A stretch of 64,000 nucleotides of DNA from an uncultured Candidatus Competibacteraceae bacterium. Lineage in GTDB: Bacteria; Bacteroidota; Bacteroidia; CAIKAF01. The notes beneath the pieces were generated by a model. That model was not told where the DNA came from and did no database searches. It saw only the letters and a list, made by a program, of their open reading frames with translations. This document shows positions 1 to 64,000 of the stretch, in pieces (within the stretch, counting starts at the first letter, position 1; every line of letters starts with the position of its first letter). The stretch spans positions 245-64,244 of the forward strand of contig CAZOEO010000019.1 of the NCBI GenBank assembly GCA_964578885.1. The letters run 5' to 3'. A program made the position numbers and the translations under genes.

Positions 1-1738
1 TGCCATGGATCGCTTCAACTATCATTATTCAGCCTCAAATAACAGACTGCTGTATGTAAGCGATAGCGTGGCTACTGCAAACTATGCGAATGATATTGAT
101 GACCAACTTTCTGGAAACTACGGCTATGATGCCATTGGCAACCTAACCCGAGACGACGCAGAAGAAATTAATTTAATCACATGGTCTGTATATGGCAAAG
201 TCAAGAGCGTAGGACGCACGCACGGCTCATCACGCCCCAGAATGAACTTTCATTATGATGCCAGCGGGCAACGCGTGATGAAAGAATTGATATATGGTGT
301 GATTGGAAGCCATGTTGATTCTACTGTAAAGTATTTTTATGTGCGTGATGCCAGCGGAAATGTAATGGCCACTTATCGACATAGCAGTCAAACCCCTGGC
401 CTGTACCTAGAGGAACAAACCATATATGGATCCAGCAGATTGGGAACACGAAACCAATCTCTCAGGGTAAACATAAGCTATTCCTATCCAGCAAACATGT
501 TTAAAGGCATAAGTTATGTGAAAAGAGGCTACAAAACTTATGAACTCAGTAATCATTTGGGGAATGTGCTTGCTACGGTTTCGGATAGGCGTGTTTGTGG
601 CACCTGTACCGATTCCATTGTAGATTTTTATGATGCAGATATCTTAACCATAAGTGATTACTACCCCTTTGGAATGACCATGCAGGGTAGAACTCAGTAT
701 GCAGAAAAATATAGATTCGGGTTTAATGGAATGGAGAAAGACAATGAAGTGTATGGAGATGGAAATTCCTATACGGCAGAGTTTTGGCAGTATGATCCGA
801 GGTCGGGAAGAAGGTGGAATGTGGACCCCTTAGCGGATCATCCAAATCAAATAGGCATGTCTCCTTATGGCGCATTTTGGGGAAATCCATTGGTTTGGTC
901 GGATCCTAGTGGGGCCTGCCCAGAATGCGAGAAGAATGTTAAAAATCCATCAAATAACCAAGAATACATTTCAACAGGCGGAAGCACCTACATTTTTGAA
1001 GAAAGTGGGGGTTGGACTCGTGAGGGCGGTGAACTTCCTGAAGTGAAGATCGAAGATTATGTTGATCTTCAGTACAAAGGCCCAGTTCGTGGAGGCATCG
1101 CCTTCTCAAATGTAGATTTATGGGAGAATTTATATCCGGGATACAATAGGAATACCGGTTATGAGTATAGTCTAACAGATTTACAGATACGTCATACTCA
1201 TCGTCAATCTAGAATCTTAGCCGCAGCATATAGTAGTATTGAGGAGGCCGGAAATGCAGCGCCCACACAACTCGATAAATGGATTGATTTCTTCGGAGTG
1301 GATTACTATAATAAATATAGATTCTTTTCTGCAGTTGAAATGGTATTACCACTAACAGGAATTAGTAACACTGGACGCGCAGGAATAAGGCATGTGTCGT
1401 ATTCATCATATACGGCAAATAGAGGGGTAGTTGCCGCTAAGGGGGGAGCTAACTTTTTGAAATTTGGCGGAGATGAAGCAGTAGTACATTTTGGTAGGCA
1501 CGCAGACCAAATAATGAAGGTCACGGGTAAATCAGCTTACAATCTTAGGAACTATGTTGATGATGCTAATTGGATAATTCAAAATGGAACTTACAGTTCC
1601 AAGCTTAACGGTTATTACCATTACATGGGTAATGCAGCGAAGGGAGAATCTTTGTTTGGTTTTGTTGGGATGAAAAATGGAGGCTCAACTATATCAACTT
1701 TCCATATTAAAACTGCCACACAGCTTGGCTTAAAGTAA
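1..1738 (+). CDS. Rhs/YD-repeat polymorphic toxin, 3' portion (5'-partial; gene continues upstream of the window). It has YD repeats, the canonical Rhs core end (DYYPFGM...YRFGFNGMEKD...YDPRSGRRWNVDPL...SPYGAFWGNPLVWSDPSG), then a ~270-aa C-terminal tip of unrecognised family.
   Basis: YD-repeat motifs (YDAIGNLT, YDASGQRV, RDASGNV) and the DPxG-terminated Rhs core motif seen directly in the ORF translation. The Met at nt 5 is internal, not the true start. Confidence 0.8.
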   Translation, partial: AMDRFNYHYSASNNRLLYVSDSVATANYANDIDDQLSGNYGYDAIGNLTRDDAEEINLITWSVYGKVKSVGRTHGSSRPRMNFHYDASGQRVMKELIYGVIGSHVDSTVKYFYVRDASGNVMATYRHSSQTPGLYLEEQTIYGSSRLGTRNQSLRVNISYSYPANMFKGISYVKRGYKTYELSNHLGNVLATVSDRRVCGTCTDSIVDFYDADILTISDYYPFGMTMQGRTQYAEKYRFGFNGMEKDNEVYGDGNSYTAEFWQYDPRSGRRWNVDPLADHPNQIGMSPYGAFWGNPLVWSDPSGACPECEKNVKNPSNNQEYISTGGSTYIFEESGGWTREGGELPEVKIEDYVDLQYKGPVRGGIAFSNVDLWENLYPGYNRNTGYEYSLTDLQIRHTHRQSRILAAAYSSIEEAGNAAPTQLDKWIDFFGVDYYNKYRFFSAVEMVLPLTGISNTGRAGIRHVSYSSYTANRGVVAAKGGANFLKFGGDEAVVHFGRHADQIMKVTGKSAYNLRNYVDDANWIIQNGTYSSKLNGYYHYMGNAAKGESLFGFVGMKNGGSTISTFHIKTATQLGLK

Positions 1739-1744
1739 AATAAT

Positions 1745-2146
1745 ATGGAGAGATATAAAGTTAGCATAAAGCAGATTGATTGGCTTGATAAGGAGAACCC
1801 AGAAGCAGAAGTTTTATTTGAAATAAATGGAAAGCAGCTTTGGGCTTTTTGTCATCCGTGCAATTTTAAGGAAGGAGAATTAGCTGAAGTTTGTTTTAAT
1901 TTCATTGAAGAAGAAACATCCGAGTCCGCATTTTGGGATGAGAATAAGGAGCAGAAAAGGGATATAATGCCATCAGAGAAAAATAGATGTTACTATTACT
2001 GTTATGGTCAATTAAAAAATATTCACCCTGTAATAATTGATTGCGGTGCTGTTACTCTTTCTTTTGGAGACTGGATTAATGACGAAAGAACGATAGGGAG
2101 TTATGTGTACTTTGTAATATCCCGACTTGATATATCCCGACTTTAA
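1745..2146 (+). CDS. Small protein immediately downstream of the Rhs toxin tip; candidate cognate immunity protein (133 aa, no recognisable domain).
   Basis: 7-nt spacing after the rhs stop, same strand, followed by a terminator. Inferred from the typical toxin-immunity gene order. Confidence 0.45.
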   Translation: MERYKVSIKQIDWLDKENPEAEVLFEINGKQLWAFCHPCNFKEGELAEVCFNFIEEETSESAFWDENKEQKRDIMPSEKNRCYYYCYGQLKNIHPVIIDCGAVTLSFGDWINDERTIGSYVYFVISRLDISRL

Positions 2147-2149
2147 AAT

Positions 2150-2182
2150 TACAAGCCCGGCAAGTCCGGGCTTTTTTATTGA
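2150..2182. terminator. Rho-independent terminator hairpin (aagcccggcaagtccgggctt + T-run), likely bidirectional.
   Basis: GC-rich inverted repeat followed by ttttttatt immediately after the 1745..2146 ORF. Confidence 0.6.
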
Positions 2183-2412
2183 ATAGCTTTAAGCTTCACG
2201 TTGTTAATCATGGCATCGAGGGCGTAAAGGATGCAAGCTTTATCCTGTTCAGGAAACTTTGCAATATCATTTAGGCGCTTCATCATGGAAGGGTCTTTTA
2301 AAAGTTCCCTGTCTTCGGTCTCACCAAGCAAATAACCTACGTGAGAATTCCGCTTCAAACTGACCCCCCGTTCCGGGGAAATTGCAAGCATTATTACAGG
2401 AGTTAGAAACAC
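2176..2412 (-). CDS. Hypothetical small protein (78 aa).
   Basis: ORF only; no recognisable motif. Confidence 0.2.
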   Translation of the reverse strand: MFLTPVIMLAISPERGVSLKRNSHVGYLLGETEDRELLKDPSMMKRLNDIAKFPEQDKACILYALDAMINNVKLKAIQ

Positions 2413-2542
2413 TAAAAGCGGAACTGGAGGTTACAATTGTTTACAGAAGGTTACACTCTTTGAGCATTGGCAAAACCACAAACCTATTTCAGTTAATCAT
2501 CGTGCCAACTTTGTTTGTTTTCTATGTTTTGCTGTTCGGGAA

Positions 2543-3070
2543 TTATTTAATTTTAGTTTCAAGTTTATTTAATTCTAATCTATGGTTTTCAATCTGGGAA
2601 TCCAAATGAATGTACTTTCCCCAAATCCAGTTTTCTAATTGTGTGCGAATGAGACTAATGAAGTCTTGTAGATTGGAAATTGTGCCAAATGTGAGAAAGT
2701 TCAATACCAACCAGATTAAAATTCCTGCTTCTGAATAATTCAAAATATCTCCTAAGTTACTTATCGAGCCAAATTTGTAAAGAGTAAAAAGGATGCCTCC
2801 CCAAAGCAAAACAAACAAGATTCTAACTATAAAATATATTCGCTTGAATGTTTTGGTAAGCTTAATTTTAAGTTGTTCCTCCTTGGCCAAGAGTTCGCTT
2901 AATTGTTGGTGTTTTCGTTTTGCTTCTTCTTTGTCGTCTTTAAATTCATCAGGAGCAAGTTGAGTTCTGCCAACATCTAGTTTGCCTAATGAAATTACAA
3001 ACACAATTATCAGGATGGTAATCAAGATTACAATGAGGGTTTTTTCTGTTAGGCTGCTGTTATTATTCAT
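2543..3070 (-). CDS. Hypothetical membrane protein with a central coiled-coil (175 aa; hydrophobic N-terminal segment, a Lys/Glu-rich helix, two further hydrophobic segments).
   Basis: Hydropathy pattern in the translation; no family recognised. Confidence 0.35.
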   Translation of the reverse strand: MNNNSSLTEKTLIVILITILIIVFVISLGKLDVGRTQLAPDEFKDDKEEAKRKHQQLSELLAKEEQLKIKLTKTFKRIYFIVRILFVLLWGGILFTLYKFGSISNLGDILNYSEAGILIWLVLNFLTFGTISNLQDFISLIRTQLENWIWGKYIHLDSQIENHRLELNKLETKIK

Positions 3071-3827
3071 TTAAATTGATAAAAGTTTAGACTTTTCTTT
3101 CAAAAGAAAATCGAAGAGTACTTTGAATCCTTTAAAATCTTCGGGCTTGAATTTATTAAAATCATTTTGAATATGAATTTTAGGTGTTGGAAAAGCCGTT
3201 AAGTCTTTATGTGTTGGCTTTTGTGATTTTCTTGTTCATTCCGGCGATATTGCCCCCCCTCCGGTTTTTAGGATTGTTTATCAAAAAGCGATTATAAAAT
3301 TAGATTTATTTTCTCAAAGATTCGCCTTGTAAATCTACCCGATGAGCTTTCGCAGTTAAGCGGTTCATTATGGCATCACTTAGCGTTGGCTCGGCAATGA
3401 TTAAATACCACAAAGCCACGGGTAGTTGGGAGGCGATGAGGGTTGATTAGTACCCCAAGAATTGCTACTAATCCCACTTCGTCTTTAAAAGTGACCCTGA
3501 ATTTTCATCGCTCTTATTTATTCGTATAAAATGCAGTCATCGATTTTTACGAAATAATTATCCAGAACATGCAAAAGACTATTTCTTTTTCGTGCTTTTC
3601 GCGGGCTTTAGAGAAGAGGAATTACCTTGAGTATCCTTGTTGTCTCTTCGACGTTGGTCTAGCTTTCCAGTTGATTTAGCAATTGGTTTTGGTCCCCGTT
3701 TAATTCCCATGATTTCATAGTTTGATTGAACCTGAAAATTACCAATTTTTTCTTTTGGTTGTATTTTGTTATATGAATTTACAAAGCCTACATTTAAGTG
3801 TTGAATTGGTGTTAGGATGTCATTGTT

Positions 3828-4103
3828 TTGAAGCTACAAACACTACCGCCAGAAAGGGCGGAAGCGGAGCATGAAACTTACGCAACAGAGTTTATTCGGC
3901 GGTTATTACAGCACATCCTGCCCAAAGCATTTGTGCGTATCCAGCTCTACGGATTTTTGAGCAGCACGACTAAGAGCAAGCGCCTGCCTGAATTAAGGCG
4001 AAACTTGCAAATAAACAATCCCGCTCGTGCCGCTGCACAAACTTTACATCGCCACCAAATTCAACTACTGGCTAGCGAAGTGGAAAGCATCCCAAGGGAA
4101 TGA
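3828..4103 (+). pseudogene. IS91-family (Y2 rolling-circle) transposase, C-terminal fragment only.
   Basis: EFIRRLLQHILPKAFVRIQLYGFLSS matches the conserved C-terminal EFIRRFLLHVLPxGFHRIRHYGLF block of IS91/IS801 Y2 transposases (from memory). Only 91 aa are present. Confidence 0.55.
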
Positions 4104-4135
4104 AACAACTGCGGGTTTTATGGAGATTGGGTTGA
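4055..4135 (+). repeat. 81-bp direct repeat, copy 1 (overlaps the 3' end of the IS91 transposase fragment).
   Basis: 77/81 identity with 6404-6484 by eye alignment. Confidence 0.75.
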
Positions 4136-4202
4136 GGGAAGTAAAGTTGGGTACGGTTTTGGAGATTGAAGCTCCATCAGGGGTAAAGATCACGGTGTTT
4201 GC

Positions 4203-4439
4203 ATGAGTTTGTTTGGACTAGAGGAAGCGACCAAGGTTTTTCTTTATGCCCGCCCGGCTGATATGCGAAAGGGATTTGACGGGCTGTATGGCTTGGTACT
4301 TGAGGAAATGAGTTTAGACCCTCGTTTGGGTTATCTTTTTTGTTTTTATGAATTTGCAACGTACTCGCATCAAAGTGTTGCATTGGAATCAGGATGGCTT
4401 GGCCATTTTTCACAAGCGCTTATAACGTGGTACATTTAA
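4203..4439 (+). pseudogene. tnpB: IS66-family accessory protein TnpB (orf2) remnant; C-terminal half diverged or frameshifted.
   Basis: ARPADMRKGFDGLYGLV matches the IS66 TnpB hallmark (xxPxDMRKxFDGL). The length is short and the tail is non-canonical. Confidence 0.55.
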
Positions 4440-4621
4440 GCGTCCAATGGCAAGATTGGACGCGCCCAATAGCGAGCTTAGCAAAGAGGAATTATTCATG
4501 ATTTTGCGGGGAATTGATTTTGAAAGAACCAAGAAAAGAAAGCGCTTTTTATCCACATAAACTGTTGATTACTTTTTCGTAAAAAGGCAGTAAAATCAAC
4601 GTTTTCCCACTATATTTAGGT

Positions 4622-6214
4622 ATGGAAACCGCGATGGAAAACATGACAAAACAAGAGCTGATTCAAGCGCTTTTGTTGCTCAGAAAATCCAACCAAAAGC
4701 TTGAGGTTTCTATCCAGGCAAAAGACGAAGTTATTGCCAAGAAAGACGAAGTTATTGCCAAGAAAGATGAGTGCATTGCCAAGAAAGATGAGTGCATTGC
4801 CGAGAAGGAAGAAGATGTTGCTCGATTAAATTTGATTGTAGCCAATCTTCAGCGCATGCTTTTTGGCACTAAGAAAGAGCGTTTTCTTGCGCAAAACGAA
4901 AATCAGTTAACACTGGAATTTGAAGAGTTCGCCTCAGAAGATGCCAAGGCGGATACCACTCCAGTAAAAGAAAAAATCACCTACGAGCGCGAAAAGCCTT
5001 CAAAGCATGCGGGGCGCAATAAATTGCCTGAAAACCTGCCTGTAGAGGAAGAAATCATTGAGCCTGCGGATTTAAATGAGGGTATGGTAAAAATAGGTGA
5101 AGAAGTAACCGAGATATTGGAGTATGTACCTTCTCGGTTTTTCAAGCGCAGAATTATCCGGCCCAAATATCTCAATAAAGAAACACAGCAAATTGCAATA
5201 GCAGAGCTTCCCTCTAGGCCCATCGAAAAGTGTTTGGCCGGAAATTCTGTTTTAACCCACATTTTGGTGAGCAAATACGTGGATCATTTACCCCTATATC
5301 GCCAACAGCAAATTTTCAAGCGCGCAGATATTGAGATTGCGCCATCCACGATTGATTCTTGGGTGGCGCAGTCCGGCAGTCTTCTTGTTCCGCTTTACGA
5401 TAGAATGGTTGAATATGTTAGAAACCAAGGCTATTTGCAAGCCGATGAAACAACATTGCGGGTATTAGACAAGAATAAAAAGGGCGAAACGCACCTAGGT
5501 TATTTATGGGTGTATCATGCTCCTTTGTCTAAATTATGCGTGTTCGACTACCAAGAAGGCCGTGGAATAGATGCTCCGCGCCAAATGCTTACTAATTATC
5601 ACGGTGCGCTGCAAACCGATGGATACAAAGTGTATGATCACTACTGCCTCCAACCTACAATACACCATTTAGCTTGTTGGGCGCATGCTCGTCGATATTT
5701 TGAAAAGGCACTAATACAAGACAAACAACGTGCATCGCACGTATTGCAGGAAATCCAAAAGCTATACGCTATTGAGCGCAAAACGGCTGACCTTACACCC
5801 GAAGAACGACATGCCATAAGATTAGAAGAAGCTCTTCCTCTCATCAATGAGTTAGGTAAATGGATGCAACGCGAACGAAACATGGTTTTGCCCAAATCCC
5901 TTATCGGAAAAGCCATTGAATATTGCACTAAATTATGGCTGAACTTGTTGGCTTACCTCAATAACGGAAATTACCACATTGATAACAACGCCATAGAAAA
6001 CAAAATCCGCCCCGTAGCGCTGGGACGCAAAAATTATCTGTTTGCCGGATCACATAACGGTGCAAAAAGAACAGCGATGTTCTATACCTTCTTCGCAAAC
6101 TGCCAACTTAACGGCGTAAATCCCGACAAATGGCTCAGTAAAGTACTGGAAGTAATCGCTGATTATCCTTGCAACAAACTACAAAACTTGTTCCCTGGAA
6201 CATTGGAGGTGTAG
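4622..6214 (+). CDS. tnpC: IS66-family transposase TnpC (530 aa), apparently intact.
   Basis: N-terminal leucine-zipper/coiled-coil; LPLYRQ, DETTLRVL, GYLWVY and HLACWAHARRYFEKAL motifs typical of IS66 TnpC. Confidence 0.9.
   Translation: METAMENMTKQELIQALLLLRKSNQKLEVSIQAKDEVIAKKDEVIAKKDECIAKKDECIAEKEEDVARLNLIVANLQRMLFGTKKERFLAQNENQLTLEFEEFASEDAKADTTPVKEKITYEREKPSKHAGRNKLPENLPVEEEIIEPADLNEGMVKIGEEVTEILEYVPSRFFKRRIIRPKYLNKETQQIAIAELPSRPIEKCLAGNSVLTHILVSKYVDHLPLYRQQQIFKRADIEIAPSTIDSWVAQSGSLLVPLYDRMVEYVRNQGYLQADETTLRVLDKNKKGETHLGYLWVYHAPLSKLCVFDYQEGRGIDAPRQMLTNYHGALQTDGYKVYDHYCLQPTIHHLACWAHARRYFEKALIQDKQRASHVLQEIQKLYAIERKTADLTPEERHAIRLEEALPLINELGKWMQRERNMVLPKSLIGKAIEYCTKLWLNLLAYLNNGNYHIDNNAIENKIRPVALGRKNYLFAGSHNGAKRTAMFYTFFANCQLNGVNPDKWLSKVLEVIADYPCNKLQNLFPGTLEV
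4724..4807 (+). repeat. 4 x 21-bp in-frame tandem repeat (2x aaagacgaagttattgccaag, 2x aaagatgagtgcattgccaag) encoding KDEVIAK/KDECIAK heptads in the TnpC N-terminal zipper.
   Basis: Read directly in the sequence. Confidence 0.9.
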
Positions 6215-6250
6215 TTGCTCGGGGGGATACGCCGTATCCCCCCGAGCAAC
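6214..6250. repeat. 37-bp perfect palindrome (gttgctcggggggatacg c cgtatccccccgagcaac) starting on the last base of the tnpC stop codon.
   Basis: Every position i pairs with position 38-i, checked base by base. Confidence 0.85.
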
Positions 6251-6403
6251 CACGTATTGTTTCGCCCCTAAATCATGCTGATTTTTGTTGGCAAATACTA
6301 TGTTCGATGAGTTTACAGGAAAAGATGTTCTCCGAGGTTGAGAACTAGATGGCATCAGGTGCTGCAAAATTGACATTTTTGGTCGGCAAAGATTATAGTG
6401 TGG

Positions 6404-6484
6404 CCAAATTCAATTATTGGCTAGCGAAGTGGAAAGCATCCCAAGCGAATGAAACAACTGGGGGTTTTATGGAGATTGGGTTGA
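6404..6484 (+). repeat. 81-bp direct repeat, copy 2 (downstream of IS66 tnpC).
   Basis: 77/81 identity with 4055-4135. Confidence 0.75.
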
Positions 6485-6551
6485 TTCAATTCCCCGCATT
6501 TTCCCTTTTCAATCAAATTTCCTAACTTCCCCATTCGTTTAACCATCTGCC

Positions 6552-6827
6552 ATGCCACCATCCACCCGCCAATCTTTTGTCATTCCTTGGAAAGTCGGGG
6601 AGGGGAAGTGGATGTCATTTTCCGGAGCAAATAGGTTTAAAGGCATAAGTTATGTGAAAAGAGGCTACAAAACTTATGAACTCAGTAATCATTTGGGGAA
6701 TGTGCTTGCTACGGTTTCGGATAGGCGTGTTTCCGGCACCTGTACCGATTCCATTGTAGATTTCTATGATGCGGATATCTTAACCATAAGGTTACAGAGG
6801 TTACAGTGTTGTTATGAATACACTTAA
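6552..6827 (+). pseudogene. Internal rhs fragment. Residues FKGISYVKRGYKTYELSNHLGNVLATVSDRRV(S/C)GTCTDSIVDFYDADILTI are near-identical to nt 499-652 of the main rhs, without the downstream Rhs core end.
   Basis: ~155 bp nucleotide identity with 499-652 (3-4 mismatches); both flanks diverge. Confidence 0.6.
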
Positions 6828-7086
6828 TAATCCAAACTTATCAGAGCAAACAAAAGCAACTAAATTAGAAGCAGTAGGCGCTAAATTTAGAAGAGATGTT
6901 TTAATACCAGATCATGTTAATCAATTGAGCGGTTTAATTGAGCAATCTAATTTCATGTTAGCATTTGATAAGTCCTTGTCAGGTACTGCAAGGACATTAT
7001 TGCAACAATCTATTGGTGGCATGCAAAGGCAAATTGAAGCTTATAATGCAGAACAAACACAAATAACAAAAAAATATGGCAACTAA
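6814..7086 (+). CDS. Hypothetical protein (90 aa) downstream of the rhs fragment.
   Basis: ORF only. Confidence 0.25.
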   Translation: MNTLNNPNLSEQTKATKLEAVGAKFRRDVLIPDHVNQLSGLIEQSNFMLAFDKSLSGTARTLLQQSIGGMQRQIEAYNAEQTQITKKYGN

Positions 7087-7507
7087 AGCGGCAATATTAT
7101 TTCAATTATTTTTTCTTAGCTGTAATTTTCATCCTCACCCGATTTTGTTACAAATGGATTTTAAAAATCAAATAATAACTCTATCGGATACAAATTACTT
7201 TATTTATAAAGTTCAGATAGAAAATGATGCCGCAGATTCTCCTTTTTATATGGCTATATTAAACTCTGAACAACCTGAAGGCCGAATTAGTATTAATTTG
7301 AAGCACAGGAATATTTATAAATACGACATTAAGGGAGATTATAGAAATGCATGTGAACAAGAAATTATTAACTACAACCGCACTTATATAACTGTGTGGG
7401 CATATCCTAAAAAAAGCAATCTGTCCGAAAAGCATTTCTCATTTAACTATTCTTGTAATACTGATACGGTTATAGCCGTAGAATCCGAAAAACGTTCTTT
7501 ACCCTAA
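7076..7507 (+). CDS. Hypothetical protein (143 aa, hydrophobic N-terminus with a Cys); possible orphan immunity-like protein.
   Basis: ORF plus its position after an rhs remnant; no motif. Confidence 0.3.
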   Translation: MATKAAILFQLFFLSCNFHPHPILLQMDFKNQIITLSDTNYFIYKVQIENDAADSPFYMAILNSEQPEGRISINLKHRNIYKYDIKGDYRNACEQEIINYNRTYITVWAYPKKSNLSEKHFSFNYSCNTDTVIAVESEKRSLP

Positions 7508-7607
7508 AGAAAAAGTCCCGCAAGCCGAGGCTATTCTTTTGCTTCCTACTCTGCTTCGCAGAGCCCAAAAAAATGGGGAGGTTACAACCCCTGCTGAAAT
7601 GATTACT

Positions 7608-7793
7608 GTATCCCCCCGAGCAACTACACCTCCAATGTTCCAGGGAACAAGTTTTGTAGTTTGTTGCAAGGATAATCAGCGATTACTTCCAGTACTTTAC
7701 TGAGCCATTTGTCGGGATTTACGCCGTTAAGTTGGCAGTTTGCGAAGAAGGTATAGAACATCGCTGTTCTTTTTGCACCGTTATGTGTGGCAT
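7608..7793 (-). repeat. Inverted partial copy (~186 bp) of the IS66 tnpC 3' end, corresponding to plus-strand 6048-6232. It ends exactly at the palindrome half-site.
   Basis: The reverse complement of 6048-6232 matches 7608-7793; the match is lost beyond both ends. Confidence 0.8.
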
Positions 7794-8279
7794 CCCGTAA
7801 TCAAATAAAATTTTCACCCTAAAATAATTTGTATTGTGTTGCAAAAATACCCTCATTATGTTAGTCGTTTTTTTCCATATCACAAATGGTATAAAGACGG
7901 ATGGTTATCCGAAGATAGCGACAAAAATTTCAAAGCCGAAATAGACCGAATATTTTATGAAATCTCTAGTTACATATTCTAACTGTGCGCATAATGCAAT
8001 TGCATTTGCAAGTACATTTGCTTTTGGCCAACGCTAATGCCATCGCAGAAAAAAGCAAAAGAGCTTGCAAGCCAACGCACAGGACACCTCAGACTAATCA
8101 TAACAACCATACGGATGGAAAGAAGAGTTACCCAAAACAGCCTTTCTCCACAATGAGGTCTGACGTGTTTCAACCAAGTGCAGTACGTCTTTCAACATTT
8201 GTGCTTGGTTGACAGTTTTGTGCTCCAAAATCACCACCATTCCTGCATTTCATCAAATCCCCCCAAAAACCACTCATAT

Positions 8280-9473
8280 TTATTCAAAAGCCACCGGGTA
8301 CACCACCCTATACAATTTAGCTTGCCCCACCGGACCATTATATTCAAAATGAATCAAGCCCTCCAGCTTATTCTCGCTGTTCATCCGAAAATGCCACTTA
8401 TCTACATCATATTTATTGGTCAGATTCCATGCATCCCAACCCAGAAAAATCACCAAAGCCGGCAATTCGTAGGTTTTACCATTTAAATAATTGATGACTA
8501 CAATTTTTTGTACCGATGTGGTTCCGTTCCAGCTATAAGTACCCAGGCTCATGATGATCCATTTTCCGGAAACATTGGAATGAAGAATACTCCAGGACGC
8601 TTCCGGCGCATAATATTCAGAAAGCGTATTTCCTGCACCTACTCGATACAATTTATCGAAAGCCACCAGATAATCATTGTTGATGACATGCAAACGAGCA
8701 CCGCGCATCAAAATGATTTCATCGTAACCGCCCCTGTAAATGCGAGTAAATTGGTTGTCTTTAAACTCATAAAAATTAACCCCCGTGTTGTTGGTATTTT
8801 TATAGATAAATTCATCATTCTTTGATCGGAACACATCTTGTTGTACGGGACTCCATTCTTCGCCATTAGGGATACTTCCAATGATCAAATCCCAGACTTG
8901 CGTACCAGGGTTCCATTTATACAACATGGCGACGCCATCGTCCTGTCGTTTTCCAATCAAGTAAAAATCACTTTGGGTGGCTGCCAACTGAACAGACCAA
9001 AATTTTATCTGAAAAGTTTGTTCAGTATACAAGGAAAATGTCTCAGCATTCGGGTCAAAAAAGCGGGTTTTAATGACATCCACCTGCGAATTCGGACTCG
9101 TGTGTTCTACCTGACAAATGGCCTGATCTGAAGCCACAAAATGCATATAATTAGGAGAAGAAACATAATTAACCCATGTGTCATTTTCGAAACGGGCTAA
9201 ATGATACTGATGTTGGGCACTGGTAAGTACGTGGTAATAATGAAACTCCTTCCCACCTGCATAAAACACTTTCAAAATATCACTTCGGTGATTATCTGCC
9301 AGCGGCATAATGTGGTTATCAGATGGAATGATAAAACGTTCAGTTAATTCAATCACCTGAGGGTCAGGCTGGTTGTTGTTACCACCATTATTCCCCTCAT
9401 CTTTTGAACAAGAAACACCCAAAACCAACAAGAGGCCCACCAAAAAATACCTTAAAGAATTCACCGACTTCAT
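8280..9473 (-). CDS. Hypothetical lipoprotein (397 aa; signal peptide ending ...LGVSC; Asn/Gly-rich linker, then an aromatic-rich domain).
   Basis: Signal peptide with lipobox-like Cys; no family recognised. Confidence 0.5.
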   Translation of the reverse strand: MKSVNSLRYFLVGLLLVLGVSCSKDEGNNGGNNNQPDPQVIELTERFIIPSDNHIMPLADNHRSDILKVFYAGGKEFHYYHVLTSAQHQYHLARFENDTWVNYVSSPNYMHFVASDQAICQVEHTSPNSQVDVIKTRFFDPNAETFSLYTEQTFQIKFWSVQLAATQSDFYLIGKRQDDGVAMLYKWNPGTQVWDLIIGSIPNGEEWSPVQQDVFRSKNDEFIYKNTNNTGVNFYEFKDNQFTRIYRGGYDEIILMRGARLHVINNDYLVAFDKLYRVGAGNTLSEYYAPEASWSILHSNVSGKWIIMSLGTYSWNGTTSVQKIVVINYLNGKTYELPALVIFLGWDAWNLTNKYDVDKWHFRMNSENKLEGLIHFEYNGPVGQAKLYRVVYPVAFE

Positions 9474-9924
9474 TAAATGATGATATAAAATAAACGTTTA
9501 ACCCAAATAAAACCAACTACTATGGATTTAAAAAAATCATAGTAAACGTTTTAATCACTTACAAACAAATATAAGTGACAAAAAGCTCCACTCCAAATAG
9601 GAAAATGGTAACCTCTTCATTTTTAGAATTGGTTGTAAATACACAAATGAAAAAAATCGTCTCGCTGTCAGGAAAAGGAAAACCCTATGGCTCGTGAAAA
9701 ATATTTTTCGGACATACCTTTTCTGGATTGAAAAAGCTTACCAATCCAATCAGATCCCAGGAGAAATGAAGAACACCTCCATTTGAAAAACACATGAAGG
9801 AAAAGTAAAAAGGTAGGAGGAACATTTAAACCGCTAGAGGGCAGACAGGGTCATCACCCATTCAACAGGGCTAAAGAAAGAGGCCAAAACTCCCAAAAGG
9901 AAACAAGCACGGCTATAAAAAAGA

Positions 9925-9962
9925 AAACCCCAAGTGAATACTTGGGGTTAAAAAAACAATCG
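9925..9962 (-). terminator. Rho-independent terminator after rplQ (ccccaagtattcacttgggg + T-run on the minus strand).
   Basis: Hairpin plus U-run immediately 3' of the rplQ stop. Confidence 0.65.
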
Positions 9963-9967
9963 AGATA

Positions 9968-10447
9968 TTATTCAGCAGAGGCCTCAGTGGTATCAGCCGC
10001 AGCAGATTCCACTTTTGCTTTAGCACCACCAGCACGACGGGTACGTTTCTTTGTACCTTCTGACTTTTTGCCGTCTTTGGTATAAGTGGCATTGAAGTCT
10101 ACCAGTTCAATCATGGCCATTTCAGCATTGTCACCAGCGCGAGGTCCCATTTTAATAATACGGGTATAACCGCCAGGACGTGTAGCTACAGCGGCAGCCA
10201 CATCACGGAACAATTCAGTAACTGCTTCCTTGTTTTGCAGGTAGCTGAACACCAAACGACGAGAGTGCGTGGTGTTGTCCTTTGATTTGGTAATCATTGG
10301 CTCCACATACTTACGTAGTTCGCGTGCTTTCGCCACCGTAGTGGTGATACGCTTGTGGGTAATCAAAGAAATCGCCAGGTTGGCTAAAAGGGCCTGCCGA
10401 TGTGCGGCTTTACGACCCAAATGATTCACTTTTCTTCCGTGTCTCAT
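9968..10447 (-). CDS. rplQ: 50S ribosomal protein L17, with a Lys/Ala/Glu-rich C-terminal extension.
   Basis: [25 protein letters not shown]... signature. Confidence 0.95.
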
Positions 10448-10479
10448 GACTTAGTTTTTATGAAACCACCAATGGTGCT

Positions 10480-11472
10480 TCAGTCTTTATCTAATTTATA
10501 TTTGGCCACATTCATTCCGAAGTGAAGGCCTTTATTGCGAACCAATTCTTCTAGTTCCACCAAAGACTTCTTACCGAAGTTACGAAATTTCAATAAGTCG
10601 TTTTTGTTGAAAGCCACCAGGTCTCCGATGGTTTCCACATCAGCCGCTTTAAGGCAGTTGAGGGCACGAACGGATAGATCTAAATCAACCAGTTTGGTTT
10701 TTAACAACTGACGCATGTGAAGGCTCTCCTCGTCAAACTCTTCAGTTTGGGCTTTTTCTTCCGTATCGAGCGTAATTTTCTCATCAGAGAAAAGTGCAAA
10801 GTGCTGGATTAGAATTTTAGCCGCTTCCTTCAGCGCTTCTTTAGGATGAATGGAACCATCAGATTTTACTTCAACCAACAACTTTTCATAGTCAGTTTTT
10901 TGTTCTACCCGATAGTTTTCAATTGCGTACTTCACGTTAACAATGGGAGTGAAGATAGAGTCAATGGCTATAAAATGAATGTCGCCATGATCCCTTTTAT
11001 TTTCCTCCGCCGGACGATAACCTCTGCCTTTCTCGATTACAATCTCCATGTGAAGTTTCACAGAAGGATCGAGATTACAAATCACCATATCAGGATTCAG
11101 GATTTGAAAACCTGAGGTGAATTTAGAGATATCACCTGCACGAAACTGTTCTGCACCGGTAAACGAAATGACCACATGCTCAGAATCCAGGGTATCAATT
11201 TGTCTTTTAAACCTAACTTTTTTCAGGTTTAAAATGATGTCAGACATGTCTTCCACAACACCTTGCAGGGTAGAGAATTCATGAGAAACACCATCTATCT
11301 TCACCGCTGTAATGGCGAATCCTTCTAAAGAGGAAAGTAGAATTCTTCTAAGAGAATTGCCAATGGTAATCCCGTAACCCGGTTCGAGGGGGCGGAACTC
11401 AAATTTGCCCAGGAACTCATCTGATTCGAGGAGTATAACCTTGTCGGGCCGTTGAAAATCGAGAATGGCCAT
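10480..11472 (-). CDS. rpoA: DNA-directed RNA polymerase subunit alpha.
   Basis: 330 aa, canonical rpoA N- and C-terminal domains, sited between rpsD and rplQ. Confidence 0.95.
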
Positions 11473-11494
11473 ATGCGGTGTAATCGGTTAGAAA

Positions 11495-12100
11495 TTATTT
11501 GGAGTAAAGTTCCACGATAAGTTGTTCGCGGATATTTTCAGGAATTTGCTCGCGACGTGGTGCCATAATAAAGGTACCTTCCATGGCGGCTTGATCCCAG
11601 CTCAACCAATCAAAACGGTGAGGAGACAATCCCAATGAATTAGTAATAACAGAAAGGGACTTTGAACGCTCACGTACACCCACTTTATCACCTGGTTTCA
11701 AGGAAAAAGAAGGAATACCAACCAATTCACCATTAACGGTAATATGTTTGTGGGTAACGAGCTGACGAGCGGCGTCTCTGGTGGGAGCCACACCCATACG
11801 ATATACTACGTTATCCAAACGGCTTTCACAAAGGATTAAAAGGTTTTCACCAGTAACCCCTTTCAGGGTGGAAGCTTTCTCAAACAATTTTCTGAATTGA
11901 CGCTCCAGAATACCATAAGTATACTTAGCTTTTTGCTTCTCCATCAACTGGATAGCATATTCAGACTGCTTCTTTCTGCGCTTAGAAGGGCCATGCATTC
12001 CGGGAGGATATGCTTTGCGCTGCAGCGACTTGGAAGGACCGAAAATGGGTTCCCGAAAACGACGGGCTATCTTGGCTTTAGGGCCTCTATAACGTGCCAT
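11495..12100 (-). CDS. rpsD: 30S ribosomal protein S4.
   Basis: [15 protein letters not shown]... Confidence 0.95.
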
Positions 12101-12142
12101 GACAATTTACTTAATTAGATGAATAAATGTGAAGGTAAAGGA

Positions 12143-12526
12143 TTAAACGCGACGACGTTTCGGCGGACGGCAGCCATTGTGAGGCATAGGCGTAATGTCT
12201 ACGATTTCGGTCACCTCAATCCCAGCATTATAGATATACCGAATAGCGGACTCCCTTCCTGCTCCAGGGCCTTTCACATACACTTTAACACGACGTAATC
12301 CCAAATCATACGCTTCTTTAGCACACTCAGTGGAGGCCATTTGAGCGGCGTATGGGGTGTTTTTCTTGGATCCTTTAAAACCCATTTTACCCGCACTGGA
12401 CCAAGTGATGACTTGCCCTTGCGCATTGGTAAGAGAAATGATGATGTTGTTGAAAGTAGCATTGATATGCGCTTCTCCAACCGCATCCACTTTCACATTT
12501 TTCTTGCTGACTTTTTGCTTTGCCAT
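12143..12526 (-). CDS. rpsK: 30S ribosomal protein S11. Start set at MAKQK; the track ORF begins 2 codons earlier at a TTG.
   Basis: ...[20 protein letters not shown]...[12 protein letters not shown]. Confidence 0.93.
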
Positions 12527-12535
12527 GATCAAAGA

Positions 12536-12913
12536 TTACTTGGTAGCTTTCTTCTTGTTTGCTACGGTTTTTTTCTTGCCTTTCCGTGTGCGGCAATTGT
12601 TTTTGGTTTTCTGTCCACGTACAGGCAATCCCACACGATGACGAATACCACGGTAACAACCAATATCCATCAGACGCTTGATGTTGAGCTGCACCTCAGA
12701 ACGAAGCGCACCTTCTACCTTAACTTCTGCATTAATGATATTACGAATCCGAGCCAATTGGTCATCGGTCCATTCGCTTACTTTTGTATTGAAATCAATT
12801 TCAGCTTTCGTTAAAATGCGCTGTGCCATTGGACGGCCAATGCCGAAAATGTAAGTGAGTCCTACCTCACCTCGCTTGTTCCTTGGAAGATCTATACCTG
12901 CGATCCTTGCCAT
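12536..12913 (-). CDS. rpsM: 30S ribosomal protein S13.
   Basis: [14 protein letters not shown]... Confidence 0.95.
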
Positions 12914-12945
12914 ACTGTGATGTTTCTGGGATTGTTGTATTAAAA

Positions 12946-13062
12946 TTAACCCTGACGTTGTTTAAAACGGGGATTCTTTTTGTTGATGACGTAGAGCTTT
13001 CCATTCCGACGCACAATTTTGCACTCGGCGCTACGCTTTTTAATCGATGCTTTTACTTTCAT
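12946..13062 (-). CDS. rpmJ: 50S ribosomal protein L36 (38 aa; below the ORF-track size cutoff).
   Basis: Hand translation of the minus strand: [38 protein letters not shown]. Confidence 0.9.
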
Positions 13063-13067
13063 GGCGC

Positions 13068-13286
13068 TTATTTGTAACGGTATACAATCCGACCCTTTGT
13101 AAGGTCGTAAGGTGACATTTCTACACGAACTTTATCCCCTGGTAAAATCTTAATGTAATGCATTCGCATTTTACCGGAAATATGGGAGACAATAATATGA
13201 CCATTCTCTAATTCCACACGAAACATGGCATTAGATAAAGCCTCTATAATTGTTCCATCTTGTTCTATTGAAGGCTGTTTAGCCAT
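13068..13286 (-). CDS. infA: Translation initiation factor IF-1.
   Basis: 72 aa S1-like OB fold, ...[35 protein letters not shown]. Confidence 0.95.
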
Positions 13287-13289
13287 TCT

Positions 13290-14096
13290 TTATATATAAG
13301 TTAAGTTCGTATTCTTTTGTATCGCTTCTTCAATGGCAGCATAAGATGAAAGTAATTCAAACTTTCCGTCTCTCACTACCACATTGTGTTCAAAATGGGC
13401 GCTGGGTTGTTTGTCTCTGGTCACAATGGTCCATTGATCACTTAACACGCGCACGTGACGTTTCCCGAGATTAATCATCGGTTCAACCGCCAACACCATT
13501 CCTGATTTCAACAAAACACCACGGCCCCTTGAACCAAAATTTGGTACCTCAGGAGCTTCATGCAAATTGGCGCCTAAACCATGACCGACCAATTCGCGCA
13601 CTACACTCATTCCATTGGATTCTGCATGTTTCTGAACAGCGAAACCAATATCACCGGTATAATTACCAGCCTGAGCCTGAGCTACACCCAAGTAAACACA
13701 TTCCTTTGTCACAGACAAAAGCTTAGCCCATTGGGGAGAAATTTCACCTATAGCAAAAGTATATGCGAAATCTCCGTGGTAACCTTTGCGTTGAATGCCA
13801 ATATCCACGGTAACAATGTCACCGGATTTCAGAGGCGTTTTTCCTGGAAAACCATGCACTACCTGTTCGTTTACACTATAACAAATAGAGAAAGGAAAAC
13901 CATGAAAACCTTTGAAGGAAGCTTTGGCCTGATGATCTTGAATGAAAGTGTCTACCCACGCATCCACCTCCAAACCGGTCACACCGGGCTTAAGCCTACT
14001 GGCTACAAGCGCAAGGGCTTGTTCAACAAGTAAAGAACTCTGCCTACAAAGAGCAACCTCTTCTTCGGACTTTATAATAGGCACTCCACTGGCCAT
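13290..14096 (-). CDS. map: Methionine aminopeptidase, type I.
   Basis: 268 aa, pita-bread metal ligand pattern, in the conserved position after secY. Confidence 0.9.
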   Translation of the reverse strand: MASGVPIIKSEEEVALCRQSSLLVEQALALVASRLKPGVTGLEVDAWVDTFIQDHQAKASFKGFHGFPFSICYSVNEQVVHGFPGKTPLKSGDIVTVDIGIQRKGYHGDFAYTFAIGEISPQWAKLLSVTKECVYLGVAQAQAGNYTGDIGFAVQKHAESNGMSVVRELVGHGLGANLHEAPEVPNFGSRGRGVLLKSGMVLAVEPMINLGKRHVRVLSDQWTIVTRDKQPSAHFEHNVVVRDGKFELLSSYAAIEEAIQKNTNLTYI

Positions 14097-14101
14097 AGAC
14101 C

Positions 14102-15430
14102 TTACATGGAGGGATAATTAGCCGGCATTCTTCCCTGCAGTTTTCCGGATTTCATCAATCCATCAAACTGACGCATTTTGAGGTGAGAATCGATTTGAGC
14201 CAAAGTGTCTAACACTACACCTACCATGATCAACAGAGAAGTACCTCCGTAAAACTGAGCAAAAGCAGGGTTCACATTGGCGAGAATGGCAAAGGCAGGT
14301 AAAATAGCTACAACTGCAAGGAAAATAGATCCAGGAAGAGTAACACGAGAAATAACCGCATCGATGTATTCAGCGGTCTTTTTTCCGGGCTTTACACCAG
14401 GAATGAAAGAACCTTCACGTTTCAACAAATCTGCCATTTGCTGAGGATTCACAACAATAGCGGTGTAGAAATAAGTGAAGACAATAATCAGCATGGCAAA
14501 AGTGAAGTTGTAGGCAAAAGAAGTGTAATCACTAAAGTTGCGCACAAACCAATTGGGTTCATCAGAAACGAAACCCGCCAACGTAATAGGAATAATCATA
14601 ATTGCCTGAGCGAAAATGATAGGCATTACACCGGATGAATTCACTTTTAATGGAAGGTAGCTTCTGGCACCCGTTGTAAAACGGTTTCCAACCATGCGTC
14701 TGGCAGCGTGAATAGGTATTTTACGCACACCCTGAACAAGCATAATGCTTAGGATGATTACCAGTAAAAGAATCACCATTTCCAAAAGGAACATAATCAT
14801 ACCTCCACCACCTGGTTCAACTTTACTTCTGAACTCTGTCAAGAGACCTGAAGGCAAAGAAGCAATAATACCAATCATGATAATCAAAGAAGTACCATTC
14901 CCAATACCTCGATCGGTAATTTTCTCACCTAACCACATCACGAAAAGTGTACCAGCAATGATGATGGTTACCGCGAGAATCCACCAGGAAGTGGTATCGG
15001 GGTAAACACCGGCTGGTATGTACTGGGTAAGGTAACCAGGCGCCTGAAAAGCAGTAATCAAAACGGTGAGACCACGGGTGATCTGCGTGAGTTGATTCCT
15101 GCCACTTTCATCTTTCTGAAGTTTTTGAAAATAGGGAACTGCAACGCCCAAAAGCTGAATGATAATAGATGCCGATATATAAGGCATAATACCAAGAGCG
15201 AAAATGGAGGCGTTAGAAAACGCACCACCAGTAAGCAGGTTAATGAGGTCAATCAAATTGGCGTCATCACGCGCTTCCAACTTGGAGGCTAAAAGCTCCG
15301 TATCGATACCTGGCAGGGTAATATAGGAACCCAGGCGATACACTGCCACCAAAATCATGGTGAAAGTGATACGATCACGGAGTTCCTGTATACTCCAGAT
15401 TTCTTTAAGACGTTGAACTAAGTTCTTCAT
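14102..15430 (-). CDS. secY: Preprotein translocase subunit SecY.
   Basis: 442 aa, 10-TM profile, in the conserved position. Confidence 0.95.
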   Translation of the reverse strand: MKNLVQRLKEIWSIQELRDRITFTMILVAVYRLGSYITLPGIDTELLASKLEARDDANLIDLINLLTGGAFSNASIFALGIMPYISASIIIQLLGVAVPYFQKLQKDESGRNQLTQITRGLTVLITAFQAPGYLTQYIPAGVYPDTTSWWILAVTIIIAGTLFVMWLGEKITDRGIGNGTSLIIMIGIIASLPSGLLTEFRSKVEPGGGGMIMFLLEMVILLLVIILSIMLVQGVRKIPIHAARRMVGNRFTTGARSYLPLKVNSSGVMPIIFAQAIMIIPITLAGFVSDEPNWFVRNFSDYTSFAYNFTFAMLIIVFTYFYTAIVVNPQQMADLLKREGSFIPGVKPGKKTAEYIDAVISRVTLPGSIFLAVVAILPAFAILANVNPAFAQFYGGTSLLIMVGVVLDTLAQIDSHLKMRQFDGLMKSGKLQGRMPANYPSM

Positions 15431-15444
15431 GGAAAAAGGTGAGA

Positions 15445-15891
15445 TCAGAGCGTTTGAGCAACACCACCTGCTTGCTCAATAGCAACACGTGCAGATGATG
15501 AAAAAGCATGAACGGTTACGTTGAGTTTGGCTTTTAATTCACCACTACCCAAAACCTTGACCAAATCGTTTTTAGAAACCAAACCGTGTGTGCGGAGGGT
15601 CTCCAAGCTGATTTCAGACAAGCCATGATTTTCAGACAAACGTTGAAGAACGTCTAAATTGAGTGGCTTATAAGAAACACGGTTGAAGTTGGTGAAACCG
15701 AATTTAGGTAAACGACGCTGAATTGGCATCTGACCACCTTCGAAACCAATCTTCTTGGAATAACCTGAACGAGACTTGGCACCTTTATGGCCACGTCCGG
15801 ATGTACCACCTTTGGTAGAACCTTCTCCACGTCCAACGCGACGTCCGGTATGTGTTGCTCCTGTTGCAGGAGATAACTGATTCAATTTCAT
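15445..15891 (-). CDS. rplO: 50S ribosomal protein L15. Start set at MKLNQL; the track ORF extends 11 codons further.
   Basis: MKLNQLSPATGATHTGRRVGRGEGS... Confidence 0.9.
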   Translation of the reverse strand: MKLNQLSPATGATHTGRRVGRGEGSTKGGTSGRGHKGAKSRSGYSKKIGFEGGQMPIQRRLPKFGFTNFNRVSYKPLNLDVLQRLSENHGLSEISLETLRTHGLVSKNDLVKVLGSGELKAKLNVTVHAFSSSARVAIEQAGGVAQTL

Positions 15892-15901
15892 AATGCAAAA
15901 A

Positions 15902-16081
15902 TCAAATGTGTTCAACGGTAACAAGGTGAGAAACTTTGCTAACCATACCCATGATTTGAGGGGTAGCTTCGTGTTCTACAACTTGGTTCATTTTCCGAAT
16001 ACCGAGGGCAATAAGTGTAGCCTTTTGACGCTCGGGGCGGTCGATACCGCTCTTTACTTGTTTAATACGAATTTTGGCCAT
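15902..16081 (-). CDS. rpmD: 50S ribosomal protein L30 (59 aa; not in the ORF track).
   Basis: Hand translation: MAKIRIKQVKSGIDRPERQKATLIALGIRKMNQVVEHEATPQIMGMVSKVSHLVTVEHI. Confidence 0.9.
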   Translation of the reverse strand: MAKIRIKQVKSGIDRPERQKATLIALGIRKMNQVVEHEATPQIMGMVSKVSHLVTVEHI

Positions 16082-16091
16082 GATACCCAGA

Positions 16092-16610
16092 TTATCCGTT
16101 AAATACTTTTTCCAATTTCACGCCACGCTCTTGAGCTACTGTGTATGCATCACGAAGTTCAGCAAGCGCTTCAAAGGTAGCTTTCACTACATTGTGCGGG
16201 TTGGAAGAACCTTTAGATTTGCATAACACATCTTTTACACCAACCGATTCAAGCACAGCACGCATAGCACCACCAGCGATAACACCGGTACCGGAAGCAG
16301 CTGGCTTCATGAATACACGTGATGAACAGTATTTAGCAGTAATTTCGTGAGGAATAGATCCATTGCGGATAGGAACACGAATTAGGTTCTTTTTGGCATC
16401 GTCGATACCTTTCTGAATAGCTTCAGTAACCTCATTGGCTTTTCCCAATCCATAACCGACTACCCCATTCTCATTTCCAACTACCACAATGGCGGCAAAG
16501 GAGAAGTGGCGACCACCCTTGGTCACTTTAGTTACGCGGTTGATTGCCACCAACCGGTCTTTCAATTCAATTTCGCTGGATTTAACCCGCTTTACGTTTG
16601 TCTGTGCCAT
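16092..16610 (-). CDS. rpsE: 30S ribosomal protein S5.
   Basis: ...[36 protein letters not shown]... Confidence 0.95.
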
Positions 16611-16617
16611 AGTGATA

Positions 16618-16971
16618 TCAGAAATTCAATCCACCTTCACGGGCGCCATCAGCCAAAGCCTTAACCCGTCCATGATACAAATATCCACCGCGATCGAAGG
16701 TTACCGCTTGGATGCCTAATTGTTGAGCCCGGTTAGCGAGCATTTTGCCTACCTCAAAAGAGCGGGCAGTTTTAGTACCTTCACCTGAAAAAGATTTTTC
16801 AGCGGAAGATGCATGTGCTAAGGTTTTACCAGACAAATCGTCGATAAGCTGAGCATAAATATCGCTATTGCTGCGGAAAACAGACAAACGGGGACGGGCT
16901 GCAGTGCCCTTCACACCTTTGCGAATACGAAAACGGATACGTTGCCTTCTGGCGGATTTATTGAATGCCAT
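16618..16971 (-). CDS. rplR: 50S ribosomal protein L18.
   Basis: 117 aa, conserved position and motifs. Confidence 0.93.
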
Positions 16972-16990
16972 TTCTGTCGGGATTCTTCAA

Positions 16991-17545
16991 TTATTTACCT
17001 GCTGATTTACCAGCTTTTCTTCTTAATACTTCGTTCTTGAATCGGATACCTTTTCCTTTGTATGGTTCAGGCTTACGTAAAGAACGGATTTTAGCGGCCA
17101 CCTGACCCAGCAACTGAAGGTCGCTAGAGTTCATGACAATACGTGGGTTCTTACCTTTTTCAGTAATAGTTTCCACAAGGATTTCCTTTGGTAACTCAAT
17201 CACGTAGTTGTGAGAATAACCAAGGGTAAGATCCAGGATTTGCCCTTTGGCTTCAGCACGATAACCTACACCAACCAGCTCTTGCTCTACAGTGAAGCCG
17301 GTGGATACACCTTTCACCATGTTATTAACCAGAGAACGGTATAGACCATGCATTGAACGGTGACGTTTCTGATCTGTAGCACGTGAAACGGTGAGCACTG
17401 ATCCTTCCACTTGGAAAGAAATAGCGGGGTCAACCGTTTGGTGTAGTTCTCCCTTGGGGCCTTTTACAGTAACCACATTGGCAGGAGAGACTGAGAACTG
17501 CACGTTGGCAGGAAGTTGAATAATAGCTTTTCCTATGCGTGACAT
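16991..17545 (-). CDS. rplF: 50S ribosomal protein L6.
   Basis: MSRIGKAIIQLPANV... Confidence 0.95.
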   Translation of the reverse strand: MSRIGKAIIQLPANVQFSVSPANVVTVKGPKGELHQTVDPAISFQVEGSVLTVSRATDQKRHRSMHGLYRSLVNNMVKGVSTGFTVEQELVGVGYRAEAKGQILDLTLGYSHNYVIELPKEILVETITEKGKNPRIVMNSSDLQLLGQVAAKIRSLRKPEPYKGKGIRFKNEVLRRKAGKSAGK

Positions 17546-17556
17546 ACTTTCTCAGA

Positions 17557-17949
17557 TTAATAGATGGAACAAAGTACTTCGCCACCCACGTTAAGGGAGC
17601 GAGCTTGTTTATCGGTCATCACACCACGTGAAGTGGAGATAATGGCAATACCCAAACCATTTAACACACGGGGCATTTCAGTAGCACCCTTGTAGCTGCG
17701 TAAACCAGGGCGTGAGATACGCTTTAAGTTTTTGATGGCAGGCTGACGGGTAGCCGGATGATATTTAAGGGCAATTTTAATTGTACCTTGAACGGTATTG
17801 TCCTCAAATTTATAGTTAAGAATATAACCTTGATCCATGAGGATTTTAGTCATTTCTTTTTTGATATTCGATGCGGGAATCTCTACCACACGGTGACGGG
17901 CCTTAATGGCATTCCGCAAACGTGTCAGATAATCTGCTATTGGATCCAT
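17557..17949 (-). CDS. rpsH: 30S ribosomal protein S8.
   Basis: [14 protein letters not shown]... Confidence 0.95.
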
Positions 17950-17970
17950 GTCTAATAATGCTTAACTAAT

Positions 17971-18240
17971 TTACCAGGAGGCTTTGGTTACACCAGGAAT
18001 CTTGCCTTCATTGGCCATTTTACGGAATAATACACGAGAGATTCCAAACTGTCTCATGTATCCTCTAGGTCTACCTGTTAGTTGGCAACGATTGTGCAGG
18101 CGCACAGGCGATGAATTTTTGGGTAAACGGGCTAAGGCTTGATAATCACCTTCCTCTTTCAAAGCGGCACGCTTAGCTGCATATTTGGCGACAAGACGCT
18201 GACGTTTGCGTTCTTTGGCCTTCATTGATTCTTTTGCCAT
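17971..18240 (-). CDS. rpsN: 30S ribosomal protein S14 (long, 89-aa form).
   Basis: ...[39 protein letters not shown]. Confidence 0.95.
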
Positions 18241-18245
18241 GACCC

Positions 18246-18809
18246 TTATTCCTGGTTTTTATTCACATCATTGAACGGCATACCGAAACCTCTCAGTAGT
18301 GCGTAAGCTTCGGCGTTGGTTGGAGCAGATGTCACAAAAGTGATGTCCATACCATTGATTTTCAAAACTTTATCGATGTCGATTTCAGCGAAAATCAATT
18401 GTTCGGGGATACCGATATTATAGTTACCTCTGCCGTCGAATCCTTTGGCGTTTACACCTTTAAAATCACGGATCCGGGGAAGTGATATAGAGATAAAACG
18501 ATCCAAAAACTCATACATGTTGTTCCCGCGAAGGGTTACCATGGCCCCAATGGGCATACCTTTTCTGAGTTTAAAATTCGAAATGTCCTTTTTAGACTTG
18601 GTTGAAACTGCTTTCTGACCAGAGATCAGAGACATTTCAGCCACCGCCATTTCAATGATGCGTTTGTCTGAAACGGCAGAACCGAGTCCTTGATTAAGGA
18701 CAATCTTTTTCAGGCGTGGAACCTGCATGGGAGATTTATACCCAAACTCCTTCTGAAGGGCGGGTACAATTTCATCCCTGTACTTTTGTATAAGTCTTGG
18801 TGCGTACAT
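18246..18809 (-). CDS. rplE: 50S ribosomal protein L5.
   Basis: 187 aa, conserved position and motifs. Confidence 0.95.
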
Positions 18810-19135
18810 TACTTAATAACTTCTCCTGTTTTCTTTGCAAAGCGAACCAGTTTACCATCCACTGATTTGCGACCAACACGTGTAGGTTGGTCTTTCACCA
18901 ACAACATGATGTTGGAAATATGGATAGGTGCCTCTTTCTCCACGATTTTTCCTTCTGGAGAGGCAGGGGTTGGTTTGGTATGGCGTTTCACCATATTAAC
19001 ACCTTCCACCGTTACGCGCATGGTTTCGCGGTTAATTGCTTTCACAAGACCTTTTGAGCCTTTATGAACGCCGGCAATCACCATTACCTGATCACCACTT
19101 TTAATCTTAAGTTTAATGCCCATGATATGGTTCAA
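18809..19135 (-). CDS. rplX: 50S ribosomal protein L24.
   Basis: [20 protein letters not shown] (KOW motif). Confidence 0.93.
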
Positions 19136-19504
19136 TTAAAGCACTTCGGGTGCCAGTGATACGATTTTGGTAAATTGCTTTTCACGCAGTTCACGTGCCA
19201 CCGGACCAAAAATCCTGGTTCCACGCATTTCGCCCTGGTTATTCAACAGAACAACTGCGTTATCGTCAAAGCGGATGTAAGAACCATCCAAACGACGAAT
19301 TTCTTTACGGGTTCTTACCACAACAGCTTTTGTAACAGCACCCTTTTTCACGTTTCCTGAAGGGAGGGCATCTTTTACTGAAACTACAATGGTGTCTCCG
19401 ATGGAAGCATACCTTTTCTTGGTACCGCCCAAAACGCGGATACACAATACCTCTTTGGCACCTGAATTATCCGCTACACGTAATCTTGATTCCTGCTGTA
19501 CCAT
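19136..19504 (-). CDS. rplN: 50S ribosomal protein L14.
   Basis: [27 protein letters not shown]. Confidence 0.95.
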
Positions 19505-19506
19505 GG

Positions 19507-19770
19507 TTACTTAGCTCTTTCAATAATTTCAACTAAACGCCAGTTCTTGCTTTTGCTCAGAGGACGAGTTTCCATAATGCGCACGGTATCACCGATATTA
19601 CATTCGTTTTTCTCATCATGTGCATGGAACTTAGAGGTAAGGGTGAGAAACTTCCCGTATTTTGGGTGTTTCACCTTACGCTCAACGGCTACCGTAATGG
19701 TCTTGGTCATCTTATTGGATACCACCACTCCGGTTTTTTCTTTCCTGCTTTTTCTAACGGTCAATTCCAT
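19507..19770 (-). CDS. rpsQ: 30S ribosomal protein S17.
   Basis: ...[29 protein letters not shown]... Confidence 0.93.
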
Positions 19771-19786
19771 GACGCAAATCTATATT

Positions 19787-19858
19787 CAATGAAGGATACC
19801 CCTGAAAACGGGCTTGCAAAGGTGCACGTAATTTTTGAAATATCCAACATCAAGTTGT
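19787..19858 (-). promoter_or_regulatory. Conserved ~72-bp promoter-like element, copy A, upstream of rpsQ. On the minus strand it reads AT-rich tract, inverted repeat TTAACAAcTTGatGTTGG, TTTG -33-like box, conserved spacer GCAAGCCCGTTTTcAGGGG, TA-rich -7-like box.
   Basis: Three-way alignment with 24824-24882 and 28048-28129. Confidence 0.6.
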
Positions 19859-19896
19859 TAATTTTTTTATGATTATTTGAATTATCACCTGCTATA

Positions 19897-19935
19897 AAAA
19901 AAAAGCCATGTGGTGAAACACATGGCCAGTATTCA
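19897..19935 (-). terminator. Rho-independent terminator after rpmC (gccatgtgtttcaccacatggc + T9 on the minus strand), inside the classical S10-spc junction.
   Basis: Perfect 8-bp stem plus a 9-U run, 10 nt after the rpmC stop. Confidence 0.65.
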
Positions 19936-19946
19936 TGTCAGGTGGA

Positions 19947-20135
19947 TTATCCTTTGCGACGGTTTTGTTCCGTAAGCAGTTGGGCAATCACTTTCCTTGA
20001 AGCTTTGAGCACACCCGGATTCTCAAGAGTTGAGATAGCATGGGTCATGCGAAGCTTTTGCAGATTAGCACGCTCAGCGGTCAACTTATCAGTTAATTCA
20101 GCGTCTGTGATATCTTTAATTTCAGCGTATTTCAT
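19947..20135 (-). CDS. rpmC: 50S ribosomal protein L29.
   Basis: 62 aa, ...LRMTHAIS... Confidence 0.9.
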   Translation of the reverse strand: MKYAEIKDITDAELTDKLTAERANLQKLRMTHAISTLENPGVLKASRKVIAQLLTEQNRRKG

Positions 20136-20148
20136 GATCTGCGAAGAT

Positions 20149-20568
20149 TTAAGCTTGATAATCCCTGCGGATTAAAAACTTGGTTTTTACGGGAAGCTTT
20201 TGAGCTGCAAGGCGAAGCGCCTCTTGTGCCACCTCAGTAGGTACGCCGTCAATTTCAAAAAGGATACGACCAGGCTTTACGATAGCTGCCCAGTATTCGG
20301 GGTTACCTTTACCTTTACCCATCCGTACTTCGGCAGGCTTTTTCGTAATAGGTTTATCTGGGAAAATGCGAATCCAAACTTGACCTTCCCGTTTCATGTA
20401 ACGGTTCATGGCTACACGAGCGGCTTCTATTTGACGACCGGTCATCCAGGCATACTCAAGGCTTTTCAGGGCGAAAGATCCGAAAGAGATCTCTGCACCA
20501 CGCTGAGCCACACCTTTCATCCGGCCTTTCTGGACCTTCCGGTATTTTGTTCTTTTAGGCTGAAGCAT
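20149..20568 (-). CDS. rplP: 50S ribosomal protein L16.
   Basis: [19 protein letters not shown]. Confidence 0.95.
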
Positions 20569-20589
20569 GATTGTACTCCTTAATGGTTA

Positions 20590-21312
20590 TCAATTCCGTT
20601 TACGTTTTGGCCTGGGAGCGGTAACTCCTCCTGGCGCTTTGGATGCTGCTGATTTACTGGCGGGGATATTGGGGCTTAAATCCCGTTTACCATACACCTC
20701 ACCCAACATAATCCATACTTTAATTCCGATACGACCATAAGTAGTATGCGCTTCGGCTAAAGCATAATCAATATCCGCTCTGAACGTGTGCAGTGGAATA
20801 CGACCTTCCTTGAAATTCTCGGAACGTGCAATCTCTGCACCAGCCAAACGACCAGAAATAGATACTTTAATACCTTCTGCACCCATACGGATGGTAGAAG
20901 CAATGGCCATTTTAATGGCACGACGGTAAGAAACACGACCTTCGATTTGGCGGGCAATCGAATCGGCAACAAGACGTGCATCCATTTCAGGACGTTTAAT
21001 CTCGGCGATGTTGATACCCACCTCTTTCTTGGTGAGTTTCTTTAATTCTTCACGAAGTTTTTCAACCTCCTGCCCCATTTTACCAATGATAATACCAGGA
21101 CGTGCGGTGTGAATAGTGATGGTTACCAGTTTGTGGGTACGTTCAATAATTACACGTGAAATGCTGGCCTTAGCCAAACGAGCTTTGATGTAGTTACGAA
21201 TGGTTTCGTCTTCAACAAGCTTTTCAGTGTACTTTTTACCACCGTACCAGTTGGATTCCCAACCACGGATGTAACCTAAACGGTTGCCAATTGGATTTGT
21301 CTTTTGTCCCAT
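20590..21312 (-). CDS. rpsC: 30S ribosomal protein S3. Start set at MGQKTNPIG; the track ORF extends 17 codons upstream.
   Basis: [24 protein letters not shown] plus KH domain. Confidence 0.93.
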
Positions 21313-21316
21313 GATA

Positions 21317-21733
21317 TTATGCGTTGGCGGGGGTTTCAGTTTCAGTACGACGTCCCAACTCAAGGGTTACATGGTTCGAACGTTTGCGAACACGGTGTGC
21401 ACGACCCTGAGGGGCTGGCTGCACGCGCTTCAACATTCTTCCACCGTCCACAAAAATGGTTTTGATGAAGAGATTTTGTTCGTCTGCACGCTGTCCACTT
21501 TTCACTTCAAAGTTCGCCAAAGCGCTCTTAAGAAGTTTCTCTAAAGGACGGGCAGCCGCCTTAGGAGTAAAGTGAAGGATATCCAAAGCTTTATTGGCAT
21601 CCATACCACGTACTAGATCTGCCACTAAACGCATTTTGCGCGGTGAAGTGGGGAAATTATTGAGTCTGGCAAAATACCGGGACTTATTGGCTTCTTTTCT
21701 GGCGTCTGCGGCCAATTTTTTACGCTTACCCAT
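21317..21733 (-). CDS. rplV: 50S ribosomal protein L22 (true start uncertain; the ORF has an N-terminal extension).
   Basis: ...[32 protein letters not shown]... Confidence 0.9.
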
Positions 21734-21751
21734 GATACGTTCCGGTTATAA

Positions 21752-22033
21752 TTAACGTTTACCTTTATCTTTTTTCTGTCCGGCATGTCCTCTCCAGGTA
21801 CGGGTAGGAGCAAATTCGCCTAACTTATGACCTACCATGTTTTCTGTTACATATACAGGAATATGTTTATTCCCATTATGAACAGCGATGGTATGCCCAA
21901 CGAAATCGGGCGTAATCATGGAACGACGAGACCAGGTTTTAATCACCGTCTTTTTACCAGACTGATTTTGGTCCAAAACTCGTTTCTCGAGTTTAAAGTC
22001 TACAAATGGACCTTTTTTTAATGAACGAGCCAT
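21752..22033 (-). CDS. rpsS: 30S ribosomal protein S19.
   Basis: [12 protein letters not shown]... Confidence 0.95.
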
Positions 22034-22038
22034 ATAAA

Positions 22039-22866
22039 TTATTTCTTGCGGCGTGCTACAATATACTTAGAGGAGGCCTTGCGTGGGCTGCGGGTTTTAT
22101 AACCTTTGGCCGGAATTCCATTCCGTGAACGTGGGTGTCCACCGGAAGCTCTTCCTTCACCACCACCCATTGGGTGATCCACAGGGTTCATAGCCACACC
22201 GCGTGTACGAGGTCTGCGCCCCAACCAGCGGTTACGACCAGCTTTACCGTGTACGGTAAGGTTATGATCTGCATTACTAACAGCACCAATAACGGCGCGA
22301 CATGTAACCAGCACCATCCGTTGCTCACCGGAAGGAAGACGCAAAACTGCGTATTTTCCTTCACGCGCCGCTAATTGAGCCGAAGCACCAGCTGAGCGAC
22401 AAATAGCAGCACCGCGACCAGGCTGAAGTTCAATATTGTGCACATTGCTACCAAGCGGAATTTCGGAAAGAGGTAAACAATTTCCAAGATCAGGTGATGC
22501 ACCCGGACCTGAAACAACGGTTTGCCCTACTTGCAATCCTGTTGGCGCAATAATGTACGCTTTTTCACCATCTGCGTAAGCCAACAAGGCAATACGAGCT
22601 GTACGATTTGGATCGTATTCAATGGTCTTCACAGTGGCTGGAACACCATCTTTGGTCCGCTTGAAATCTACAATACGGAGGCGCTTTTTATGACCACCAC
22701 CTAAATGGCGCATAGTCATTTTTCCGCTACCATTACGACCTCCAGAACGTTTTTTTACAACGGTCAGGGATTTTTCTGGAGCATTAGGCGCAGTAACCTC
22801 TTTAAAATCAGAAATTACTTTAAAACGAGTACCGGGAGTTACCGGGCGAAACTTTCTTAAACCCAT
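22039..22866 (-). CDS. rplB: 50S ribosomal protein L2.
   Basis: 275 aa, ...[15 protein letters not shown]... Confidence 0.95.
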
Positions 22867-22870
22867 GATA

Positions 22871-23164
22871 TTATAGATTTGCGAAGAGGTCGATTTGATC
22901 GCCTTCTTTCAGGGTTACCACTGCTTTCTTAAATGCGTCTGTGTGACCTTTAAGGATACCGCTTTTGCTATAGCGTACCACTTCACGACCACTGTAAATC
23001 ATGGTATTGATGCTTTGAACTTTAACACCATAATAGCCTTCAATGGCAGAACGAATCTGAGCCTTGTCCGCTTTCCGATTTACAATAAAGCCATACCGGT
23101 TGAACTTTTCACCGGCGGCAGTCATTTTCTCTGTGAGAATAGGCTTGAGAATGATATGGCTCAT
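22871..23164 (-). CDS. rplW: 50S ribosomal protein L23.
   Basis: 97 aa, in the conserved position. Confidence 0.9.
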
Positions 23165-23165
23165 G

Positions 23166-23792
23166 TCAGAAGCTTAAAAGGTTTTCAACAACAGGCAGGG
23201 TGCTTTCCGCCATAATCACACGTTCAGCATCCATCACTTCATACGTATTCAGCTCAGAAGCAGAAATTACGTTGGCAGAAGGAATGTTGCGGGAAGAAAG
23301 GTATACGTTACCAACTGCATCCGGCAGAACCAACAATACTTTCTTGTTGTCTACATTAAAGGATTTCAAGAAGGAAACGAAGGCCTTGGTTTTAGGAGCT
23401 TCGAAGTTGAAGTCTTCCACGACAGTAAGACGATCTTGTGTTACTACGTAGCTAATCGCAGACCTACGGGCTACGCGCTTCAACTTTTTATTTAATTTAA
23501 AATGGTAATCTCTGGGTTGTGGACCAAAAATTCTACCTCCATCACGGAACAATGGGTTTTTGATAGAACCTTTACGTGATCCACCAGTACCTTTTTGTTT
23601 GTGAAGTTTGCGTGTAGAGCCATGTACCTCGTTCCGTTGTTTGGTTTTGGAAGTACCTTGACGGTTATTGGCCAAAAACTGCTTTACATCGAGCCAAATG
23701 GCGTGATCGTTAGGCTCGGAGGCAAACAAATCATCTTTAAGAGAAACCTTGCGACCGGTTTCTTTACCGGCGAGATTATATACTGCTAATTC
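23166..23792 (-). CDS. rplD: 50S ribosomal protein L4. Start set at MELAVYNLAGKETGRKV; the track ORF extends 8 codons and would overlap rplC.
   Basis: Conserved L4 N-terminus. Confidence 0.9.
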   Translation of the reverse strand, partial: ELAVYNLAGKETGRKVSLKDDLFASEPNDHAIWLDVKQFLANNRQGTSKTKQRNEVHGSTRKLHKQKGTGGSRKGSIKNPLFRDGGRIFGPQPRDYHFKLNKKLKRVARRSAISYVVTQDRLTVVEDFNFEAPKTKAFVSFLKSFNVDNKKVLLVLPDAVGNVYLSSRNIPSANVISASELNTYEVMDAERVIMAESTLPVVENLLSF

Positions 23793-23805
23793 CATGATAT
23801 CCTCC

Positions 23806-24423
23806 TTACTTTTCAATCATTACATAAGACCCTTTGTGCCCTGGTATATTACCGGAAACAATGAGTAAATTTTGTTCAGGAATCACTTTCAACACACGCA
23901 GGTTTTGTGCTTTTACACGGGCATTACCCATTTGTCCAGCCATGCGCATACCTTTAAATACACGTGATGGGAAAGACGATGCGCCCAAAGAACCTGGGTG
24001 ACGTTGACGGTTGTGCTGACCATGGGTGCGTCCACCAACCCCGGCAAATCCATGGCGTTTTACAACACCCTGAAAACCGCGGCCTTTTGAGGTGCCTACG
24101 ACATCCACGAAATCACCTTCCGCAAATAACTCCACGGATAGGGACTGGCCCAAAGTAACCTGGGCCTCGAAACCTTTGAATTCAGCCACTTTTGCCATAG
24201 GTTTTACACCTGCTTTGGTAAAGTGACCGATTTCAGCCTTGGTGGCGTGTTTCTCTTTTTTCTCCTCGAAACCAAGTTGAATGGCTTCGTAGCCATCTTT
24301 TTCCTCGGTTTTAATCTGGGTGACCACACAAGGACCGGCTTGAATCACTGTACAAGGTACAATGCGTCCGTTCTCGTTGAAGAGGCTGGTCATCCCAATT
24401 TTCTTGCCTATCAGACCTGACAT
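23806..24423 (-). CDS. rplC: 50S ribosomal protein L3.
   Basis: [39 protein letters not shown]. Confidence 0.95.
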
Positions 24424-24485
24424 AGCATTTGAATTATCCGCAGCGGAGTCCTGACCAGCCAGTCTGAACTCTTACGGGGGTTAAA

Positions 24486-24791
24486 CTACACTTTAATTTC
24501 AACTTCTACTCCTGAAGGGAGTTCTAATTTCATAAGGGCATCGATAGTCTTGGTAGAAGAGCTATAGATGTCCATCAACCGTTTGTAAGAACAAAGCTGG
24601 AATTGCTCACGAGATTTCTTGTTCACGTGAGGAGAACGAAGGACGGTGTAAATGCGCTTGTGGGTAGGAAGCGGAATCGGTCCATTTACCACAGCACCAG
24701 TCGCCTTTACCGTTTTCACGATTTTCTCCGCAGACTTGTCCACCAGGTTGTAGTCGTACGACTTCAATTTGATGCGGATTTTTTGGCTCAT
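24486..24791 (-). CDS. rpsJ: 30S ribosomal protein S10.
   Basis: [25 protein letters not shown]... Confidence 0.95.
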
Positions 24792-24823
24792 TTTGTTTTC
24801 TTCAGTTATATAATACCCCTAAA

Positions 24824-24882
24824 AACGGGCTTGCAAAAGTGCAAGTTTATTTTTAAAAAACCAACAGTAAGGTGTTAATTTT
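24824..24882 (-). promoter_or_regulatory. Conserved promoter-like element, copy B, upstream of rpsJ (the S10 operon promoter).
   Basis: Alignment with copies A and C; sits between the fusA terminator and the rpsJ start. Confidence 0.6.
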
Positions 24883-24924
24883 GAAAAGAATATTTTCAGC
24901 CTTATTTACCAACCCTGTTGAAAC

Positions 24925-24960
24925 AAAAAGGGGCCGCCTTTCGGGGCCCCTCCGTAACAT
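24925..24960 (-). terminator. Rho-independent terminator after fusA (aggggccccgaaaggcggcccct + T-run on the minus strand).
   Basis: GC hairpin plus tttttgttt right after the fusA stop. Confidence 0.65.
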
Positions 24961-24966
24961 TTATGT

Positions 24967-27096
24967 TTAGGCGTTTACCTTGCCTTTTACCTTTGCAATT
25001 ACCTCTTCTACGATATTGCGTGGAGCTGGATCGTAATGGCTAAACTCCATGGTAGAAGCCGCACGACCGGAGGTAATGGTACGTAAAGAAGTTACGTAAC
25101 CGAACATTTCACTCAGCGGAACTTTGGCTTTAACCACTTTGGCATTACCGCGGCTATCCATTCCTTCGATCTGCCCACGACGACGGTTCAAGTCACCTAC
25201 TACGTCACCCATGTTCTCGTCCGGTGTAACCACTTCCACTTTCATGATAGGCTCAAGAAGGATAGGCTTGGCTTTTGGCAAAGCTTCGCGATAAGCCATT
25301 TTGGCACACAATTCAAACGAAAGTGAATCGGAGTCAACCGCGTGATAAGAACCATCCAGCAAGGTTACTTTGATACCGGTCAAAGGGAAGCCGGCCAATA
25401 CACCATTACTTAAAGAGGCTTCAAAACCTTTTTGAACAGATGGAATGTATTCGCGAGGAATGTTACCACCTTTCACCATATCGATGAATTCCAGACCTAC
25501 TTTTTCGTCGGAATTCGGTTCAATAGTTACAACGATATCGGCGAACTTACCACGACCACCCGTTTGCTTCTTGTACACTTCACGGTGTTCAACGCGCCCG
25601 GTGATGGCTTCTTTGTAGGCCACCTGAGGTGCACCCTGGTTACATTCTACTTTGAATTCGCGACGAAGACGGTCAAGGATAATTTCAAGGTGAAGTTCAC
25701 CCATACCAGAGATAATGGTTTGCCCGGAATCCTCATCGGTATGTACGCGGAAGGTTGGATCTTCTTCAGCGAGTTTGAACAAAGCGTTACCAAGACGATC
25801 AAGGTCAGCCTGAGTTTTAGGCTCAATAGCCACACCAATTACAGGCTCAGGGAACGACATGGCTTCCAAAGCGATAGGCTTATTCTCATCGCAAAGCGTA
25901 TCACCAGTACGGATATCTTTGAAACCAACAGCAGCACCGATATCACCAGCTTCGATGAAGTCGATAGGGTTTTGCTTATTGGAGTGCATTTGGAACAAAC
26001 GTGAGATACGTTCTTTGTTTCCGGTCCGAACATTTAAAACGTATGAACCAGCATCCAAACGACCGGAGTACATTCGGAAGAAGCAAAGACGTCCTACATA
26101 TGGATCGGTGGCAATTTTGAAGGCAAGTGCGGCCATGGGTTCAGAAGCACTAGGCTTTCTGATTTCTGGCTCTTCCGTATCCGGGTTGGTACCAACAACT
26201 GCCTCAAGGTCCATTGGGGATGGCAGATAACGAATAACTGCATCCAACATGGTTTGCACACCTTTATTTTTGAAAGATGAACCACAAAGCATTGGCGTGA
26301 TGGCCATAGAAAGGGTAGCTTTCCGAATGGCATTGTGAATTTCATCCTCAGTAAGGCTGTTGGGATCGTCGAAGAATTTCTCCATCAAAACATCGTCACT
26401 TTCAGCAACGGTCTCGAGCATGTAATTGCGATACTTTTCTACGTCTTCAACTACGTCAGCAGGAATATCTACTACAGTATATCTCGCACCTTCAGAAGCG
26501 TCGTCCCAGATAATGGCCTGCATACGAACCAGGTCTACCACGCCCTTAAATGTTTCCTCAGATCCAATAGGAATCTGAAGAGGAACTGGCTTGGCACCTA
26601 AACGTTCTTTTACCTGACCTACTACATTGAGGAAGTCGGCACCAGCGCGGTCCATTTTGTTTACGAAACCGATTCGTGGAACGCTGTATTTGTTCATCTG
26701 ACGCCATACGGTTTCAGACTGAGGCTCTACACCACCTACGGCGCAGAACAAAGCTACAGCTCCATCGAGTACACGTAAAGAACGTTCTACTTCAACAGTA
26801 AAGTCTACGTGACCTGGCGTGTCAATAAGGTTGATCTGATATTGCTTGGTATCAGGGGTGCTTTGACCTTGTTTGGTCGGGAAGTTCCAGAAGCAAGTAG
26901 TTGCGGCAGAGGTAATGGTGATACCCCGCTCTTGTTCCTGTACCATCCAGTCCATGGTAGCAGCTCCATCATGCACCTCTCCGAGCTTATGGGTTTTACC
27001 AGTATAATAGAGAATGCGTTCGGATGTGGTGGTTTTACCTGCGTCGATGTGTGCAGAGATACCAATATTTCGGGTGAACCTTAGGTCACGTGCCAT
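24967..27096 (-). CDS. fusA: Elongation factor G.
   Basis: 709 aa; [11 protein letters not shown]1 motif, DTPGHVDF, in the conserved position after rpsG. Confidence 0.97.
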
Positions 27097-27121
27097 GATT
27101 GAAAGTAGGCTAAACGGTTAA

Positions 27122-27592
27122 TTAAAAGCGAAAATGAGAGAAGGCCTTGTTGGCTTCGGCCATACGGTGGGTGTCTTCTTTTTTCTTGTAAGCACCACCT
27201 TCATTATTGAAAGCAGCAACCACCTCGTTGGCTAATTTCTGAGCCATGGATTTATCGTTGCGCTTGCGGGCAGCAAGAATCATCCACTTCATTCCCAGAG
27301 AAAGTCTACGAGAAGGACGAATTTCCTGAGGAATTTGGAAAGTAGAACCACCTACACGGCGAGAGCGAACCTCTACGGCAGGAGTTACATTTTCCAAAGC
27401 ACGCTTCCATACATTAACGGGTACTTCTTCATTGATACGTTTTTCAACGATATCCATAGCACCGTAAAAAATGTCGTAAGCAGTTTGCTTTTTACCTTGC
27501 AACATCAGGTTATTCACAAATTTGGTCACGAGGGTATCATTGTACCGGGGATCAGGTAAAATGATCCGTTTTTTTGGTTTCGCTTTTCTCAT
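27122..27592 (-). CDS. rpsG: 30S ribosomal protein S7.
   Basis: 156 aa, conserved position and motifs. Confidence 0.95.
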
Positions 27593-27610
27593 TTGGAGAC
27601 TGTAAGGAAA

Positions 27611-28012
27611 TTATTTTTTTACTGGGGCTTTGCCACCTTTATCTTTTGGACGTTTTGTACCATACTTGGAACGACGCTGGTTACGGCCGTTTACACCGGC
27701 TGTATCCAATGCACCGCGCACAATGTGGTAACGTACGCCTGGTAGATCTTTTACCCGACCACCGCGGACAAGCACAATAGAGTGCTCTTGAAGGTTGTGA
27801 CCTTCTCCGGGGATGTAGGCGTTGACCTCACGTCCGTTGGAAAGACGCACCCTGGCTACTTTACGCAGAGCAGAGTTCGGTTTCTTCGGGGTGGTGGTGT
27901 ACACCCTTACACATACGCCACGACGTTGTGGGCATGAATCAAGAGCAATGGACTTGCTCTTTTTCACCACTTTCTCGCGTCCTTTACGGACTAATTGTTG
28001 AATTGTCGGCAT
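27611..28012 (-). CDS. rpsL: 30S ribosomal protein S12.
   Basis: [12 protein letters not shown]...[11 protein letters not shown]... Confidence 0.95.
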
Positions 28013-28047
28013 TCTCTAAATTCGTTATCCGAGTAATTGCTTTATAA

Positions 28048-28129
28048 TACCCCCAAAAACGGGCTTGCAAAGGTGCTGGTTTTTTCTTTAATATCCAACA
28101 ACCCTTTGTTAATTTTTTTAAGGAAGAAA
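28048..28129 (-). promoter_or_regulatory. Conserved promoter-like element, copy C, upstream of rpsL (the str operon promoter).
   Basis: Alignment with copies A and B. Confidence 0.6.
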
Positions 28130-28150
28130 TTGAAAGGGCTGTGATTACCT

Positions 28151-28879
28151 TTGTACACGAAAAATAATTCCACTTTGTACACCCTTATTACCGGAGCCAC
28201 AGAAGGCATTGGAAAATCACTGGCCTATCAGTTTGCCGCAGCAGGACATGACCTGGCTCTGGCTGCAAGGTCTGGCGACCAACTCATCCTCCTTAAAAAG
28301 AACCTGGAACAAAGATACAACATCAAAGTCTTTTTTCGTGCCGCTGATTTCAGTCGGAAAACGGAAGCCATTCTCTGGGCGGAACAGGTGAAAAAAGAAA
28401 TGGGTTCGCCCACGGTTCTGATTCATAATGTAGGTATGTTTGCCCAACATCCCCTGTTTCATCAGGGAGAAAGTGACCTGGAATCGATGCTGCGTACCAA
28501 CTTATTGGCCGCCCACGTAATTACAGCGGTATTTAGACAAGGCATGATGTCGCGGGGAAATGGCCATATCTTTAATATGGTGTCCTCTGCAGCCGTACGC
28601 AGCCGAAAAGATGCACCTGCCTACTCCATTTCAAAAGCCGCACTTTTGGCTTGGTCCGATGCACTCTTCGAAGAAATGAGACCGCATGGAATCAGAGTAA
28701 CAGCCGTGCTTCCGGGACCAGTGTACACCCACGCCTGGAAAGATGTACCTCTTGATGCGGCACGTTTTATTCATCCGGACGAAGTCGCCAGAATGATATA
28801 TGAATGTTTTCGCACCTCCGGCATGGCCGTAACCAGCCGGCTGGATTTGCGCAGTATGGACCAACAACTAGATCCTTAA
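28151..28879 (+). CDS. Short-chain dehydrogenase/reductase (SDR) family oxidoreductase.
   Basis: TGATEGIGKSLA Rossmann motif; YxxxK (YSISKAAL). Confidence 0.85.
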   Translation: MYTKNNSTLYTLITGATEGIGKSLAYQFAAAGHDLALAARSGDQLILLKKNLEQRYNIKVFFRAADFSRKTEAILWAEQVKKEMGSPTVLIHNVGMFAQHPLFHQGESDLESMLRTNLLAAHVITAVFRQGMMSRGNGHIFNMVSSAAVRSRKDAPAYSISKAALLAWSDALFEEMRPHGIRVTAVLPGPVYTHAWKDVPLDAARFIHPDEVARMIYECFRTSGMAVTSRLDLRSMDQQLDP

Positions 28880-28885
28880 AACCTC

Positions 28886-29566
28886 ATGGGAAAAAATAAA
28901 TTATCCAAATTCGCCGAAAACGAAACCTGGGAACACCTCTTGCAGCCTAATTATGACCAACTGATTCAGGAAGGATTCCCATTGAAAGGAAATTGGAAAA
29001 CATTCTTCAAAAACAATGCGCCCATCACCCTGGAACTTGCCTGTGGAAAAGGAGAATATTCCGTTGGACTCGGACAGCTCTACCCGCAAAGAAACTTTAT
29101 AGGTATGGATGTAAAAGGCGCACGTTTATGGCGCGGTGCCAAATCAGTAGCCGAATTACAACTTCCAAATGTGGCTTTTTTGCGACAACGCATCGCACTG
29201 ATTCCTATGTTTTTTTCGCCGGAAGACCATGTGGAAGCCATTTGGATTATTTTCCCGGATCCCCAACCCAGAAAGAGTAAAGCATCCAAAAGACTCACGT
29301 CTCCAGAATATTTAAGTCGTTACAGACAATTTATGTCCCCGGACGGGATCGTACACCTGAAAACAGACGCTGAATCTTTATTCGAATTCACCCTTGAAGT
29401 CATTCAGGAGCAAGGCCTCGAAATCATTCAGTCATCCAGAGATGTGTATACCGATTTTCCCGGCCATCCGGAACTCTCCATTCGCACTTTTTATGAATCC
29501 ATCTGGCTGGACATGGGCAAAAAAATTCATTATCTTGCGTTCCGCATAGGCCATGAACCAGCATGA
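28886..29566 (+). CDS. trmB: tRNA (guanine46-N7)-methyltransferase TrmB.
   Basis: LELACGKGEY...FIGMDVKG...IFPDPQPRK pattern typical of TrmB. Confidence 0.8.
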   Translation: MGKNKLSKFAENETWEHLLQPNYDQLIQEGFPLKGNWKTFFKNNAPITLELACGKGEYSVGLGQLYPQRNFIGMDVKGARLWRGAKSVAELQLPNVAFLRQRIALIPMFFSPEDHVEAIWIIFPDPQPRKSKASKRLTSPEYLSRYRQFMSPDGIVHLKTDAESLFEFTLEVIQEQGLEIIQSSRDVYTDFPGHPELSIRTFYESIWLDMGKKIHYLAFRIGHEPA

Positions 29567-29888
29567 TTTTTTTCGCGATGTATATGAAGTGGTGAGAGCC
29601 GTTCCTTATGGTAAAGTAACCACTTACGGGGCCATCGCCAGGTATTTGGGCGCGGCCGGGAGCGCACGCATGGTCGGATATGCCATGAATGCATCCCATC
29701 AGGAAATTGTCCCCGTTCCAGCACATCGCGTAGTCAATCGGATGGGGTTACTCACCGGAAAACATCATTTTTCCACGCCCAATACCATGCAAAATTTGCT
29801 GGAAGAAGAAGGCCACCAAATTATTGAAGACCGTATCATGGATTTCCAGAACAAATTCTGGGATCCTTCACAAGCTTTACAATTATGA
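29553..29888 (+). CDS. MGMT-family protein: methylated-DNA-[protein]-cysteine methyltransferase DNA-binding-domain-like, 111 aa.
   Basis: VPYGKVTTYGAIARYLG...VPAHRVVNRMGLLTG resembles the Ogt/Ada C-terminal domain but with an apparent His at the usual active-site Cys (PCHR) position. The catalytic N-terminal domain is absent. Confidence 0.65.
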   Translation: MNQHDFFRDVYEVVRAVPYGKVTTYGAIARYLGAAGSARMVGYAMNASHQEIVPVPAHRVVNRMGLLTGKHHFSTPNTMQNLLEEEGHQIIEDRIMDFQNKFWDPSQALQL

Positions 29889-31009
29889 ACATACCAACTC
29901 GTGACACCATTTTAGCCGCCTTAGCACAAGTGCCCGATCCTGCCACCGGAAAAAATCTGGTCGACCAGGGGCGGATTCTTCGCTTAGACCTGCTGGACCA
30001 CAAAATTTTCCTGGACGTGGAAACGACACAGCCAGCCATGCACGTGAGAAAAAAATTGGAAGGCGACATCCAAAAAGCACTAGCTCCCATCTTGGGAGAA
30101 GCGTCACTTTCCTTGCACGTGATGCTAAATAGTCAGAAAAGAAAAGAGGAAAGGAAACTGCTTCCCGGCGTAAAGCATATCATTGCGGTGGCTTCGGGTA
30201 AAGGAGGCGTGGGAAAATCCACGGTCACAGTAAATCTGGCTTGTGCCCTCGCACAAATGGGACAAAAAGTAGGTATTGTAGACGCCGATATTTATGGTCC
30301 TTCCGTTCCGCTTATGATGGACACCAGATACGTCCGGCCCAAAGTGGTACAAACAGAAGATGGAAAATCGCTCATTGCACCAGTTGAAAACTACGGCATC
30401 AAAATGCTTTCTATCGGCTTTTTCGCCGGAGATGACCAGGCCGTGGTTTGGAGAGGACCCATGGCTTCCAAAGCCCTTACGCAAATGTTTACAGATGCCG
30501 ACTGGGGAGAGCTGGACTTTTTGCTGCTGGATTTACCTCCGGGAACAGGAGACATCCATTTAACCCTGGTGTCGCAAATTCCGCTAAGCGGTGCCGTCAT
30601 TGTAAGCACTCCGCAAGAAGTGGCATTGGCCGACGCCAGAAAAGGAGTGGCCATGTTCACTCTTCCTAACATCAATGTACCTGTGATTGGCCTGATTGAA
30701 AATATGGCTTGGTTCACCCCGGAAAATCATCCGGAAGAACAATACTTCATTTTCGGAAAAGATGGCGTTAAAAAATTAGCCGAAGAATTAAAATTACCAC
30801 TGCTGGGTCAAATTCCGCTCGTGCAAGGTTTAAGAGAAAGTGGCGATATCGGCTTCCCCGCAGCGTTGGTAGAAAACCATCCTGCCCGTCCGCATTTTCG
30901 TGCCCTTGGCATCAGTTTAATAGAATACATGCACTTACGAGCCCGCGCCCAGGCGCAAGCAGAACTCGCTACGCCAACACAAGGAACGACAGATCATGGA
31001 ATTAACTGA
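29885..31009 (+). CDS. apbC: Mrp/NBP35/ApbC-family iron-sulfur cluster carrier ATPase.
   Basis: N-terminal DUF59-like region plus VASGKGGVGKSTV deviant Walker A. Confidence 0.9.
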   Translation: MNIPTRDTILAALAQVPDPATGKNLVDQGRILRLDLLDHKIFLDVETTQPAMHVRKKLEGDIQKALAPILGEASLSLHVMLNSQKRKEERKLLPGVKHIIAVASGKGGVGKSTVTVNLACALAQMGQKVGIVDADIYGPSVPLMMDTRYVRPKVVQTEDGKSLIAPVENYGIKMLSIGFFAGDDQAVVWRGPMASKALTQMFTDADWGELDFLLLDLPPGTGDIHLTLVSQIPLSGAVIVSTPQEVALADARKGVAMFTLPNINVPVIGLIENMAWFTPENHPEEQYFIFGKDGVKKLAEELKLPLLGQIPLVQGLRESGDIGFPAALVENHPARPHFRALGISLIEYMHLRARAQAQAELATPTQGTTDHGIN

Positions 31010-33038
31010 TGAAGTACTCGCGCTGGCATGGCGCAAAATGAATCTGGCCGTGGCCATGGCAGACATGTATGAAACCAACCACGCCGTCACATCAAAATAT
31101 GTGCATGCGACCAGCCGGGGACACGAAGCCATTCAACTGGCCGTAGGATTACAGTTAACGCCCAAAGACTTCGTGTATCCGTATTACAGAGACGACGCCA
31201 TGTTACTGGGGCTTGGAATGGAACCCTACGATCTCATGCTGCAATTGTTCGCCAAACGAGATGATCCATTTTCCGGGGGACGAACCTATTACGCTCATCC
31301 CAGCCTGAACCAACCAGATAAACCCAAAATTCCGCACCAAAGCTCCGCGACCGGAATGCAAGCCATTCCTGCCACCGGCGCCGCGTTGGGACTAAAATAT
31401 CACGACCAGCAATCAACAGGATATCCTTCAGACGCCCTGGTCGTTTGTTCACTTGGCGACGCTTCCATTACCGAAGGGGAAGTGGCTGAAGCTTTCCAAA
31501 TGTCCATTTTAAAATCGCTGCCCATACTTTACCTGGTGCAAGACAACGAATGGGATATTTCCGCCCATGCCGAAGAATTTCGCGCCATGGATGCCACTGC
31601 ATATGCCAAAGGATTTCCCGGTCTGGAAGTACGCACCATAGATGGTACTGATTTCAGAAAATCATTTGAAACCATCCGCGAAGTGCTGGCACTCATCCGA
31701 ACCGAACGTAGACCGTTTCTGGTTCATGCGAAAGTTCCCCTGCTTAATCACCATACCTCCGGCGTTCGCAAAGAATGGTATCGCCATGATTTGGAAGAAC
31801 AAAAACAGCGAGATCCTTTACCTAAATTCAAAACTTGGCTTTTATCGCATGGTTGGAGTGAAGATTGGTGCGAAAACATCGTGAGGGAAGCACAACAACT
31901 TGTCCATCAACATTTTGAAAAAGCTAAAAATGCGCCAGATCCCGACGCGAACACCCTGATGAACCATATATTCGCCCCAACTCCGATTCAGGAGGAAAAG
32001 GGAGATAGAGCACCTGCCGGCAAAAAACCTACCGTTATGGTAGATTGTGCCCTTTTCGCCGTCCGGGAACTCATGGAAAAGCACCCGGAATGTCTGCTTT
32101 ACGGGCAAGACGTCGGCCGGAGATTAGGCGGAGTTTTCAGAGAAGCCGCTACCCTTGCCGCGCAATTTGGCGATGAACGGGTGTTTAATACGCCCATTCA
32201 GGAAGCGTTTATCATCGGTTCCACGGCCGGCATGTCGGCCACAGGTCTCAAACCCATTGTCGAAGTGCAGTTTGCAGATTATATCTGGCCGGGACTCAAT
32301 CAACTTTTTACAGAAGTAAGCCGGTCCAATTATCTTTCAAACGGAAAATGGCCGGTGAGCTGCGTGATTCGTGTGCCCATCGGTGCGTATGGTTCCGGCG
32401 GTCCATATCACTCTTCCAGCGTAGAGTCGGTCGTTATGCAGATTCGCGGTGTAAAAGTGGTCTATCCATCCAATGGCGCAGATTTAAAAGGTCTGCTGAA
32501 AGCGGCTTGGTACGACCCCAATCCTGTCGTTATTTTTGAGCATAAAGGATTGTATTGGAGTAAATTAAAAGGAACGGAAGAGGCAAAAACCATCGAACCT
32601 TCCGAAGATTATATTCTTCCTCTAGGCAAAGGCAGAATTGTTCTGGCGGCCAATCCCGACCAACAGAAAGCGACCGCCGTTGTGATTACTTATGGCATGG
32701 GCGTTCATTGGGCGCTGCAAGCCGAAAAAAAATTCCCCGGACAAATCGAGATTATCGACCTGCGCACTTTAAATCCGCTGGATCGGGACCTAATTTTCAC
32801 ACGGGTAAAAATGCACCACAGGGCTTTGGTACTTACCGAAGAACCCTTGCCGCACAGTTTTGCACAAGCTTTGGCGGGAGAAATACAGGAAGTTTGTTTC
32901 ACCCAATTAGATGCACCTGTGATGGCCATAGGATCTAAAAACACACCGGCCATTCCTCTTCAGGCTGATTTAGAAGCCGCCATGATTCCCAATCCGGAAA
33001 AATTGGCAGCGAAACTGGAGGAAATCCTAAGTTTTTAA
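30996..33038 (+). CDS. Fused 2-oxoacid dehydrogenase E1 component (alpha+beta subunits in one 680-aa TPP-dependent polypeptide).
   Basis: E1-alpha-like N-terminal half with a TPP-binding region, and an E1-beta-like C-terminal half (FNTPIQEAFIIGSTAGMSATGLKPIVEVQFADYIWPG). Confidence 0.8.
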   Translation: MELTDEVLALAWRKMNLAVAMADMYETNHAVTSKYVHATSRGHEAIQLAVGLQLTPKDFVYPYYRDDAMLLGLGMEPYDLMLQLFAKRDDPFSGGRTYYAHPSLNQPDKPKIPHQSSATGMQAIPATGAALGLKYHDQQSTGYPSDALVVCSLGDASITEGEVAEAFQMSILKSLPILYLVQDNEWDISAHAEEFRAMDATAYAKGFPGLEVRTIDGTDFRKSFETIREVLALIRTERRPFLVHAKVPLLNHHTSGVRKEWYRHDLEEQKQRDPLPKFKTWLLSHGWSEDWCENIVREAQQLVHQHFEKAKNAPDPDANTLMNHIFAPTPIQEEKGDRAPAGKKPTVMVDCALFAVRELMEKHPECLLYGQDVGRRLGGVFREAATLAAQFGDERVFNTPIQEAFIIGSTAGMSATGLKPIVEVQFADYIWPGLNQLFTEVSRSNYLSNGKWPVSCVIRVPIGAYGSGGPYHSSSVESVVMQIRGVKVVYPSNGADLKGLLKAAWYDPNPVVIFEHKGLYWSKLKGTEEAKTIEPSEDYILPLGKGRIVLAANPDQQKATAVVITYGMGVHWALQAEKKFPGQIEIIDLRTLNPLDRDLIFTRVKMHHRALVLTEEPLPHSFAQALAGEIQEVCFTQLDAPVMAIGSKNTPAIPLQADLEAAMIPNPEKLAAKLEEILSF

Positions 33039-33094
33039 GCCTTTTCCAAAATATTGTCCGATTTTTGTAAACAACACTTGAAACATTATAGCAG

Positions 33095-33838
33095 ATGAAA
33101 ACCATGCTCACCTGGCTCCTCGGAGTCCTTTTTATCCTTCCTATGCAAGCCCAAACAGAAGGTACAGGTCAGGGAAAAAAAGAAAAACCTGCCAAAGAGG
33201 CCAAAGCACCGAAAGCCCCCAAAGCCCCGAAAGCTCCCAAAGGCAAAAAAGTAAAAAGGCCAGACGGACTATACGCGGAAATCGTAACCAATAAAGGAAC
33301 CATTGTTTGTGCACTTGCTTACGACAAAGTACCCATGACGGTGGCGAATTTCGTAGGATTGGCTGAGGGAAAAATCCCAAATTCCGCTCGTACGCCAGGA
33401 CAACCTTATTATAATGGCATCAAGTTTCACAGGGTCATCAAAGACTTTATGATTCAAGGTGGCGACCCAAGCGGCAACGGAACCGGAGGCCCCGGTTATA
33501 AATTCAAAGACGAATTTCATCCCGACCTTAAACACGACAAAGCTGGCGTCCTTAGCATGGCCAACGCAGGTCCAACAACCAACGGATCTCAGTTTTTTAT
33601 TACGCACAAAGAAACACCTTGGTTAGACAATAAACATTCCGTTTTCGGACATGTAATCGAAGGACAGGAAGTGGTCAATGCGATTGAACAAGGCGACCAA
33701 ATGATTCAAATCCGCATTGTACGTGTGGGTAAAGACGCTAAAAAATTCAATGCACATCAGACTTTCCAAAGACTCAGTGGCGTAAACGGACCAGATAGCC
33801 GCCCTACCCCACCCGGTCAACAAGAACAAAAAAAATAA
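33095..33838 (+). CDS. Secreted cyclophilin-type peptidyl-prolyl cis-trans isomerase with an N-terminal (KAP)n low-complexity linker.
   Basis: Signal peptide; [15 protein letters not shown]...[13 protein letters not shown] cyclophilin core. Confidence 0.9.
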
Positions 33839-33855
33839 GCCATCTGGCTTAGATT

Positions 33856-33896
33856 GAAAACGGATTTCTTGCAAAAGGAATCCGTTTTTTGTTGAA
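33856..33896 (+). terminator. Rho-independent terminator after the cyclophilin gene (aacggatttcttgcaaaaggaatccgtt + T-run).
   Basis: Hairpin plus ttttttgtt. Confidence 0.6.
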
Positions 33897-34330
33897 GTAA
33901 AATGACATGAAGGAAATCGGCACGGAATTCTGGAGACTGCCTTCCAAAGGTCAACACGCATTTAATGAGTAGATAGGCAAATCGGCAAAGAAAGAATCCC
34001 TACAGGAAAATAAGTTCTGCTCATCAACTAATTATGGCTGAAGAAACGAAATCAGCACCTGATTTTTAAATTCATTTTGATTGTTCAGACCTTCTGGCAT
34101 GTATAAAAAATATGATTTTCAAGAAAACGTCAGGAAATCTCATCTAAAACCTACCCTCATACAACTTCAATGAATAGGCAATGGGATGTGATTTTTCACG
34201 TGAAGACTAAGCCATTTTCCCAAACGACCTCCATTGTAAAACATTGTCCGTGTGGAAGATACAAGATATTTATTAGACCTTTTCATGGAAAACAATCAAC
34301 GACGTATCTTGCAGGCCACAAAATCATACT

Positions 34331-35101
34331 ATGGCAGAGGAAATGATGCACCTTGGAGAAGTGAACAGCTCCATTGAAAATGGCGTAGCCACTTTGACTT
34401 TTTACCATCCTAAAAGCAATTCCTTACCCGGAAAAATTTTAGCCAAACTGGCGAAAGCCATCCAGGAAGCGGGCGAAAATGAGGAGGTAAAAGTGTTGAT
34501 TCTTCAATCAAAGGGTGATGGCGCTTTCTGCGCAGGTGCATCCTTTGACGAACTTTTGGCTTTAAAATTTCCTGAAGAGGCCAAAGAATTCTTTTCCGGA
34601 TTTGCCAGAGTCATCAACGCCATACGCACCTGTCCGAAATTTGTATTGGGTCGAGTACAGGGTAAAGCGGTAGGCGGCGGCGTAGGGGTGGCCTGTGCCG
34701 TAGATTATTGTTTTGCTACCCGGCAAGCTTCCGTAAAACTCAGTGAACTGGCCGTAGGCATTGGGCCTTTTGTGGTTGGGCCTGCGGTAGATCGGAAAAT
34801 AGGAAAATCTGCTTTTTGCGATTTGGCCATCGATGCGACCAGTTGGAAAACGGCCGATTGGGCAAGGGAAAAAGGAATGTATTATCAGGTTTTCGATGAT
34901 ATAAACAGCATGGATCAGGCAATTCAATCCTTGGCGAAAAAACTGGCCAACAGCAGTCCGGACGCCATGCGCATGCTCAAAAAAACCATGTGGGAAGGTA
35001 CAGAACACTGGGATGAATTATTGAGTTCAAGAGCTGAAATGAGCGGTCAGCTGATTCTCGCTCCCACAGCCAGGGCCATTTTGGCCGGACTTGTGCAATA
35101 A
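34331..35101 (+). CDS. Enoyl-CoA hydratase/isomerase (crotonase) family protein.
   Basis: Crotonase-fold motifs (GDGAFCAGASFDEL; GKAVGGGVGVACAVDY). Confidence 0.8.
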   Translation: MAEEMMHLGEVNSSIENGVATLTFYHPKSNSLPGKILAKLAKAIQEAGENEEVKVLILQSKGDGAFCAGASFDELLALKFPEEAKEFFSGFARVINAIRTCPKFVLGRVQGKAVGGGVGVACAVDYCFATRQASVKLSELAVGIGPFVVGPAVDRKIGKSAFCDLAIDATSWKTADWAREKGMYYQVFDDINSMDQAIQSLAKKLANSSPDAMRMLKKTMWEGTEHWDELLSSRAEMSGQLILAPTARAILAGLVQ

Positions 35102-35140
35102 TCACAAGTATTTCAGGTTATTGCTTCAGATATTTTTCAA

Positions 35141-35677
35141 ATGAATATACGCTCCTTCCTGCTTTGCGGATGGTGGATGATGGCCGCGCAGGCCTACTCC
35201 CAATCCGCATGTCACGCTTTAGCTACGGGCAGTGCGATTGAAATGACTATGGTAGAAGGGACCTTTCTTTTGCCCGGATCTAAGGTGTCGGACGTAACAG
35301 CCAAGTGGGGAAATCCCGATGAAAAAATCGGAAATATCTTCATTTATCGACAACAAGGTTGTTTGGTGTATACAAACCCAGACCACTCCCAAATTATCGC
35401 AATGGTAGGTTCGTGGTTTCCCGGTTACGGAGGCTTTTCACAGCGTATTTTCGGCCTCAGTTTAGGCAGTACCTATCCCAAATGTATTTCACTGCTGGGA
35501 CAGCCCAAATGGCGAAAGCCCCTCGTGGAAAATATTGAAGAAGCATTTTGGACCTGCGGCCCTTATGAAATTCGTTGCGAAATCTGGACGCAAAATGATT
35601 ATGATCCTGATATCGGTGGCAATATTTATGCTGAAACGATCAAGAGAATTCAGGTTCAAAAACCTTGGAAACCTTAA
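35141..35677 (+). CDS. Hypothetical secreted protein (178 aa).
   Basis: Signal peptide; no family recognised. Confidence 0.4.
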   Translation: MNIRSFLLCGWWMMAAQAYSQSACHALATGSAIEMTMVEGTFLLPGSKVSDVTAKWGNPDEKIGNIFIYRQQGCLVYTNPDHSQIIAMVGSWFPGYGGFSQRIFGLSLGSTYPKCISLLGQPKWRKPLVENIEEAFWTCGPYEIRCEIWTQNDYDPDIGGNIYAETIKRIQVQKPWKP

Positions 35678-36360
35678 GTATCCGCGGAAAAATGAAAGCC
35701 CAGTCGTTTGCCGGTGCGTTGAACCAAGAGCGAACTTGTGGCCTGAATATCTGAAATAGTGACCAACTTCACATCATCGTATTGAGGAACCAGCAGGTCG
35801 AAATCCAAGGTGTACAGGACCGTAGATTCCACCACCTTCTTGGCTTCCTCGGGCGTAAGTTTAGCCTGATGAAACTGATTGTACAAAAACCCAAGCTGCC
35901 GCTTTCCTTCGACAAAATAATGCTGGTCTTTGTTGATGAAAATCCGGGCAATCAAATAGCCAATATCTCCGTCACGATTATATAAAATACTATCTGTAAG
36001 AAAGTTATACACATTAATAACAGCACAAAAAGACCTGGTTTCGTCTTCACGGAGATAACCGGTTTGCCAAACTGCATGGCTTCTTTCGAACTGAAAAATG
36101 TTGGTATGAAGCTGAAAAATGAGGGTGTCTCCGGCAATGGTGGCCACCGTTTCCCCATCTCCACGATTCACGGCGTTCAGTTTTAAAGGAAAACTCGTCT
36201 TTCCCTTCAAGTCCGATGCCAATCCATCGACCAGTTGATGTATGGCTTCCCGAATAGAACCGAAAGCGGATTTTCCCACATGATATACTTCCTGCTTAAG
36301 GACACTTTTTTCCGCAAGTACTTGCGCAATTAGTTCCCTTGGCGGCTTGCTTTCAGCCAT
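35674..36360 (-). CDS. Hypothetical protein (228 aa) immediately downstream of proS.
   Basis: ORF, sited 30 nt after the proS stop on the same strand. Confidence 0.4.
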   Translation of the reverse strand: MAESKPPRELIAQVLAEKSVLKQEVYHVGKSAFGSIREAIHQLVDGLASDLKGKTSFPLKLNAVNRGDGETVATIAGDTLIFQLHTNIFQFERSHAVWQTGYLREDETRSFCAVINVYNFLTDSILYNRDGDIGYLIARIFINKDQHYFVEGKRQLGFLYNQFHQAKLTPEEAKKVVESTVLYTLDFDLLVPQYDDVKLVTISDIQATSSLLVQRTGKRLGFHFSADT

Positions 36361-36389
36361 GAATCAGAGGTTTTGGATGAATAAAAAGG

Positions 36390-37862
36390 TTAGTAAGCCA
36401 GGGCAAAGAGCACCCTTTGACGAGAAGGCTTGCCCGTAAGAATACATGCTCCGTCTTCCAGAGGCTGATCCAATGGAATACAACGAATGGTCGCCTTTGT
36501 GCGATTTTTGATTTCTTCCTCCGTTTCAGCGGTTCCATCCCAATGAGCGGCAATAAATCCACCTTTATGTTCCAGAAGATGCACAAATTCGTCCCATGAA
36601 TTGGCTGGAGTAATATGCTCATTCCGGAAAGTTAGGGCTTTTTGGAACATGGTTTGTTGAATTTCTTCCAGCAAACCTGGTATGGTTTCTTCTATTCCGG
36701 CCAATGGCATGGTAAATTTCTGAAGGATATCCCGCCGGGCTAATTCCACCTGCCCTTTGTCCAAATCACGAGGTCCTACAGCAATGCGAAGGGGAACCCC
36801 CCGGAATTCATATTCAGAAAACTTCCAGCCTGGTTTGCGCTTATCGTCGGCGTCGAATTTCACGCGAATACCCAACTTTTTCAATGCAGCAGTAAGGGCA
36901 TCTCCTACCTCACAAACCCGCTGATATTCTTCATCGTTCTTATAAATAGGAACAATCACCACCTGGATAGGTGCCAGTTTGGGAGGAAGTACAAGTCCCT
37001 GGTCATCGGAATGCACCATGATTAAAGCACCCATCAAACGGGTGGAAACGCCCCAGCTGGTCGCCCAAACGTATTCTTGTTTTCCTTCCTTGTTGGTGAA
37101 TTTTACATCAAAAGCCTTGGCGAAATTTTGCCCAAGAAAATGTGAGGTTCCGGCCTGAAGTGCTTTTCCATCCTGCATCAATGCCTCAATACAATAAGTA
37201 TCCAGAGCACCCGCAAAACGCTCGTTGGGCGATTTCACCCCTTTGATCACAGGAATCGCCAGGACATTTTCGGCGAAATCCGCATACACCTCTAACATCT
37301 GCCGGGTTTCAGCAATGGCCTCTTCTGCTGTTGCGTGAGCGGTATGCCCTTCCTGCCAAAGGAATTCAGCAGTTCGTAAAAAAAGACGGGTACGCATTTC
37401 CCAGCGAACCACATTGGCCCACTGATTCAATAATATAGGAAGGTCCCGATAACTTTGAATCCAGTTCTTGTATGTATTCCAAATGATGGTTTCAGAAGTG
37501 GGCCGAATAATGAGTTCTTCCTCCAATTTGGCATCTTCGTCCACCACTATGCCCTGACCATTGGGATCATTTTTCAGGCGATAGTGTGTGACCACCGCAC
37601 ATTCTTTGGCAAATCCATCTACGTGGCTGGCTTCTTTCGAAAAAAAGGATTTGGGAATAAACAAGGGAAAATAAGCATTCTCATGACCCGTTTCTTTAAA
37701 CCGGGTGTCTAATGCCGCCTGCATCCTTTCCCAAATTGAAAATCCATAAGGCTTTATGACCATGCAGCCACGAACAGCACTATGTTCTGCCAACCCGGCC
37801 CGAAGAACCAAATCGTTATACCATTGTGCGTAATTTTCTTGTCTTGACGTCAGCGCTTCCAC
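36390..37862 (-). CDS. proS: Proline--tRNA ligase (archaeal/eukaryotic-like class II form).
   Basis: 490 aa; conserved ProRS N-terminus and class II motifs. Confidence 0.9.
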
Positions 37863-37948
37863 GGGATTTATTTTAAAGTTGGTACGGTATTTGCGAATCT
37901 AAAACGGAAAAAATTTCGTTCAAAAGTACAAAACCCATCGACTTCCTC

Positions 37949-39244
37949 ATGAATCTGATTCGTCCCATGCTTCTTTTATTTGTTATCCTCCTTGGGACGG
38001 GTTGCGCTTCGACCAAAGAAACCTTTGATTTTGAGGAAGATTCCTATTTCACATTGGCCCAGGCATGGGAAACGGAAAGAAAAAGCAGGGAAATGGTCAT
38101 CTCATTGCCCACAGCCTCCACCTCCGACACCCTTTTCAATCAAAAAAAAACGGATATAAATGGCTATGCCAGAGATGAATATGGTAACATAATTATCCAG
38201 GAAGGCGATGCGCCACAAGCTTTTTCCGAAGAGCAATACCACGATTTTTCTTATGCCGCCAGGGTAAGACGATTTGGAGAAACAAGCGGCGGTTGGAATT
38301 ATTACGACCCCTACTATACCAACCACTATTGGTACGAGCCTCAACCGGCGTTTTTCGGTCAATCGATTTACACCACCTATTCCTGGTGGGGAGGCGCACC
38401 TCTCTATCCCTGGCAATCCACTTATTCCTGGTTTCAACCTTATGCATGGCATGGCAACACATGGATGCACCCGCATGGATTTTACCCGATAACAGGCTGG
38501 GGTTGGTACACGCCTCCGTTTCATCCTGGAAACCCCTTGTATTACAATTCTTTCGACATTCATTCTGTTTATAGCGGTCCCCGGAAATTCAATCGTGGGG
38601 AAAACCAAACCAGCGGCCCCGTAATCATGTCGAGGGTGGCGCCTTCGCACGGAGTAACTCCAAGACCGCGGGAACCCGTCCGTTTGAGTACCTTGCCTGT
38701 AACGCGCACTCCAGCGCCCGGAACGGATCGTAATCCGATGCTACCCAACGCCAATGGGAATCCGGTTCGTCAAACAAACCAACCAACCAGATCGAATTTC
38801 CCTACTTCTCCCGGCGTTACATCGCCCGGCCGAACCCCTTCCGCCAATCCACCGATACAGAACAGTCCGGATGCAGAAATCCTGCGACCGGGATCGCGCA
38901 CCCGCTTCGACAATAGTTCCGACAATGGAATGATTCGGGATGTCCCCACCCGCTCATCCGACAACCAGGGCATCAAAACAAATGACAACGATCCACGAAG
39001 AATTTCTCCACCATCAGACGGAGGGCGCCGAAGAGAAATTTTTCAGGAAGGTTCCAGATCTCCGAGCTGGACGCGACCAGCCACGCCACCTCAACGCAGC
39101 ACACCGGAACGCTATACTGCGCCGACACGATCCAACCCATCGCCCCAATTTTCACCACCGCCAAGACCATCGAGTCCACCACCTATGAGAAGCAGCGGCT
39201 CACCCGGTGCAAGTCCCAGAAGTTCAAGTCCACGCCCAAGATGA
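37949..39244 (+). CDS. Probable lipoprotein with a Trp/Tyr-rich core and a ~230-aa Pro/Ser/Arg/Thr-rich disordered C-terminal tail.
   Basis: Signal peptide ...LLGTGC; aromatic-rich block YSWWGGAPLYPWQSTYSWFQPYAWHGNTWMHPHGFYPITGWGWYTPPF; tail about 40% P/S/R/T. Confidence 0.55.
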   Translation: MNLIRPMLLLFVILLGTGCASTKETFDFEEDSYFTLAQAWETERKSREMVISLPTASTSDTLFNQKKTDINGYARDEYGNIIIQEGDAPQAFSEEQYHDFSYAARVRRFGETSGGWNYYDPYYTNHYWYEPQPAFFGQSIYTTYSWWGGAPLYPWQSTYSWFQPYAWHGNTWMHPHGFYPITGWGWYTPPFHPGNPLYYNSFDIHSVYSGPRKFNRGENQTSGPVIMSRVAPSHGVTPRPREPVRLSTLPVTRTPAPGTDRNPMLPNANGNPVRQTNQPTRSNFPTSPGVTSPGRTPSANPPIQNSPDAEILRPGSRTRFDNSSDNGMIRDVPTRSSDNQGIKTNDNDPRRISPPSDGGRRREIFQEGSRSPSWTRPATPPQRSTPERYTAPTRSNPSPQFSPPPRPSSPPPMRSSGSPGASPRSSSPRPR

Positions 39245-40698
39245 TACGTATTGGCTCATTATTTTTTGGCATTTTTTGCTTGCCGGCAGTCCTTTTGGGA
39301 CAGTATGAAGTGGATGCTTTGCGTTTTAGCCGCTCCACGTTGAACGGAAGCGCCAAATTCATCAGCATGGGTGGTGCCATGGGTGCCGTAGGCGCGGATT
39401 TCTCCGTCATGTCTTCCAACCCGGGCGGATTGGGGCTTTTCAGAAGTTCACAAATTTCTTTTACGCCGGGTTTTAACTTTGCCCAATCGGAAAGCCAGTT
39501 GCAAAACAACGCATATTCAGACCGGCGCTTCGCCTTTCAGTTCGGACAGGTTGGGGGTGTTTTTCATAAAAAGTTACAGCGTCCCTTGCCCATGGGAACG
39601 CAAGGATTCACCTTTGCCATCGGATACAACCGAACCCATTCTTTTAACCGAAGTCTATTTTTTGAAGGCGAAAACAACAGCCATAGCATAGGTGATCTTT
39701 TTCTTCAGCGAGCCAATGGATTACCTGTAGATCAGTTAGATGCGTTTACCGAACGACTCGGATTTGACACCTATCTGCTAGACACCCTTGGTGGAGGACA
39801 AGGCAACCAATACAGCAATCTGGGACTTTTTGCCAACGAAAACAAACTCATGTCGCGACAAATTACGGCCAAAGGATCTTCCGGTGAAATTGGTTTGGCA
39901 GGAGCAGTAAACTTAGGACACAGGCTTTATGTGGGTGCGACCTTGGGAATCGTGCGCTTAGATTATACCGAGACCAGCGAGTACCATGAACGAGATCAGC
40001 AAAATCTGGTTCCCGGTTTCAATCAAGTGATGTTTCGCGAAAACCTCATGGTAGAAGGAACAGGCATTCATGTGAAAGCCGGATTGGTTTGGCGGGTGGC
40101 CGATTGGTTCCGGGTAGGAGCGGCCATTCATTCCCCAACGTTTATGTCCCTGACCGAGCAATACAGCACCGAAATGGTGACGGATTTTGATGTGGGCTCC
40201 TATTCCAGCACTTCGCCTCGTGGAAATTTCGACTACGATTTAGATATGCCCTGGAGATGGAACGCCTCCACAGCCTTTATTATTGCCCAAAAACTCACCT
40301 TGGCCGCCGAATATGAAATGGCGGATTTCTCCAATATTTCCCTACGAAGTTCCGGTTCTTTCTTTATGCCTGTGAATCAATTCATCGACGCTAATTATGG
40401 CCTTTCGCATCATATCCGCCTCGGTGGTGAATTTCGAATTGATCCGTGGAGATTTCGCGCCGGATACCAACATGCCACCGATCCTGTAGTGCAAAATGGC
40501 GGAGTAGATCGAACCATCCAATATTTCACGGCAGGTATTGGATATCGCGCCAAAAAATGGGTGTATTTCGACGCGGCATACGTGTTGCAAAAAACACAAG
40601 GAAGCGAACGTATTTTCAGAGACTTCTCCTCTACCCTACCTGCCATTATTGAACTAAATCAGCACCTGGCACAAGTAACCCTAGGGTTTATTTTTTAA
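39241..40698 (+). CDS. Outer-membrane beta-barrel protein, FadL/OmpP1/TodX-like (485 aa), translationally coupled to the upstream lipoprotein gene by an ATGA overlap.
   Basis: Signal peptide; N-terminal SSNPGGLGLF resembling the FadL hatch NPA/NPG motif; alternating amphipathic strands; C-terminal ...LGFIF aromatic terminus. Confidence 0.55.
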   Translation: MIRIGSLFFGIFCLPAVLLGQYEVDALRFSRSTLNGSAKFISMGGAMGAVGADFSVMSSNPGGLGLFRSSQISFTPGFNFAQSESQLQNNAYSDRRFAFQFGQVGGVFHKKLQRPLPMGTQGFTFAIGYNRTHSFNRSLFFEGENNSHSIGDLFLQRANGLPVDQLDAFTERLGFDTYLLDTLGGGQGNQYSNLGLFANENKLMSRQITAKGSSGEIGLAGAVNLGHRLYVGATLGIVRLDYTETSEYHERDQQNLVPGFNQVMFRENLMVEGTGIHVKAGLVWRVADWFRVGAAIHSPTFMSLTEQYSTEMVTDFDVGSYSSTSPRGNFDYDLDMPWRWNASTAFIIAQKLTLAAEYEMADFSNISLRSSGSFFMPVNQFIDANYGLSHHIRLGGEFRIDPWRFRAGYQHATDPVVQNGGVDRTIQYFTAGIGYRAKKWVYFDAAYVLQKTQGSERIFRDFSSTLPAIIELNQHLAQVTLGFIF

Positions 40699-41104
40699 TG
40701 GTAAGCTGCACCATGCGGTGATTTTGCAGAGAAAAGCTACAGGCAGAAAAATCCGGAGGACCGAATCGGCCGTGTGCATCATTTGAAAAGCCATAGCTCT
40801 CAGTAGGAATGCCTAAGAAATTGGTATCCAATACACCATTTCCATTTTCATCGTGAAAAACGGCCAAAGCATAGGTACCAGGTTTTAAATTTGGAATAGA
40901 TAATACCAAATTGCCCGGACGAGCTGGTTGTTCGGAAGAAGCCACCGCATATGACTTGTCCCGAAAACCATTGGCTTGGTTGTAGACCCCAATCAAAATT
41001 TTTCCTTTGGCCGATGGAATGCCACGCACCTCTACTTTTAATTCAAAAGTCTGGGCCATAAGTGAGCCTCCCAAAAAAATAAACAGGCTTAGTATCGATT
41101 TCAT
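40688..41104 (-). CDS. DUF2141-family secreted protein.
   Basis: AVFHDENGNGVLDTNFLGIPTESYGFSNDAHGRFGPPDF signature of DUF2141. Confidence 0.75.
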   Translation of the reverse strand: MKSILSLFIFLGGSLMAQTFELKVEVRGIPSAKGKILIGVYNQANGFRDKSYAVASSEQPARPGNLVLSIPNLKPGTYALAVFHDENGNGVLDTNFLGIPTESYGFSNDAHGRFGPPDFSACSFSLQNHRMVQLTIKK

Positions 41105-42852
41105 TCCTGATAAAGTGCCTCAATGCGCGCCGCATACCGCTCCATGATGGGCTTGCGCTTCAATTTCAACGTGGGTGTAAGTTCACCACCATCAATGGAA
41201 AATTCCTGAGGAAGCAGGTCAAATTTTTTAACTTGTTCCCATTGTCCAAACTGCGCATTAAGCCCTTGAATTTCTTTTTCAAATAATTGTCGCACAGATG
41301 GATGACCTACTACAGACTCCAGGGTCGGGGCGGGAATACCTTGTTCTTCGCACCATTTTCTTAAAGGCTCAAGGGCTGGAACCACTAAAGCCACCGGAAA
41401 CTTCCGATTTTCTCCCACCACAATGATTTGCTCAATATAAATGGACTCTTTGAACTTATTTTCCATGGGCTGGGGCGCCACATATTTTCCACCGGACGTC
41501 TTAAATACTTCTTTTTTCCGATCGGTAATTTTCAGGAAACCATCTGCGGATAATTCGCCCACGTCACCTGTATAAAACCAACCGTCTTTCAATACTTCAG
41601 CCGTTTGTTCGGGTTTGTTGTAATAGCCCATCATCACGTTTGGACCTTTACACAGAATTTCACCGTCTGCGGCAATTTTCACCTCCACGCCGGTAATCAC
41701 TGGCCCAACTGAACCAAATCTACGGCCTTCTTCCTCAAAACGATTCACCGTAATCACAGGACTTGTTTCCGTAAGCCCATACCCTTCTAATACAGAAATG
41801 CCTGCAGAAGTAAAGACCCTGGCCAACCGCGGTTGCAAGGCGGCGGCACCACTCACAATCACGCCCACATTTCCGCCAAGCGCTTCACGCCATTTACTGA
41901 AAATGAGTTTGTCGGCGATTTTTAAACGGAAATGATACCACCAGCCATTGGACTGCTTAAGTTCGTAGGTATGCCCCAATGCCAGCGCCCAAAAGAACAA
42001 TTTCTTTTTAATGCCGGTAAGGTCATGCCCTTTGGCCACAATTTTATCGTACACTTTTTCCAGTAAACGCGGCACCGTGGTAAACGCATAGGGCTTCACC
42101 TCCTTCAAATTATCGGCAATGGTATCCATGCTTTCTGCATAATAAATGGACGCACCAAGTTTATGGTAGAGATAGCACACCATCCGCTCAAAAATGTGAC
42201 ATAGCGGCAAAAAGCTCAACACGGTTTTTTCCCGAAACATGGGGAAAATGGCGGAACAAGCATTGACGTTGGATAAAATATTGCTGTGACTCAGCATGAC
42301 ACCTTTAGGAAAACCAGTGGTACCGGAAGTGTAAATGAGGGTCATGAGTTGATCCGGCTTTACGGAATCTTTCCGAGCCTGAAGAACATCCGGCGCCGGA
42401 TGCTTTTTTCCCAATTCCAGCAGTTCCTTCCAAAGCGGAAATTCATCTGAGTTTTCAAACACATAAACCGCCACTTCAGGCGCCACGGACTTCACCTTGC
42501 GGGCGAGCTCGGTATTTTGTACAAAAGCGATACGTACCCCTGAATCTTGTAAAATGTAACCAAGGTCGTTTACCGACAAGGTTGGATATAGCGGAACGGT
42601 GATTCCTCCAACCTGGCTGGCGCCGAAATCCACAAAATTCCATTCCGGGCAATTAAAACTCATGATGGCAGCGCGGTCGCCCGGCGCAAAACCCCATTGC
42701 ATAAGGCCGTAACCTAAATCATCTATGATGGTTTGATAATCGGAAATCGTGTACGTGGTCCATTGGCCGTTTCTTTTGCCACCCAATAATATACGATTGG
42801 AAAATTCTGCAGCTGCAAAAGGTATGAGGTCAAAATTTCTGGTTGGTTCCAT
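41101..42852 (-). CDS. Long-chain-fatty-acid--CoA ligase (AMP-dependent synthetase/ligase). Start set at MEPTRNFDL; the track ORF extends 41 codons further.
   Basis: TSGTTGFPKGV AMP-binding motif; YGLTETS; C-terminal LPQEFSIDGGELTPTLKLKR. Confidence 0.85.
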   Translation of the reverse strand: MEPTRNFDLIPFAAAEFSNRILLGGKRNGQWTTYTISDYQTIIDDLGYGLMQWGFAPGDRAAIMSFNCPEWNFVDFGASQVGGITVPLYPTLSVNDLGYILQDSGVRIAFVQNTELARKVKSVAPEVAVYVFENSDEFPLWKELLELGKKHPAPDVLQARKDSVKPDQLMTLIYTSGTTGFPKGVMLSHSNILSNVNACSAIFPMFREKTVLSFLPLCHIFERMVCYLYHKLGASIYYAESMDTIADNLKEVKPYAFTTVPRLLEKVYDKIVAKGHDLTGIKKKLFFWALALGHTYELKQSNGWWYHFRLKIADKLIFSKWREALGGNVGVIVSGAAALQPRLARVFTSAGISVLEGYGLTETSPVITVNRFEEEGRRFGSVGPVITGVEVKIAADGEILCKGPNVMMGYYNKPEQTAEVLKDGWFYTGDVGELSADGFLKITDRKKEVFKTSGGKYVAPQPMENKFKESIYIEQIIVVGENRKFPVALVVPALEPLRKWCEEQGIPAPTLESVVGHPSVRQLFEKEIQGLNAQFGQWEQVKKFDLLPQEFSIDGGELTPTLKLKRKPIMERYAARIEALYQE

Positions 42853-42961
42853 GGCAAACGTTTGTGGTTTGAAGTAGAATGCCGACATTCGAAGGCTCAT
42901 AAAAGTATGAAAACCCCCGTTCTTCGTGAAATCTAACGAAACAAAAAAACTTATATTCTGT

Positions 42962-45409
42962 ATGAAACAAACCAAATTATGGGTTTTTAGTTTAGTAACC
43001 CTGGCGTCTATTACCTTTTTGTATGCACAGCAACCTCTTCGTAATTACGCTACTGATGAAGCGGCGCCCCCAAGAGCACATGAGGTAGATTTTAAAAATC
43101 TTCGCTTAGACGTATCGTTTGAGCCCGTTATAAAAAAAGTGAAAGGAAAAGTGACGCATACCTTTGTACCCTTGCGACAAACGGTAGATTCTTTGTTTTT
43201 GGATGGACCTGGCATCACTTGTACCGAAGCCTTGCTCAATGGAAAATCGGTGCGCATGGAAAAAAGAAACGACGGCTGGATGTTCTACTTTCAACCGGGC
43301 CTGAAGTACGGACAAAGCTCCGAGCTCACCATTTCTTACGAAGCCACCCCCAACAAAGGAATTTATTTTATCGGCTGGGACGATCCCACCGGAAAATGCA
43401 GAAAACAAATTTGGACCCAAGGTCAGGCGGAAGACAACCGATATTGGATTCCCATGTACGACGGACTCAATGACAAAGTTGTATCCGACGTTACAGTGAC
43501 CTTTCCCAAACCTTATTATGTCCTGTCGAATGGCAACCGTGTAGAAAAAAAAGAACTACCGGACGGACAAGTCCGCTGGCGCTATGTTATGCCCAAGCCG
43601 CATGCCACATACCTCATTATGATTGGCATTGGAGAATATCAGGTAGAAACGCGAAAATCCGCTTCCGGGATTCCAATGACCCTGCTCTATTATCCGGATC
43701 AGGCAGATAGGGTGGAAACCACCTACCGCTATAGCGTAGAAATGTTCGACTATTTTGAAAAAGAAATTGGATTCCCATATCCCTGGGGAACTTACGCCCA
43801 GATTCCTGTTCAAGATTTCATGTACGGTGCCATGGAAAACACCACCGCCACTGTATTTGGCGACTTTTTCAACGTGGACAAACGAGGGTACAACGACCGA
43901 AATTATGTAGGCGTAAATGCGCATGAACTGGCGCACCAATGGTTCGGAGATCTAATTACGGCCCGGTCACCAGCCCATCATTGGTTACAGGAAAGTTTTG
44001 CGACTTATTACAATATGTTGTACGAAAGAGAAGCTTTCGGACAGGAATATTTCGACTGGTCAAGACGCAGTGCGGCCCTCAGGGCATTTGGTGCGTCCAA
44101 AGAAGATCTTTTGCCCATTGCGCATTCTCGCGCTGGTTCAGCCCGGTTTTATCCAAAGGGCGCACTGGTTTTGCACATGTTACGGGAAATGATTGGTCGT
44201 GAAGAATTTAACCGATCCATCCTCCATTATTTGCAGGAGCACCAGTTTCAAAATGTAGACAGCCACGACTTATTGAATGCCTTTGCAGAAGCCACCGGAC
44301 ATAGCCTAGATTGGTTTTGGGACCAATGGGTACTGAAAGGTGGTGAACCGGAATTCAAGGTAAGTCACCAGCTAATCTCCATCGATGGAAAAAATCACAT
44401 GGCATTTCAAATACGCCAAGTGCACGGGTTAAACGACTTAAACAGTGTCTTTTCCCTTAAAACCACTGTATCCGTTTACAATGCAGCCGGCGAGCGGTTG
44501 GTTCAGCAAGTCTATGTGAAAGAACGTGAAACCTACGTCACCATGCGCTTACCCGACGGTTTCGTCCCCGCTTTTGGCCTGTTCGACGAAGGGGCCACCC
44601 ATTTGCGGAAGCTTCAATATGAGGGACGAACTCCCGAACAATGGAAAGCGCAAGCGCGCCTGGCTCAAAATGTGCTGGATCGGTATGATGCAGTAGTCGC
44701 ATTACAATCCCAACCCTGGGAAAGTAAAGTGGCGCTTTATTTACCCTTACTGGCAGGAAAAACATATTTCCCCATCAAAGCAGAAATGGCCAAACAAGCC
44801 TTAAAGGCGGCCGAAAAAGATGAGTCGGCCCGCGCCTTTTTCCTAAGCGCACTGATAGATGAAGACCAACAAACCAGAAAAGAAATCCTGCGCCACATGG
44901 GCAGCCCAATGCCTTATATGGCGGACGCTTTGGTGAAACAATTCTCGTGGGACGATGCCAGCTACGACTTACTGGGAATGGCCATGGAAGCGTTGGCAGA
45001 ATTAAACGACGGCCGAATCGACAGTCTGCGGAAAGCAACGGGCTCGTTGTTGGGCAATCGCGGACATCAATACAGAGTCACCTGGTTAGAAGTAGGTGTA
45101 AAAACCAAGCAGGCCGATGCCAACGATGCTTTGGCTGAATTGGTTTTGCGATGCGGTCCGTCCTATGATTTCCTGACTCGCGTGGCCGCCTGGCAAGCGC
45201 TCTTCCGATTGAATCATTTGAACACCCAAATGCTCGATTACGCCCCACAAGCGCTACAATCCAGCAACACACGTTTGTCCGGCCCCATCCGACAAGTTCT
45301 TCGTGATTTTGCCAAACAACATCCTCATGCAAGCACCATCAAAGAATGGATCAACGCCAATGCGAATCATAAAAATCTGATGTGGACCGCCGCTGGTTTG
45401 GAAAAATAA
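42962..45409 (+). CDS. M1-family zinc aminopeptidase (aminopeptidase N-like), secreted. Start set at MKQTKLW (signal peptide).
   Basis: GAMENTT plus HELAHQWFGD(x18)E zinc-binding gluzincin motif. Confidence 0.85.
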   Translation: MKQTKLWVFSLVTLASITFLYAQQPLRNYATDEAAPPRAHEVDFKNLRLDVSFEPVIKKVKGKVTHTFVPLRQTVDSLFLDGPGITCTEALLNGKSVRMEKRNDGWMFYFQPGLKYGQSSELTISYEATPNKGIYFIGWDDPTGKCRKQIWTQGQAEDNRYWIPMYDGLNDKVVSDVTVTFPKPYYVLSNGNRVEKKELPDGQVRWRYVMPKPHATYLIMIGIGEYQVETRKSASGIPMTLLYYPDQADRVETTYRYSVEMFDYFEKEIGFPYPWGTYAQIPVQDFMYGAMENTTATVFGDFFNVDKRGYNDRNYVGVNAHELAHQWFGDLITARSPAHHWLQESFATYYNMLYEREAFGQEYFDWSRRSAALRAFGASKEDLLPIAHSRAGSARFYPKGALVLHMLREMIGREEFNRSILHYLQEHQFQNVDSHDLLNAFAEATGHSLDWFWDQWVLKGGEPEFKVSHQLISIDGKNHMAFQIRQVHGLNDLNSVFSLKTTVSVYNAAGERLVQQVYVKERETYVTMRLPDGFVPAFGLFDEGATHLRKLQYEGRTPEQWKAQARLAQNVLDRYDAVVALQSQPWESKVALYLPLLAGKTYFPIKAEMAKQALKAAEKDESARAFFLSALIDEDQQTRKEILRHMGSPMPYMADALVKQFSWDDASYDLLGMAMEALAELNDGRIDSLRKATGSLLGNRGHQYRVTWLEVGVKTKQADANDALAELVLRCGPSYDFLTRVAAWQALFRLNHLNTQMLDYAPQALQSSNTRLSGPIRQVLRDFAKQHPHASTIKEWINANANHKNLMWTAAGLEK

Positions 45410-46794
45410 AAAATGTTTTACTGTGGGTCATTCCCATGGTCTTACTGGCTTTACCAGTAAGAGCGTATTTATTTAGTGTTTTCGATCATAACGAACACAT
45501 GTACCTCGCTGCCGCCGAAGGGCTGGCCAGCGGAAAAACACTCTACAAAGACTTTGCTTTTCTCCAAATGCCCCTGCAACCTTGGGGCATTTGGTTTGTT
45601 AAGGTTTTGTCTTTCAGTACCTCCTGGATTTGGTCCGGAAAAACTTTGAGTTGGTTGGCCTGGATTGGCGTATGCGTCACCACATTTTTATTGGTTCAAA
45701 AAGGAGAAAAAACCTGGCTTTCGGCCACCCTGGTCGCTCTTTGTGTGGGTTTACACCCAACCGTTCTCCGCTGTGCCATGGAATCCAGCAACTACATCCT
45801 TCCGGCATGGTGCTGTTTGATGGCTTGGTGGAATCAGAAGCACAACGAAAAATCCTGGGGTGCATTTGCCGCCGGATGCTGGATGGCACTGGCTGTGTCT
45901 ACCAAACTTTTTTACCTTGCCTTTCTGCCGTTTATTTTTCTTTCTACTCCGAAAAACAAGAGGTACTGGAGCTTGGCGGGAATCACCATAGGTCTGTGGC
46001 CAGCTTTGTACTATTTGTTTAGATTTCCAGACGATTTTTTCTTTCAGAACTGGACGTTTCATCATATGACTTCGGCTTGGAGGGCATCGCTAAATTCAGG
46101 TACAGGATTCACCTGGATACAAAAACTTCAGTTTTTCAAAGAATGGCTCGCCCACTGGCCCACCGCAGTTTGGATGATGGCCGCTTTGTGGGTTGGTTTT
46201 CAACATGGAAAAAAGCAGGGTTACTGGCAGTTTGGTCTGGGAATGGCGGTGTTTGTTCTGTCCATTTTCGTAGCGGTGTATCCGGCACCGTTATTTGAAC
46301 AATACATGTTGTTGCCATGGTTGGGCGGGGTTTTCCTGCTGTCGCAGGCGCCCAGATTCTCCTTTCGTGTTTGGATAATCCTGGCCTTAGTGCACGTTTG
46401 GTCCGATCCCATGGGCATTTTATATCGTCCGTTCAGAAGTTCATTTGTATCAGAAAGCATCGCCATTGGAGAAAAAATAAAAGCGGAAGGGGCTTCATCA
46501 GATTGGAACGTCGCAGGATTTTCGCCAACCTACGGACTTGAAGCCGGTTTAACGATTCCGGATGTTTGGCGCACAGGCATTTTCCTAAGCCGATTAGATG
46601 AGCGCCTTCATGACGACGAGCGCTGGATTCGGCTAATGGACATGGACACGGCGTTGACAAAAATGCAGCCAGAGGTCATCATCACTGGAGAAGAAGGGGC
46701 TTACGATAATGGATTAGCCTCTTTTGCCCAGACCCATTCATACCGGCTTTTGGAAGGAACCGGCCACCTGAAAGTCTGGATTTTACCCAAATAA
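45382..46794 (+). CDS. Polytopic membrane protein, DUF2029/glycosyltransferase-like (about 10-12 TM helices).
   Basis: Hydropathy only; start uncertain. Confidence 0.45.
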   Translation: MDRRWFGKIKNVLLWVIPMVLLALPVRAYLFSVFDHNEHMYLAAAEGLASGKTLYKDFAFLQMPLQPWGIWFVKVLSFSTSWIWSGKTLSWLAWIGVCVTTFLLVQKGEKTWLSATLVALCVGLHPTVLRCAMESSNYILPAWCCLMAWWNQKHNEKSWGAFAAGCWMALAVSTKLFYLAFLPFIFLSTPKNKRYWSLAGITIGLWPALYYLFRFPDDFFFQNWTFHHMTSAWRASLNSGTGFTWIQKLQFFKEWLAHWPTAVWMMAALWVGFQHGKKQGYWQFGLGMAVFVLSIFVAVYPAPLFEQYMLLPWLGGVFLLSQAPRFSFRVWIILALVHVWSDPMGILYRPFRSSFVSESIAIGEKIKAEGASSDWNVAGFSPTYGLEAGLTIPDVWRTGIFLSRLDERLHDDERWIRLMDMDTALTKMQPEVIITGEEGAYDNGLASFAQTHSYRLLEGTGHLKVWILPK

Positions 46795-46796
46795 AA

Positions 46797-46822
46797 AAAC
46801 CGACCCTTTAGAGGTCGGTTTA
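46797..46822. terminator. Bidirectional terminator hairpin (aaccgaccctttagaggtcggtt) between convergent genes.
   Basis: Perfect 9-bp stem flanked by A- and T-runs. Confidence 0.6.
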
Positions 46823-46839
46823 TCTAAAAATATCGTGCA

Positions 46840-47166
46840 TTAAGGCTTCTCTGTTCTGGTAGCAGGAGCTGCTTTTTGCTGACGCTCGTTTCTGCGATTT
46901 TCGCGGGTTTGAGTAGCGGCTGCTTCATGCTTACCCTGACAACAAGACGCAGAAGCCGTTTCAGATTTACCATGGCAAGATGGTGCGGCTGCCGTTTCTG
47001 ACTTTCCTTTGCAGGAAGTAGCGGCTTCACCACTTTTTCCTTTCTTACAACAAGATGCAGGAGCTTGTTGGGTAGATGCGGCTTCGGCACGGGTTGTGGT
47101 TTGGGCAGAAATACCACCCAACAATCCCAGGCTAAAAACCAAAACGCTGAACATTTTCATAACCAT
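46840..47166 (-). CDS. Small secreted Cys-rich protein (108 aa) with four C(C)xGK(S/H)E(T)A(A) repeats.
   Basis: Signal peptide; repeats SCCKKGKSGEAAT / SCKGKSETAAAP / SCHGKSETASA / SCCQGKHEAAAT. Confidence 0.5.
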   Translation of the reverse strand: MVMKMFSVLVFSLGLLGGISAQTTTRAEAASTQQAPASCCKKGKSGEAATSCKGKSETAAAPSCHGKSETASASCCQGKHEAAATQTRENRRNERQQKAAPATRTEKP

Positions 47167-47270
47167 TGTTTCTTAAACTTCGTAAATATACAATTTTCAA
47201 CAATGAGCATCCCAAAAAACCTGCCTATTTTTGAGGATGATTCAGATATTAAGTTAAAATACGCTTAAAC

Positions 47271-47621
47271 ATGCGAATAGACCGATTTCACATTTTCAGC
47301 ATTTTTGGATTCATCTTCCTATCCACCAATGCATTAAAGGCCCAGGACACCCTTCGTTTTTCTACGCCTACCGTACTTTGCCAAATGTGCAAACGGACGA
47401 TCGAAAGAGAAGTAGGTTTTTTATCCGGAGTAAAGTGGGTGCAGGTAGATGTAGCCAAAAAAACGACGCAGGTGTTGGTAAAAGGAAAAAAAACCACGGC
47501 AGAACTCATTCGAAGCACCATTGCCAATAGTGGCTATGAGGCAGATGGGCAGCCCGCCAATCCAAGCGCCTATCAGCAACTTCCCGATTGTTGCCGTAAA
47601 GAATCCACCACCCATGAGTGA
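47271..47621 (+). CDS. Secreted heavy-metal-associated (HMA)-like domain protein (putative periplasmic metallochaperone).
   Basis: Signal peptide; LCQMCKRTIEREV (MxCxxC-like) with a following beta-alpha-beta-beta-alpha-beta-like pattern; C-terminal DCC. Confidence 0.5.
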   Translation: MRIDRFHIFSIFGFIFLSTNALKAQDTLRFSTPTVLCQMCKRTIEREVGFLSGVKWVQVDVAKKTTQVLVKGKKTTAELIRSTIANSGYEADGQPANPSAYQQLPDCCRKESTTHE

Positions 47622-48729
47622 GCATGTGGTTACAGACCTGCAATGGAATGACGTCTGGTCGAAAGTAGCACCGGCCACACTGGCTGAATCTTATGACAAT
47701 GTCGGCTGGCTCATCAAAACCAAATCCTCCTTTTCGCGCGCTTTACTGACATTAGATATTACGCCGGAAGTATTGGAGGAGGCCATATTACGTAGATGCG
47801 ATTTGGTGGTTTGTCATCATCCGCTCATTTTTAAAGCGGTCAAACAAATTCACGCTTCAGATCCCATTGGAAGCATGCTCATTCGGGCCATCCAAGCTGG
47901 GCTGTCGATTTTTTGTGCGCACACCAACTTAGACAATGTCTGGCAACATGGTGTAAATCAAAAATTAGCGGAAAAGCTAGGCCTGCATCTATCCACTTGT
48001 GAAATTTTGCAGCCAAAATCCGGCGATTTACGAAAATGCGTGGTGTATGTACCGGGCTCTTACCGAGATCAGGTATTGGAAGCCATGTTCGAAGCCGGGG
48101 CGGGAAAAATTGGCGCTTATGCAGAATGCAGCTTTAGAACCACTGGAACGGGGACTTTTTTACCCGAAGACGATGCGAAGCCATTTTCCGGAAAAATAGG
48201 GCAGCGTAGCGAAGAAATGGAGGAAAAACTGGAAGTGCTCGTTCCTTCCTGGCGTATGCAAGCGGTGCTTCAGGCAGCCAGACAGGTGCATCCTTACGAA
48301 ACCATGGCTTATGAATGGTTGGTGTTGGATAATGTACATCAGGAAATTGGCAGTGGCGCAGTGGGACGTTTACCCGAACCGATGCTATTGCAGGATTTTC
48401 TGACCCAAACCAAACAGGCGCTTGGCGTGCCTGTGTTGCGGTGGTCCGGCCCTGAACAGCTCATGGTAGAAAAAGTGGCAATATGTGGTGGTTCCGGCGC
48501 TTTTCTGATTCCGGCGGCACAAAAATCAGGCGCACAAGTATTTTTAAGTGCAGATTTAAAATACCATGACTTTTTTCTGACCAGATCCAATTTTGCCCTA
48601 ATTGACACAGGACACTTTGAAAATGAGCAATTTACAACTGAAATATTCTTTGAGGTAATTCGGAAAAATTTTCCTAATTTTGCCGTCCTGAATTCAGAAG
48701 TACGTACTAATCCAGTTAAATTTTATTGA
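47614..48729 (+). CDS. Nif3-family dinuclear metal centre protein (YqfO/GTP cyclohydrolase 1 type 2 homolog). Start set at MSEHVV.
   Basis: Nif3 N-terminal AESYDNVGWLIK and C-terminal IDTGHFENE motifs. Confidence 0.85.
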   Translation: MSEHVVTDLQWNDVWSKVAPATLAESYDNVGWLIKTKSSFSRALLTLDITPEVLEEAILRRCDLVVCHHPLIFKAVKQIHASDPIGSMLIRAIQAGLSIFCAHTNLDNVWQHGVNQKLAEKLGLHLSTCEILQPKSGDLRKCVVYVPGSYRDQVLEAMFEAGAGKIGAYAECSFRTTGTGTFLPEDDAKPFSGKIGQRSEEMEEKLEVLVPSWRMQAVLQAARQVHPYETMAYEWLVLDNVHQEIGSGAVGRLPEPMLLQDFLTQTKQALGVPVLRWSGPEQLMVEKVAICGGSGAFLIPAAQKSGAQVFLSADLKYHDFFLTRSNFALIDTGHFENEQFTTEIFFEVIRKNFPNFAVLNSEVRTNPVKFY

Positions 48730-48732
48730 TAT

Positions 48733-49524
48733 ATGGCCACAAAACAGCCAGCACCGGTGAAGGAAATCAGCGTAGAAGACAAACTTCGGGCGTTAATGGA
48801 TCTTCAAATCGTGGACTCAAGGGTAGATCGAATCCGCACTGTTCGTGGAGAATTGCCTTTGGAAGTAGAGGATTTGGAGGCTGAACTGGAAGGTTTGCAA
48901 ACCCGCATTCAAAAGAAAAAGGACGAAATTGCTCAGCTGGATGCCGAAATTCAGGGCAAGAAAAACCTGATGAAAGAAGCGGCGACCTTGATTACCAAGT
49001 ACGAACAGCAGCAAATGAATGTTCGGAACAACCGTGAATTCGACTCTCTTTCCAAAGAAATTGAATATCAGTCTTTAGAAATACAATTGGCGGAAAAAAG
49101 AATCAAAGAATTCAAAGCCCGTATCGATTTATTTCAAGAAGATATCAAAGGATACGAAGTTCGTCTAGAAGAGCGTACTGCAGACCTTGGACATAAAAAA
49201 GCAGAACTGGACGCCATTATTGCTGAAACACAAAAAGAAGAAACGTCATTGGTTTCCTTCTCCCAGCAATTCGAAGTGCATATCGAAGAACGTTACTTAT
49301 CTGCTTATCGAAGAATTCGTGGCAATGCTTTCAACGGATTAGCTGTAGTTGCCATCGACAGAGATTCATGCGGCGGTTGCTTTAACATGATTCCACCACA
49401 ACGTCAGCTCGATATTGCTCAAAGAAAGAAAGTAATTGTATGCGAGCATTGTGGACGTATTTTGGTAGATAATCTCCTCGCAGAAGAAGAACTTGAGAAA
49501 ATCAACGGAATGATTGTTTCTTAA
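48733..49524 (+). CDS. C4-type zinc-ribbon / coiled-coil protein (COG1579-like), the usual Nif3 partner.
   Basis: Long coiled coil plus C-terminal CGGC...CEHCGRIL zinc ribbon; conserved pairing with Nif3. Confidence 0.8.
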   Translation: MATKQPAPVKEISVEDKLRALMDLQIVDSRVDRIRTVRGELPLEVEDLEAELEGLQTRIQKKKDEIAQLDAEIQGKKNLMKEAATLITKYEQQQMNVRNNREFDSLSKEIEYQSLEIQLAEKRIKEFKARIDLFQEDIKGYEVRLEERTADLGHKKAELDAIIAETQKEETSLVSFSQQFEVHIEERYLSAYRRIRGNAFNGLAVVAIDRDSCGGCFNMIPPQRQLDIAQRKKVIVCEHCGRILVDNLLAEEELEKINGMIVS

Positions 49525-49541
49525 AACAATCTAAATCCATA

Positions 49542-49572
49542 CATCAGACAAACGCTCCCAAAAGGAGCGTTT
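49542..49572. terminator. Terminator hairpin (aacgctcccaaaaggagcgtt + T-run).
   Basis: Stem-loop plus ttttttatttt. Confidence 0.6.
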
Positions 49573-49573
49573 T

Positions 49574-50854
49574 TTATTTTACATATCTGGCATAAATGGC
49601 TTTATACGCCTTTCCGCAATGTTCCATGGAAAAGGGCAGAAAGGCCTTTTGGGCATTTTCGGCCAACCTTTCATAAAGAATGGAATCCGTGATTAACTGC
49701 TCCATGGCTTCTGCGCATCTTTCCACAGAAGGAACCACATTAGGAACATCAGAAATGAGAAGTCCCGCACTTTGTTCCGAACCGGCTTGAATCATGCTTG
49801 CCATATCGCCATGCCGGGTCACGATCACGGGTAAACCATGCGCCAAATATTCAATAAGACTGTATGGCGTGCTTTCAGAGGGAAACCACGAAGGCAGAAG
49901 ACCAACATGGCTTTCTTTTAAATAAGGACTGGCTTCTTTTACCAGACCTGTAAAAACGATAGAGGCATCGTCGGCATGCTTTTGATGTAATTGACCCAAC
50001 GCATCTTCCAAAGGTCCGACTAAAACCAGGCGGGTTTCAGGAAAACGCGCATGCACTTTTTTAAACGCTTCTATGGCGACTTCCCAGCCTTTAGACGCTG
50101 TTGCCCGGGCGACCATACAAAAGGTAAAAGGCAGGTTCGACGCTTTGACAAAGGCAGGAACGGGATCCAAACCAAGGGAAATTTGTTGACAAGACGGCAA
50201 ACGCTCCACACCCAAGGAGGGCAACCATGCAATATTAGGTGCCCCAACATAGGTGAGCACTTGCACGCATGACAAAAAGGATTTCAAATGTGCTTCTACC
50301 TCCTGTTTTACGACGGGCGATAAACCGGCTATATTGGCCAGGTTATAATCTCCATGCATAGTAATCATCCAGGGAAGATTCGTTTTTTTCTTCAACCAAA
50401 AACCCAGCACATCTGCCGAATAACTATGCGAATGGAGAAAACGAATGTGGTGTCTGCGCAGACTTTTCAGCAATTGGCGTCGTTGCCAGGCTTGGTTCCA
50501 TTTTCTATGTAACTCCTGGATACCGACAAAAGAAGCCAACACACTGCATTTCCAGAACAAATGATTTAAAAATGGCGGTAGAAGCGGACGCTCCTCAAGA
50601 AAAGTTACACCCGCTTGTTCAAACAAAACTTTGAAATCCGGATCGGCAACATGTGGTCGCCGGTCCAAAATAAAAATCCGATAATCGGATTGCAGTGCCT
50701 TGGCCAATCGCAAAAGAAAAACCTCCGCCCCACCAAGTCGTACCTCATTGATAATAAATAATATCCCAGGCTTTTCCAATGGAATTTGCTTATCGATTAT
50801 TTTGATTGAGCTAAAAATAGGGTTTGCCAAAGATCCTGATACTGAGCTGCACAA
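49574..50854 (-). CDS. Glycosyltransferase, GT4-like (426 aa); true start probably downstream of the track start.
   Basis: N-terminal ILFIINEVRLGGAEVFLLRL; C-terminal GT4-type ...RFPETRLVLVGP... Confidence 0.7.
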   Translation of the reverse strand: MCSSVSGSLANPIFSSIKIIDKQIPLEKPGILFIINEVRLGGAEVFLLRLAKALQSDYRIFILDRRPHVADPDFKVLFEQAGVTFLEERPLLPPFLNHLFWKCSVLASFVGIQELHRKWNQAWQRRQLLKSLRRHHIRFLHSHSYSADVLGFWLKKKTNLPWMITMHGDYNLANIAGLSPVVKQEVEAHLKSFLSCVQVLTYVGAPNIAWLPSLGVERLPSCQQISLGLDPVPAFVKASNLPFTFCMVARATASKGWEVAIEAFKKVHARFPETRLVLVGPLEDALGQLHQKHADDASIVFTGLVKEASPYLKESHVGLLPSWFPSESTPYSLIEYLAHGLPVIVTRHGDMASMIQAGSEQSAGLLISDVPNVVPSVERCAEAMEQLITDSILYERLAENAQKAFLPFSMEHCGKAYKAIYARYVK

Positions 50855-52053
50855 AAGTTCATATCAAATTTTTCAAAGGCCATGGAGGTTGCAGCACACG
50901 CTTCCTGATAAACATTAGGTTGTGCGATCCACTTTTCCATTTTCTCTGCGAGGTCCTGTACGCCCGGCTTTTTATCTGGTCCATCATCTATGAGTTGGCC
51001 AGCCAATCGGCCGTCTTTGGTTTGCAACATGAGTTCAATATCGCCCCTACGTGAGGCTATTACCGGCCGTCCCATTGACAAACATTCTATGATGGTATAT
51101 GGTGTGCTTTCGCGAAGTGAAGAAAGTAAACCCGCATGCCAATCGGGCATCACCTGACGGGCATCCGATACATCGGTGCGGAAAACCAAGCCGGGAACAG
51201 TGGCATAACGCGTTTGTAAAAAATCCGTGTATGTTCCGGGGGGAATCACCGCCGTAAATTTGGTTTCAGGGAATTTTTCTTGTACCCTACAAAATGCATC
51301 TAAAGCGATTTCCCAACCCTTTTCAGCGGTGCTTCGTCCAATCATTCCGAAATGAAACGCCGGCTGATGAACCGGAGGCTGATAAGATTTGGCTTCCAGG
51401 CCCAGCCAGATTTGCCGGGATGGTTGCCGCATGGCAAAAATGTCATTGAGCTGGGAAAAAACACTGCTGACCGTAATCACTTGGTCGGCTTCTTTGAAAA
51501 GCGCAGCCATTTGCTGGAAATAGGCCTCACGTTCTGCTTCCGGCGCCAATTGATAAATCAGCACCAAAGGACTTGAATGTGTGGTAATCACCCATGAAAA
51601 AGAGCCATTGGGTCTGATGTGATTTAGGGTAAAGCAATCCGCAGAAAACAAGTGAGAGTGAACCGCAGAAATCGCGTGTTTCTTCAGCATTCGCGACCAG
51701 TACTCAGATTTAGTTTCCTGCCTCCATCGTTTAAACAAACCTTTGGGAGCTGCAGGTACAGGAGGAATCAATGTCGCCTCAGCACTATCCAAAAAAAGAG
51801 AGACAAAATGAGGCTGGTTATGTTTCGGATCTATGGTGGTCACGAAAATGCGCCAATCCTTTTTCAATGCCTGCGCCAAACGTAAAATGAAAATTTCCGC
51901 TCCACCAGTAGATAAGGCATTGACAACAAATAAAAGCCCGGGTTTTCTTTTCGAGCGCTCCCCCATATGATATCCTAAAATGTGAGACCAAGGTAAGGTT
52001 TCAAAAGAGAAATAATGGTTAAACTGGTTAGAAAACCTGCTGAAAAATGTCAT
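50797..52053 (-). CDS. Glycosyltransferase, GT4-like paralog of the downstream gene (true start possibly at MGERSK, nt 51966).
   Basis: LLFVVNALSTGGAEIFILRLAQALKKDWRIFVTT is parallel to the N-terminus of 49574..50854. Confidence 0.65.
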   Translation of the reverse strand: MTFFSRFSNQFNHYFSFETLPWSHILGYHMGERSKRKPGLLFVVNALSTGGAEIFILRLAQALKKDWRIFVTTIDPKHNQPHFVSLFLDSAEATLIPPVPAAPKGLFKRWRQETKSEYWSRMLKKHAISAVHSHLFSADCFTLNHIRPNGSFSWVITTHSSPLVLIYQLAPEAEREAYFQQMAALFKEADQVITVSSVFSQLNDIFAMRQPSRQIWLGLEAKSYQPPVHQPAFHFGMIGRSTAEKGWEIALDAFCRVQEKFPETKFTAVIPPGTYTDFLQTRYATVPGLVFRTDVSDARQVMPDWHAGLLSSLRESTPYTIIECLSMGRPVIASRRGDIELMLQTKDGRLAGQLIDDGPDKKPGVQDLAEKMEKWIAQPNVYQEACAATSMAFEKFDMNFCAAQYQDLWQTLFLAQSK

Positions 52054-52123
52054 TTAGAACAAAAACAACAAAATATATCCTAAAACTAATCGCATTTCCT
52101 TTTCTTTGGGATGAAATGCCGCT

Positions 52124-52897
52124 ATGGAACCTTTATCCGTTGCCATTATTACATTTAACGAAGCTCATCGGCTGGAGGCCTGCTTGGCCGCTGTCCAATC
52201 TTTTGCCGATGAAGTAGTGATTTTAGATTCCGGATCTACAGACCAAACCCTGTCCATTGCCCAGGCTTTTGGAGCGAAATGCCACACCCATTCTTTCGAC
52301 GGACATATTGAACAGAAAAACAGAATTCTGCAATTGACCAAACATGCCCTGGTCCTTTCTTTAGATGCAGATGAGGTGGTAGATGCAGCTTTGGCGGAGG
52401 CCATTATATCGGTTAAAAAAAACAGACAGGCAAATGCGTACATCGTACAAAGGTTGAATCATTATGGTCCAAAGCCGATTTATCATGGCGGATGGTTTCC
52501 GGATCTCAAATGTAGGTTATGGATCAAAACCTGCGGCGAATGGGGCGGACAGAATCCACACGATGCTTTTCAATTGAACCCAGGCATCCAAACACAAACT
52601 TTACCCGGTTTTTTGCTGCACTACTCCTTTCCAGATGCCGATGCGCATGCAGAAAAATCCAAAAAATATGCCGCCATTGCAGCTCAAGCTTACTGGAAGG
52701 CGGGTAAAAAGGCATATCCAGGACAAGGTTACGTGCATGGTATGGCCCGATGGCTGCGAGATTACATTTGGCGAAAAGGATTTCTAGACGGACAGGCCGG
52801 CTGGGATATTGCCGCCATCACGTTTAGAGAAGTTGTATTGAAATACGCCTTGCTTCGGGAGAAAATGAAACAGAAGCGCATCCTATCCGAAGGATAA
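52124..52897 (+). CDS. Glycosyltransferase family 2.
   Basis: VAIITFNEA...ILDSGSTDQT... DxD region, characteristic of GT2. Confidence 0.85.
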   Translation: MEPLSVAIITFNEAHRLEACLAAVQSFADEVVILDSGSTDQTLSIAQAFGAKCHTHSFDGHIEQKNRILQLTKHALVLSLDADEVVDAALAEAIISVKKNRQANAYIVQRLNHYGPKPIYHGGWFPDLKCRLWIKTCGEWGGQNPHDAFQLNPGIQTQTLPGFLLHYSFPDADAHAEKSKKYAAIAAQAYWKAGKKAYPGQGYVHGMARWLRDYIWRKGFLDGQAGWDIAAITFREVVLKYALLREKMKQKRILSEG

Positions 52898-52929
52898 CCC
52901 CTATTTTCTGCCCGAAACAGAAACGATTA

Positions 52930-52965
52930 AAATATAAAAGCCCGAACGAATCCGGGCTTCTCATT
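52930..52965. terminator. Bidirectional terminator hairpin (agcccgaacgaatccgggct).
   Basis: Stem-loop between convergent genes. Confidence 0.55.
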
Positions 52966-52981
52966 TTATGCTTAAAGCGGT

Positions 52982-53977
52982 TTATCTGCGATTTTGTTGA
53001 ATATAGGCATTCAAATCGTCGATGCTGCTCTCGAAGGTAAACGCATCATTCACCTGAAAATAATTCGCCGGATCTACCACACGGGCATAGGCGAACTTGG
53101 CCATCTCTAATTTGCTTTCTTCAAAAGAGAAAAGTCCAAGCAATTGCACTACCTGAGAAGTGCTGAGGCAATTGGCACTCACCACTTGCTTGGCGGTGGT
53201 GATTTTAGATTCCTCGAAGCTCTTGGATTGGATGCTATTGACGGCGGTGCTAAATGAATTTCCGGACATGGCCATGGTGCAATTGGAGGAAGTTTGCACC
53301 GCCTGGGTTTGGGCTGGACGCGCGGGCTCCACCATTCCAGTAGTAGTGGTGGTGGTCGTGGTCGTCATGGTCGTTGATTGAGAAGTATTTACCCCAACGC
53401 CCATGTTGATTCCTAAATTTACATTCGTAGAAATTTGTTCGCCAGTAACGCCATCGCGGATTTCTACATTCATTCCAATGCCATTGCCGGGCACACCTAC
53501 ATTCATATTGACATTTCCACCGGGTGTGGTGGTGGTCACGGTAGTGGTTTCTCTGACTACTGTACTTGCAGGCGCAGGAGAAGATGTAATCATAATAGAT
53601 CCATTTCCACCCTGATCTACCGGCGCTGCTTCACGAACAACCATCGTGGCCTGCATGGGCCCCTCACCTTGCCAAGTGGCGACCCATGCTCCTTTTTTAT
53701 TCTGACGAATGTTATAGGTGGTTTCGGCCCCGGGTTTACAACCAATGTTGGCAGAGAATTCACCGAGAGAAGGATTTTCGAACACCACCCTTAGTTTCAA
53801 AAATTCTGTGCGAATATCTGTTGCTGTCACATTGGATTCGGGCGTTGAATTCACCTGTTTACCGTTGGTGTAAGCCACAAACTTCTCACCATTTTCAGTA
53901 AAAAAGACCAGATTGCCGGATTGTGCCATGAGACCCAAACTAGCGGCCGTAAGCAGAAGAGTAAGAAAAGTTCTCAT
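52982..53977 (-). CDS. Secreted DUF4476-domain protein with an internal poly-Thr tract.
   Basis: Signal peptide; TTMTTTTTTTTTG tract; C-terminal FEESK...QVVQLLGLFSFEESKLEMAKFAY tandem motif typical of DUF4476. Confidence 0.7.
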   Translation of the reverse strand: MRTFLTLLLTAASLGLMAQSGNLVFFTENGEKFVAYTNGKQVNSTPESNVTATDIRTEFLKLRVVFENPSLGEFSANIGCKPGAETTYNIRQNKKGAWVATWQGEGPMQATMVVREAAPVDQGGNGSIMITSSPAPASTVVRETTTVTTTTPGGNVNMNVGVPGNGIGMNVEIRDGVTGEQISTNVNLGINMGVGVNTSQSTTMTTTTTTTTTGMVEPARPAQTQAVQTSSNCTMAMSGNSFSTAVNSIQSKSFEESKITTAKQVVSANCLSTSQVVQLLGLFSFEESKLEMAKFAYARVVDPANYFQVNDAFTFESSIDDLNAYIQQNRR

Positions 53978-54127
53978 ATTGATTGAATTAAATGTTTTAT
54001 CGGCTTAAAACCAAAGGTTGTGCCAAAAAATAAATGTCTCTGATTTATAGGCCGGATAAAAATAAAAAAATGAAAGGAATTATAAATATATCTCTGATTT
54101 TCAATACTAAAAAATCATGGACACCTT

Positions 54128-55924
54128 TTACCAAATCATCTGCAAATGATACGGCATGGCCATTTGCACGCCTTTTAATTGTTGAGCATGTTTTACCCTC
54201 TGGTATGTTTGATAGACCTGCTCCAAACCGTAGGTGGCAATAGCCGCTTTGGCTTGCGCGTTCAGACCGCTCAAAAAAGCTTCCAATGGATCTTTAGGCT
54301 TGGGCAATTCCACCAGGCTAAAAGATTCTAAACCAGCCAAAGAGGCAGCATGGCGTATGGCATCTTGTAAACCGCCAATCGAGTCGACCAATCCCCTAGC
54401 TAGCGCCTGACGTCCGGTCCAAACACGGCCTTCGCCAAGAGAATCTGCTACAAGCGCTTGGTCCAGATTACGACCTGTGGCTACACGATGGGTGAAATCG
54501 GCATAGACCTTGTCTACATTTCTTTGAAGCGCCAATTTTTCGCGTTCATGCAAAGGCCGGGAACCCGTAGGGAAATCGGCATGGGAGTTGGTAAGAACGG
54601 TGTCGGTGGTGACACCTAACTTTTCATTCAGCATCCGTTGGGCATTGAATAATAATCCAAAAACACCAATGGACCCCGTCAGGGTATGGGCATCTGCAAA
54701 AATAATATTGGCTCCGCAGGCGATATAATATCCACCTGAAGCGGCCATATTACCCATGGAAACCACCACCGGCTTTTTTTCTTTTAATCTGGCAATAGAC
54801 CGCCAAATCAACTCAGAGGCCATGGCGTCTCCGCCGGGCGAATTCACCCGCAACACCACCGCTTTCACATCTTCGTCTTCACGCACTTCGTCCAGCACTT
54901 CACAAAAATCATCGGAGGCAATTTGGTCTCCATCTCCTTTTCCCCGAACAATTTCACCGGAAGCATACACAATTGCAATTTGCTCTTTCGCGCTCGATTT
55001 GGCTTTGGCCTGCAACATGGCATACGAGGCGTACCGGTCGAAGGCCAGTAGATGAGAAGATTCCTCATCATCCTCTTCCCAACCCGCCTTTTTCCCAAGA
55101 ATAGCCATCACCTCATCGCGATAGGCAAGGGCTGAAACCATTTGGTGATCAAAGGCTTCCAGCGCAGTAACTACGGATAATTCATTGGCAAAGTGCTGAA
55201 GGCTATCGATAGGAATGTTCATTTTTTCAGAAACCGACAACAATACATCTCCCCAAATTTCGTGAAGTAAGGAGGCCATTTGCTCACGGTTGGCCGGAGA
55301 AGCTTTGTCCAGAATAAAGGGTTCGACCGCAGATTTAAATTTATTGCCGCTTGGCCGGATGGCATAGGGTTCTACACCAATTTTATCCAAAACTCCTTTA
55401 AAAAACATCATTTCTGTACCCAAGCCTTTCCAAACAAAATCGCCATAAGGGTTCAGGAAAATGGAATCTGCCACCATGGACATCCGATAAGCCGATTGGG
55501 ACATGGATTCCCCGTAAGACAGAATAAATTTTCCACTCTTTTTAAATTCCAATAATGCGCGTTGTATTTCATTGAAATTAGCCATCCCCATTGGGACTGC
55601 ATTGACCTCCATAAAAATACCTTTCACTTTATCATCTGTGGCCGCATAGCGCAACCCTTCCAGAAAGGTTCGCAAATCGATGGCTCCTTCTTCTTTGCCC
55701 TTTGAAAAAGAGTCGAAAGGATTTTCAGGATTTCGGTCTTCCACTGGTTTGGAAAACCTTAAGTGCAGTACCGAGCGGTCTTTTACAGAAATAATAGAGG
55801 AAGAAGATGACGTTTCATCCGAGAAAATGGCAGCCACACCAGCGATGGTCATTATGGCAAAAAGCACAGTGGCGATAACCATACCTAGCACAGACCCGAC
55901 AAAGGCGCCCCAAAATTGTTTCAT
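54128..55924 (-). CDS. sppA: Signal peptide peptidase SppA (67K type / protease IV). Start set at MKQFWG.
   Basis: N-terminal TM segment, two ClpP/crotonase-like halves, GNMAASGGYYIACGANIIFA. Confidence 0.85.
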   Translation of the reverse strand: MKQFWGAFVGSVLGMVIATVLFAIMTIAGVAAIFSDETSSSSSIISVKDRSVLHLRFSKPVEDRNPENPFDSFSKGKEEGAIDLRTFLEGLRYAATDDKVKGIFMEVNAVPMGMANFNEIQRALLEFKKSGKFILSYGESMSQSAYRMSMVADSIFLNPYGDFVWKGLGTEMMFFKGVLDKIGVEPYAIRPSGNKFKSAVEPFILDKASPANREQMASLLHEIWGDVLLSVSEKMNIPIDSLQHFANELSVVTALEAFDHQMVSALAYRDEVMAILGKKAGWEEDDEESSHLLAFDRYASYAMLQAKAKSSAKEQIAIVYASGEIVRGKGDGDQIASDDFCEVLDEVREDEDVKAVVLRVNSPGGDAMASELIWRSIARLKEKKPVVVSMGNMAASGGYYIACGANIIFADAHTLTGSIGVFGLLFNAQRMLNEKLGVTTDTVLTNSHADFPTGSRPLHEREKLALQRNVDKVYADFTHRVATGRNLDQALVADSLGEGRVWTGRQALARGLVDSIGGLQDAIRHAASLAGLESFSLVELPKPKDPLEAFLSGLNAQAKAAIATYGLEQVYQTYQRVKHAQQLKGVQMAMPYHLQMIW

Positions 55925-56017
55925 TAGCGTTATTTTCCCCAAATGTAAAACAGGAAACACGCAACCTCATATAAATGAAACAATTATTTTAGTGAAAAAA
56001 ACTGAAAAACAGCATCA

Positions 56018-56422
56018 TCAACCCAAAAGAACCCCCATTTGCTCCATGACGGGAATGGAAGTCACATGGTTGGCATGAATGGTTTCAGGCAAAAAAATAA
56101 ACTTTTTGTCGTACAGCAATCCATCCACATAGAAGCTCACCCAATACTCATTATTGAGTCCAAACACTTCGGGTTGAATGGGTTCTATTTTCACTTTATC
56201 TTTGGCTTGAAGCTGGTCGAAATATTGCCGGAGCGTTGAGGTTTTAATGGATTCTCCGTTTATTTCCCCATAACCGCGCGAAGTAACCAGCACATCTTTC
56301 AGGATGGTTTCGGTATCATTGATCAAAAAAACGGCCCAATCCGGTTCAAGACCAGGCAAGGCCAAATCTACGGCGGCCACATACACCTGCTTTACCTCCG
56401 GATGCTGAATATCTTTTTTCAT
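56018..56422 (-). CDS. Hypothetical protein (134 aa) downstream of nadE.
   Basis: ORF with 4-nt overlap to the nadE stop. Confidence 0.4.
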   Translation of the reverse strand: MKKDIQHPEVKQVYVAAVDLALPGLEPDWAVFLINDTETILKDVLVTSRGYGEINGESIKTSTLRQYFDQLQAKDKVKIEPIQPEVFGLNNEYWVSFYVDGLLYDKKFIFLPETIHANHVTSIPVMEQMGVLLG

Positions 56423-58098
56423 AGTTGAAATCTTGCTGTTAAAGGCATTTTACGACCATAACCAAAAGCCTTGGTGGTAACGCGCAATACTGGTGCCATT
56501 TGAAAGCGTTTAAATTCATGTCGGTTCACCAATGCCAGTACTTTTTGGACCACATAAGGTTCAAATCCCGCTTTCACCAAATCTTCCTGTCCCCATCTCA
56601 AATCAATGTACTTCTCCAGTAGGGCGTCCAGTAAAGGATAAGGAGGCAAATTATCCTGATCGAGCTGGCCTGGTTTTAACTCGGCAGAAGGAGCCTTGGT
56701 GATAGAACGCAGTGGAATTCTCTCCTGTTTACGGTTGATATATTTGGCCAATTCCCATACTTTGGTTTTATACACATCACCCAAAACAGCTAAACTTCCG
56801 CACATATCGCCATATAAAGTGCCATATCCCACGGCTGCTTCACTTTTATTGGTGGTATTCAACAAGACCAAACCATGGTTATTGGAAAAAGCCATGAGCA
56901 ACAACCCGCGGATTCTGGCCTGAAGGTTTTGTGCCGTCAAGTCTTCCAGTGGCTCACCCAGATGAGGTTGTAAGGTCTCGTGCGCCTGCTGCATCAGCCC
57001 CTCGATGGGTGTAATATGGTGATGTATTCCAATATTTTGAACCAGGGCGAGACCATCTTCCATGGCGTGATCGGACGTCCAGGGCGAAGGTAAAAGAACG
57101 CCTGTTACATTTTCTTTTCCCAAAGCATCTGCCGCCAAGACCGCTGTTACGGCAGAGTCAATTCCGCCGGAAATTCCCAGTACGGCTTTGGTAAAACCAT
57201 TTTTCACGAAAAAGTCGCGAATACCCAGTACCAGCGCTTCATAAACATGTTCGATTACAGGCGGAAGAGCCACAGGAACTGGCGCCGGAAGGGCTAAATC
57301 CACGGTAAAAACACCTTCCTGAAACCAGGGCAACTGCGCCAAAAACTCACCGTTGGGCTGCACCACCATGGAACCACCGTCGAACAAATAACCGGTGTTT
57401 CCACCTACCTGATTGACGTAAACAAAAGGAGCCGTAAGGAAATCGTCCGCCACATGATGAGCCACCATGGCGCGGCGACGTTCGGCCTGGTGCATGGAAT
57501 ATGGAGAAGCGGAAATATTGATAATCACGTCTGGTTTTGGACCCTGCTTCCATTGCTCAAGCAAATGGATGCGGTATGGTCTGCGTTGTTTTGCCGGCAA
57601 TCCGGCAGGATCTAGTCCGGCGGGATCGGTCACATTCCATGCATCTTCGCAAATCATCAAAGCGAAGGTTTTCCCGTTCCATGTAAAAGGAAGGTTTTCC
57701 TGGGCGGGTTCAAAATATCGTGCCTCGTCGAAGATGTCGTAATCCGGTAACAACGTTTTGTGGCGGGTAGCTACAATTTTACCATCCGCCAGGAAAAGGG
57801 CGGAATTATGCAGCATTTTTCCGAATCCGGACGTATTAAAAGTTGGCGCTCCCACAATCATGGCGGGAAAACCGGAAGCGGTGGCAGCTGCCAATTGGCC
57901 GATCGTCTTTTCTACCCTTTTGAGAAATCCTGCATTTTGCAGCAAATCTTCGGGAGGATATCCGGTGAGACATAATTCGGGGAAAACAACCATTTCAGCA
58001 CCTTGTGACCGGGCCACCCGGGCTGCATCCACAATCCGGAGCATATTTCCGTCCAGATCACCAATGATCGGATTCACTTGAGCTACGGCTATTTTCAT
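56419..58098 (-). CDS. nadE: Glutamine-dependent NAD+ synthetase. Start set at MKIAVAQVNP.
   Basis: N-terminal CN-hydrolase domain (MVVFPELCLTGYPPED) plus C-terminal NAD synthase (GISGGIDSAV PP-loop). Confidence 0.9.
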   Translation of the reverse strand: MKIAVAQVNPIIGDLDGNMLRIVDAARVARSQGAEMVVFPELCLTGYPPEDLLQNAGFLKRVEKTIGQLAAATASGFPAMIVGAPTFNTSGFGKMLHNSALFLADGKIVATRHKTLLPDYDIFDEARYFEPAQENLPFTWNGKTFALMICEDAWNVTDPAGLDPAGLPAKQRRPYRIHLLEQWKQGPKPDVIINISASPYSMHQAERRRAMVAHHVADDFLTAPFVYVNQVGGNTGYLFDGGSMVVQPNGEFLAQLPWFQEGVFTVDLALPAPVPVALPPVIEHVYEALVLGIRDFFVKNGFTKAVLGISGGIDSAVTAVLAADALGKENVTGVLLPSPWTSDHAMEDGLALVQNIGIHHHITPIEGLMQQAHETLQPHLGEPLEDLTAQNLQARIRGLLLMAFSNNHGLVLLNTTNKSEAAVGYGTLYGDMCGSLAVLGDVYKTKVWELAKYINRKQERIPLRSITKAPSAELKPGQLDQDNLPPYPLLDALLEKYIDLRWGQEDLVKAGFEPYVVQKVLALVNRHEFKRFQMAPVLRVTTKAFGYGRKMPLTARFQL

Positions 58099-58134
58099 AA
58101 CAAGATTTTGTTTGAAGTCGAGGAATGATAACAA

Positions 58135-59022
58135 TTAAGGCTTATCTCGGTTCACAATGGCAACACCAGCCAAAATAATGGCCATACCCAAAAAAGTATG
58201 AACCGTAATGGATTCACCCAAAAACCACCCCCATATTAAAGCAAAAAACGGAATTAAATATGTAACAGATGCAGCAAAAAGTACGGAAGTGTATCGAATC
58301 AGGTAATTAAACACAATCACCGCAATAGAAGTACCTATTACACCTAAAAGTACGATGTAGGCAGTCGCTTTAAGATGTGCTTCACTAGACACCATTTCCT
58401 GGAAAGAGCCAGAGACGGCCAAACCAATGAGACCAGGAATTCCTCCCATAAGTACGGAAGCTCCGGTTATGGTAACGGCATCCAGATGTTGAAGTTTATT
58501 TTTTATTAGATTGGTCGAAAACCCATAACACACGGCACCCAGAAGGGGCAGTAGCGCATAAAAAAGCATGGAAGCATCGGACCGCAGTCCATTTTGACTT
58601 AGAATCAGGTAGGAGGTGCCCAGCAGTCCTGTCAGAATTCCGGCGATGCCCCATTTACCCACGCGCAGTTTAAAAAGAAACATACCAACGATTAAGGTAA
58701 ACAAAGGGGCGGTAGCATTAATGATGCCGGCCAGAGATGAGTCGATTCTGGAAATCCCGATGGCAAAGAAAAAAGCTGGAATGGCAGACCCCAACAGACC
58801 GGTGAGCAAGAGCCAGGGCCAAGAGGCCCTGGGAATTGAAGACCATCTTGGGAGAAACCATGGAAGCAATGCAATACATGCAAAGCCAAGACGCATAGCG
58901 GCCACCTGAACCGCAGAAAACATGACCAGACCCTGCTTCATCAAAATGAAGGAACTTCCCCAAGTGATGCCCAGAACGGGGAGGGTAGTAAATTGCCCGG
59001 ATTTAGTTGCCAAATTAAACAC
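58135..59022 (-). CDS. EamA/DMT-family transporter (10 TM).
   Basis: Two EamA-like hydrophobic repeats. Confidence 0.75.
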   Translation of the reverse strand: MFNLATKSGQFTTLPVLGITWGSSFILMKQGLVMFSAVQVAAMRLGFACIALLPWFLPRWSSIPRASWPWLLLTGLLGSAIPAFFFAIGISRIDSSLAGIINATAPLFTLIVGMFLFKLRVGKWGIAGILTGLLGTSYLILSQNGLRSDASMLFYALLPLLGAVCYGFSTNLIKNKLQHLDAVTITGASVLMGGIPGLIGLAVSGSFQEMVSSEAHLKATAYIVLLGVIGTSIAVIVFNYLIRYTSVLFAASVTYLIPFFALIWGWFLGESITVHTFLGMAIILAGVAIVNRDKP

Positions 59023-59068
59023 CGGGCGAAGGTAAGAAAATCGCCCGCATCTCGCATAAAAGCGGCCA

Positions 59069-60579
59069 TTACCAGGATAAAATCACCTGACCATTTCCGG
59101 ATTGGAAACCGGCAGTTTGGGTAGTAGAAGAAGTTCCTGAAGGGTTTACGTATCCGGAACCACCTCCTGCTCCATTAATTTGCATTCCGCCGCCGCCATA
59201 CCAGCCTCCTCCTCCTCCGGTTCCAGAACAGCAGCAGGCGCTATTACTAAGGCCATTTCCGCCCACACCAAATGCACCATTGCCGGCGAAAGCTGCGCCA
59301 GGTGAGCAACCACCATTATTATACCTCCCGCCACTTCCACCAGCAGATTGAGTTCCGCCTTGCGCCCAGTTTCCTGCACCCAAAGTAGAGCCCTGACCAC
59401 CTGTTAATCCGCCTCCTGCTCCACCATTTCCCTGAGCTCCGCCTCCGCCACCGCCAGCAACCACGATGCGATCATTCAAACTTTGGCCTCCACGACGTAA
59501 ATCTGAAGCACCGCCGCCACCGCCGCCAGATACAACCCCGCTACCTCCGCCATTCCACCCAGCCGCTTCCAATGGATTGGGTGTGCCACCTACGTATACG
59601 AACAACGTTTCACCCGGAGTTACCGCTAAAGTGGTTTGAACACGACCTCCCAAGCCCCCTGCACCGCTTCCAGAATTACCTGTTCCACCTTGTGCTCCCC
59701 TTACATCTACCTGCAAAGAGGTAACACAAACCGGCACGACAAAAGTTTGAGCGTTTCCTGTAAAATTAAATGTTTGGGACTGGCCCATGGGCATGGCTGG
59801 GCAATTTTGTATCGTTATATTTTGAGACTGTGTGGCCGTGCAACCCAACCCATCTGTTACGGTAAGAGAAATGGTATAACTACCAGTAGAACCATATGTA
59901 AAGCTAGGATTTTGAGTTGTGGAAGAAGATGGCGTGGCACCTGTGGCTGTCCAGGCATAAGTGAGTCCAGGACCAGCCGGGCCAGTAGCCTGAAAGGGTG
60001 CATTCAGGATAGCCGTAGTGCCGGGCAGAGTAAACGTGGCCGAAGGTGGATTCGGGCAAAGAATCGCCGTAACTTGCTGTGTGGTGGAATCTTTACACCC
60101 AGAGGCATCGGAAACGACCAATTTTAAAGAATAGGTCCCGGCTACGCTGTAGAAAAAGTAGGTTGCGCAGCAACAGAGGTCACCGGAGAAGCACCAACGG
60201 CGGTCCATTGATAAGTAAGTCCGGGAGCGGATGGTGCTGTTACCTGGAAACTACTATTTACGACGACCGAAGAAGGTGCAGAAAAAGTGGCGGGAGGTGG
60301 CGCTGGGCAATTACAATACACATGTTGCCATCCGGAAGGCATAAATATGTCGATACAGCCATCTGTTGTATTGTATACCACCAGCCCATGAGCAGGATTG
60401 GAAATGGCATTTCGTTCCGTAAGGGTAAGTCGTGGTGGTAAAAAGCCTTGCTGATTGCCACCAATATCTAAAGCGGCTGAAGGATGAGGCGAATTGGTAT
60501 GAATACCTACCGATTGAGCAAAAAGCTCGCAAGGAAGTATTCCTAATAAGCAAAACAACAAGCATCGAAACGTCATCAT
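59069..60579 (-). pseudogene. Secreted protein with two PKD-like Ig repeats and a ~230-aa glycine-rich C-terminal domain, split into two ORFs (60142..60579 and 59069..60208) by a single frameshift at an A5 run around 60153-60157.
   Basis: ORF2 ends ...AAQPTFSTA* and ORF1, in the adjacent frame, continues CATYFFYSVAGTYSLKLVVSD across the same nucleotides. The signal peptide exists only on ORF2. Confidence 0.6.
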
Positions 60580-60603
60580 CGAGTAAATGATTTTATATCA
60601 AAA

Positions 60604-60625
60604 AAAGCGGCCGAAGCCGCTTAAA
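60604..60625 (-). terminator. Terminator after the PaaE-like gene (aagcggcttcggccgctt + T7 on the minus strand).
   Basis: Hairpin plus U-run. Confidence 0.6.
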
Positions 60626-60728
60626 GAAACAATTAGCCTCTTTCAACCAGAAAAAGGCCACTTTACGAAAGTCTTTTTAAGCCTTTTTAAATTTAAATAA
60701 AAAGAATTTAAACACAATACGCAAAGAT

Positions 60729-61805
60729 TCAATCGTAATATTCTAACCGAACAATGGGCGTAGTGGGATGTGCCTGGCAGGTCAGAATATAACCTTGAGC
60801 CACTTCTTCTTTGGATAAAATATTGTTTTCGTCCATAGAGGCTGCACCTTCCAATACACGCGCCATGCAGGTGGAGCAAATACCCGCCTCACAAGAAAAA
60901 GGAGGATCAATGCCTGCCTTTACTCCAGCCTGAAGAATGGTGGTTTTATCCTCGATGAGCAGTTCGTATTCTTTTCCGTAAAGGGTCACAAAAACTTTGC
61001 TGCCTTTTGCCGGAAGCTGAACGGATTCTTTTTCAGGAACTTTTGCGGAAGCCACAGGTACAGAAAAATATTCAATTGTAATTTTATCTGCAGCTACCCC
61101 CAACAGACCCAGCCCTTGCACCACACCTTCCATCATGGGCGCGGGACCACAAAGGAAAATTTTGGCCTCATGCAAATTCTCCTGAATGGTTTCTGTAAAG
61201 ATGTTTTTCACCGTACCCGCATCTAAACGACCCAAGCCACCAGACCATGTCATGCCTTTCGTATCGTCTACCCAATAATGCGCTTTCAAACGATTTACAT
61301 ATTGTTGCTGAAGGGCATCCAGCTGACTTTTGAAAATAATAGATTCAGGATCACGGTTCGCATACACCAAGGTAACCCGGCTTTGAGGTTCAGCTTTCAG
61401 CACCGTTCTGAGAATAGACATCATGGGCGTAATGCCGGACCCCCCGGCAATGAGCAAATAATGTTGCGATTTCTGCGCATCCAGTGAAGGTACGAAACGC
61501 CCTTCCGGCACCATAACATCGATGGACAAACCAATCTGAAGACGTTCATTGAGCCAGGTAGACATTTTCCCTCCGTCTACTTTTTTCACGGCCACCGTGA
61601 GAACCTCATCTTCTAAAGGAGATGAACAAAGAGAATAAGCGCGTCTTACCTCTTCCCCATCTATTTGCATACGAAGGGTTAAGTATTGACCCGCCTGGTA
61701 AGCGTAGTCCATTTTCAGGTGATCCGGAACACCAAAAGAGATGGATATGGCATCCGGGGTTTCCTGTTTTTTATTGACAACGGGTAAAGAATGGAATTTT
61801 GCCAT
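60729..61805 (-). CDS. Ferredoxin--NAD(P)H reductase-type oxidoreductase (PaaE/PaaK-like: FAD-binding, NAD-binding, C-terminal 2Fe-2S ferredoxin).
   Basis: RAYSLCSSP (RxYS FAD motif), LIAGGSGITPMMS, C-terminal CEAGICSTCMARV. Confidence 0.8.
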   Translation of the reverse strand: MAKFHSLPVVNKKQETPDAISISFGVPDHLKMDYAYQAGQYLTLRMQIDGEEVRRAYSLCSSPLEDEVLTVAVKKVDGGKMSTWLNERLQIGLSIDVMVPEGRFVPSLDAQKSQHYLLIAGGSGITPMMSILRTVLKAEPQSRVTLVYANRDPESIIFKSQLDALQQQYVNRLKAHYWVDDTKGMTWSGGLGRLDAGTVKNIFTETIQENLHEAKIFLCGPAPMMEGVVQGLGLLGVAADKITIEYFSVPVASAKVPEKESVQLPAKGSKVFVTLYGKEYELLIEDKTTILQAGVKAGIDPPFSCEAGICSTCMARVLEGAASMDENNILSKEEVAQGYILTCQAHPTTPIVRLEYYD

Positions 61806-61846
61806 GAATTAGTCCTTATTTTCGTGTACGAAGGTAATAAAAGCAA

Positions 61847-62539
61847 ATGAGTCGTATCGAAAGAATTCTGGTGGCAGGAGCCACGGGACTTACAGGGAGA
61901 TCTGTCATCCAACAATGCCTTACACATTTTCCCGAAATTGAGATTAAAGCATTGGTCAGAAACAAAGTCCAAGATTTTCCTTCTTCCATAAAACAGATTG
62001 TAACAGATTACCATCATCTGGAAGATATTCAGGAAGCCATGGAGGCAGATGCGGTATTTTGTTGCCTGGGTACTACTCGAAAAAAAGCGGGAAGTGTGGA
62101 AGCCTTCCGTATGGTAGATGTGCAATTTCCCATCGCTTTGGCCAAAAGGACACGCTTCTTCGCAGATCGGTTCATGTTAATTTCCTCGACTGGTGCCGGG
62201 AAAGCCTTTCCAAACACCTATTTAAACGCCAAAAGAGACGTAGAAAGAGGCATTATGGCGCTGGGCTTTCCATGTACCCATATTTTCAGACCCGGAATTT
62301 TAGCCGGACCACGCCAAGAAAAACGCCCCGCAGAGCAATGGGCCCTTCGCATGATGCAGTCCATTTCCTGGCTTTTACCAGCTGCTTACAAACCCATGCC
62401 GTCCGACACACTGGCCCTGGCCATGCTGCGTGCTGCGCAACTGGAAGAAAAAGGCATCTTCATTTATGAAAATGAAGACATTCCAGCCATCGCGCAGGGA
62501 GCAAAAGTCAAAAAAAACACCCTCGGACTAGGTATTTAA
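61847..62539 (+). CDS. NAD(P)H-binding atypical SDR (NmrA/HTATIP2-like).
   Basis: ILVAGATGLTGRSV Rossmann motif. Confidence 0.7.
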   Translation: MSRIERILVAGATGLTGRSVIQQCLTHFPEIEIKALVRNKVQDFPSSIKQIVTDYHHLEDIQEAMEADAVFCCLGTTRKKAGSVEAFRMVDVQFPIALAKRTRFFADRFMLISSTGAGKAFPNTYLNAKRDVERGIMALGFPCTHIFRPGILAGPRQEKRPAEQWALRMMQSISWLLPAAYKPMPSDTLALAMLRAAQLEEKGIFIYENEDIPAIAQGAKVKKNTLGLGI

Positions 62540-62585
62540 ACCAAGTAGTGAAGGGTTTGGCTTTAAAATTGTAAGCGCTTCGGTC

Positions 62586-63185
62586 ATGAAAACCAGGTTG
62601 ATCCAATGCTATGTTCTGATTTTGTGGTGTGGATGGACGGCAGCCGGGTTACCGGCACAGCACGTACGGCTGGCACCAATGGCGGAAATCTTCGAAATGG
62701 GAGGCGCCAGAGGAATGGGCTTTGGACTGAGGGTGGAGGTTTTTGTAAGTCACGCTATAAGTTTGGATTACCAGTATTTATTCGGACAAAATACCCAAGG
62801 AAATTTTTACACGCATTATCCGGGCACCATGGCTGGAGCACTCATGCTTTCTACCCAATATTACGCCAATCCATGGAGTGTAAGCCAGTGGTCTTACCAA
62901 GGAACGGACGGACTACTTGCCCTGGCGTTACTTGTACCGGAAGGCATTAGTCTGCATTTGTATCCACATGACAAAATAGAACTTGCACCCTTTATTGCCC
63001 CATTAGGCGCGGGGTTCAATGTGAGAAATAACAATCGCTCTTCCCTTTGTGCCACACTGGGACTGCGGGCGCATTATAAACCTGTGGAGTTTCTTTCCAT
63101 CTCGCCCCACCTTGGCATGCGTGCTTTGTATAGCACAGGTGATGTAGGACTGGTTTATGGATTAGGTATAGGGTTTTCATTTTAA
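62586..63185 (+). CDS. Hypothetical small outer-membrane beta-barrel-like protein (199 aa).
   Basis: Signal peptide; alternating hydrophobic pattern; C-terminal GIGFSF. Confidence 0.4.
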   Translation: MKTRLIQCYVLILWCGWTAAGLPAQHVRLAPMAEIFEMGGARGMGFGLRVEVFVSHAISLDYQYLFGQNTQGNFYTHYPGTMAGALMLSTQYYANPWSVSQWSYQGTDGLLALALLVPEGISLHLYPHDKIELAPFIAPLGAGFNVRNNNRSSLCATLGLRAHYKPVEFLSISPHLGMRALYSTGDVGLVYGLGIGFSF

Positions 63186-63217
63186 AAGCCATACCTTCGC
63201 TGGAGAAAGAGCAACGA

Positions 63218-64000
63218 ATGCGCATCTGGTTTTCTCTCCTTTGGCTTTTCTCCCTTGTTCCCTTCGGAGGAAAATTATCGGCTCAACCCTTGAGTCCTGT
63301 TCAAGTAACCGGTTATATTGTTGCGGCAGATTCTGTTCGCCCCATTCCCTATGCCACGGTCATGAATCTTTCTAACAGAAGGGGCGCTTATTCCGGTTAC
63401 GATGGGTATTATACTATTGTGATGGACAGAAAAGATACGCTTGAATTTAGGGTACTGGGCTTTGAAAGTCAAAAATTCTTTTTACCCGAAGGACTTTCTA
63501 CCTCCTATTTTACTTTGAATGTGCTTATGCGGCCCACCCGTTACACTTTGGAAGAAGTACGCTTCGATCCGTTTGCCTACGAACGGGTTTTGCAGTCTAT
63601 GCGGTCGCTTCCTTTACCTGAACACGAAACCCGTGTAACCGATCCAGCCATCGGGAAATCTTATTCTGCCCCAAGGATGGGGGCCGGCTTGGTGTTTAGC
63701 GGGCCATTTACCTCGCTGTACAATAAGTTTTCGCGCCGAGCTAGGGAAATGCAGAAATTGGAAGAGCTGTTGGCGGAAAGAAACCCAAGTGTAGAAGCCA
63801 GCAGAAAACTCACCCCTGAACTCATTCAACAAGTAACGGGCTTACAATACGAAGACATTCAGGATTTTGTAAAATACTGTCAATTGGGAACAGATTTTAT
63901 TTATCAAGCTTCCCTGTACGATTTAATGGTAGCCATAGACCGGTGTCACAAACAATTCGTTTTGGCTTATCCTGAACTAAAGCCTGCTGCGCCCAAAGAT
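63218..64000 (+). CDS. Carboxypeptidase-regulatory-like (CarbopepD_reg) domain protein, 3'-partial (open at the window end).
   Basis: Hand-translated open frame: signal peptide MRIWFSLLWLFSLVPFGGKLSAQ, then VTGYIVAADSVRPIPYATVMNLSNRRGAYSGYDGYYTI. Confidence 0.5.
   Translation, partial: MRIWFSLLWLFSLVPFGGKLSAQPLSPVQVTGYIVAADSVRPIPYATVMNLSNRRGAYSGYDGYYTIVMDRKDTLEFRVLGFESQKFFLPEGLSTSYFTLNVLMRPTRYTLEEVRFDPFAYERVLQSMRSLPLPEHETRVTDPAIGKSYSAPRMGAGLVFSGPFTSLYNKFSRRAREMQKLEELLAERNPSVEASRKLTPELIQQVTGLQYEDIQDFVKYCQLGTDFIYQASLYDLMVAIDRCHKQFVLAYPELKPAAPKD

Follow-up and report, generated by a model that had tools for sequence, protein, structure and literature searches.

The locus described here lies at the left edge of a 64,000-nt stretch of DNA (the window), and it raises three questions: whether the variable tip of its Rhs protein is a toxin, which part of that tip would carry the activity, and whether the small gene behind it encodes the matching immunity protein. 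All nucleotide coordinates are positions in the window, and the features are on the + strand (Table 1). The Rhs open reading frame (ORF) is open from nt 2 and runs off the left window edge, so that 578 codons are visible before the stop at 1736-1738; the N-terminal delivery part of the protein lies beyond this edge and, if the longest contig found to carry the window's proteins (64,757 bp) is the source contig, is probably absent from the assembly as well. Three YD-type repeats are found in the visible frame (YGYDAIGN at aa 40, FHYDASGQ at aa 83 and YVRDASGN at aa 113), and the Pfam RHS_repeat HMM gave no score on this short fragment. The model TIGR03696 matched aa 220-304 over model positions 1-75 of 76 with an E-value of 1.8e-6 and 28.3 bits, a score below the NCBI curated cut-off of 32.5 bits. 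The core terminates in PLVWSDPSG, with DPSG at aa 301-304, and fits the pattern PxxxxDPxG. Both the YD repeats and the canonical Rhs core end on which the original prediction was built are present. By analogy, this core end is presumably the autoproteolytic boundary ahead of the tip; self-cleavage after the core motif occurs in other Rhs proteins. The locus is chromosomal: a cluster of ribosomal-protein, SecY and RpoA genes and EF-G are found 8-25 kb away from it, and insertion sequence (IS) fragments and an IS66 transposase are found ~1.7-4 kb downstream (at 3.8-6.2 kb).

Table 1. Features of the Rhs toxin locus, in window coordinates (nt)
Feature	Position	Strand	Basis or detail
Rhs/YD-repeat polymorphic toxin gene, C-terminal 578 aa	2..1738	+	open frame, YD motifs, TIGR03696 core
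Rhs-associated core, DYYPFGM to PLVWSDPSG, aa 220-304	659..913	+	TIGR03696 and motif reading
Lineage-specific linker / pre-toxin region, aa 305-477, 173 aa	914..1432	+	homologue coverage, DNA boundary 1432/1433
Conserved toxin domain, aa 478-578, ~100 aa, predicted BECR-fold RNase	1433..1738 (coding to 1735)	+	
H496 codon (candidate active site)	1487-1489	+	
H500 codon (candidate active site)	1499-1501	+	
Cognate immunity gene, 133 aa, acidic (pI 4.7), predicted tandem OB/Mop-like beta-barrels	1745..2146	+	
Intrinsic terminator hairpin, AAGCCCGG-CAAGT-CCGGGCTT and T-run	2153..2173	+	8 pairs, 6 G-C
Mobile toxin-domain, immunity and terminator cassette, ~740 bp	1433..2175	+	sharp DNA homology boundaries

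The tip after DPSG comprises aa 305-578 (274 aa, nt 914-1735), and the original prediction treated all of these ~270 residues as the toxin. A search with the 275-aa tip as the query returned 20 proteins, of which only one (P0001, 99% identical to the tip and encoded on a 1.9-kb metagenome contig) covered the query in full. In the other 19, similarity is limited to the last ~105 residues, FLKFGGDEAVVHFGRHADQIMK...STISTFHIKTATQLGLK, which are joined to unrelated upstream sequence; some of these upstream parts are Rhs core ends, and other homologues are short stand-alone ORFs of 153-157 aa. Because the similarity in 19 of 20 homologues is confined to this C-terminal portion, the toxin domain was assigned to aa 478-578. 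The preceding aa 305-477 have no Pfam match and no homologue except the 99%-identical P0001. The tip thus contains a conserved toxin domain in its last ~100 aa, as far as the earlier claim goes, but it is not one unit, the first ~173 aa being a linker.

Searches of Pfam, NCBIfam and PDB sequences gave no match to the tip. When the window toxin domain was scanned together with 32 diverse relatives, no toxin family of any kind reached E 1 in Pfam, and NCBIfam was negative as well. PDB sequence searches with the single protein, an 18-sequence profile and a 33-sequence profile gave no match to the toxin domain, and no HMM-level link was seen from this domain to any named BECR family, such as Colicin_D or Ntox35. 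A weak DUF5442 match (E 0.055-0.07) was taken as chance because it was absent from later domain-only scans. The domain was then approached through its predicted structure, an AlphaFold2 model built with 18 family sequences (mean pLDDT 80.3, pTM 0.72), which showed two helices (H16-32 and H39-52) followed by a four-stranded antiparallel sheet (strands 54-56, 61-68, 74-82 and 87-95). This arrangement contains the N-terminal helical segment and the four-stranded antiparallel meander found in the BECR fold. The closest structural neighbour of the model is the CdiA-CT of E. coli O32:H37 (8ey4, score 7.3, with 72 residues aligned at 18% identity), on which, as 8EY4 or as O32:H37 CdiA, nothing was found in the literature. 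It is followed by the colicin D tRNase (5znm / 1tfk, 5.9 / 5.3), CdiA-CT 7m5f (5.9), the CdiA-CTs 6d7y and 6cp9 (Kp342; 5.1), BrnT (5.0), YxiD-CT (4.8) and CdiA-CT NC101 (5i4q, 4.7), a set that corresponds to what Zhang et al. 2012 (PMC3482391) defined as the BECR fold. A Foldseek search against the PDB gave no significant match (best E 0.17, to NTF2-like proteins, with RelE and CdiA-CT among the weak matches), so the model-based assignment of the toxin domain to the fold of the BECR RNase toxins (colicin D, CdiA-CT-like) is likely rather than certain. Given this predicted fold, the domain is most likely a nuclease that belongs to an unnamed clade. The original prediction had matched the tip to no known toxin family; this holds for the curated sequence families, but the predicted fold is that of a BECR RNase.

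The conservation pattern points to a candidate active site within this fold. Across the 35 loci compared, which represent six phyla, H496, H500, Y513, Y518, D521, N523, G529, T566, H568 and K570 never vary, and N536 is conserved in 33 of the 35. In the AlphaFold2 model, H496 and H500 lie one helical turn apart in helix 1, while T566, H568 and K570 occupy every other position of the last strand and would therefore face one side of the sheet. In BECR RNases, the catalytic residues are a His or basic residues of the N-terminal helix and an alcoholic residue (S/T) in strand 4 (PMC3482391), a pattern that H496/H500 in helix 1 and T566 in the last strand fit. In Ntox35, one helix histidine is required for killing (bioRxiv 10.1101/2025.07.24.666436). 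Based on sequence conservation, H496, H500, T566, H568 and K570 are regarded as the candidate active site, and the position of invariant residues in the BECR catalytic elements, together with the requirement for the Ntox35 histidine, led to the proposal that the toxin domain may be a metal-independent endoribonuclease.

The gene behind the toxin was investigated in the same way. The 133-aa ORF begins 6 nt after the toxin stop and in the same frame as the Rhs ORF; the original prediction was right about its strand and about the terminator that closes it, but had given the spacer as 7 nt. No Pfam (in a copy without PF27718), NCBIfam or PDB sequence match was found for this ORF. A homology search returned 59 homologues of the 133-aa protein, several of them sharing contigs with toxin matches, and adjacent toxin and immunity genes are represented by the NCBI locus tags AAF519_17415 and AAF519_17420. 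Eight of the 59 carry a precomputed PF27718 (PF27718.1) tag, and a literature search found nothing on PF27718. The linkage was then counted across genomes: an ORF of at least 60 aa starts close after the toxin stop at 42 of 44 genome loci, and at 39 of these 42 it is homologous to the 133-aa protein (38 by direct profile search, 39 by iteration) and starts -4 to +16 nt from the toxin stop. The claim of a toxin-immunity pair is supported by these loci, the Rhs-type toxin having a cognate downstream family. The homologous ORFs are 116-139 aa long, one being shortened by a contig end; the three exceptions among the 42 are ORFs that follow truncated toxin fragments. The linkage holds regardless of the carrier protein.

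The two partners also appear to have diverged together. Pairwise divergence of the toxins is correlated with that of the immunity proteins (r = 0.70; Mantel 0/2000 permutations), with the immunity proteins diverging faster (mean identity 32% vs 55% for the toxins). With pI values of 9.7 and 4.7, respectively, the toxin domain is basic and the immunity protein acidic, a charge pattern seen in 32 of 35 pairs. On reading the sequence, no hydrophobic signal sequence was found at the N-terminus of the 133-aa protein, which fits a cytoplasmic target. Residues conserved across the wide immunity family include, among others, W13, E20, A21, F35, R127 and D129. A zinc site formed by C36, C39, C86 and C100 was considered and rejected: these cysteines are conserved only in a close Bacteroidota subgroup, not across the wider family, and are thus not a general feature of the immunity protein.

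A comparison at the DNA level showed where the exchanged segment begins and ends. Three other contexts match the window from nt 1432/1433 to 2158-2191, with unrelated DNA on either side. In the first of these contexts, two metagenome contigs (L006/L007) with 98% DNA identity, the toxin is a 123-aa stand-alone ORF that adjoins an integrase, a primase and a SymE-like gene. In a Saprospiraceae MAG (L008), also with 98% DNA identity, the toxin sits on a different Rhs-like ORF, and in an Algoriphagus MAG (L002/L003/L009), with 93.6% DNA identity, it is a 157-aa ORF. The 5' junction falls at the 'AAK' that opens the toxin domain and is the same in the four contexts. The Rhs core has a G+C content of ~42-45%, which drops along the locus and is ~35% in the immunity gene. 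Near-identical copies of the locus are found in several metagenomes. The terminator hairpin, which lies within the conserved cassette DNA and closes the cassette, is common to a convergent gene. Judged from these sequence boundaries, toxin and immunity gene move between bacteria as one ~740-bp cassette.

The toxin domain is distributed far beyond the window. An HMM search that was exhaustive over 1.84 billion cluster representatives returned 396 representatives at E ≤ 1e-3 and 240 at E ≤ 1e-10, and the domain is C-terminal in almost every match listed. The genome scan placed the 44 loci in Bacteroidota, Firmicutes, Proteobacteria, Cyanobacteria, Planctomycetota and Chloroflexota, and members occur in Listeria, Enterococcus, Clostridium botulinum, Pseudomonas syringae, Photorhabdus and Xenorhabdus, among others. 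No relatives were found in viral contigs, and a plasmid search gave a single match, on a Deinococcus megaplasmid. The original prediction had proposed a search for the same tip fused to other delivery domains, and the domain was found on Rhs, CdiA-like, PT-TG, VgrG-Rhs and SpvB-Rhs carriers. A Pfam scan of large members revealed RHS repeats with SpvB and FG-GAP; RHS with DUF6531 and a weak VgrG-like match; DUF6443 with RHS (the Bacteroidota type); DUF637 of the filamentous-haemagglutinin / CdiA-like kind, in four cases; PT-TG; and a transglutaminase-like protein, and a precomputed entry added PT-HINT. The domain also occurs as stand-alone ORFs of 123-157 aa, and in CP158860 it lies in a 265-aa orphan ORF within an Rhs cassette array, adjoining Tox-REase-7 and AHH nuclease cassettes. 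In the database records examined, members are labelled only 'hypothetical protein', 'RHS repeat...' or 'filamentous hemagglutinin'.

Taken as a whole, the locus is probably best explained as an Rhs toxin with a BECR-type RNase domain and its own immunity gene, carried on a mobile cassette. The Rhs protein would cleave itself after PxxxxDPSG and thereby free a 274-aa fragment that consists of the 173-aa linker and the ~100-aa toxin domain. The latter would act as a metal-independent endoribonuclease, and by analogy with the nearest structural neighbours its target would most likely be tRNA. H496 and H500 share one face of helix 1 and may serve as the general acid and base; T566, H568 and K570, which share a face of the last strand, would complete the active site, and the cleaved RNA would end in a 2',3'-cyclic phosphate. 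The acidic, cytoplasmic 133-aa protein would protect the producer cell by binding the basic toxin and blocking it. The toxin domain, immunity gene and terminator make up a cassette that recombines onto different delivery proteins and moves between lineages.

The step from fold to chemistry admits another reading, in which toxin and immunity protein form a pair but the toxin is not an RNase, being instead a ParE-like inhibitor (e.g., of gyrase), a DNase, or an enzyme whose chemistry is new to this small alpha/beta scaffold. ParE, although no nuclease, has a BECR-like fold too, and this counts against the RNase reading; among the structural neighbours of the toxin model, ParE ranks lower, as do RelE and HigB. 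A toxin that is not an RNase is considered unlikely.

The extent of the toxin is at issue in a further proposal, that the whole 274-aa tip is a two-domain effector in which toxicity would also need the unique 173 aa, for a second activity or for entry. The cleavage motif, the 173-aa region and the toxin domain do follow one another in a single translated frame, and other carriers have 100-200 aa of variable sequence at the same place. However, this region has no homologue beyond the one 99%-identical protein and no family match, many carriers and the stand-alone ORFs of 123-157 aa have the toxin domain but lack this region, and the DNA boundary at 1432/1433 leaves it out of the cassette. A membrane-entry helix before the toxin domain was also considered and rejected, since hydrophobic, membrane-like segments (KD ≥ 1.6) are not enriched there (8% vs 16% in a control further upstream). 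A two-domain effector is judged improbable. It is more improbable still that the locus is a decayed remnant, i.e., a truncated or orphan rhs end or an inactive cassette without present function. Such decay could be suspected from the gene running off the window, the IS fragments and IS66 transposase downstream, the short stand-alone copies, and a related metagenome contig whose rhs frame is broken at the point that matches window nt 490. However, the 578 codons are open, the core motif, the immunity ORF and the terminator are intact, all invariant toxin residues are present, and near-identical copies recur in several metagenomes, leaving very little room for a locus without function.

The preferred explanation, an Rhs toxin with a BECR-type RNase domain and cognate immunity, does not call for a new type of system. 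The protein shows every testable feature of the Rhs class, namely YD repeats, the core and a variable C-terminal toxin with an immunity gene, and the toxin domain has no named BECR HMM match; the system is therefore an unnamed clade of a known weapon class. A bolder version would be a new BECR clade, marked by HFxKH in helix 1 and TFHxK in the last strand, that has its own RNA target, with an immunity protein of new fold, a tandem OB/Mop-like barrel and perhaps a nucleic-acid mimic, and the 740-bp cassette as its mobile unit; this version is put forward tentatively, its chances being judged slightly short of even. The toxin-immunity family would deserve a name, as it comprises ~400 clusters at 50% identity in at least six phyla, pathogens included. 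Its invariant residues are clear mutagenesis targets, and the locus is an unusually clean example of cassette exchange. If characterised, the family could provide a new inhibitor fold and widen the BECR toolbox by a new RNA-targeting specificity, while the general understanding of how polymorphic toxins act would stay unchanged.

Among the known systems, the BECR tRNases that are delivered by Rhs and CdiA proteins and held in check by a dedicated immunity protein offer the closest functional parallel, and the window system is proposed to work alike by analogy. The nearest described pattern is that of Ntox35, which has a predicted BECR fold with two N-terminal-helix histidines ('H, KH') and a conserved S/T in the last strand, and which is found on RHS carriers in Bacteroidetes, Firmicutes, Chloroflexi and Planctomycetes (PMC3482391). 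The two helix-1 histidines and the strand-4 S/T are common to Ntox35 and the window family, and both Ntox35 and the window toxin domain have BrnT as a structural neighbour. However, the histidines are spaced by 4 residues here (H496/H500) and by 6 in the S. aureus S8-Ntox35 (H199/H205; bioRxiv 10.1101/2025.07.24.666436), the last strand of the window family carries an additional invariant His-x-Lys, and a Pfam scan of 33 diverse members gave no match to any Ntox family up to E 1. With the Rhs toxin and orphan cassette arrays, the locus has in common the YD repeats, the DPxG core end, the variable C-terminal toxin, the downstream immunity gene and orphan toxin-immunity cassettes able to recombine. 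Nothing essential differs from these arrays; the window cassette is also found on an integrase/primase element, where its toxin is a stand-alone ORF.

The minus-strand cluster of ribosomal-protein, SecY, methionine aminopeptidase and RpoA genes, together with EF-G, lies in the same window (table below), which places the rhs locus on the chromosome, near a core operon block. Immediately 3′ of the toxin-immunity cassette, two ORFs of 78 and 175 codons are convergent to it, and several near-identical metagenome contigs likewise carry this gene pair 3′ of the cassette. The product of the 175-aa ORF is predicted to contain membrane segments, and its Pfam matches are weak and exclusively sub-threshold. 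Separately, mobile-element remains were observed directly downstream of the rhs locus (window 3828-6214).

Features of the window flanking the rhs locus on its 3′ side
Feature	Window coordinates	Strand
78-aa ORF, convergent to the cassette	2176-2412	-
175-aa ORF, convergent to the cassette	2543-3070	-
Y2_Tnp transposase fragment	3828-4103	
IS66 Orf2 fragment	4203-4439	
IS66-family transposase, complete	4622-6214	
Ribosomal-protein, SecY, methionine aminopeptidase, RpoA cluster and EF-G	9968-28012	-

The rhs homology of a related metagenome contig, L054, begins only from window nt 490 (comparison of L054:1-196 with the window), and the first 55 nt of this contig match window 4081-4135, the IS-associated region. 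The 420-aa ORF on this contig, P0001, starts at a new ATG. This junction could have arisen in a sister strain through truncation of rhs by an IS, or it could be an assembly chimera.

An alignment of the toxin family (A3) showed that most members outside the Bacteroidota subgroup of the window have an additional conserved tail at the C-terminus, ...KKAPSLG and a further 2-4 residues, which typically extends 7-11 aa beyond the toxin domain (e.g., L004:10001-10462). The toxin of the window ends in QLGLK, without the KKAPSLG tail. The immunity protein (window 1745-2146) possesses a Cys/His cluster composed of C36, H37, C39, C86 and C100, within the motifs AFCHPC, YYCYG and DCG. Among the immunity proteins, the close Bacteroidota subgroup conserves this cluster and the distant 122-aa relatives lack it; it may be a metal site specific to the lineage, or it may have a structural role.

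A copy of the cassette, 98% identical, was found on another contig (L006:1-7138), where the toxin is a 123-aa stand-alone ORF. Its neighbours there encode a phage-type integrase, a primase/Toprim protein, a SymE-like toxin and an HTH regulator, a setting that looks like an integrative mobile element, on which toxin and immunity protein might together function as an addiction module. In CP158860.1 (L001:1-20798), a DUF6443-bearing Rhs gene lies upstream of many orphan toxin-immunity cassettes in a long array. The toxin family of the window is represented in this array, as are AHH and Tox-REase-7, the latter paired with a HEAT-repeat gene.

Follow-up and report, generated by a model that had tools for sequence, protein, structure and literature searches.

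A probable decayed orphan Rhs tip/immunity module between IS66 remnants in an uncultured Bacteroidota lineage

The window analysed here, a stretch of 64,000 nucleotides from a probably metagenome-derived contig, carries at positions 6485-7607 what is, with a probability of about 0.88, a decayed orphan Rhs tip/immunity module (rhs-CT/rhsI). The unit formed by the main rhs gene, its tip 1 and imm1 lies 4.3 kb upstream of the module, with both on the + strand. A degraded orphan toxin/immunity cassette was one of the readings offered by the original prediction, and it is supported by the comparisons below, in which the 90-aa ORF at 6814-7086 (ORF90) is the tail of a toxin, here called toxin 2, and the 143-aa ORF at 7076-7507 (ORF143) is its conserved partner gene. 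The placement of both ORFs behind the rhs fragment was also correctly described, and an IS66-family element with its TnpC at 4622-6214 lies just upstream. The features of this part of the window are as follows.

5-1738, + strand: 3' part of the main rhs gene, with Rhs repeats, core end domain and toxin tip 1
499-654, + strand: repeat copy 1, within the main rhs (aa 166-217), delimited by base count
1745-2146, + strand: imm1, presumed tip 1 immunity gene, 133 aa, directly 3' of the rhs stop
3867-3977, + strand: IS91-type transposase (Y2_Tnp), a fragment from the C-terminus, matching PF04986 with E=2.6e-7 over profile positions 146-182 of 183
4038-6230, + strand: IS66-A, without its left ~155 nt (alignment to the left end of IS66-B); its right terminal repeat ends at 6230
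6234-6484, + strand: IS66-B, the left-end 251 nt only, with GTATCCCCCCGAGCAAC at 6234 and cut at 6484 against the leader
6485-6634, + strand: orphan leader, non-rhs, holding the ATG of the called ORF 6552-6827 and shared with contigs L010 and L017
6635-6790, + strand: repeat copy 2, the orphan's rhs core fragment, delimited by base count
6791-6805, + strand: filler of 15 nt, GTTACAGAGGTTACA, where 692 bp are deleted (comparison with L010; unitig L001)
6814-7086, + strand: ORF90, the last 90 codons of toxin 2 (cluster membership, alignment)
7076-7507, + strand: ORF143, intact presumed immunity gene for toxin 2, 143 aa, directly 3' of the toxin ORF
7608-7787, - strand: IS66-C, the last 180 nt of an inverted IS66 copy, truncated at 7787 and 100% identical to 6051-6230

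The main rhs ORF has no stop codon ahead of its ATG at position 5, and the gene therefore probably extends past the start of the window. TIGR03696 (Rhs_assc_core) matches aa 219-303 of this ORF with E=1.8e-6 and 28.3 bits, which does not reach the curated cutoff of 32.5; the usual Rhs end motifs, YDPRSGRRWNVDP…SPYGAFWGNPLVWSDPSG (YDPRSGRRWNVDP…NPLVWSDPSG), are visible by eye in the translation. The gene directly behind it, imm1, has no family match in Pfam or NCBIfam and accompanies tip 1 in contigs L015-L024; its function is presumed to be immunity to tip 1.

An internal duplication of rhs with diverged flanks had been noted from the letters of the window, and a base-by-base count upholds it, together with its coordinates, identity and peptide. 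Of the 156 nt in 499-654 and 6635-6790, 152 agree (97.4%); the mismatches fall at 597, 598, 628 and 637 of the main copy, and beyond either end the identity collapses. Repeat detection on the window returned a slightly longer pair, 490-654 and 6626-6790, at 96%. The two copies share an exact stretch of 98 nt and both encode FKGISYVKRGYKTYELSNHLGNVLATVSDRRV(C/S)GTCTDSIVDFYDADILTI, and the repeat ends one codon ahead of the TIGR03696 domain in the main ORF.

The intact form of the orphan is seen in L010 (JGI 3300077578, 2,514 bp), which, like the other comparison sequences, is a short metagenome contig. Window 6485-6790 corresponds to L010 561-866 at 96.7% and window 6806-7593 to L010 1559-2346 at 99%; the 692 bp between them (L010 867-1558) have no counterpart in the window, where the 15-nt filler, present only once in the window, stands instead. 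L010 encodes a 403-aa ORF followed by ORF143, and the order within the 403-aa ORF is MPPST…GANR-FKGISYVKRGYKTYELSNHLGNVLATVSDRRVSGTCTDSIVDFYDADILTI-SDYYPFG…YDPRLGRYKSIDP…IMAIDLEGL-toxin, so that leader, rhs fragment, core end, toxin and immunity gene are all in place. The comparison with related sequences that had been proposed as a check yielded an intact orphan tip at the matching boundary of leader and rhs fragment. High identity with the main rhs continues for 19 nt more in L010, up to main position 673, and drops to ~62% beyond, which puts the native homology tract at ~175 nt.

The lost 692 bp carried the Rhs core end, the DLEGL demarcation/cleavage motif and the HExxH part of toxin 2. 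The demarcation motif is gone from the window and is kept in the intact relatives (YDPRLGRYKSIDP…NTPIMAIDLEGL), by which the window would hold the remnant of a member of the orphan rhs-CT/rhsI class. The reading frame is shifted, the net loss being 677 nt, and the stub ORF 6552-6827 consequently ends in RLQRLQCCYEYT*. The tip and immunity region has a GC content of 28-34%, compared with ~44% for the rhs core and IS66; low GC is typical of Rhs tips.

Toxin 2 is recognised from relatives of ORF90, which shares 98-99% identity with the last 90 residues of the 265-aa and 403-aa Rhs tips on related contigs. ORF90 begins at an internal methionine of the toxin (…GGVVMNTLNN…), out of frame with the upstream rhs fragment, and is called as an ORF only because this methionine comes after a stop codon. 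Its 90%-identity cluster consists mainly of 265-aa proteins, with 246-aa and 220-aa members. The 265-aa tips start with MTIQYPFYTPYQYAGNTPIMAIDLEGL (MTIQYPFYTPYQYAGNTPIMAIDLEGLQPE…), which is the end of the Rhs core (in the intact tips, YDPRLGRYKSIDP…TPYQYAGNTPIMAIDLEGL), and run on for ~240 residues beyond it, including IAHEQVHESH. In the JGI protein P0032 (403 aa), the window's leader and rhs fragment are joined to the toxin 2 tip. The original prediction had called the two small ORFs unrecognisable, and this is accurate for Pfam, NCBIfam and HMMER; it ceases to apply when the members of the cluster and the contigs that carry them are looked at. That ORF90 and ORF143 form a small gene pair of their own, or a toxin-antitoxin system, was considered and rejected, the two being 99% identical to the 3' part of the tip cassette.

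A search with the 265-aa protein recovered seven relatives only among 5.8 billion protein clusters, with sizes of 265-403 aa, and the alignment shows both HExxH and the Rhs core-end motif conserved in all seven. 'RHS repeat-associated protein' is the source name of P0032 and of every relative that carries one (three), and a distant homologue, P0036, is the last in an array of three orphan-type tips which all start MDMPGR…. A profile of the tip N-termini matches solved structures of Rhs, TccC and YenC proteins at their C-terminal core end, best 9on3 (E=1.8e-8) and more weakly 8qja, Tse5, 7q97, TccC2 and YenC2. The AlphaFold model of the 403-aa member is for the most part confident over the toxin, with a pLDDT of 74-96 from residue ~171 and one dip to 63, and it shows the stretch equivalent to ORF90 as a long hairpin of two helices, 324-364 and 370-401 (pLDDT 86-96). 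The intact toxin 2 has no Pfam match, and Foldseek against the PDB gave no significant fold match. Toxin 2 is, from its HExxH motif only, a putative metallopeptidase toxin; the motif is missing from the remnant in the window, where only the last 90 of ~240 toxin residues are left.

ORF143 overlaps the toxin stop codon by 11 nt and directly follows the toxin ORF in every contig recovered (L002-L014, L025); from this arrangement it is presumed to be the cognate immunity protein of toxin 2. Its N-terminus, MATKAAILFQLFFLSC (…LFFLSC), as read from the sequence, fits a lipoprotein signal with Cys16. Such a signal on the immunity protein suggests that toxin 2 would act in the periplasm. A single-sequence structure model of ORF143 reached a pLDDT of 52, too poor for use. 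Between the window and L025 the gene differs by four synonymous and five nonsynonymous changes, a rough dN/dS of 0.3 from too few changes to show purifying selection. Upstream, the + strand of 6200-7120 holds no TAnnTTTG (Bacteroidota -7) motif, and sigma-70-type promoter matches were not above the shuffled expectation.

There was no Pfam or NCBIfam match for ORF90, ORF143 or the rhs stub, the 91-aa stub ORF was not on record in an exact look-up, and the word-indexed homologue search returned nothing for ORF90 and only itself for ORF143. A full HMMER search with ORF143 against 1.84 billion representatives found the protein itself and one 77-aa fragment, so that its homologues are confined to its own cluster. 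Neither a GTDB genome scan with the 403-aa tip nor two scans of JGI metagenomes, which used the tip protein and a 40-mer taken out of the repeat, gave a match, and Rfam found no family in window 1-32000. In a GTDB scan with RpoA the best match was 77% identical, leaving no close reference genome for synteny.

Among the related contigs and the window, at least five contexts hold the tip 2/imm2 cassette (window 6806-7586) at ≥98% identity.

L010: preceded by the leader and the rhs fragment
L002-L007 and L011: fused to the 3' end of a 74-aa gene beside a 904-aa T9SS (CHU_C) protein, at a different locus
L012: joined through a microhomology to a copy of window 3238-3464 in inverted orientation
L013, L014 and L025: behind a main-type core start, with the switch to the tip 2 type near the YGFNG motif
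Window: the deletion form

The stretch shared near YGFNG is too short for the joint in L013, L014 and L025 to have been made as an assembler chimera. Another contig, L017, holds an IS66 fragment, the leader, the repeat with main-type SNPs, and tip 1-imm1 together. Unequal exchange between the repeat copies would be expected to leave this junction, as could chimeric assembly of short reads over the 98 identical nucleotides. In L016 an orphan-type CC patch lies within the main copy. Together these mosaic contigs suggest that tips of this kind were exchanged in the past. L025 has a toxin disrupted by a 1-nt deletion (frameshift) after the HExxH motif and an intact ORF143, which makes two independent lesions of toxin 2, the deletion in the window and the frameshift in L025, with the immunity ORF kept both times.

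The most likely course of events begins with an ancestral form like that of L010, which would have consisted of a non-rhs leader, an rhs core tract of ~175 nt sharing ~97% identity with the main gene, a core end that has diverged (YDPRLGRYKSIDP…TPYQYAGNTPIMAIDLEGL), a ~240-aa HExxH toxin and an overlapping 143-aa lipoprotein-like immunity gene. With the loss of 692 bp and gain of 15 nt of filler, the core end would then have gone, together with the motif for autoproteolytic cleavage and the toxin's catalytic part, and the frame would have shifted, leaving a dead rhs stub (ORF 6552-6827), the toxin tail ORF90 and an intact immunity ORF. IS66 copies would have inserted on either side of the cassette and been truncated later. 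Toxin production from the cassette should no longer be possible. At most, it may provide orphan immunity against neighbours that still deploy toxin 2, and judged from the sequence this is the only plausible function left to it. Intact copies of toxin 2 do exist in related metagenome contigs.

A second suggestion of the original prediction was that the shared rhs tract serves as a substrate for tip switching and for deletion or inversion between the copies. If the cassette were live, exchange at the 156-bp copies would give the main Rhs a new toxin. The copies are direct repeats and 97% identical, the mosaics L013, L014, L017 and L025 suggest such exchanges among relatives, and exchange between main and orphan genes has a precedent in Salmonella (PMC3967940). 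The catalytic HExxH region is, however, absent from the window, and the predicted product of an exchange in this genome is main Rhs residue 217 fused to RLQRLQCCYEYT*. This fusion at the 156-bp repeat ends in …DADILTIRLQRLQCCYEYT* (…ILTIRLQRLQCCYEYT*), without core end, cleavage site or toxin, and imm1 would be removed along with the interval. Recombination at the repeat would now only truncate the main Rhs, and a functioning switch at this locus is very unlikely; the suggestion fits the intact ancestral form only.

As for the rearrangements themselves, exchange between direct repeats gives deletion or duplication and never inversion, and inversion between the rhs copies was discarded on this ground. 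The part of the claim that concerned deletion holds; inverted repeats do exist at the locus, in the shape of two IS66 ends (6051-6230 and 7608-7787) that are identical over all their 180 nt. A RecA-type deletion or duplication of the 6.1-kb interval may still occur at the 156-bp direct repeat, and the 180-nt IS66 inverted repeat could invert the cassette, and neither event would be predicted to restore or switch a functional tip.

Misassembly of the deletion junction, or of the juxtaposition of the repeats, has to be weighed in what is probably a metagenome-derived contig (64,757 bp) with a locus this rich in repeats, among them the 98-nt exact stretch and the perfect 180-nt inverted repeat. 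The Logan unitig L001 (SRR12712864, 935 bp) is 100% identical to window 6703-7637 and covers the deletion junction, the filler, ORF90, ORF143, the IS66 junction at 7607/7608 and 30 nt of IS66-C. An exact match of this kind means that the deletion junction exists in reads, though L001 possibly comes from the same reads as the window's own assembly. The linkage of leader and repeat is moreover found independently in L010 and L017, and an artefact is very unlikely.

In its organisation, the decayed orphan cassette belongs to a kind of locus which is already well known. Orphan rhs-CT/rhsI modules have been described as 'silent cassettes' in Enterobacteriaceae (PMC3150448), and the orphans of Dickeya dadantii rhsC, Yersinia pseudotuberculosis and Salmonella Typhimurium STM0292 (PMC3150448, PMC3967940) likewise contain a 5'-truncated core piece of high identity to the upstream main gene. 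Common to both are a tip, of which the window has a remnant, followed by a small ORF presumed in the window to give immunity, the orientation of the main gene, a low-GC tip, debris of mobile elements, and a shared core that is a recombination substrate between main gene and orphan. In contrast to those orphans, the window's cassette is further decayed, with the core end and most of the toxin deleted, and its host is an uncultured Bacteroidota lineage. The shared tract is 156 nt (~175 nt in the intact form) compared with the 522 bp at 95% identity through which main and orphan genes recombine in Salmonella (PMC3967940), and the demarcation motif of the window's relatives is IMAIDLEGL where Enterobacteriaceae orphans have PxxxxDPxGL. 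Retention of immunity after loss of the effector, the state in which ORF143 would be, is known from the T6SS immunity arrays of Vibrio cholerae (PMC5361080) and from orphan Rhs immunity in Serratia (PMC10539506). Unlike the ordered arrays of V. cholerae, the window has a single remnant, whose expression and protective role are putative.

The toxin/immunity pair, unlike the kind of locus, is new and uncharacterised, and is very narrowly distributed. It has so far been found in short tip ORFs (≤403 aa) only. A fuller account can be put forward tentatively, and is less likely than not: toxin 2 and ORF143 would be an undescribed Rhs effector/immunity pair from a narrow uncultured Bacteroidota lineage, with a presumably periplasm-acting HExxH metallopeptidase bearing a C-terminal helical hairpin, a lipoprotein as immunity protein, and a toxin twice independently inactivated with the immunity ORF kept. 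If this is true, the locus would be a natural case of selection for immunity-only 'cheater' genotypes in a community where the toxin circulates. Being uncharacterised, the pair may be a small target for those who work on polymorphic toxins. For the annotation, one of two hypothetical ORFs becomes the remnant of a toxin pseudogene and the other a candidate gene for orphan immunity, with little import beyond this. The uncultured Bacteroidota lineage appears to show orphan biology of the Enterobacteriaceae type, with displacement, mosaic recombination, IS-driven erosion and retained immunity.

All three IS66 copies around the cassette are truncated and none has both ends. IS66-A, abutted on its truncated left side by the IS91-type fragment, has an intact tnpC (4622-6214; DDE_Tnp_IS66, PF03050, E=3.4e-94) and a frameshifted tnpB (4203-4439), in which TnpB_IS66 (PF05717, E=4.7e-9) matches over profile positions 2-40 of 101 only. 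IS66-B begins three nucleotides past the right end of IS66-A, and its positions 6387-6484 share 88% identity with 4038-4135. Three IS66 ends carry the terminal sequence GTATCCCCCCGAGCAAC, among them 6214-6230 on the minus strand. The copies resemble the IS66 family in a TnpC with DDE_Tnp_IS66, LZ, zinc-finger and C-terminal domains, in TnpB (IS66 Orf2) and in terminal inverted repeats, and differ from full elements in that one lacks the left end and has the frameshifted tnpB, one is a 251-nt left end and one a 180-nt right end.

The junction of IS66 with the leader is also present in L017. What precedes the leader in L010 on the left is unrelated sequence other than IS66, and its leader meets the rhs fragment at the same point as in the window, from which it follows that the 5' truncation of the orphan is older than the IS66 insertion. 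A very unlikely explanation, a second complete rhs recently truncated by IS66 and followed by small ORFs unrelated to a tip/immunity pair, draws on the IS66 fragments directly on either side (6234-6484 and 7608-7787). It fails because the 5' end was truncated before the IS arrived, because what was lost on the 3' side is a filler-bearing internal deletion away from any IS end, and because the small ORFs are a toxin tail and its partner gene. This arrangement, a complete rhs with a recent IS cut and no tip or immunity gene, had been named in advance as the case against an orphan cassette, and it was not seen among the related contigs. Further to the right, strains 99.7% identical over a ribosomal operon and a 397-aa gene split from the window at 8239 and carry other genes there, so that the whole left 8.2 kb of the window is strain-variable.

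The cassette formed by toxin 2 (tip 2) and its presumed immunity gene (imm2), which stands decayed in the window, was found in a further genomic context, and a distant relative of the toxin lies in an array of tips:
L002, 9753-10798: tip 2/imm2 cassette, further genomic context (ENA ERZ27298528 k141_143847)
L112, 2070-7585: array of three orphan-type Rhs tips (NCBI GCA_964269415.1)

In contig L002 the 3' end of a gene for a 74-aa signal-peptide protein (precomputed Pfam PTL_trimer) carries the cassette as a fusion, and a type IX-secreted protein of 904 aa (Calx-beta/PKD/CHU_C) is encoded upstream. The cassette has therefore changed its genomic location. Each tip of the L112 array begins MDMPGR… where the core-end domain starts, and the last one is a distant homologue of toxin 2 (32% identical). 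The 2 kb upstream of this array contain no main rhs.

In the window, the orphan cassette lies between the arms of a perfect inverted repeat of 180 nt (6051-6230 and 7608-7787), in which each arm is the right end of a separate IS66 copy, and homologous recombination between these arms could invert 6231-7607. A near-palindrome at 6211-6253 takes one half from each of two incomplete IS66 copies, IS66-A and IS66-B, whose ends abut there. The tnpB gene of IS66-A (4203-4620) has a frameshift at a T-run at approximately 4335-4350, with the remainder of TnpB in a different frame. Either tnpB is a genuine pseudogene here, or the shift is a sequencing error in the homopolymer. Joined directly onto the truncated left side of IS66-A is a transposase remnant, and the deletion junction carries a short filler:
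3828-4103: C-terminal piece of an IS91-type transposase (Y2_Tnp, Pfam E=2.6e-7)
6791-6805: 15-nt filler GTTACAGAGGTTACA

The filler GTTACAGAGGTTACA is built from two units of GTTACA, and GAGGTTACA from within it is found again at 7579-7587, just 3' of the presumed immunity gene; templated insertion is a possible origin of the filler.

To the right, approximately 450 nt of unassigned sequence (7788-8239) separate the truncated IS66-C from the start of synteny with 99.7%-identical strains at 8239, and in place of this sequence those strains carry TPR, Methyltransf_21 and IS genes. Two further elements were recorded in the window:
19796-19878, 24813-24895 and 28047-28129: three copies of an intergenic element of ~83 nt
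2543-3070, minus strand: predicted membrane protein of 175 aa that includes a coiled-coil segment

The copies of the ~83-nt element share 75-100% identity with the reference copy and had no match in Rfam; they could represent a common promoter or leader. In the same region are a 709-aa ORF, the size of EF-G, and several shorter ORFs. Just to its left is the ribosomal-protein operon, whose position (8239-19473) comes from synteny with contig L106. The predicted membrane protein is encoded between imm1, the presumed immunity gene of the main rhs, and IS debris, and is kept beside imm1 in several contigs (L018, L020 and L021).

Follow-up and report, generated by a model that had tools for sequence, protein, structure and literature searches.

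Background

In Bacteroidota, promoters recognised by sigma-A (sigma-ABfr) follow the pattern TTTG-N19-TAnnTTTG (PMC6847099, PMC9723704), and the sigma-70-type boxes are not used by the RNA polymerase of this phylum (PMC6847099). Transcription start site maps of Flavobacterium place the -7 box at -12 to -5 (PMC9723704, PMC6847099); within it T-8, T-7, T-6 and G-5 are nearly invariant, as is T at -12 in F. johnsoniae (PMC6847099). At the level of the transcript, stabilising 5' stem-loops have been described for E. coli ompA and papA and in B. subtilis, and both 5'-terminal stem-loops and the need of RppH for at least two unpaired 5' nucleotides are documented (reviewed in PMC3997798). Conserved RNA structure in the 5' UTR is also found in the autoregulatory leaders of ribosomal protein operons (the E. 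coli S10 leader with L4, str with S7 and spc with S8, the ribosomal leaders of Rfam and the 20 candidates of PMC7247131, in which no Bacteroidota S12 leader is listed).

We analysed a stretch of 64,000 nucleotides (hereafter the window) that carries the classical str-S10-spc-alpha cluster with standard gene content and order. In most sampled Bacteroidota the blocks of this cluster abut, with gaps of 4-40 nt, whereas in the window they are split by terminator-plus-promoter cassettes and in some members of its clade they lie physically apart. We consider it probable that a Bacteroidota-type sigma-A promoter with a 5'-terminal stem-loop, the latter likely a stabiliser, was copied to rpsJ and rpsQ, and that the superoperon became three units in this way.

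Results and discussion

A module in three copies at the heads of ribosomal units

A module of ~75 bp occurs three times on the minus strand of the window, 38-51 nt 5' of rpsL, rpsJ and rpsQ, the genes for S12, S10 and S17 according to Pfam. The features of the locus are listed below; positions relative to the start of transcription are predicted.

28113-28121, minus: copy 3 (rpsL), A-tract TTAAAAAAA at about -56 to -50 (alignment), putatively UP-element-like
28095-28112, minus: copy 3, TTAACA-N6-TGTTGG, ending in TTGG (28098-28095), which is the -33 box by alignment to relatives
28076-28094, minus: copy 3, AT-rich spacer of 19 nt between the -33 and -7 boxes, of the same length in relatives
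28068-28075, minus: copy 3, -7 box CACCTTTG (consensus TAnnTTTG, C for T at -12)
28049-28064, minus: copy 3, hairpin GCCC-GTTTTTGG-GGGT (RNAfold), which would open the rpsL mRNA; predicted +1 at ~28063-28066
28013-28048, minus: copy 3, remaining rpsL leader, unconserved and A-rich, ahead of the ATG at 28012
24879-24887, minus: copy 2 (rpsJ), weaker A-tract TTTTCAAAA (alignment)
24861-24878, minus: copy 2, TTAACA-N6-TGTTGG; -33 TTGG at 24864-24861
24834-24841, minus: copy 2, -7 box CACTTTTG
24815-24830, minus: copy 2, hairpin GCCC-GTTTTTAG-GGGT; predicted +1 at ~24829-24832, leader of ~38 nt, rpsJ ATG at 24791
19862-19870, minus: copy 1 (rpsQ), A-tract ATAAAAAAA (alignment)
19844-19861, minus: copy 1, TTAACA-N6-TGTTGG; -33 TTGG at 19847-19844
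19817-19824, minus: copy 1, -7 box CACCTTTG
19798-19813, minus: copy 1, hairpin GCCC-GTTTTCAG-GGGT; predicted +1 at ~19812-19815, leader of ~42 nt, rpsQ ATG at 19770
24920-24950, minus: intrinsic terminator after fusA, GGGGCCCCGAAAGGCGGCCCC + TTTTTGTTTC (read from the sequence)
19894-19927, minus: intrinsic terminator after rpmC, GGCCATGTG-TTTCAC-CACATGGCT + T9, 9-bp stem (terminator scan)
24967-28012, minus: unit 1, rpsL-rpsG-fusA (Pfam: S12, S7, EF-G)
19947-24791, minus: unit 2, rpsJ to rpmC, the S10 operon (Pfam S10 and L29, ORF map, tblastn map)
9968-19770, minus: unit 3, rpsQ-rplN ... rpoA-rplQ, the spc and alpha genes (Pfam S17 and L14, ORF map)

The 30-nt core GCACYTTTGCAAGCCCGTTTTYRGGGGTAT (minus strand; 19796-19825, 24813-24842 and 28047-28076) matches three times in the window with at most one mismatch, against 0.00 matches in shuffled sequences, which bears out a sequence-only reading that had noticed a conserved element in three copies before these genes. 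The similarity extends in the alignment over ~75 bp (19796-19870, 24813-24887 and 28047-28121); the earlier three-copy alignment itself stands, with coordinates that were slightly off, the second region beginning at 24813 and not at 24824. Every copy runs A-tract, TTAACA, N6, TGTTGG, 19 AT-rich nucleotides, CACYTTTG, CAAG and GCCC-loop-GGGT-A, so that the interval between AACA and TGTT, formerly read as variable in length, is six nucleotides in 3/3 copies. Beyond GGGT-A the three leaders diverge.

The 64-kb window holds no fourth copy, and nhmmer and covariance-model searches gave no further match inside unit 3. Across 185,579 species genomes the exact core yielded 12 matches, 12/12 of them upstream of rpsL, rpsJ or rpsQ, and in ~0.9 Mb of related loci the matches of nhmmer and the covariance model were confined to the heads of the same genes. 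As loci L001-L012 were retrieved by exact match to the core, its invariance among them is partly a product of that retrieval. The presence in one genome of several almost identical copies, all with a short inverted repeat, might suggest a miniature mobile element or a generic repeat of intergenic regions. That reading is effectively refuted: just three copies stand in 64 kb, in one orientation and at equal distance to a start codon, the genome matches all lie at the same three gene heads, and other Bacteroidota have a homologous sequence in a single copy, as their rpsL promoter. Inspection by eye revealed no terminal repeats or target duplications around the copies. The module is thus specific to these ribosomal units, as had been proposed.

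Placement of the promoter boxes

The boxes were assigned by comparison with ~50 rpsL upstream regions of other Bacteroidota. At the aligned position, the homologous rpsL promoters of ~45 other Bacteroidota read TTTG-N19-TAC(A/C)TTTG-C, with TTTG or TTG as the -33 box of relatives, and in 3/3 copies of the window TTGG and a 19-nt spacer stand in the register of the relatives' TTTG. All three copies also possess A-11, T-8, T-7, T-6 and G-5 of the -7 element (CACCTTTG or CACTTTTG). They thus resemble Bacteroidota sigma-A promoters in having TTGG 19 nt 5' of an 8-mer that matches 7/8, an AT-rich spacer and a site ahead of highly expressed genes, the orthologous promoters of relatives being perfect; they differ in that every copy in the clade has C for the near-invariant T at -12, and in that the module occurs threefold within one gene cluster. 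Roughly one in three Bacteroidota rpsL promoters has A-runs at -56 to -46. Each repeat would accordingly be a complete housekeeping promoter, made up of A-tract, -33 TTGG, 19-nt spacer and -7 CACYTTTG, with transcription predicted to start 3-5 nt past the -7 box. That the three transcription units have a promoter-containing module in common had been recognised correctly.

The boxes themselves had been placed ~26 bp too far downstream. In that layout the TTTG of the core served as -33 box, GCAAGCCCGTTTTTGGGGG as conserved spacer and the TA after the G-run as the opening of the -7 box, with AACA-N6-TGTT as the operator of a shared regulator. The distance from TTTG to TA (17-18 nt) is near the usual 19, most copies have TA after GGGG, the A-rich tract would occupy the place of an UP element (-40 to -60), and a scan for E. 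coli-type promoters scores TTTGCA-16-TATTAT at 9/12 in two copies, boxes of a type foreign to the Bacteroidota RNA polymerase (PMC6847099). However, since relatives read TTTG-N19-TAC(A/C)TTTG-C here, the TTTG taken for -33 forms the 3' half of a -7 box: TAnn stands before it in relatives and makes that -7 box perfect, and a -33 box belonging to it lies 19 nt 5'. The supposed -7 boxes (TATTATAA, TATCCTTC, TACAATGT, TAAAACAT and others) have TTTG at positions 5-8 in 0 copies, and the supposed invariant spacer, GCCC-GTTTTTR-GGGG, covers ~+1 to +16, downstream of the -7 box and not between boxes. Moreover, in relatives L074, L028 and L062 the leader after TTTG measures only 24-31 nt and therefore leaves no space for a promoter farther 3'. 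We regard this layout as highly improbable. Aligned in sequence to the relatives, the real -33 box is the TTGG within the former inverted repeat, 19 nt 5' of the -7 box.

The AACA-N6-TGTT dyad consequently overlaps the -33 box. Its arms are retained in most clade members while the N6 varies, as would befit an operator, the N6 differing both between species and between paralogues. Yet the half-sites are not kept across orthologous and paralogous copies (the right arm reads TGTTGG, TATTGG or TTTTGG), rpsL promoters outside the clade lack the dyad, which is seen in 4/49 rpsL promoters, two of these four being from the species of the window, and one subclade lacks it altogether; it is absent in L002, L003 and L012, and lost or degenerate also in L099, despite the module being retained. 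An operator at this place, as formerly proposed, is possible but poorly supported.

A stem-loop at the predicted 5' end

GCCC-N8-GGGU, which makes up about the first 16 nt of the predicted transcript, would fold into a small stem-loop at the extreme 5' end of the mRNA. Taken alone the hairpin of the window is weak (4 bp, -6.5 kcal/mol in RNAfold, z of about -1.5 to -1.9). Hairpins of 4 bp or more that open 0-6 nt past TTTG occur in 41 of 48 distinct rpsL leaders, compared to 29.1 +/- 2.7 after shuffling, and the mean MFE is -5.89 versus -3.23 +/- 0.25 kcal/mol; four to seven of the 48 are without a hairpin. The hairpin begins 2-5 nt after TTTG, which would put its first base between ~-3 and +1. 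The leaders use 29 different stems, which vary by lineage (CTCTT/AAGAG, CCTC/GAGG, CTCAAA/TTTGAG, CCTTTA/TAAAGG). Compensatory changes exceed those in shuffles: a structure-fitted alignment contains 39 cells with changes in both partners, versus 13 +/- 3.7 in shuffles (0/500), and the covariation score, likewise from such an alignment, is 0.30 versus at most 0.16 for slid partners. The suggestion of a structured 5' leader as one component of the module thus holds, the structure being the hairpin after the -7 box.

Protein-anchored samples of the clade gave the loops AATTTTA, TTTTTTA and CGAATTT. Because stems and loops vary freely, a structural and not a sequence-specific constraint fits. This bears on the idea that, downstream of the promoter as we place it, +1 to +20 forms a recognition site, either an RNA operator through which a trans-acting ribosomal protein or other regulator would throttle the three units jointly, or a DNA palindrome CCC-N7-GGG at the start site for a dimeric repressor. 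The segment is found at all three heads, co-copied and kept while the leaders have otherwise diverged, and CCC/GGG stems predominate across many lineages. Between relatives, where it is A-rich, and the window, where it is U-rich, the loop also seems to have been inverted in situ (the L057 loop TAAAAAAGC has the reverse complement GCTTTTTTA, compared to GTTTTTA in the window), a change that would be neutral for a DNA palindrome. Against such a site speak the stems that change from lineage to lineage, the variation of clade loops, the part that exact-match retrieval plays in the invariance of the core, and the missing ribosomal-leader counterpart, Rfam having given no match to the element, either with the gathering threshold for the window and 12 related loci or with E<=1 for five clade loci, and PMC7247131 holding no Bacteroidota S12 leader. 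We consider a recognition site unlikely. The element further departs from autoregulatory leaders, with which it shares a conserved 5' UTR RNA structure, in that one element heads three operons whose E. coli counterparts have three different regulators, that its stem sequence varies by lineage and that it is too small for mimicry of an rRNA site.

Proteobacterial promoters of rRNA and ribosomal protein genes respond to growth-rate signals such as (p)ppGpp and the levels of initiating NTPs. By analogy, the GC-rich stretch after the -7 box (CAAGCCC in the window; CAGTCCCC or CAGCCC in relatives) could be a discriminator or initially transcribed region sensitive to these signals, the hairpin being secondary. 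In most lineages a GC-rich block does lie at -4 to +4 within AT-rich promoter regions, and a non-consensus C at -12 might, by what is generally known of stringent promoters, produce a weaker, more regulable open complex. But the lineages with CTCTT/AAGAG stems are AT-rich there (CAAACTCTT), lacking a GC-rich segment, and still keep the complementary 3' arm, and the conserved complementary G-run 7-8 nt 3' would be left unexplained, so that we find this reading very unlikely.

We thus favour a hairpin that probably acts as an mRNA stabiliser. It most likely guards against 5'-end-dependent decay of the mRNA, as a pyrophosphohydrolase or 5'-sensing RNases would find too few unpaired nucleotides at that end. 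As in the described stabilising stem-loops, the predicted hairpin is small and opens within 0-3 nt of the 5' terminus of an abundant mRNA, and the structure is conserved with compensatory changes in rpsL leaders. In contrast to them, the rpsL-leader hairpins are much shorter (4-7 bp) and tied phylum-wide to one gene head, rpsL, and both the start and the effect on half-life are predicted here.

Splitting of the ribosomal superoperon

In ~70 other Bacteroidota loci the fusA-rpsJ and rpmC-rpsQ gaps measure 4-41 and 4-36 nt, versus 168-197 nt for the same two junctions in the window's clade, and outside this clade the module is present at rpsL only. Terminators stand ahead of copies 1 and 2, with equivalents after fusA in clade relatives (e.g. 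L098). Judged by this comparison, an intrinsic terminator and a copy of the module are inserted at both junctions in the window's clade, a Flavobacteriales lineage. In some of its members the units are set apart by unrelated genes, an opposite-strand gene or an rRNA operon; in these the rpsJ and rpsQ units must therefore have their own promoters.

Conclusions

Promoter plus hairpin would represent the ancestral rpsL promoter of Bacteroidota, which one Flavobacteriales clade, including the organism of the window, would have duplicated before rpsJ and rpsQ while gaining terminators after fusA and rpmC. It is a quite unlikely possibility that the 5' hairpin is a phylum-wide tag on the mRNA heading the superoperon, with a factor of its own, protein or RNase, that reads it and adjusts ribosomal protein mRNA to growth; if true, bacteria would have a counterpart to the eukaryotic 5'-TOP logic, and the clade would have had to duplicate the tag along with the promoter on splitting the operon. 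The str-S10-spc superoperon would have become three units under an identical promoter, which should therefore have a common transcriptional input and a common 5' end and may in this way be kept co-expressed. The three-promoter layout would then be operon evolution of a tidy, not a revolutionary, kind.

Module copies in the ribosomal gene cluster

The ribosomal genes lie in the window in the standard order (rpsL-rpsG-fusA, rpsJ...rpmC and rpsQ...rplQ), and rpsL, rpsJ and rpsQ are each preceded by a copy of one element, here called the module. Alignment of the three regions on the coding (minus) strand delimited a 30-nt core, GCACYTTTGCAAGCCCGTTTTYRGGGGTAT, matched with at most one mismatch at the positions listed here together with two intrinsic terminators.

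19796-19825, minus strand: core of copy 1, upstream of rpsQ
19894-19927: intrinsic terminator between rpmC and copy 1
24813-24842, minus strand: core of copy 2, upstream of rpsJ
24920-24950: intrinsic terminator between fusA and copy 2
28047-28076, minus strand: core of copy 3, upstream of rpsL

The shuffled window gave 0.00 core matches, compared with three in the real one, and no fourth module copy is present in the 64-kb window. Similarity among the copies reaches upstream to ~75 bp, covering an A-tract, TTAACA, N6, TGTTGG and 19 AT-rich nucleotides, and stops directly after GGGGTA, the last 25-35 nt before each ATG being unrelated among copies; the genes downstream encode S12, S10 and S17 (Pfam). 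In copy 2 (24830-24845, minus strand) the -7 box lies within a perfect 6-bp palindrome, CTTGCA-CTTT-TGCAAG, copies 1 and 3 having just TGCA..TGCA. This palindrome was flagged by the terminator scan, the T-run of the hairpin being downstream, and is probably incidental.

Scanning 185,579 species genomes with the 20 specified bases that are invariant in the core yielded 12 matches in eight Flavobacteriales-type MAGs, some of them mislabelled as Competibacteraceae, and all 12 precede rpsL, rpsJ or rpsQ by 42-68 nt. A profile search with the element added, in two of the eight MAGs, one further copy, diverged and preceding rpsJ, and otherwise nothing. As the matches are confined to the heads of these genes, the element is not a generic intergenic repeat, which the sequence-only reading had allowed for; a mobile repeat was also dropped as a candidate, the context being too specific.

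Promoter assignment

The comparison set consisted of relatives anchored on the S17 protein and 80 metagenomic loci obtained via S10, with genes mapped by tblastn. Upstream of rpsL, TTTG/TTG, 19 nt, TAC(A/C)TTTG and C occur in nearly all of ~49 distinct sequences, and TTTG/TTG-N19-TAC(A/C)TTTG at this place is, by sequence, the canonical Bacteroidota -33/-7 promoter. The Flavobacterium -7 element spans -12 to -5, with T-12, A-11, T-8, T-7, T-6 and G-5 nearly invariant (PMC9723704, PMC6847099). In the window, CACCTTTG falls in exact register with TAC(A/C)TTTG of the relatives and TTGG is aligned to the -33 box; C replaces T at -12 in every module copy of the window's clade, the Flavobacteriales lineage carrying the module at three gene heads. 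Compared with the Bacteroidota -33/-7 promoter class, the module is a near-consensus member with one non-consensus base.

Three corrections to the sequence-only reading follow from this alignment of CACCTTTG and TTGG with the canonical boxes: the TTTG taken for a -33 box makes up the 3' half of the -7 box, the stretch described as a conserved spacer is positioned downstream of the -7 box, and the TA-rich sequence proposed as a -7 box, having TTTG at positions 5-8 in none of the copies, is not a box. In those relatives in which TTTG is followed by a leader of only 24-31 nt, there is also no space for that layout. For calibration of the -7 box, the other window genes were uninformative, TAHHTTTG being present in only 3 upstream regions and gene starts being uncertain. 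A sigma-54 promoter was rejected, the GG/GC spacing being wrong, and so was boxA, the sole match of which, TTAACA, is located upstream of the promoter.

The same reading had suggested an operator at the inverted repeat, here AACA-N6-TGTT; most clade members conserve both arms, with variation in the N6 between them. However, this dyad, with its centre near -40.5, overlaps the -33 box, is degenerate or not present in part of the clade and is absent from the rpsL promoters compared outside the clade. As an operator it is possible but unsupported, and of the three alternatives that we considered to a promoter followed by a 5' stem-loop, the earlier box layout with its operator has the least support.

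A hairpin after the -7 box

In the relatives, a hairpin comes 2-5 nt after TTTG, for example CCCC-AAAAAAT-GGGG, CTCTT-AAA-AAGAG, CCTC-AAATGA-GAGG, CTCAAA-GAGCG-TTTGAG or CCTTTA-AA-TAAAGG, some being longer. A hairpin of at least 4 bp beginning 0-6 nt after TTTG was found in 41 of 48 distinct leaders, compared with 29.1 ± 2.7 in dinucleotide shuffles (maximum 38 in 300), and the mean MFE of the first 30 nt was -5.89 kcal/mol, compared with -3.23 ± 0.25 kcal/mol in such shuffles. These were used instead of a non-ribosomal promoter control made of other TTG-N18-20-TAnnTTTG sites in the loci, which was discarded as unfair, being mostly a conserved coding stretch inside rplD. The 48 leaders contain 29 different stems. 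The MAFFT alignment of the leaders was ungapped and without structure awareness; a covariance-model re-alignment was used, which biases pair counts towards structure. In this alignment, itself fitted to structure, 77.6% of cells pair, 39 cells are changed on both sides (shuffled, 13 ± 3.7; 0/500) and the covariation score is 0.30, compared with at most 0.16 with slid partners. Over 896 kb, a covariance model of the -7 box plus hairpin matched rpsL heads and, in the window's clade, also rpsJ and rpsQ heads, the ~eight other matches being marginal (E 0.2-0.6).

Across Bacteroidota, rpsL leaders have a small 5' stem-loop in a constant position, which is present neither in Rfam, where the element had no match under gathering or E-value thresholds, nor among published ribosomal-leader candidates, which include no S12/rpsL leader for Bacteroidota (PMC7247131). 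An attenuator was dropped as a candidate, the hairpin being without a following U-run.

The window hairpin, GCCC-N8-GGGU, has a free energy of -6.5 kcal/mol and a z of about -1.5 to -1.9, which alone is not significant. Its loop is U-rich and the relatives' loops are A-rich, but reverse-complementing the loop of close relatives gives a match: the related locus L057 has the loop TAAAAAAGC, with reverse complement GCTTTTTTA, compared with GTTTTTA in the window, and the sequences suggest an in-place flip of the palindrome. Near-invariance of the core among the loci retrieved by exact match (L001-L012), where the 20 nt are invariant by construction of the scan, is partly a retrieval artefact, because in protein-anchored clade samples, L098 and L099 having been fetched to remove this bias, the loops (AATTTTA, TTTTTTA, CGAATTT) and the dyad's right arm (TGTTGG, TATTGG, TTTTGG) vary. 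CACCTTTG, TTGG and the CCC/GGG stem are kept in these samples, and the constraint on the hairpin segment looks structural. With the G of the -7 box at -5, the stem would begin at about -1/+1, the predicted start, and the mRNA would therefore open with the stem-loop.

Separation of the three transcription units

The fusA-rpsJ gap measures 4-41 nt and the rpmC-rpsQ gap 4-36 nt in ~70 other Bacteroidota loci, whereas both measure 168-197 nt in the clade. In L098, two unrelated genes separate fusA and rpsJ, an opposite-strand SBP gene separates rpmC and rpsQ, and terminators follow both fusA and rpmC. Unrelated genes precede rpsJ in L099, an opposite-strand SBP gene lies before rpsQ in L010 as in L098, and in MAG BA4 rpsQ is downstream of a 23S-5S rRNA operon and another gene follows rpmC. 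Because the units are physically apart in these genomes, a promoter at the element is required.

The opposite-strand SBP_bac_3-type gene (~270-297 aa), directly upstream of the rpsQ module (L007:672-1565, L010:2261-3145, L098:8908-9720), is a recurrent split-point neighbour in several clade members, and in L007 the end of a 23S-5S rRNA operon (1-491) lies just past it. Unusual gaps of 82-117 nt occur at rpmC-rpsQ and rpsQ-rplN in a few other lineages (L091:11150-11650; L097 and L043, rpsQ-rplN), filled by short tandem-like repeats (e.g. GATTGCA, AAATCCGAAAT, AAAATCA) and devoid of a -7 box.

Other features of the window and related loci

The S10-L3 (rpsJ-rplC) gap is 120-520 nt in ~28 Flavobacteriaceae-like loci (e.g. 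L018:3400-3698, L021:6304-6563, L027:6304-6448, L039:6304-6462, L045:6304-6478, L085:4606-4755), compared with 62 nt in the window. Within this gap, ACATGTCC(G/T)GAGC...GGAAAAACGG forms a block of strong conservation, downstream of which a terminator-like hairpin (CAGGGTTGAA..TTTTAACCCTG) and a T-run lie immediately ahead of rplC. The block has no Rfam match and resembles an attenuator or ribosomal leader of rplC-rplD not described before, or else a tiny ORF that starts at the conserved ATG.

In the stretch 28148-28190 (plus strand), a canonical -7 box, TACCTTTG (28148-28155), for the divergent short-chain dehydrogenase gene lies ~25 nt from the rpsL module and is followed by two copies of the direct repeat CTTTGTACAC. 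As this ORF is listed with a start (28151, TTG) that overlaps the box, translation probably begins further on, near 28177. Unrelated to the module, the window's first ORF (5-1738, plus strand) starts MDRFNYHYSASNNRLLYVSD... and resembles an RHS/YD-repeat-type protein fragment.

Proposed mechanism and significance

We propose that the module acts as a strong housekeeping promoter, the transcript of which would begin with a short stem-loop. Bacterial mRNAs with a stem-loop at the 5' terminus are protected from decay that depends on the 5' end, and RppH requires two or more unpaired nucleotides there (PMC3997798). With a predicted start 0-3 nt from the 5' terminus, a hairpin on the most abundant ribosomal-protein transcript would suit such protection, and the rpsL-leader hairpin would work similarly to known 5' stabilisers, its role here being predicted. 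Copied together, promoter and hairpin would give the three units a shared synthesis rate and 5' end, and we infer, as for the start site, that stoichiometry would thereby be preserved after the split. Alternatively, the hairpin or the DNA palindrome may be recognised by a trans-acting factor, or the GC-rich block may serve as a discriminator.

No part of the evidence requires a new mechanism. Triplication of the promoter and stem-loop, accompanied by fission of the operon, varies a known kind of system in a lineage-specific way; it is a clear case of regulatory evolution that lends itself to testing, together with a small conserved leader feature that was previously undescribed. The promoter assignment for the three ribosomal units is hereby corrected, and the module, combining a strong promoter with a 5' stabiliser, is a candidate component of Flavobacteriia genetic tools. 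To our knowledge, Bacteroidota lack Shine-Dalgarno-led initiation and the control of their ribosomal-protein synthesis is poorly characterised, which makes a 5' element conserved on the main ribosomal-protein transcript an experimental handle. The clade would further illustrate how, in nature, an operon can split and retain co-regulation by copying a whole promoter-plus-leader module, the pieces being free, after the split, to relocate separately in the genome.

Follow-up and report, generated by a model that had tools for sequence, protein, structure and literature searches.

Solved members of the FadL family are monomeric 14-strand beta-barrels plugged by an N-terminal hatch, and E. coli lipoproteins such as LpoB, RcsF and Lpp join an outer-membrane lipid anchor to a long, disordered and flexible stretch that extends into the periplasm or spans it. 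Cryo-EM has shown that Bacteroidota reuse FadL-like barrels as lipoprotein partners, both in BAM and in type IX secretion (T9SS). In BamG-BamH (PDB 9hiv, 9hjm, 9n2d), the lipidated N-terminus of BamH is held in a groove of the FadL-like barrel at the cell surface, and BamG has a conserved N-terminal extension of 10-12 residues that passes through the lateral opening; Bacteroidota thus offer a precedent for FadL-like barrels as non-transport scaffolds (PMC12611786, PMC12578637). The same literature assigns BamG and BamH of F. johnsoniae to Fjoh_1412 and Fjoh_0823, respectively, which are distinct from Fjoh_4941 and Fjoh_4940 (see below). The paralogous BamG2 and BamH2 are encoded by adjacent genes, as is the pair described here. 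PorV and PorQ of the T9SS are likewise Bacteroidota FadL-like barrels that bind partner proteins. In T. pallidum, three out of five FadL orthologues carry periplasmic C-terminal extensions (PMC8407342).

A 2025 paper on the outer-membrane homeostasis factor TamL mentions another such pair in F. johnsoniae in passing, without function, structure or mutant, and its authors suggest "a functional link" between the two proteins from proximity alone (PMC12045153). The locus comprises Fjoh_4939 (Proline-tRNA ligase), Fjoh_4940 (an SPII lipoprotein of unknown function, listed among those that lack an export signal and face the periplasm), and Fjoh_4941 (an SPI FadL/TodX barrel and FadL homologue); both Fjoh_4940 and Fjoh_4941 were detected in the membrane proteome, Fjoh_4940 with spectral counts that make it about as abundant as BamG (PMC12045153). 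Upon TamL depletion, Fjoh_4941 rises 5.6-fold and Fjoh_4940 2.6-fold (PMC12045153); the pair is expressed and responds to a defect in outer-membrane homeostasis. In the bioRxiv version of the paper, Fjoh_4941 was found in vesicles and Fjoh_4940 was not.

A conserved two-gene module adjoining proS

The analyzed 64,000-nt stretch of contig CAZOEO010000019.1 from assembly GCA_964578885.1 (hereafter, the window) contains two genes whose ORFs, of 431 and 485 aa, are exact in the sequence as claimed by an earlier sequence-only reading. Gene X (37949..39244, plus strand) encodes, as judged from its ORF, homologues and AlphaFold2 model, a lipoprotein that is disordered over most of its length and belongs to an unannotated Bacteroidota family, and the barrel gene (39241..40698, plus strand) encodes an outer-membrane beta-barrel of the FadL/Toluene_X family, as assigned from its ORF, Pfam, AlphaFold2 and Foldseek. 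The stop codon of X and the start codon of the barrel gene overlap as ATGA (39241..39244, plus strand), where X ends with ...CCA AGA TGA and the barrel ATG begins at 39241. The upstream ORF on the opposite strand is the prolyl-tRNA synthetase gene proS (36390..37862, minus strand), which shows ProRS Pfam domains in every related context. The divergent intergenic region of 86 bp delimited in the sequence (37863..37948) presumably holds the promoters of both proS and X; its single weak sigma-70-like match, on the minus strand, is no better than chance, and an Rfam search of this region returned no family. The scanned region from 37700 to 41200 contains no terminator-like site. A DUF2141 gene (40688-41104) and an acyl-CoA synthetase gene (41101-42975), both on the minus strand, follow in the window, which also holds a ribosomal operon, SecY and rpoA, a constitutive, housekeeping-like context.

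The order proS (divergent)-X-barrel is present in 10 out of 10 contexts collected from the barrel side. Seen from X, 63 of 71 loci have the barrel gene as the next one downstream, and 74 of the 76 loci with room for it carry a divergent proS upstream; in 8 of the 71 loci, X stands beside proS without an adjacent barrel gene. The loci with the module span Bacteroidales, Flavobacteriales, Lentimicrobiaceae, Saprospirales, and Marinifilum, and the gap between X and the barrel gene in these relatives has a median of 45 nt (range -4 to 325 nt, mostly -4 to about 100 nt). X and the barrel thus form a genuine conserved outer-membrane module of two genes, found Bacteroidota-wide and adjoining proS; with X homologues down to 27% identity and synteny across orders, the pairing goes far beyond chance, and the co-occurrence check proposed by the sequence-only reading came out positive. 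proS itself is a conserved divergent neighbour of the module, context rather than a demonstrated functional part. The locus points to a further pair of a FadL-like barrel and a lipoprotein that is conserved across orders and uncharacterised, whereas canonical FadL transporters are without such a dedicated conserved partner gene.

The downstream genes of the window do not belong to this module. Among 80 loci, four have a FadD-like gene and one has DUF2141, and DUF2141 and the acyl-CoA synthetase are kept only in the closest relatives of the window; both are lineage-specific neighbours. Directly downstream of the module, locus L009 has an Aas-like gene (AMP-binding, PP-binding, and acyltransferase domains), and loci L063, L073, and L082 have FadD-like matches at the same position. 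The argument for lipid or aromatic substrate handling that had been drawn from these two neighbours is therefore not supported, the conserved neighbour being proS.

The gene order of Fjoh_4939 to Fjoh_4941 is identical to that of proS, X and the barrel (PMC12045153), and we infer from locus-tag order and annotation that X and the barrel are the counterparts of Fjoh_4940 and Fjoh_4941. The earlier statement that the pair matches no named system holds for X, which falls in no named family, and has to be amended for the pair, which had been noted in passing in F. johnsoniae (PMC12045153). F. johnsoniae is amenable to genetics, and depletion systems are available; therefore, the role of Fjoh_4940/4941, be it in lipid uptake, envelope tethering or another process, is directly testable, and the answer bears on how medically and ecologically important Bacteroidota build and feed their outer membrane.

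The lipoprotein X family

X starts with MNLIRPMLLLFVILLGTGC, a signal peptide followed by the lipobox cysteine Cys19, as recognized by a regular expression (MNLIRPMLLLFVILLGTG-C19, ...LLGTG-C19; 37949..38005, plus strand), in line with the lipoprotein-type signal peptide reported for it before. A regular-expression scan found a signal peptide and Cys in about 65 of 74 X homologues, and the Cys is invariant in alignment A6; however, the Saprospirales homologue (L091) has an SPI-type signal peptide without Cys, so that lipidation of X, as predicted, is not universal. The surface-export signal of Bacteroidota lipoproteins is taken as two or more acidic residues among the six that follow the lipid-bearing Cys (PMC12578637). 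In X, these six residues are ASTKET, with one acidic residue, and the 74 homologues have 0-1 acidic residues there; by this criterion the signal is absent from X of the window and from all 74. X thus probably has its anchor in the inner leaflet of the outer membrane and its protein part in the periplasm, in agreement with the classification of Fjoh_4940 as periplasm-facing, and the proposal that X is surface-exposed finds no support.

The mature protein consists of three parts. An acidic polar N-terminal linker (residues 20-91; 38006..38221, plus strand), with a net charge of about -10, contains conserved "EEDSYF" and "GNIII" motifs; in alignments A1 and A6, C19, D31, Y33, and N80 show little or no variation. 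It is followed in the alignments by a conserved aromatic core (residues 92-212; 38222..38584, plus strand), in which the motifs YHDFSYAARVRRF, WNYYDPYYTNHYWY, and FGQSIYTTYSWWG precede a variable Trp/Tyr/Gly/Pro block and then YYNSFD...GPR. Invariant columns of the core are Y97, D99, Y102, R105, R107, R108, F109, Y118, Y119, D120, and P121, as well as T124, N125, G137, S139, and Y141. The family core is composed of 19% Y, 7% W, 11% G, and 12% N; residues 100-219 of X include 36 Tyr, Trp or Phe, and the W/Y block quoted in the sequence-only reading corresponds to residues 144-199.

The remainder is a cationic low-complexity tail, as delimited by composition and predicted disorder (residues 213-431; 38585..39241, plus strand). 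From about residue 213 to 431, the tail of X in the window is rich in Pro, Ser, Arg, and Thr, contains almost no aromatic residues, is net positive, and ends with ...SSSPRPR (-SPRPR). Across the family, the core is conserved, whereas the tails vary in sequence and expand by repeats at a constant composition (S 19.5%, N 16.6%, T 9.6%, P 9.1%, R 8.5%) and a median net charge of +17. Of 74 homologues, 65 (88%) have Arg as their final residue, as compared with about 8.5% Arg (about 10% Arg and Lys) tail-wide, and 47 end with "RR". One tail island, RRREIFQEGSRSPSW (residues 360-374; 39026..39070, plus strand), is conserved in the subfamily of the window, with F365 and R370 invariant in alignment A6; of the 27 tails that could be delimited by script, 9 contain an F..GS[RT][ST] motif. 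AlphaFold2 found no fold for X alone: on an alignment of only nine sequences, pLDDT was below 50 for residues 84-403, about 25 in the core, and 35 overall. Composition and model thus agree with the Trp/Tyr-rich block and the long disordered P/S/R/T-rich tail originally described.

No Pfam or NCBIfam model matches X, and profile searches that included both collections detected no peptidoglycan-binding domain in it. Word-seeded homology searches largely miss the family because of its composition; an exhaustive HMMER search matched 781 cluster representatives, and homologues range from 99% down to 27% identity. There are thus hundreds of sequence clusters without a Pfam or NCBIfam model. We propose to define the family by the motif D-Y-Y-D-Y-x-Y-x-x-R-x-R-R-F ... 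(W/L)-(N/G)-Y-Y-D-P-Y-(Y/F)-T-N-x-Y-W-Y ... G-x-S-(I/V)-Y-x-x-Y, a low-complexity tail, a basic C-terminus, and a position between proS and a FadL-like barrel gene. X of the window has YHDFSYAARVRRF...WNYYDPYYTNHYWY...FGQSIYTTYSWWG and the end ...PRPR and is, by these sequence features, a member of this unnamed, previously unmodelled family.

The FadL-family barrel

The barrel matches the Pfam Toluene_X/FadL family PF03349 with 58.4 bits (cut-off 29.7) over residues 219-454, and PF03349 is precomputed on many of its more than 245 homologues. The AlphaFold2 model has a mean pLDDT of 91 and a pTM of 0.85; DSSP counts about 16 strand segments in it, possibly with broken strands counted separately. 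The most conserved block of the protein is formed, in the alignment and the model, by the mature N-terminus and hatch (residues 21-68, Q21-YEVDALRFS...MGGAMGAVGADFSVMSSNPGGLGLF; 39301..39444, plus strand), with predicted helices at 22-30, 38-42, 56-59, and 61-66 and pLDDT of about 89-97 for residues 22-66. In an alignment of 37 sequences, Q21, R28, G51, N60, and P61 are invariant and D25, L27, S30, G36, A38, and R39 nearly so. N60 and P61 belong to the NP(A/G) motif ("SSNPGG"), whose third residue is mostly A in the 37 homologues and G in the window. The wider hatch motif Q-x3-DALRFS...GTARF..MGGAFGA.GAD has no match among PDB chains and is family-specific.

FadL, TodX, TbuX, and CymD share with the barrel the Pfam family PF03349, the fold, and an N-terminal hatch in which NP(A/G) is conserved; they are shorter than the barrel by about 40-70 residues, and identity to them is only 11-16%. 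As a single sequence it has no match to PDB chains at E <= 1, whereas the profile of 37 members detects TbuX (4.9e-9), P. aeruginosa FadL (1.8e-5), and CymD (9.5e-4), all of the transport type, with no BamG or PorV chain at E <= 10. Foldseek gives probability 1.0 to 27 FadL-family chains (BamG, FadL, TbuX, TodX, CymD) and far lower values to other barrel classes; the top matches are BamG of B. thetaiotaomicron, P. gingivalis, and F. johnsoniae, and the transport FadLs follow at probability 1.0 and a TM-score of 0.5-0.65. By profile, fold and NP(A/G) motif, the protein is a member of the FadL/Toluene_X family, which bears out the FadL-like barrel with an SSNPGG hatch of the sequence-only reading. 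The model is as close in structure to the BAM subunit BamG as it is to transport FadLs, and since these matches stand at the same level the fold does not settle between transport and scaffold. In a hand alignment with what we take to be the E. coli FadL sequence, the N-terminus of the barrel is presumably about one residue longer before "FS", with about six extra residues before NPA, and an extension like that of BamG is not evident.

The barrel is neither OmpA-like nor a PorV, either of which would have spoken against the sequence-only reading. Of the NCBIfam models for the PorV/PorQ family (NF033709, NF033710), PorV_fam gives 32.2 against a cut-off of 90 (residues 348-458) and T9SS_OM_PorV gives 13.7 against 250, and no PorV is among the 50 Foldseek matches listed. 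In the model, the lumen is filled by the protein's own hatch, which leaves no obvious path for a protein through the barrel and weakens the earlier suggestion of a surface-display module.

Candidate roles of the module

We tentatively prefer, at somewhat below an even chance, a reading in which X attaches to the periplasmic side of the barrel and takes part in the traffic of hydrophobic molecules or lipids. X would be anchored in the inner leaflet of the outer membrane, facing the periplasm, and its aromatic block, some 70-100 residues from the anchor, would fold in contact with the barrel, at the periplasmic face or at the rim in the inner leaflet, while its basic tail of 200-500 residues would cross the peptidoglycan in the direction of the inner membrane. 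The FadL-like barrel would admit hydrophobic molecules, for example fatty acids or lipids, from the extracellular side and let them out sideways into the membrane, with X as periplasmic acceptor or coupler; the task of the module would then be the traffic of hydrophobic molecules or lipids and the lipid homeostasis of the outer membrane. The rise of Fjoh_4940/4941 on TamL depletion and the Aas- and FadD-like neighbours may be counted towards lipid handling, and the periplasmic extensions of the T. pallidum FadLs may serve as a precedent for a barrel with a periplasmic partner. The latter also combine a barrel having NPA/NAA hatch motifs with an appendage proposed to pass hydrophobic nutrients onward (PMC8407342); however, that appendage is helical, TPR-like and part of the same polypeptide, whereas X is a separate disordered aromatic and cationic lipoprotein. 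Against docking and traffic stand the rarity of acyl-activating neighbours (4 of 80 loci), the position of BamG, a non-transport protein, among the best structural matches at the level of FadL, and the eight of 71 loci that keep X beside proS without an adjacent barrel gene, in which X may have a barrel-independent role. The housekeeping-like context (proS, ribosomal operon, SecY, rpoA) fits a structural role in the envelope as well as uptake.

A serious rival, to which we give a lower probability, is that the barrel is mainly a membrane anchor, as in BamG-BamH, PorQ-PorZ and PorV-PorU, and X the working part: a disordered cationic spacer, anchored in the outer membrane, that would either hold on to peptidoglycan or the inner membrane by its tail and C-terminal Arg-Arg or sense the state of the envelope, in place of outer-membrane-to-cell-wall connectors. 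Its support comes from the BamG proteins of three Bacteroidota species on top of the Foldseek ranking, the non-transport FadL-like scaffolds already known in Bacteroidota (PMC12611786, PMC12578637), the eight loci with X and no adjacent barrel, the spectral counts of Fjoh_4940 about equal to those of BamG, the rise of both F. johnsoniae proteins under the envelope stress of TamL depletion, and the tails, in which sequence and repeats change but composition, charge and the basic C-terminus persist, as expected of a spacer. It is at odds with the barrel profile, which detects transport-type FadLs and not BamG, with the conserved NP(A/G) motif, a feature of the transport family, and with the lack of a detectable peptidoglycan-binding domain in X. 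The narrower identification of the barrel as the organism's BamG/BamG2 or as PorV/PorQ of the T9SS, with X as a BamH-like or cargo partner, is the least probable of all: the BamG chains that come first in Foldseek and the weak PorV_fam match (32 bits) speak for it, but both PorV scores lie below their cut-offs, PorV is missing from the 50 Foldseek matches listed, the family profile has no BamG match at E <= 10, BamG chains have 390-406 residues against 464 in the mature barrel, F. johnsoniae has its BamG and BamH in other genes (Fjoh_1412 and Fjoh_0823), and BamH, a surface-exposed lipoprotein, is folded into two domains and has an export signal, in contrast to X, which is disordered and has none. 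There are also no T9SS genes in the conserved neighbourhood of the module.

The model of the sequence-only reading, a sticky surface lipoprotein exported or displayed through or beside the barrel that captures hydrophobic or aromatic substrates or mediates adhesion, appears quite improbable. The conserved pairing, the aromatic-rich sequence of X, which could bind hydrophobic ligands, and the lipidated N-terminus of BamH in its barrel groove at the cell surface speak for it; however, the export signal is missing from X and 74 homologues, Fjoh_4940 is classed as facing the periplasm and was not found in vesicles in which Fjoh_4941 was (bioRxiv version), the modelled lumen is occupied by the hatch, and the Saprospirales homologue is not lipidated. 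Very improbable, too, is that X and the barrel, like proS, owe their proximity to ancient gene order alone and have unrelated functions. The linkage of proS and X (74 of 76) is tighter than that of X and the barrel (63 of 71), yet no shared function is inferred for the former, and eight loci have X and no adjacent barrel; on the other side, the two genes lie on one strand, in most loci -4 to about 100 nt apart, with no terminator-like site in the scanned region, both products are outer-membrane proteins, and Fjoh_4940/4941 are co-regulated on TamL depletion.

An extension of the docking reading, speculative and rather unlikely, is that X represents a new class of phylum-wide, abundant, lipid-anchored, intrinsically disordered proteins, in which a Tyr/Trp "sticker" block, an Arg-bearing polar tail and an obligatory C-terminal Arg would make a FadL-docked flexible or condensate-like bridge that runs from the outer membrane across the cell wall to the inner membrane. 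If true, it would amount to a dedicated periplasmic route for fatty acids and lipids in Bacteroidota or to a tether between outer membrane and cell wall. To our knowledge, no Lpp-type tether is known in Bacteroidota, and neither a bridge-type lipid route nor a tether has been described for FadL-family proteins. In general layout, X resembles LpoB, RcsF, and Lpp, with an anchor followed by a flexible segment; however, it has no sequence relationship to them, its tail is 4-10 times longer, and its conserved part lies beside the anchor and theirs at the far end. Lpp, too, ends in a basic residue, which is the cross-linking Lys in Lpp and Arg in X.

Conservation of the gene pair across Bacteroidota

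The gene for the 431-aa lipoprotein, here termed X (37949-39244, +), and that for the 485-aa protein of the FadL/Toluene_X family, here termed the barrel (39241-40698, +), both appear in the ORF list, and the stop codon of the former overlaps the start codon of the latter as ATGA (CCA AGA TGA in the DNA, with the ATG at 39241). Genes for a DUF2141 protein (40688-41104, -) and for an AMP-binding acyl-CoA synthetase (41101-42975, -) lie 3' of the barrel; all features that the sequence-only reading had described at this locus are thus present. A scan of 37700-41200 gave no terminator-like sites, and a search for Rfam families gave no match. Upstream, the interval 36390-37948 holds the divergent prolyl-tRNA synthetase gene proS (36390-37862, -) and an intergenic region of just 86 bp.

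More than 245 homologues of the barrel (475-520 aa) were found in Bacteroidota metagenomes and genomes. All ten of the homologue contexts inspected, which range in identity from 90% to 31%, show proS on the opposite strand, a gene of 437-795 codons without a Pfam match, and the barrel, and these Pfam-less genes encode homologues of X. Since the barrel alignments lack any conserved stretch of 7-10 columns, the genome scan rested on the conserved core of X; it covered one genome per species and yielded 135 confirmed matches, from which 80 loci were kept. The core pattern is narrow, so that the scan is skewed to uncultured genomes and model organisms are not among its matches. Of the 71 loci with enough sequence, 63 have the barrel directly 3' of X, with a median distance from X stop to barrel start of 45 nt (range -4 to 325 nt), and proS is located 5' of X and divergent from it in 74 of 76. 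The loci carry the labels Bacteroidales, Flavobacteriales, Lentimicrobiaceae, and Bacteroidia, and Marinifilum and Saprospirales are represented among the barrel-side contexts. Thus, X and the barrel form a same-strand pair with close spacing and broad conservation, and their co-occurrence in other genomes, on which the earlier proposal of a two-gene module depended, is borne out from both the X side and the barrel side.

The linkage of X to proS is tighter than that to the barrel. Eight loci (L034, L035, L036, L044, L052, L057, L074, and L079) encode X with no FadL-like barrel in the downstream sequence examined; they are mostly rumen and gut Bacteroidales with C-KLESL(T/S) after the lipid cysteine. 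Five to seven of them keep proS, depending on upstream room: it is missing from L044, and L057 and L079 have too little upstream sequence to tell. The place of the barrel 3' of X is taken in L034 by a small ORF that resembles a lipoprotein and by one for a 589-aa protein with a signal peptide. Three loci, including L011, the closest relative of the window, as well as L012 and L020, are labelled 'Candidatus Competibacteraceae' (Gammaproteobacteria), yet have a proS-X-barrel locus of the Bacteroidota type; these labels are implausible and probably reflect taxonomic misassignment or mis-binned contigs.

The three genes recur in identical order in Flavobacterium johnsoniae, where Fjoh_4939 is annotated as Proline-tRNA ligase, Fjoh_4940 (A5FA28) as an SPII 'periplasm-facing lipoprotein, function unknown', and Fjoh_4941 (A5FA29) as an SPI barrel of the OMPP1/FadL/TodX family (PMC12045153, supplement). 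On this ground we regard the window pair as orthologous to Fjoh_4940/4941, an assignment made by synteny and annotation rather than by comparison of the sequences. The same study of TamL described Fjoh_4941 as a 'likely FadL homolog' with the adjoining lipoprotein Fjoh_4940, and suggested a functional link from their proximity; both proteins were detected in membranes, Fjoh_4940 with ~46 spectral counts beside BamG in the abundance list, and upon TamL depletion Fjoh_4941 rose 5.6-fold and Fjoh_4940 2.6-fold (PMC12045153). The bioRxiv version of that paper groups Fjoh_4940 with lipoproteins that have no export signal. No mention of either protein was found elsewhere in the literature searched, and the text supplements to the BAM study in F. 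johnsoniae do not name them either. The pair has received this one passing mention and has never been a subject of study.

Architecture of the lipoprotein family and identity of the barrel

X belongs to a large unannotated family of unusual design. Neither X nor ten other family members have matches in Pfam or NCBIfam, all cluster members looked up are unnamed or 'hypothetical protein', and the X profile matched only low-complexity sequence in the PDB. A word-seeded protein search returned nine homologues only, and the same type of search with a 26-sequence core profile just 5 fragments, as a word index evidently copes badly with the composition of X; the family became visible only when 1.84 billion representatives were searched exhaustively with HMMER, with 781 matches at E <= 1e-3, 510 at E <= 1e-10, and 134 at E <= 1e-30.

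The N-terminus of X, MNLIRPMLLLFVILLGTGC, comprises a signal peptide and then the lipobox cysteine, an arrangement found in nearly all family members. Lipid anchoring is not universal: the Saprospirales homologue (L091, 3520-4899) has an ordinary signal peptide (…TTALA/QHDD), no lipobox cysteine, and the end -SSRRGN, and the fragment P0133 apparently lacks the cysteine too. The anchor is followed by a polar, acidic linker of 70-100 residues with a 'DDxYF' motif, and by a strongly conserved aromatic core with the ordered motifs DDYYDYxYxxRxRRF, (W)(N/G)YYDPY(Y/F)TNxYWY, and GxS(I/V)YxxYxWW. After these motifs comes a segment rich in Tyr, Trp, Gly, and Asn, which varies in length, and the core usually ends in YYNSYD...YGPR. 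Across the family, Tyr accounts for 19% of the core, Asn for 12%, Gly for 11%, and Trp for 7%; the Trp/Tyr block noticed earlier corresponds to residues 144-199 of X. The low-complexity tails span 180-500 residues (S 19.5%, N 16.6%, T 9.6%, P 9.1%, R 8.5%), and their net charge has a median of +17. Basic residues make up ~10% of the tail overall, whereas the C-terminal residue is Arg in 65 and Lys in 4 of 74 members, and the final two are 'RR' in 47. The tail of the window's X, from ~residue 213, is rich in Pro, Ser, Arg, and Thr, net positive, almost devoid of aromatics, and ends in -SSSPRPR; its proline richness is a trait of the window's lineage and not a general one. Tails often carry lineage-specific tandem peptide repeats, as in L008, L009 (NRQNYTPQ), L092 (NNTPRNYETPR), and L034 (a ~29-residue unit, SRVNDKTSTPTNNN.NRVNGTTTPSS.D); the turnover of these repeats leaves the composition, the charge, and the basic C-terminal end unchanged. 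The window's X is free of tandem repeats at the DNA level. O-glycosylation sequons, D-[ST]-[AILVMT], were considered as a further feature and rejected, as they occur below chance (0.5 per protein, 1.3 expected).

AlphaFold2 modeling of X alone, from an alignment of nine sequences whose shallowness weakens this negative result, gave a mean pLDDT of 35 (~25 in the conserved core) and, apart from the signal peptide and a single short helix, no predicted structure. A core that is strongly conserved and has no fold of its own suggests that it may fold on a partner. The criterion applied to surface lipoproteins of Bacteroidota in the BAM literature asks for at least two acidic residues among the six that follow the lipid cysteine (PMC12578637). 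X has one (ASTKET), and all 74 homologues have 0 or 1; thus, X is predicted to remain on the inner leaflet of the outer membrane, facing the periplasm, which lends no support to the surface exposure proposed in the sequence-only reading. Both products of the pair are outer-membrane proteins, and X is anchored, devoid of an export signal, disordered, and cationic, with its conserved core near the anchor.

The FadL-like character of the barrel, recognized earlier from its hatch motif, is confirmed by the Pfam Toluene_X/FadL model (58.4 bits, cut-off 29.7) and by a confident AlphaFold2 model (pLDDT 91, pTM 0.85) with N-terminal helices at 22-66 followed by long beta-strands. A Foldseek search of the PDB retrieved 27 FadL-family chains, all with probability 1.0 and similar scores (TM-scores 0.5-0.66, identities 10-16%), namely BamG of B. 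thetaiotaomicron, P. gingivalis, and F. johnsoniae, E. coli FadL, a P. aeruginosa FadL homologue, TbuX, CymD, and TodX; other barrel classes scored far worse. BamG has the FadL fold without transporting, thus the fold alone cannot tell whether the barrel transports. The single barrel sequence had no match in the PDB, and a 37-sequence profile matched only TbuX (4.9e-9), P. aeruginosa FadL (1.8e-5), and CymD (9.5e-4), with neither BamG nor PorV among the matches. The most conserved part is the mature N-terminus with the hatch (Q-x3-DALRFS...GTARF..MGGAFGA.GADFS..S.NPAG), in which N60-P61 is invariant; a profile confined to this region gave only chance-level matches in the PDB. The barrel is thus a FadL-type protein that carries both the hatch and an NP(A/G) motif, and by these sequence comparisons it represents a distinct, new clade of the family.

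Two known identities were rejected. The non-transport family PorV/PorQ, a possibility left for checking earlier, is excluded by NCBIfam PorV scores far below the cut-offs and by the absence of PorV among the 50 Foldseek matches listed. BamG and its partner BamH are, per the Bacteroidota BAM literature, encoded in F. johnsoniae by the separate genes Fjoh_1412 and Fjoh_0823; X is unlike BamH, and the barrel profile does not match BamG. That the barrel is nevertheless a BamG or PorV is a minor possibility, against which the PDB profile search and the NCBIfam scores both speak.

Possible roles of the pair

We tentatively favor a model, somewhat short of an even chance as a whole, in which the core of X binds the barrel from the periplasm, hydrophobic molecules enter through the barrel as they do through FadL-type channels, X receives or couples these molecules, and the tail of X extends across the cell wall toward the inner membrane. 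A link of the module to lipids has modest support: the barrel profile leans to transport-type FadL members, the F. johnsoniae pair is induced on TamL depletion, an Aas/FadD-like gene lies directly 3' in one Bacteroidales clade, and T. pallidum has FadL orthologues with periplasmic extensions (PMC8407342). The main rival, a serious one that we rate somewhat less likely, is a scaffold or tether role modeled by analogy on BamG-BamH and PorQ-PorZ; it is favored by the retention of X beside proS among the eight loci without an adjacent barrel, the spacer-like evolution of the tail, the conserved C-terminal Arg, and the housekeeping genomic context.

Display of X at the surface via the barrel, as first envisaged, is a minor alternative, since the export signal is missing and the barrel lumen is plugged in the model. 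Mere co-location of the two genes is likewise a minor one, opposed by their operon-like spacing and by their co-regulation in F. johnsoniae. The boldest interpretation compatible with the data, in which a disordered lipoprotein bridge would constitute a new periplasmic lipid route of Bacteroidota, or an outer-membrane tether, appears improbable. In the wake of BamG/H, the pair itself would hardly surprise specialists; it offers a concrete, phylum-wide, and experimentally tractable lead.

Neighbouring genes

The DUF2141 and acyl-CoA synthetase genes had been read as a context of lipid or aromatic substrate handling for the pair, an interpretation that does not hold across the loci: within 5 kb, DUF2141 occurs in 1 of 80 and a FadD-like gene in 4 of 80. 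Several other lineages have Zn-ribbon, NIF3, and lpxK genes directly 3' of the barrel, and in the window NIF3 is found 7 kb further on. The two genes thus look like a lineage-specific insertion outside the module. One Bacteroidales clade carries a same-strand gene for an AMP-binding enzyme directly 3' of the barrel (L009, 7486-9993; L063, L073, and L082, ~7200-10100, +), which in L009 also has PP-binding and acyltransferase domains and is Aas-like; no other lipid-metabolism gene recurs beside the module.

Immediately 3' of proS, a 228-aa protein (35674-36360, -) has no Pfam or NCBIfam matches; its homologues occupy the same position in 18 of the 80 loci, and genes of 227-232 aa are found there in L001, L003, L007, L008, and L092. 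It is a second conserved unknown of the neighbourhood. Elsewhere in the window, a complete IS66-family transposase (4622-6214, +; DDE_Tnp_IS66, 316 bits) is located in otherwise housekeeping surroundings (ribosomal protein operon, secY, rpoA, fusA). A 379-aa protein (59069-60208, -) has PKD domains together with a glycine-rich domain of the ALK/LTK type (PF12810, 72 bits), a family named for animal receptor kinases. Three sizeable ORFs without a Pfam match are found at 5-1738 (+, 577 aa), 8280-9473 (-, 397 aa), and 45382-46794 (+, 470 aa); the last overlaps the end of an M1 peptidase gene by 28 nt and by eye is hydrophobic, with many apparent membrane-spanning stretches.
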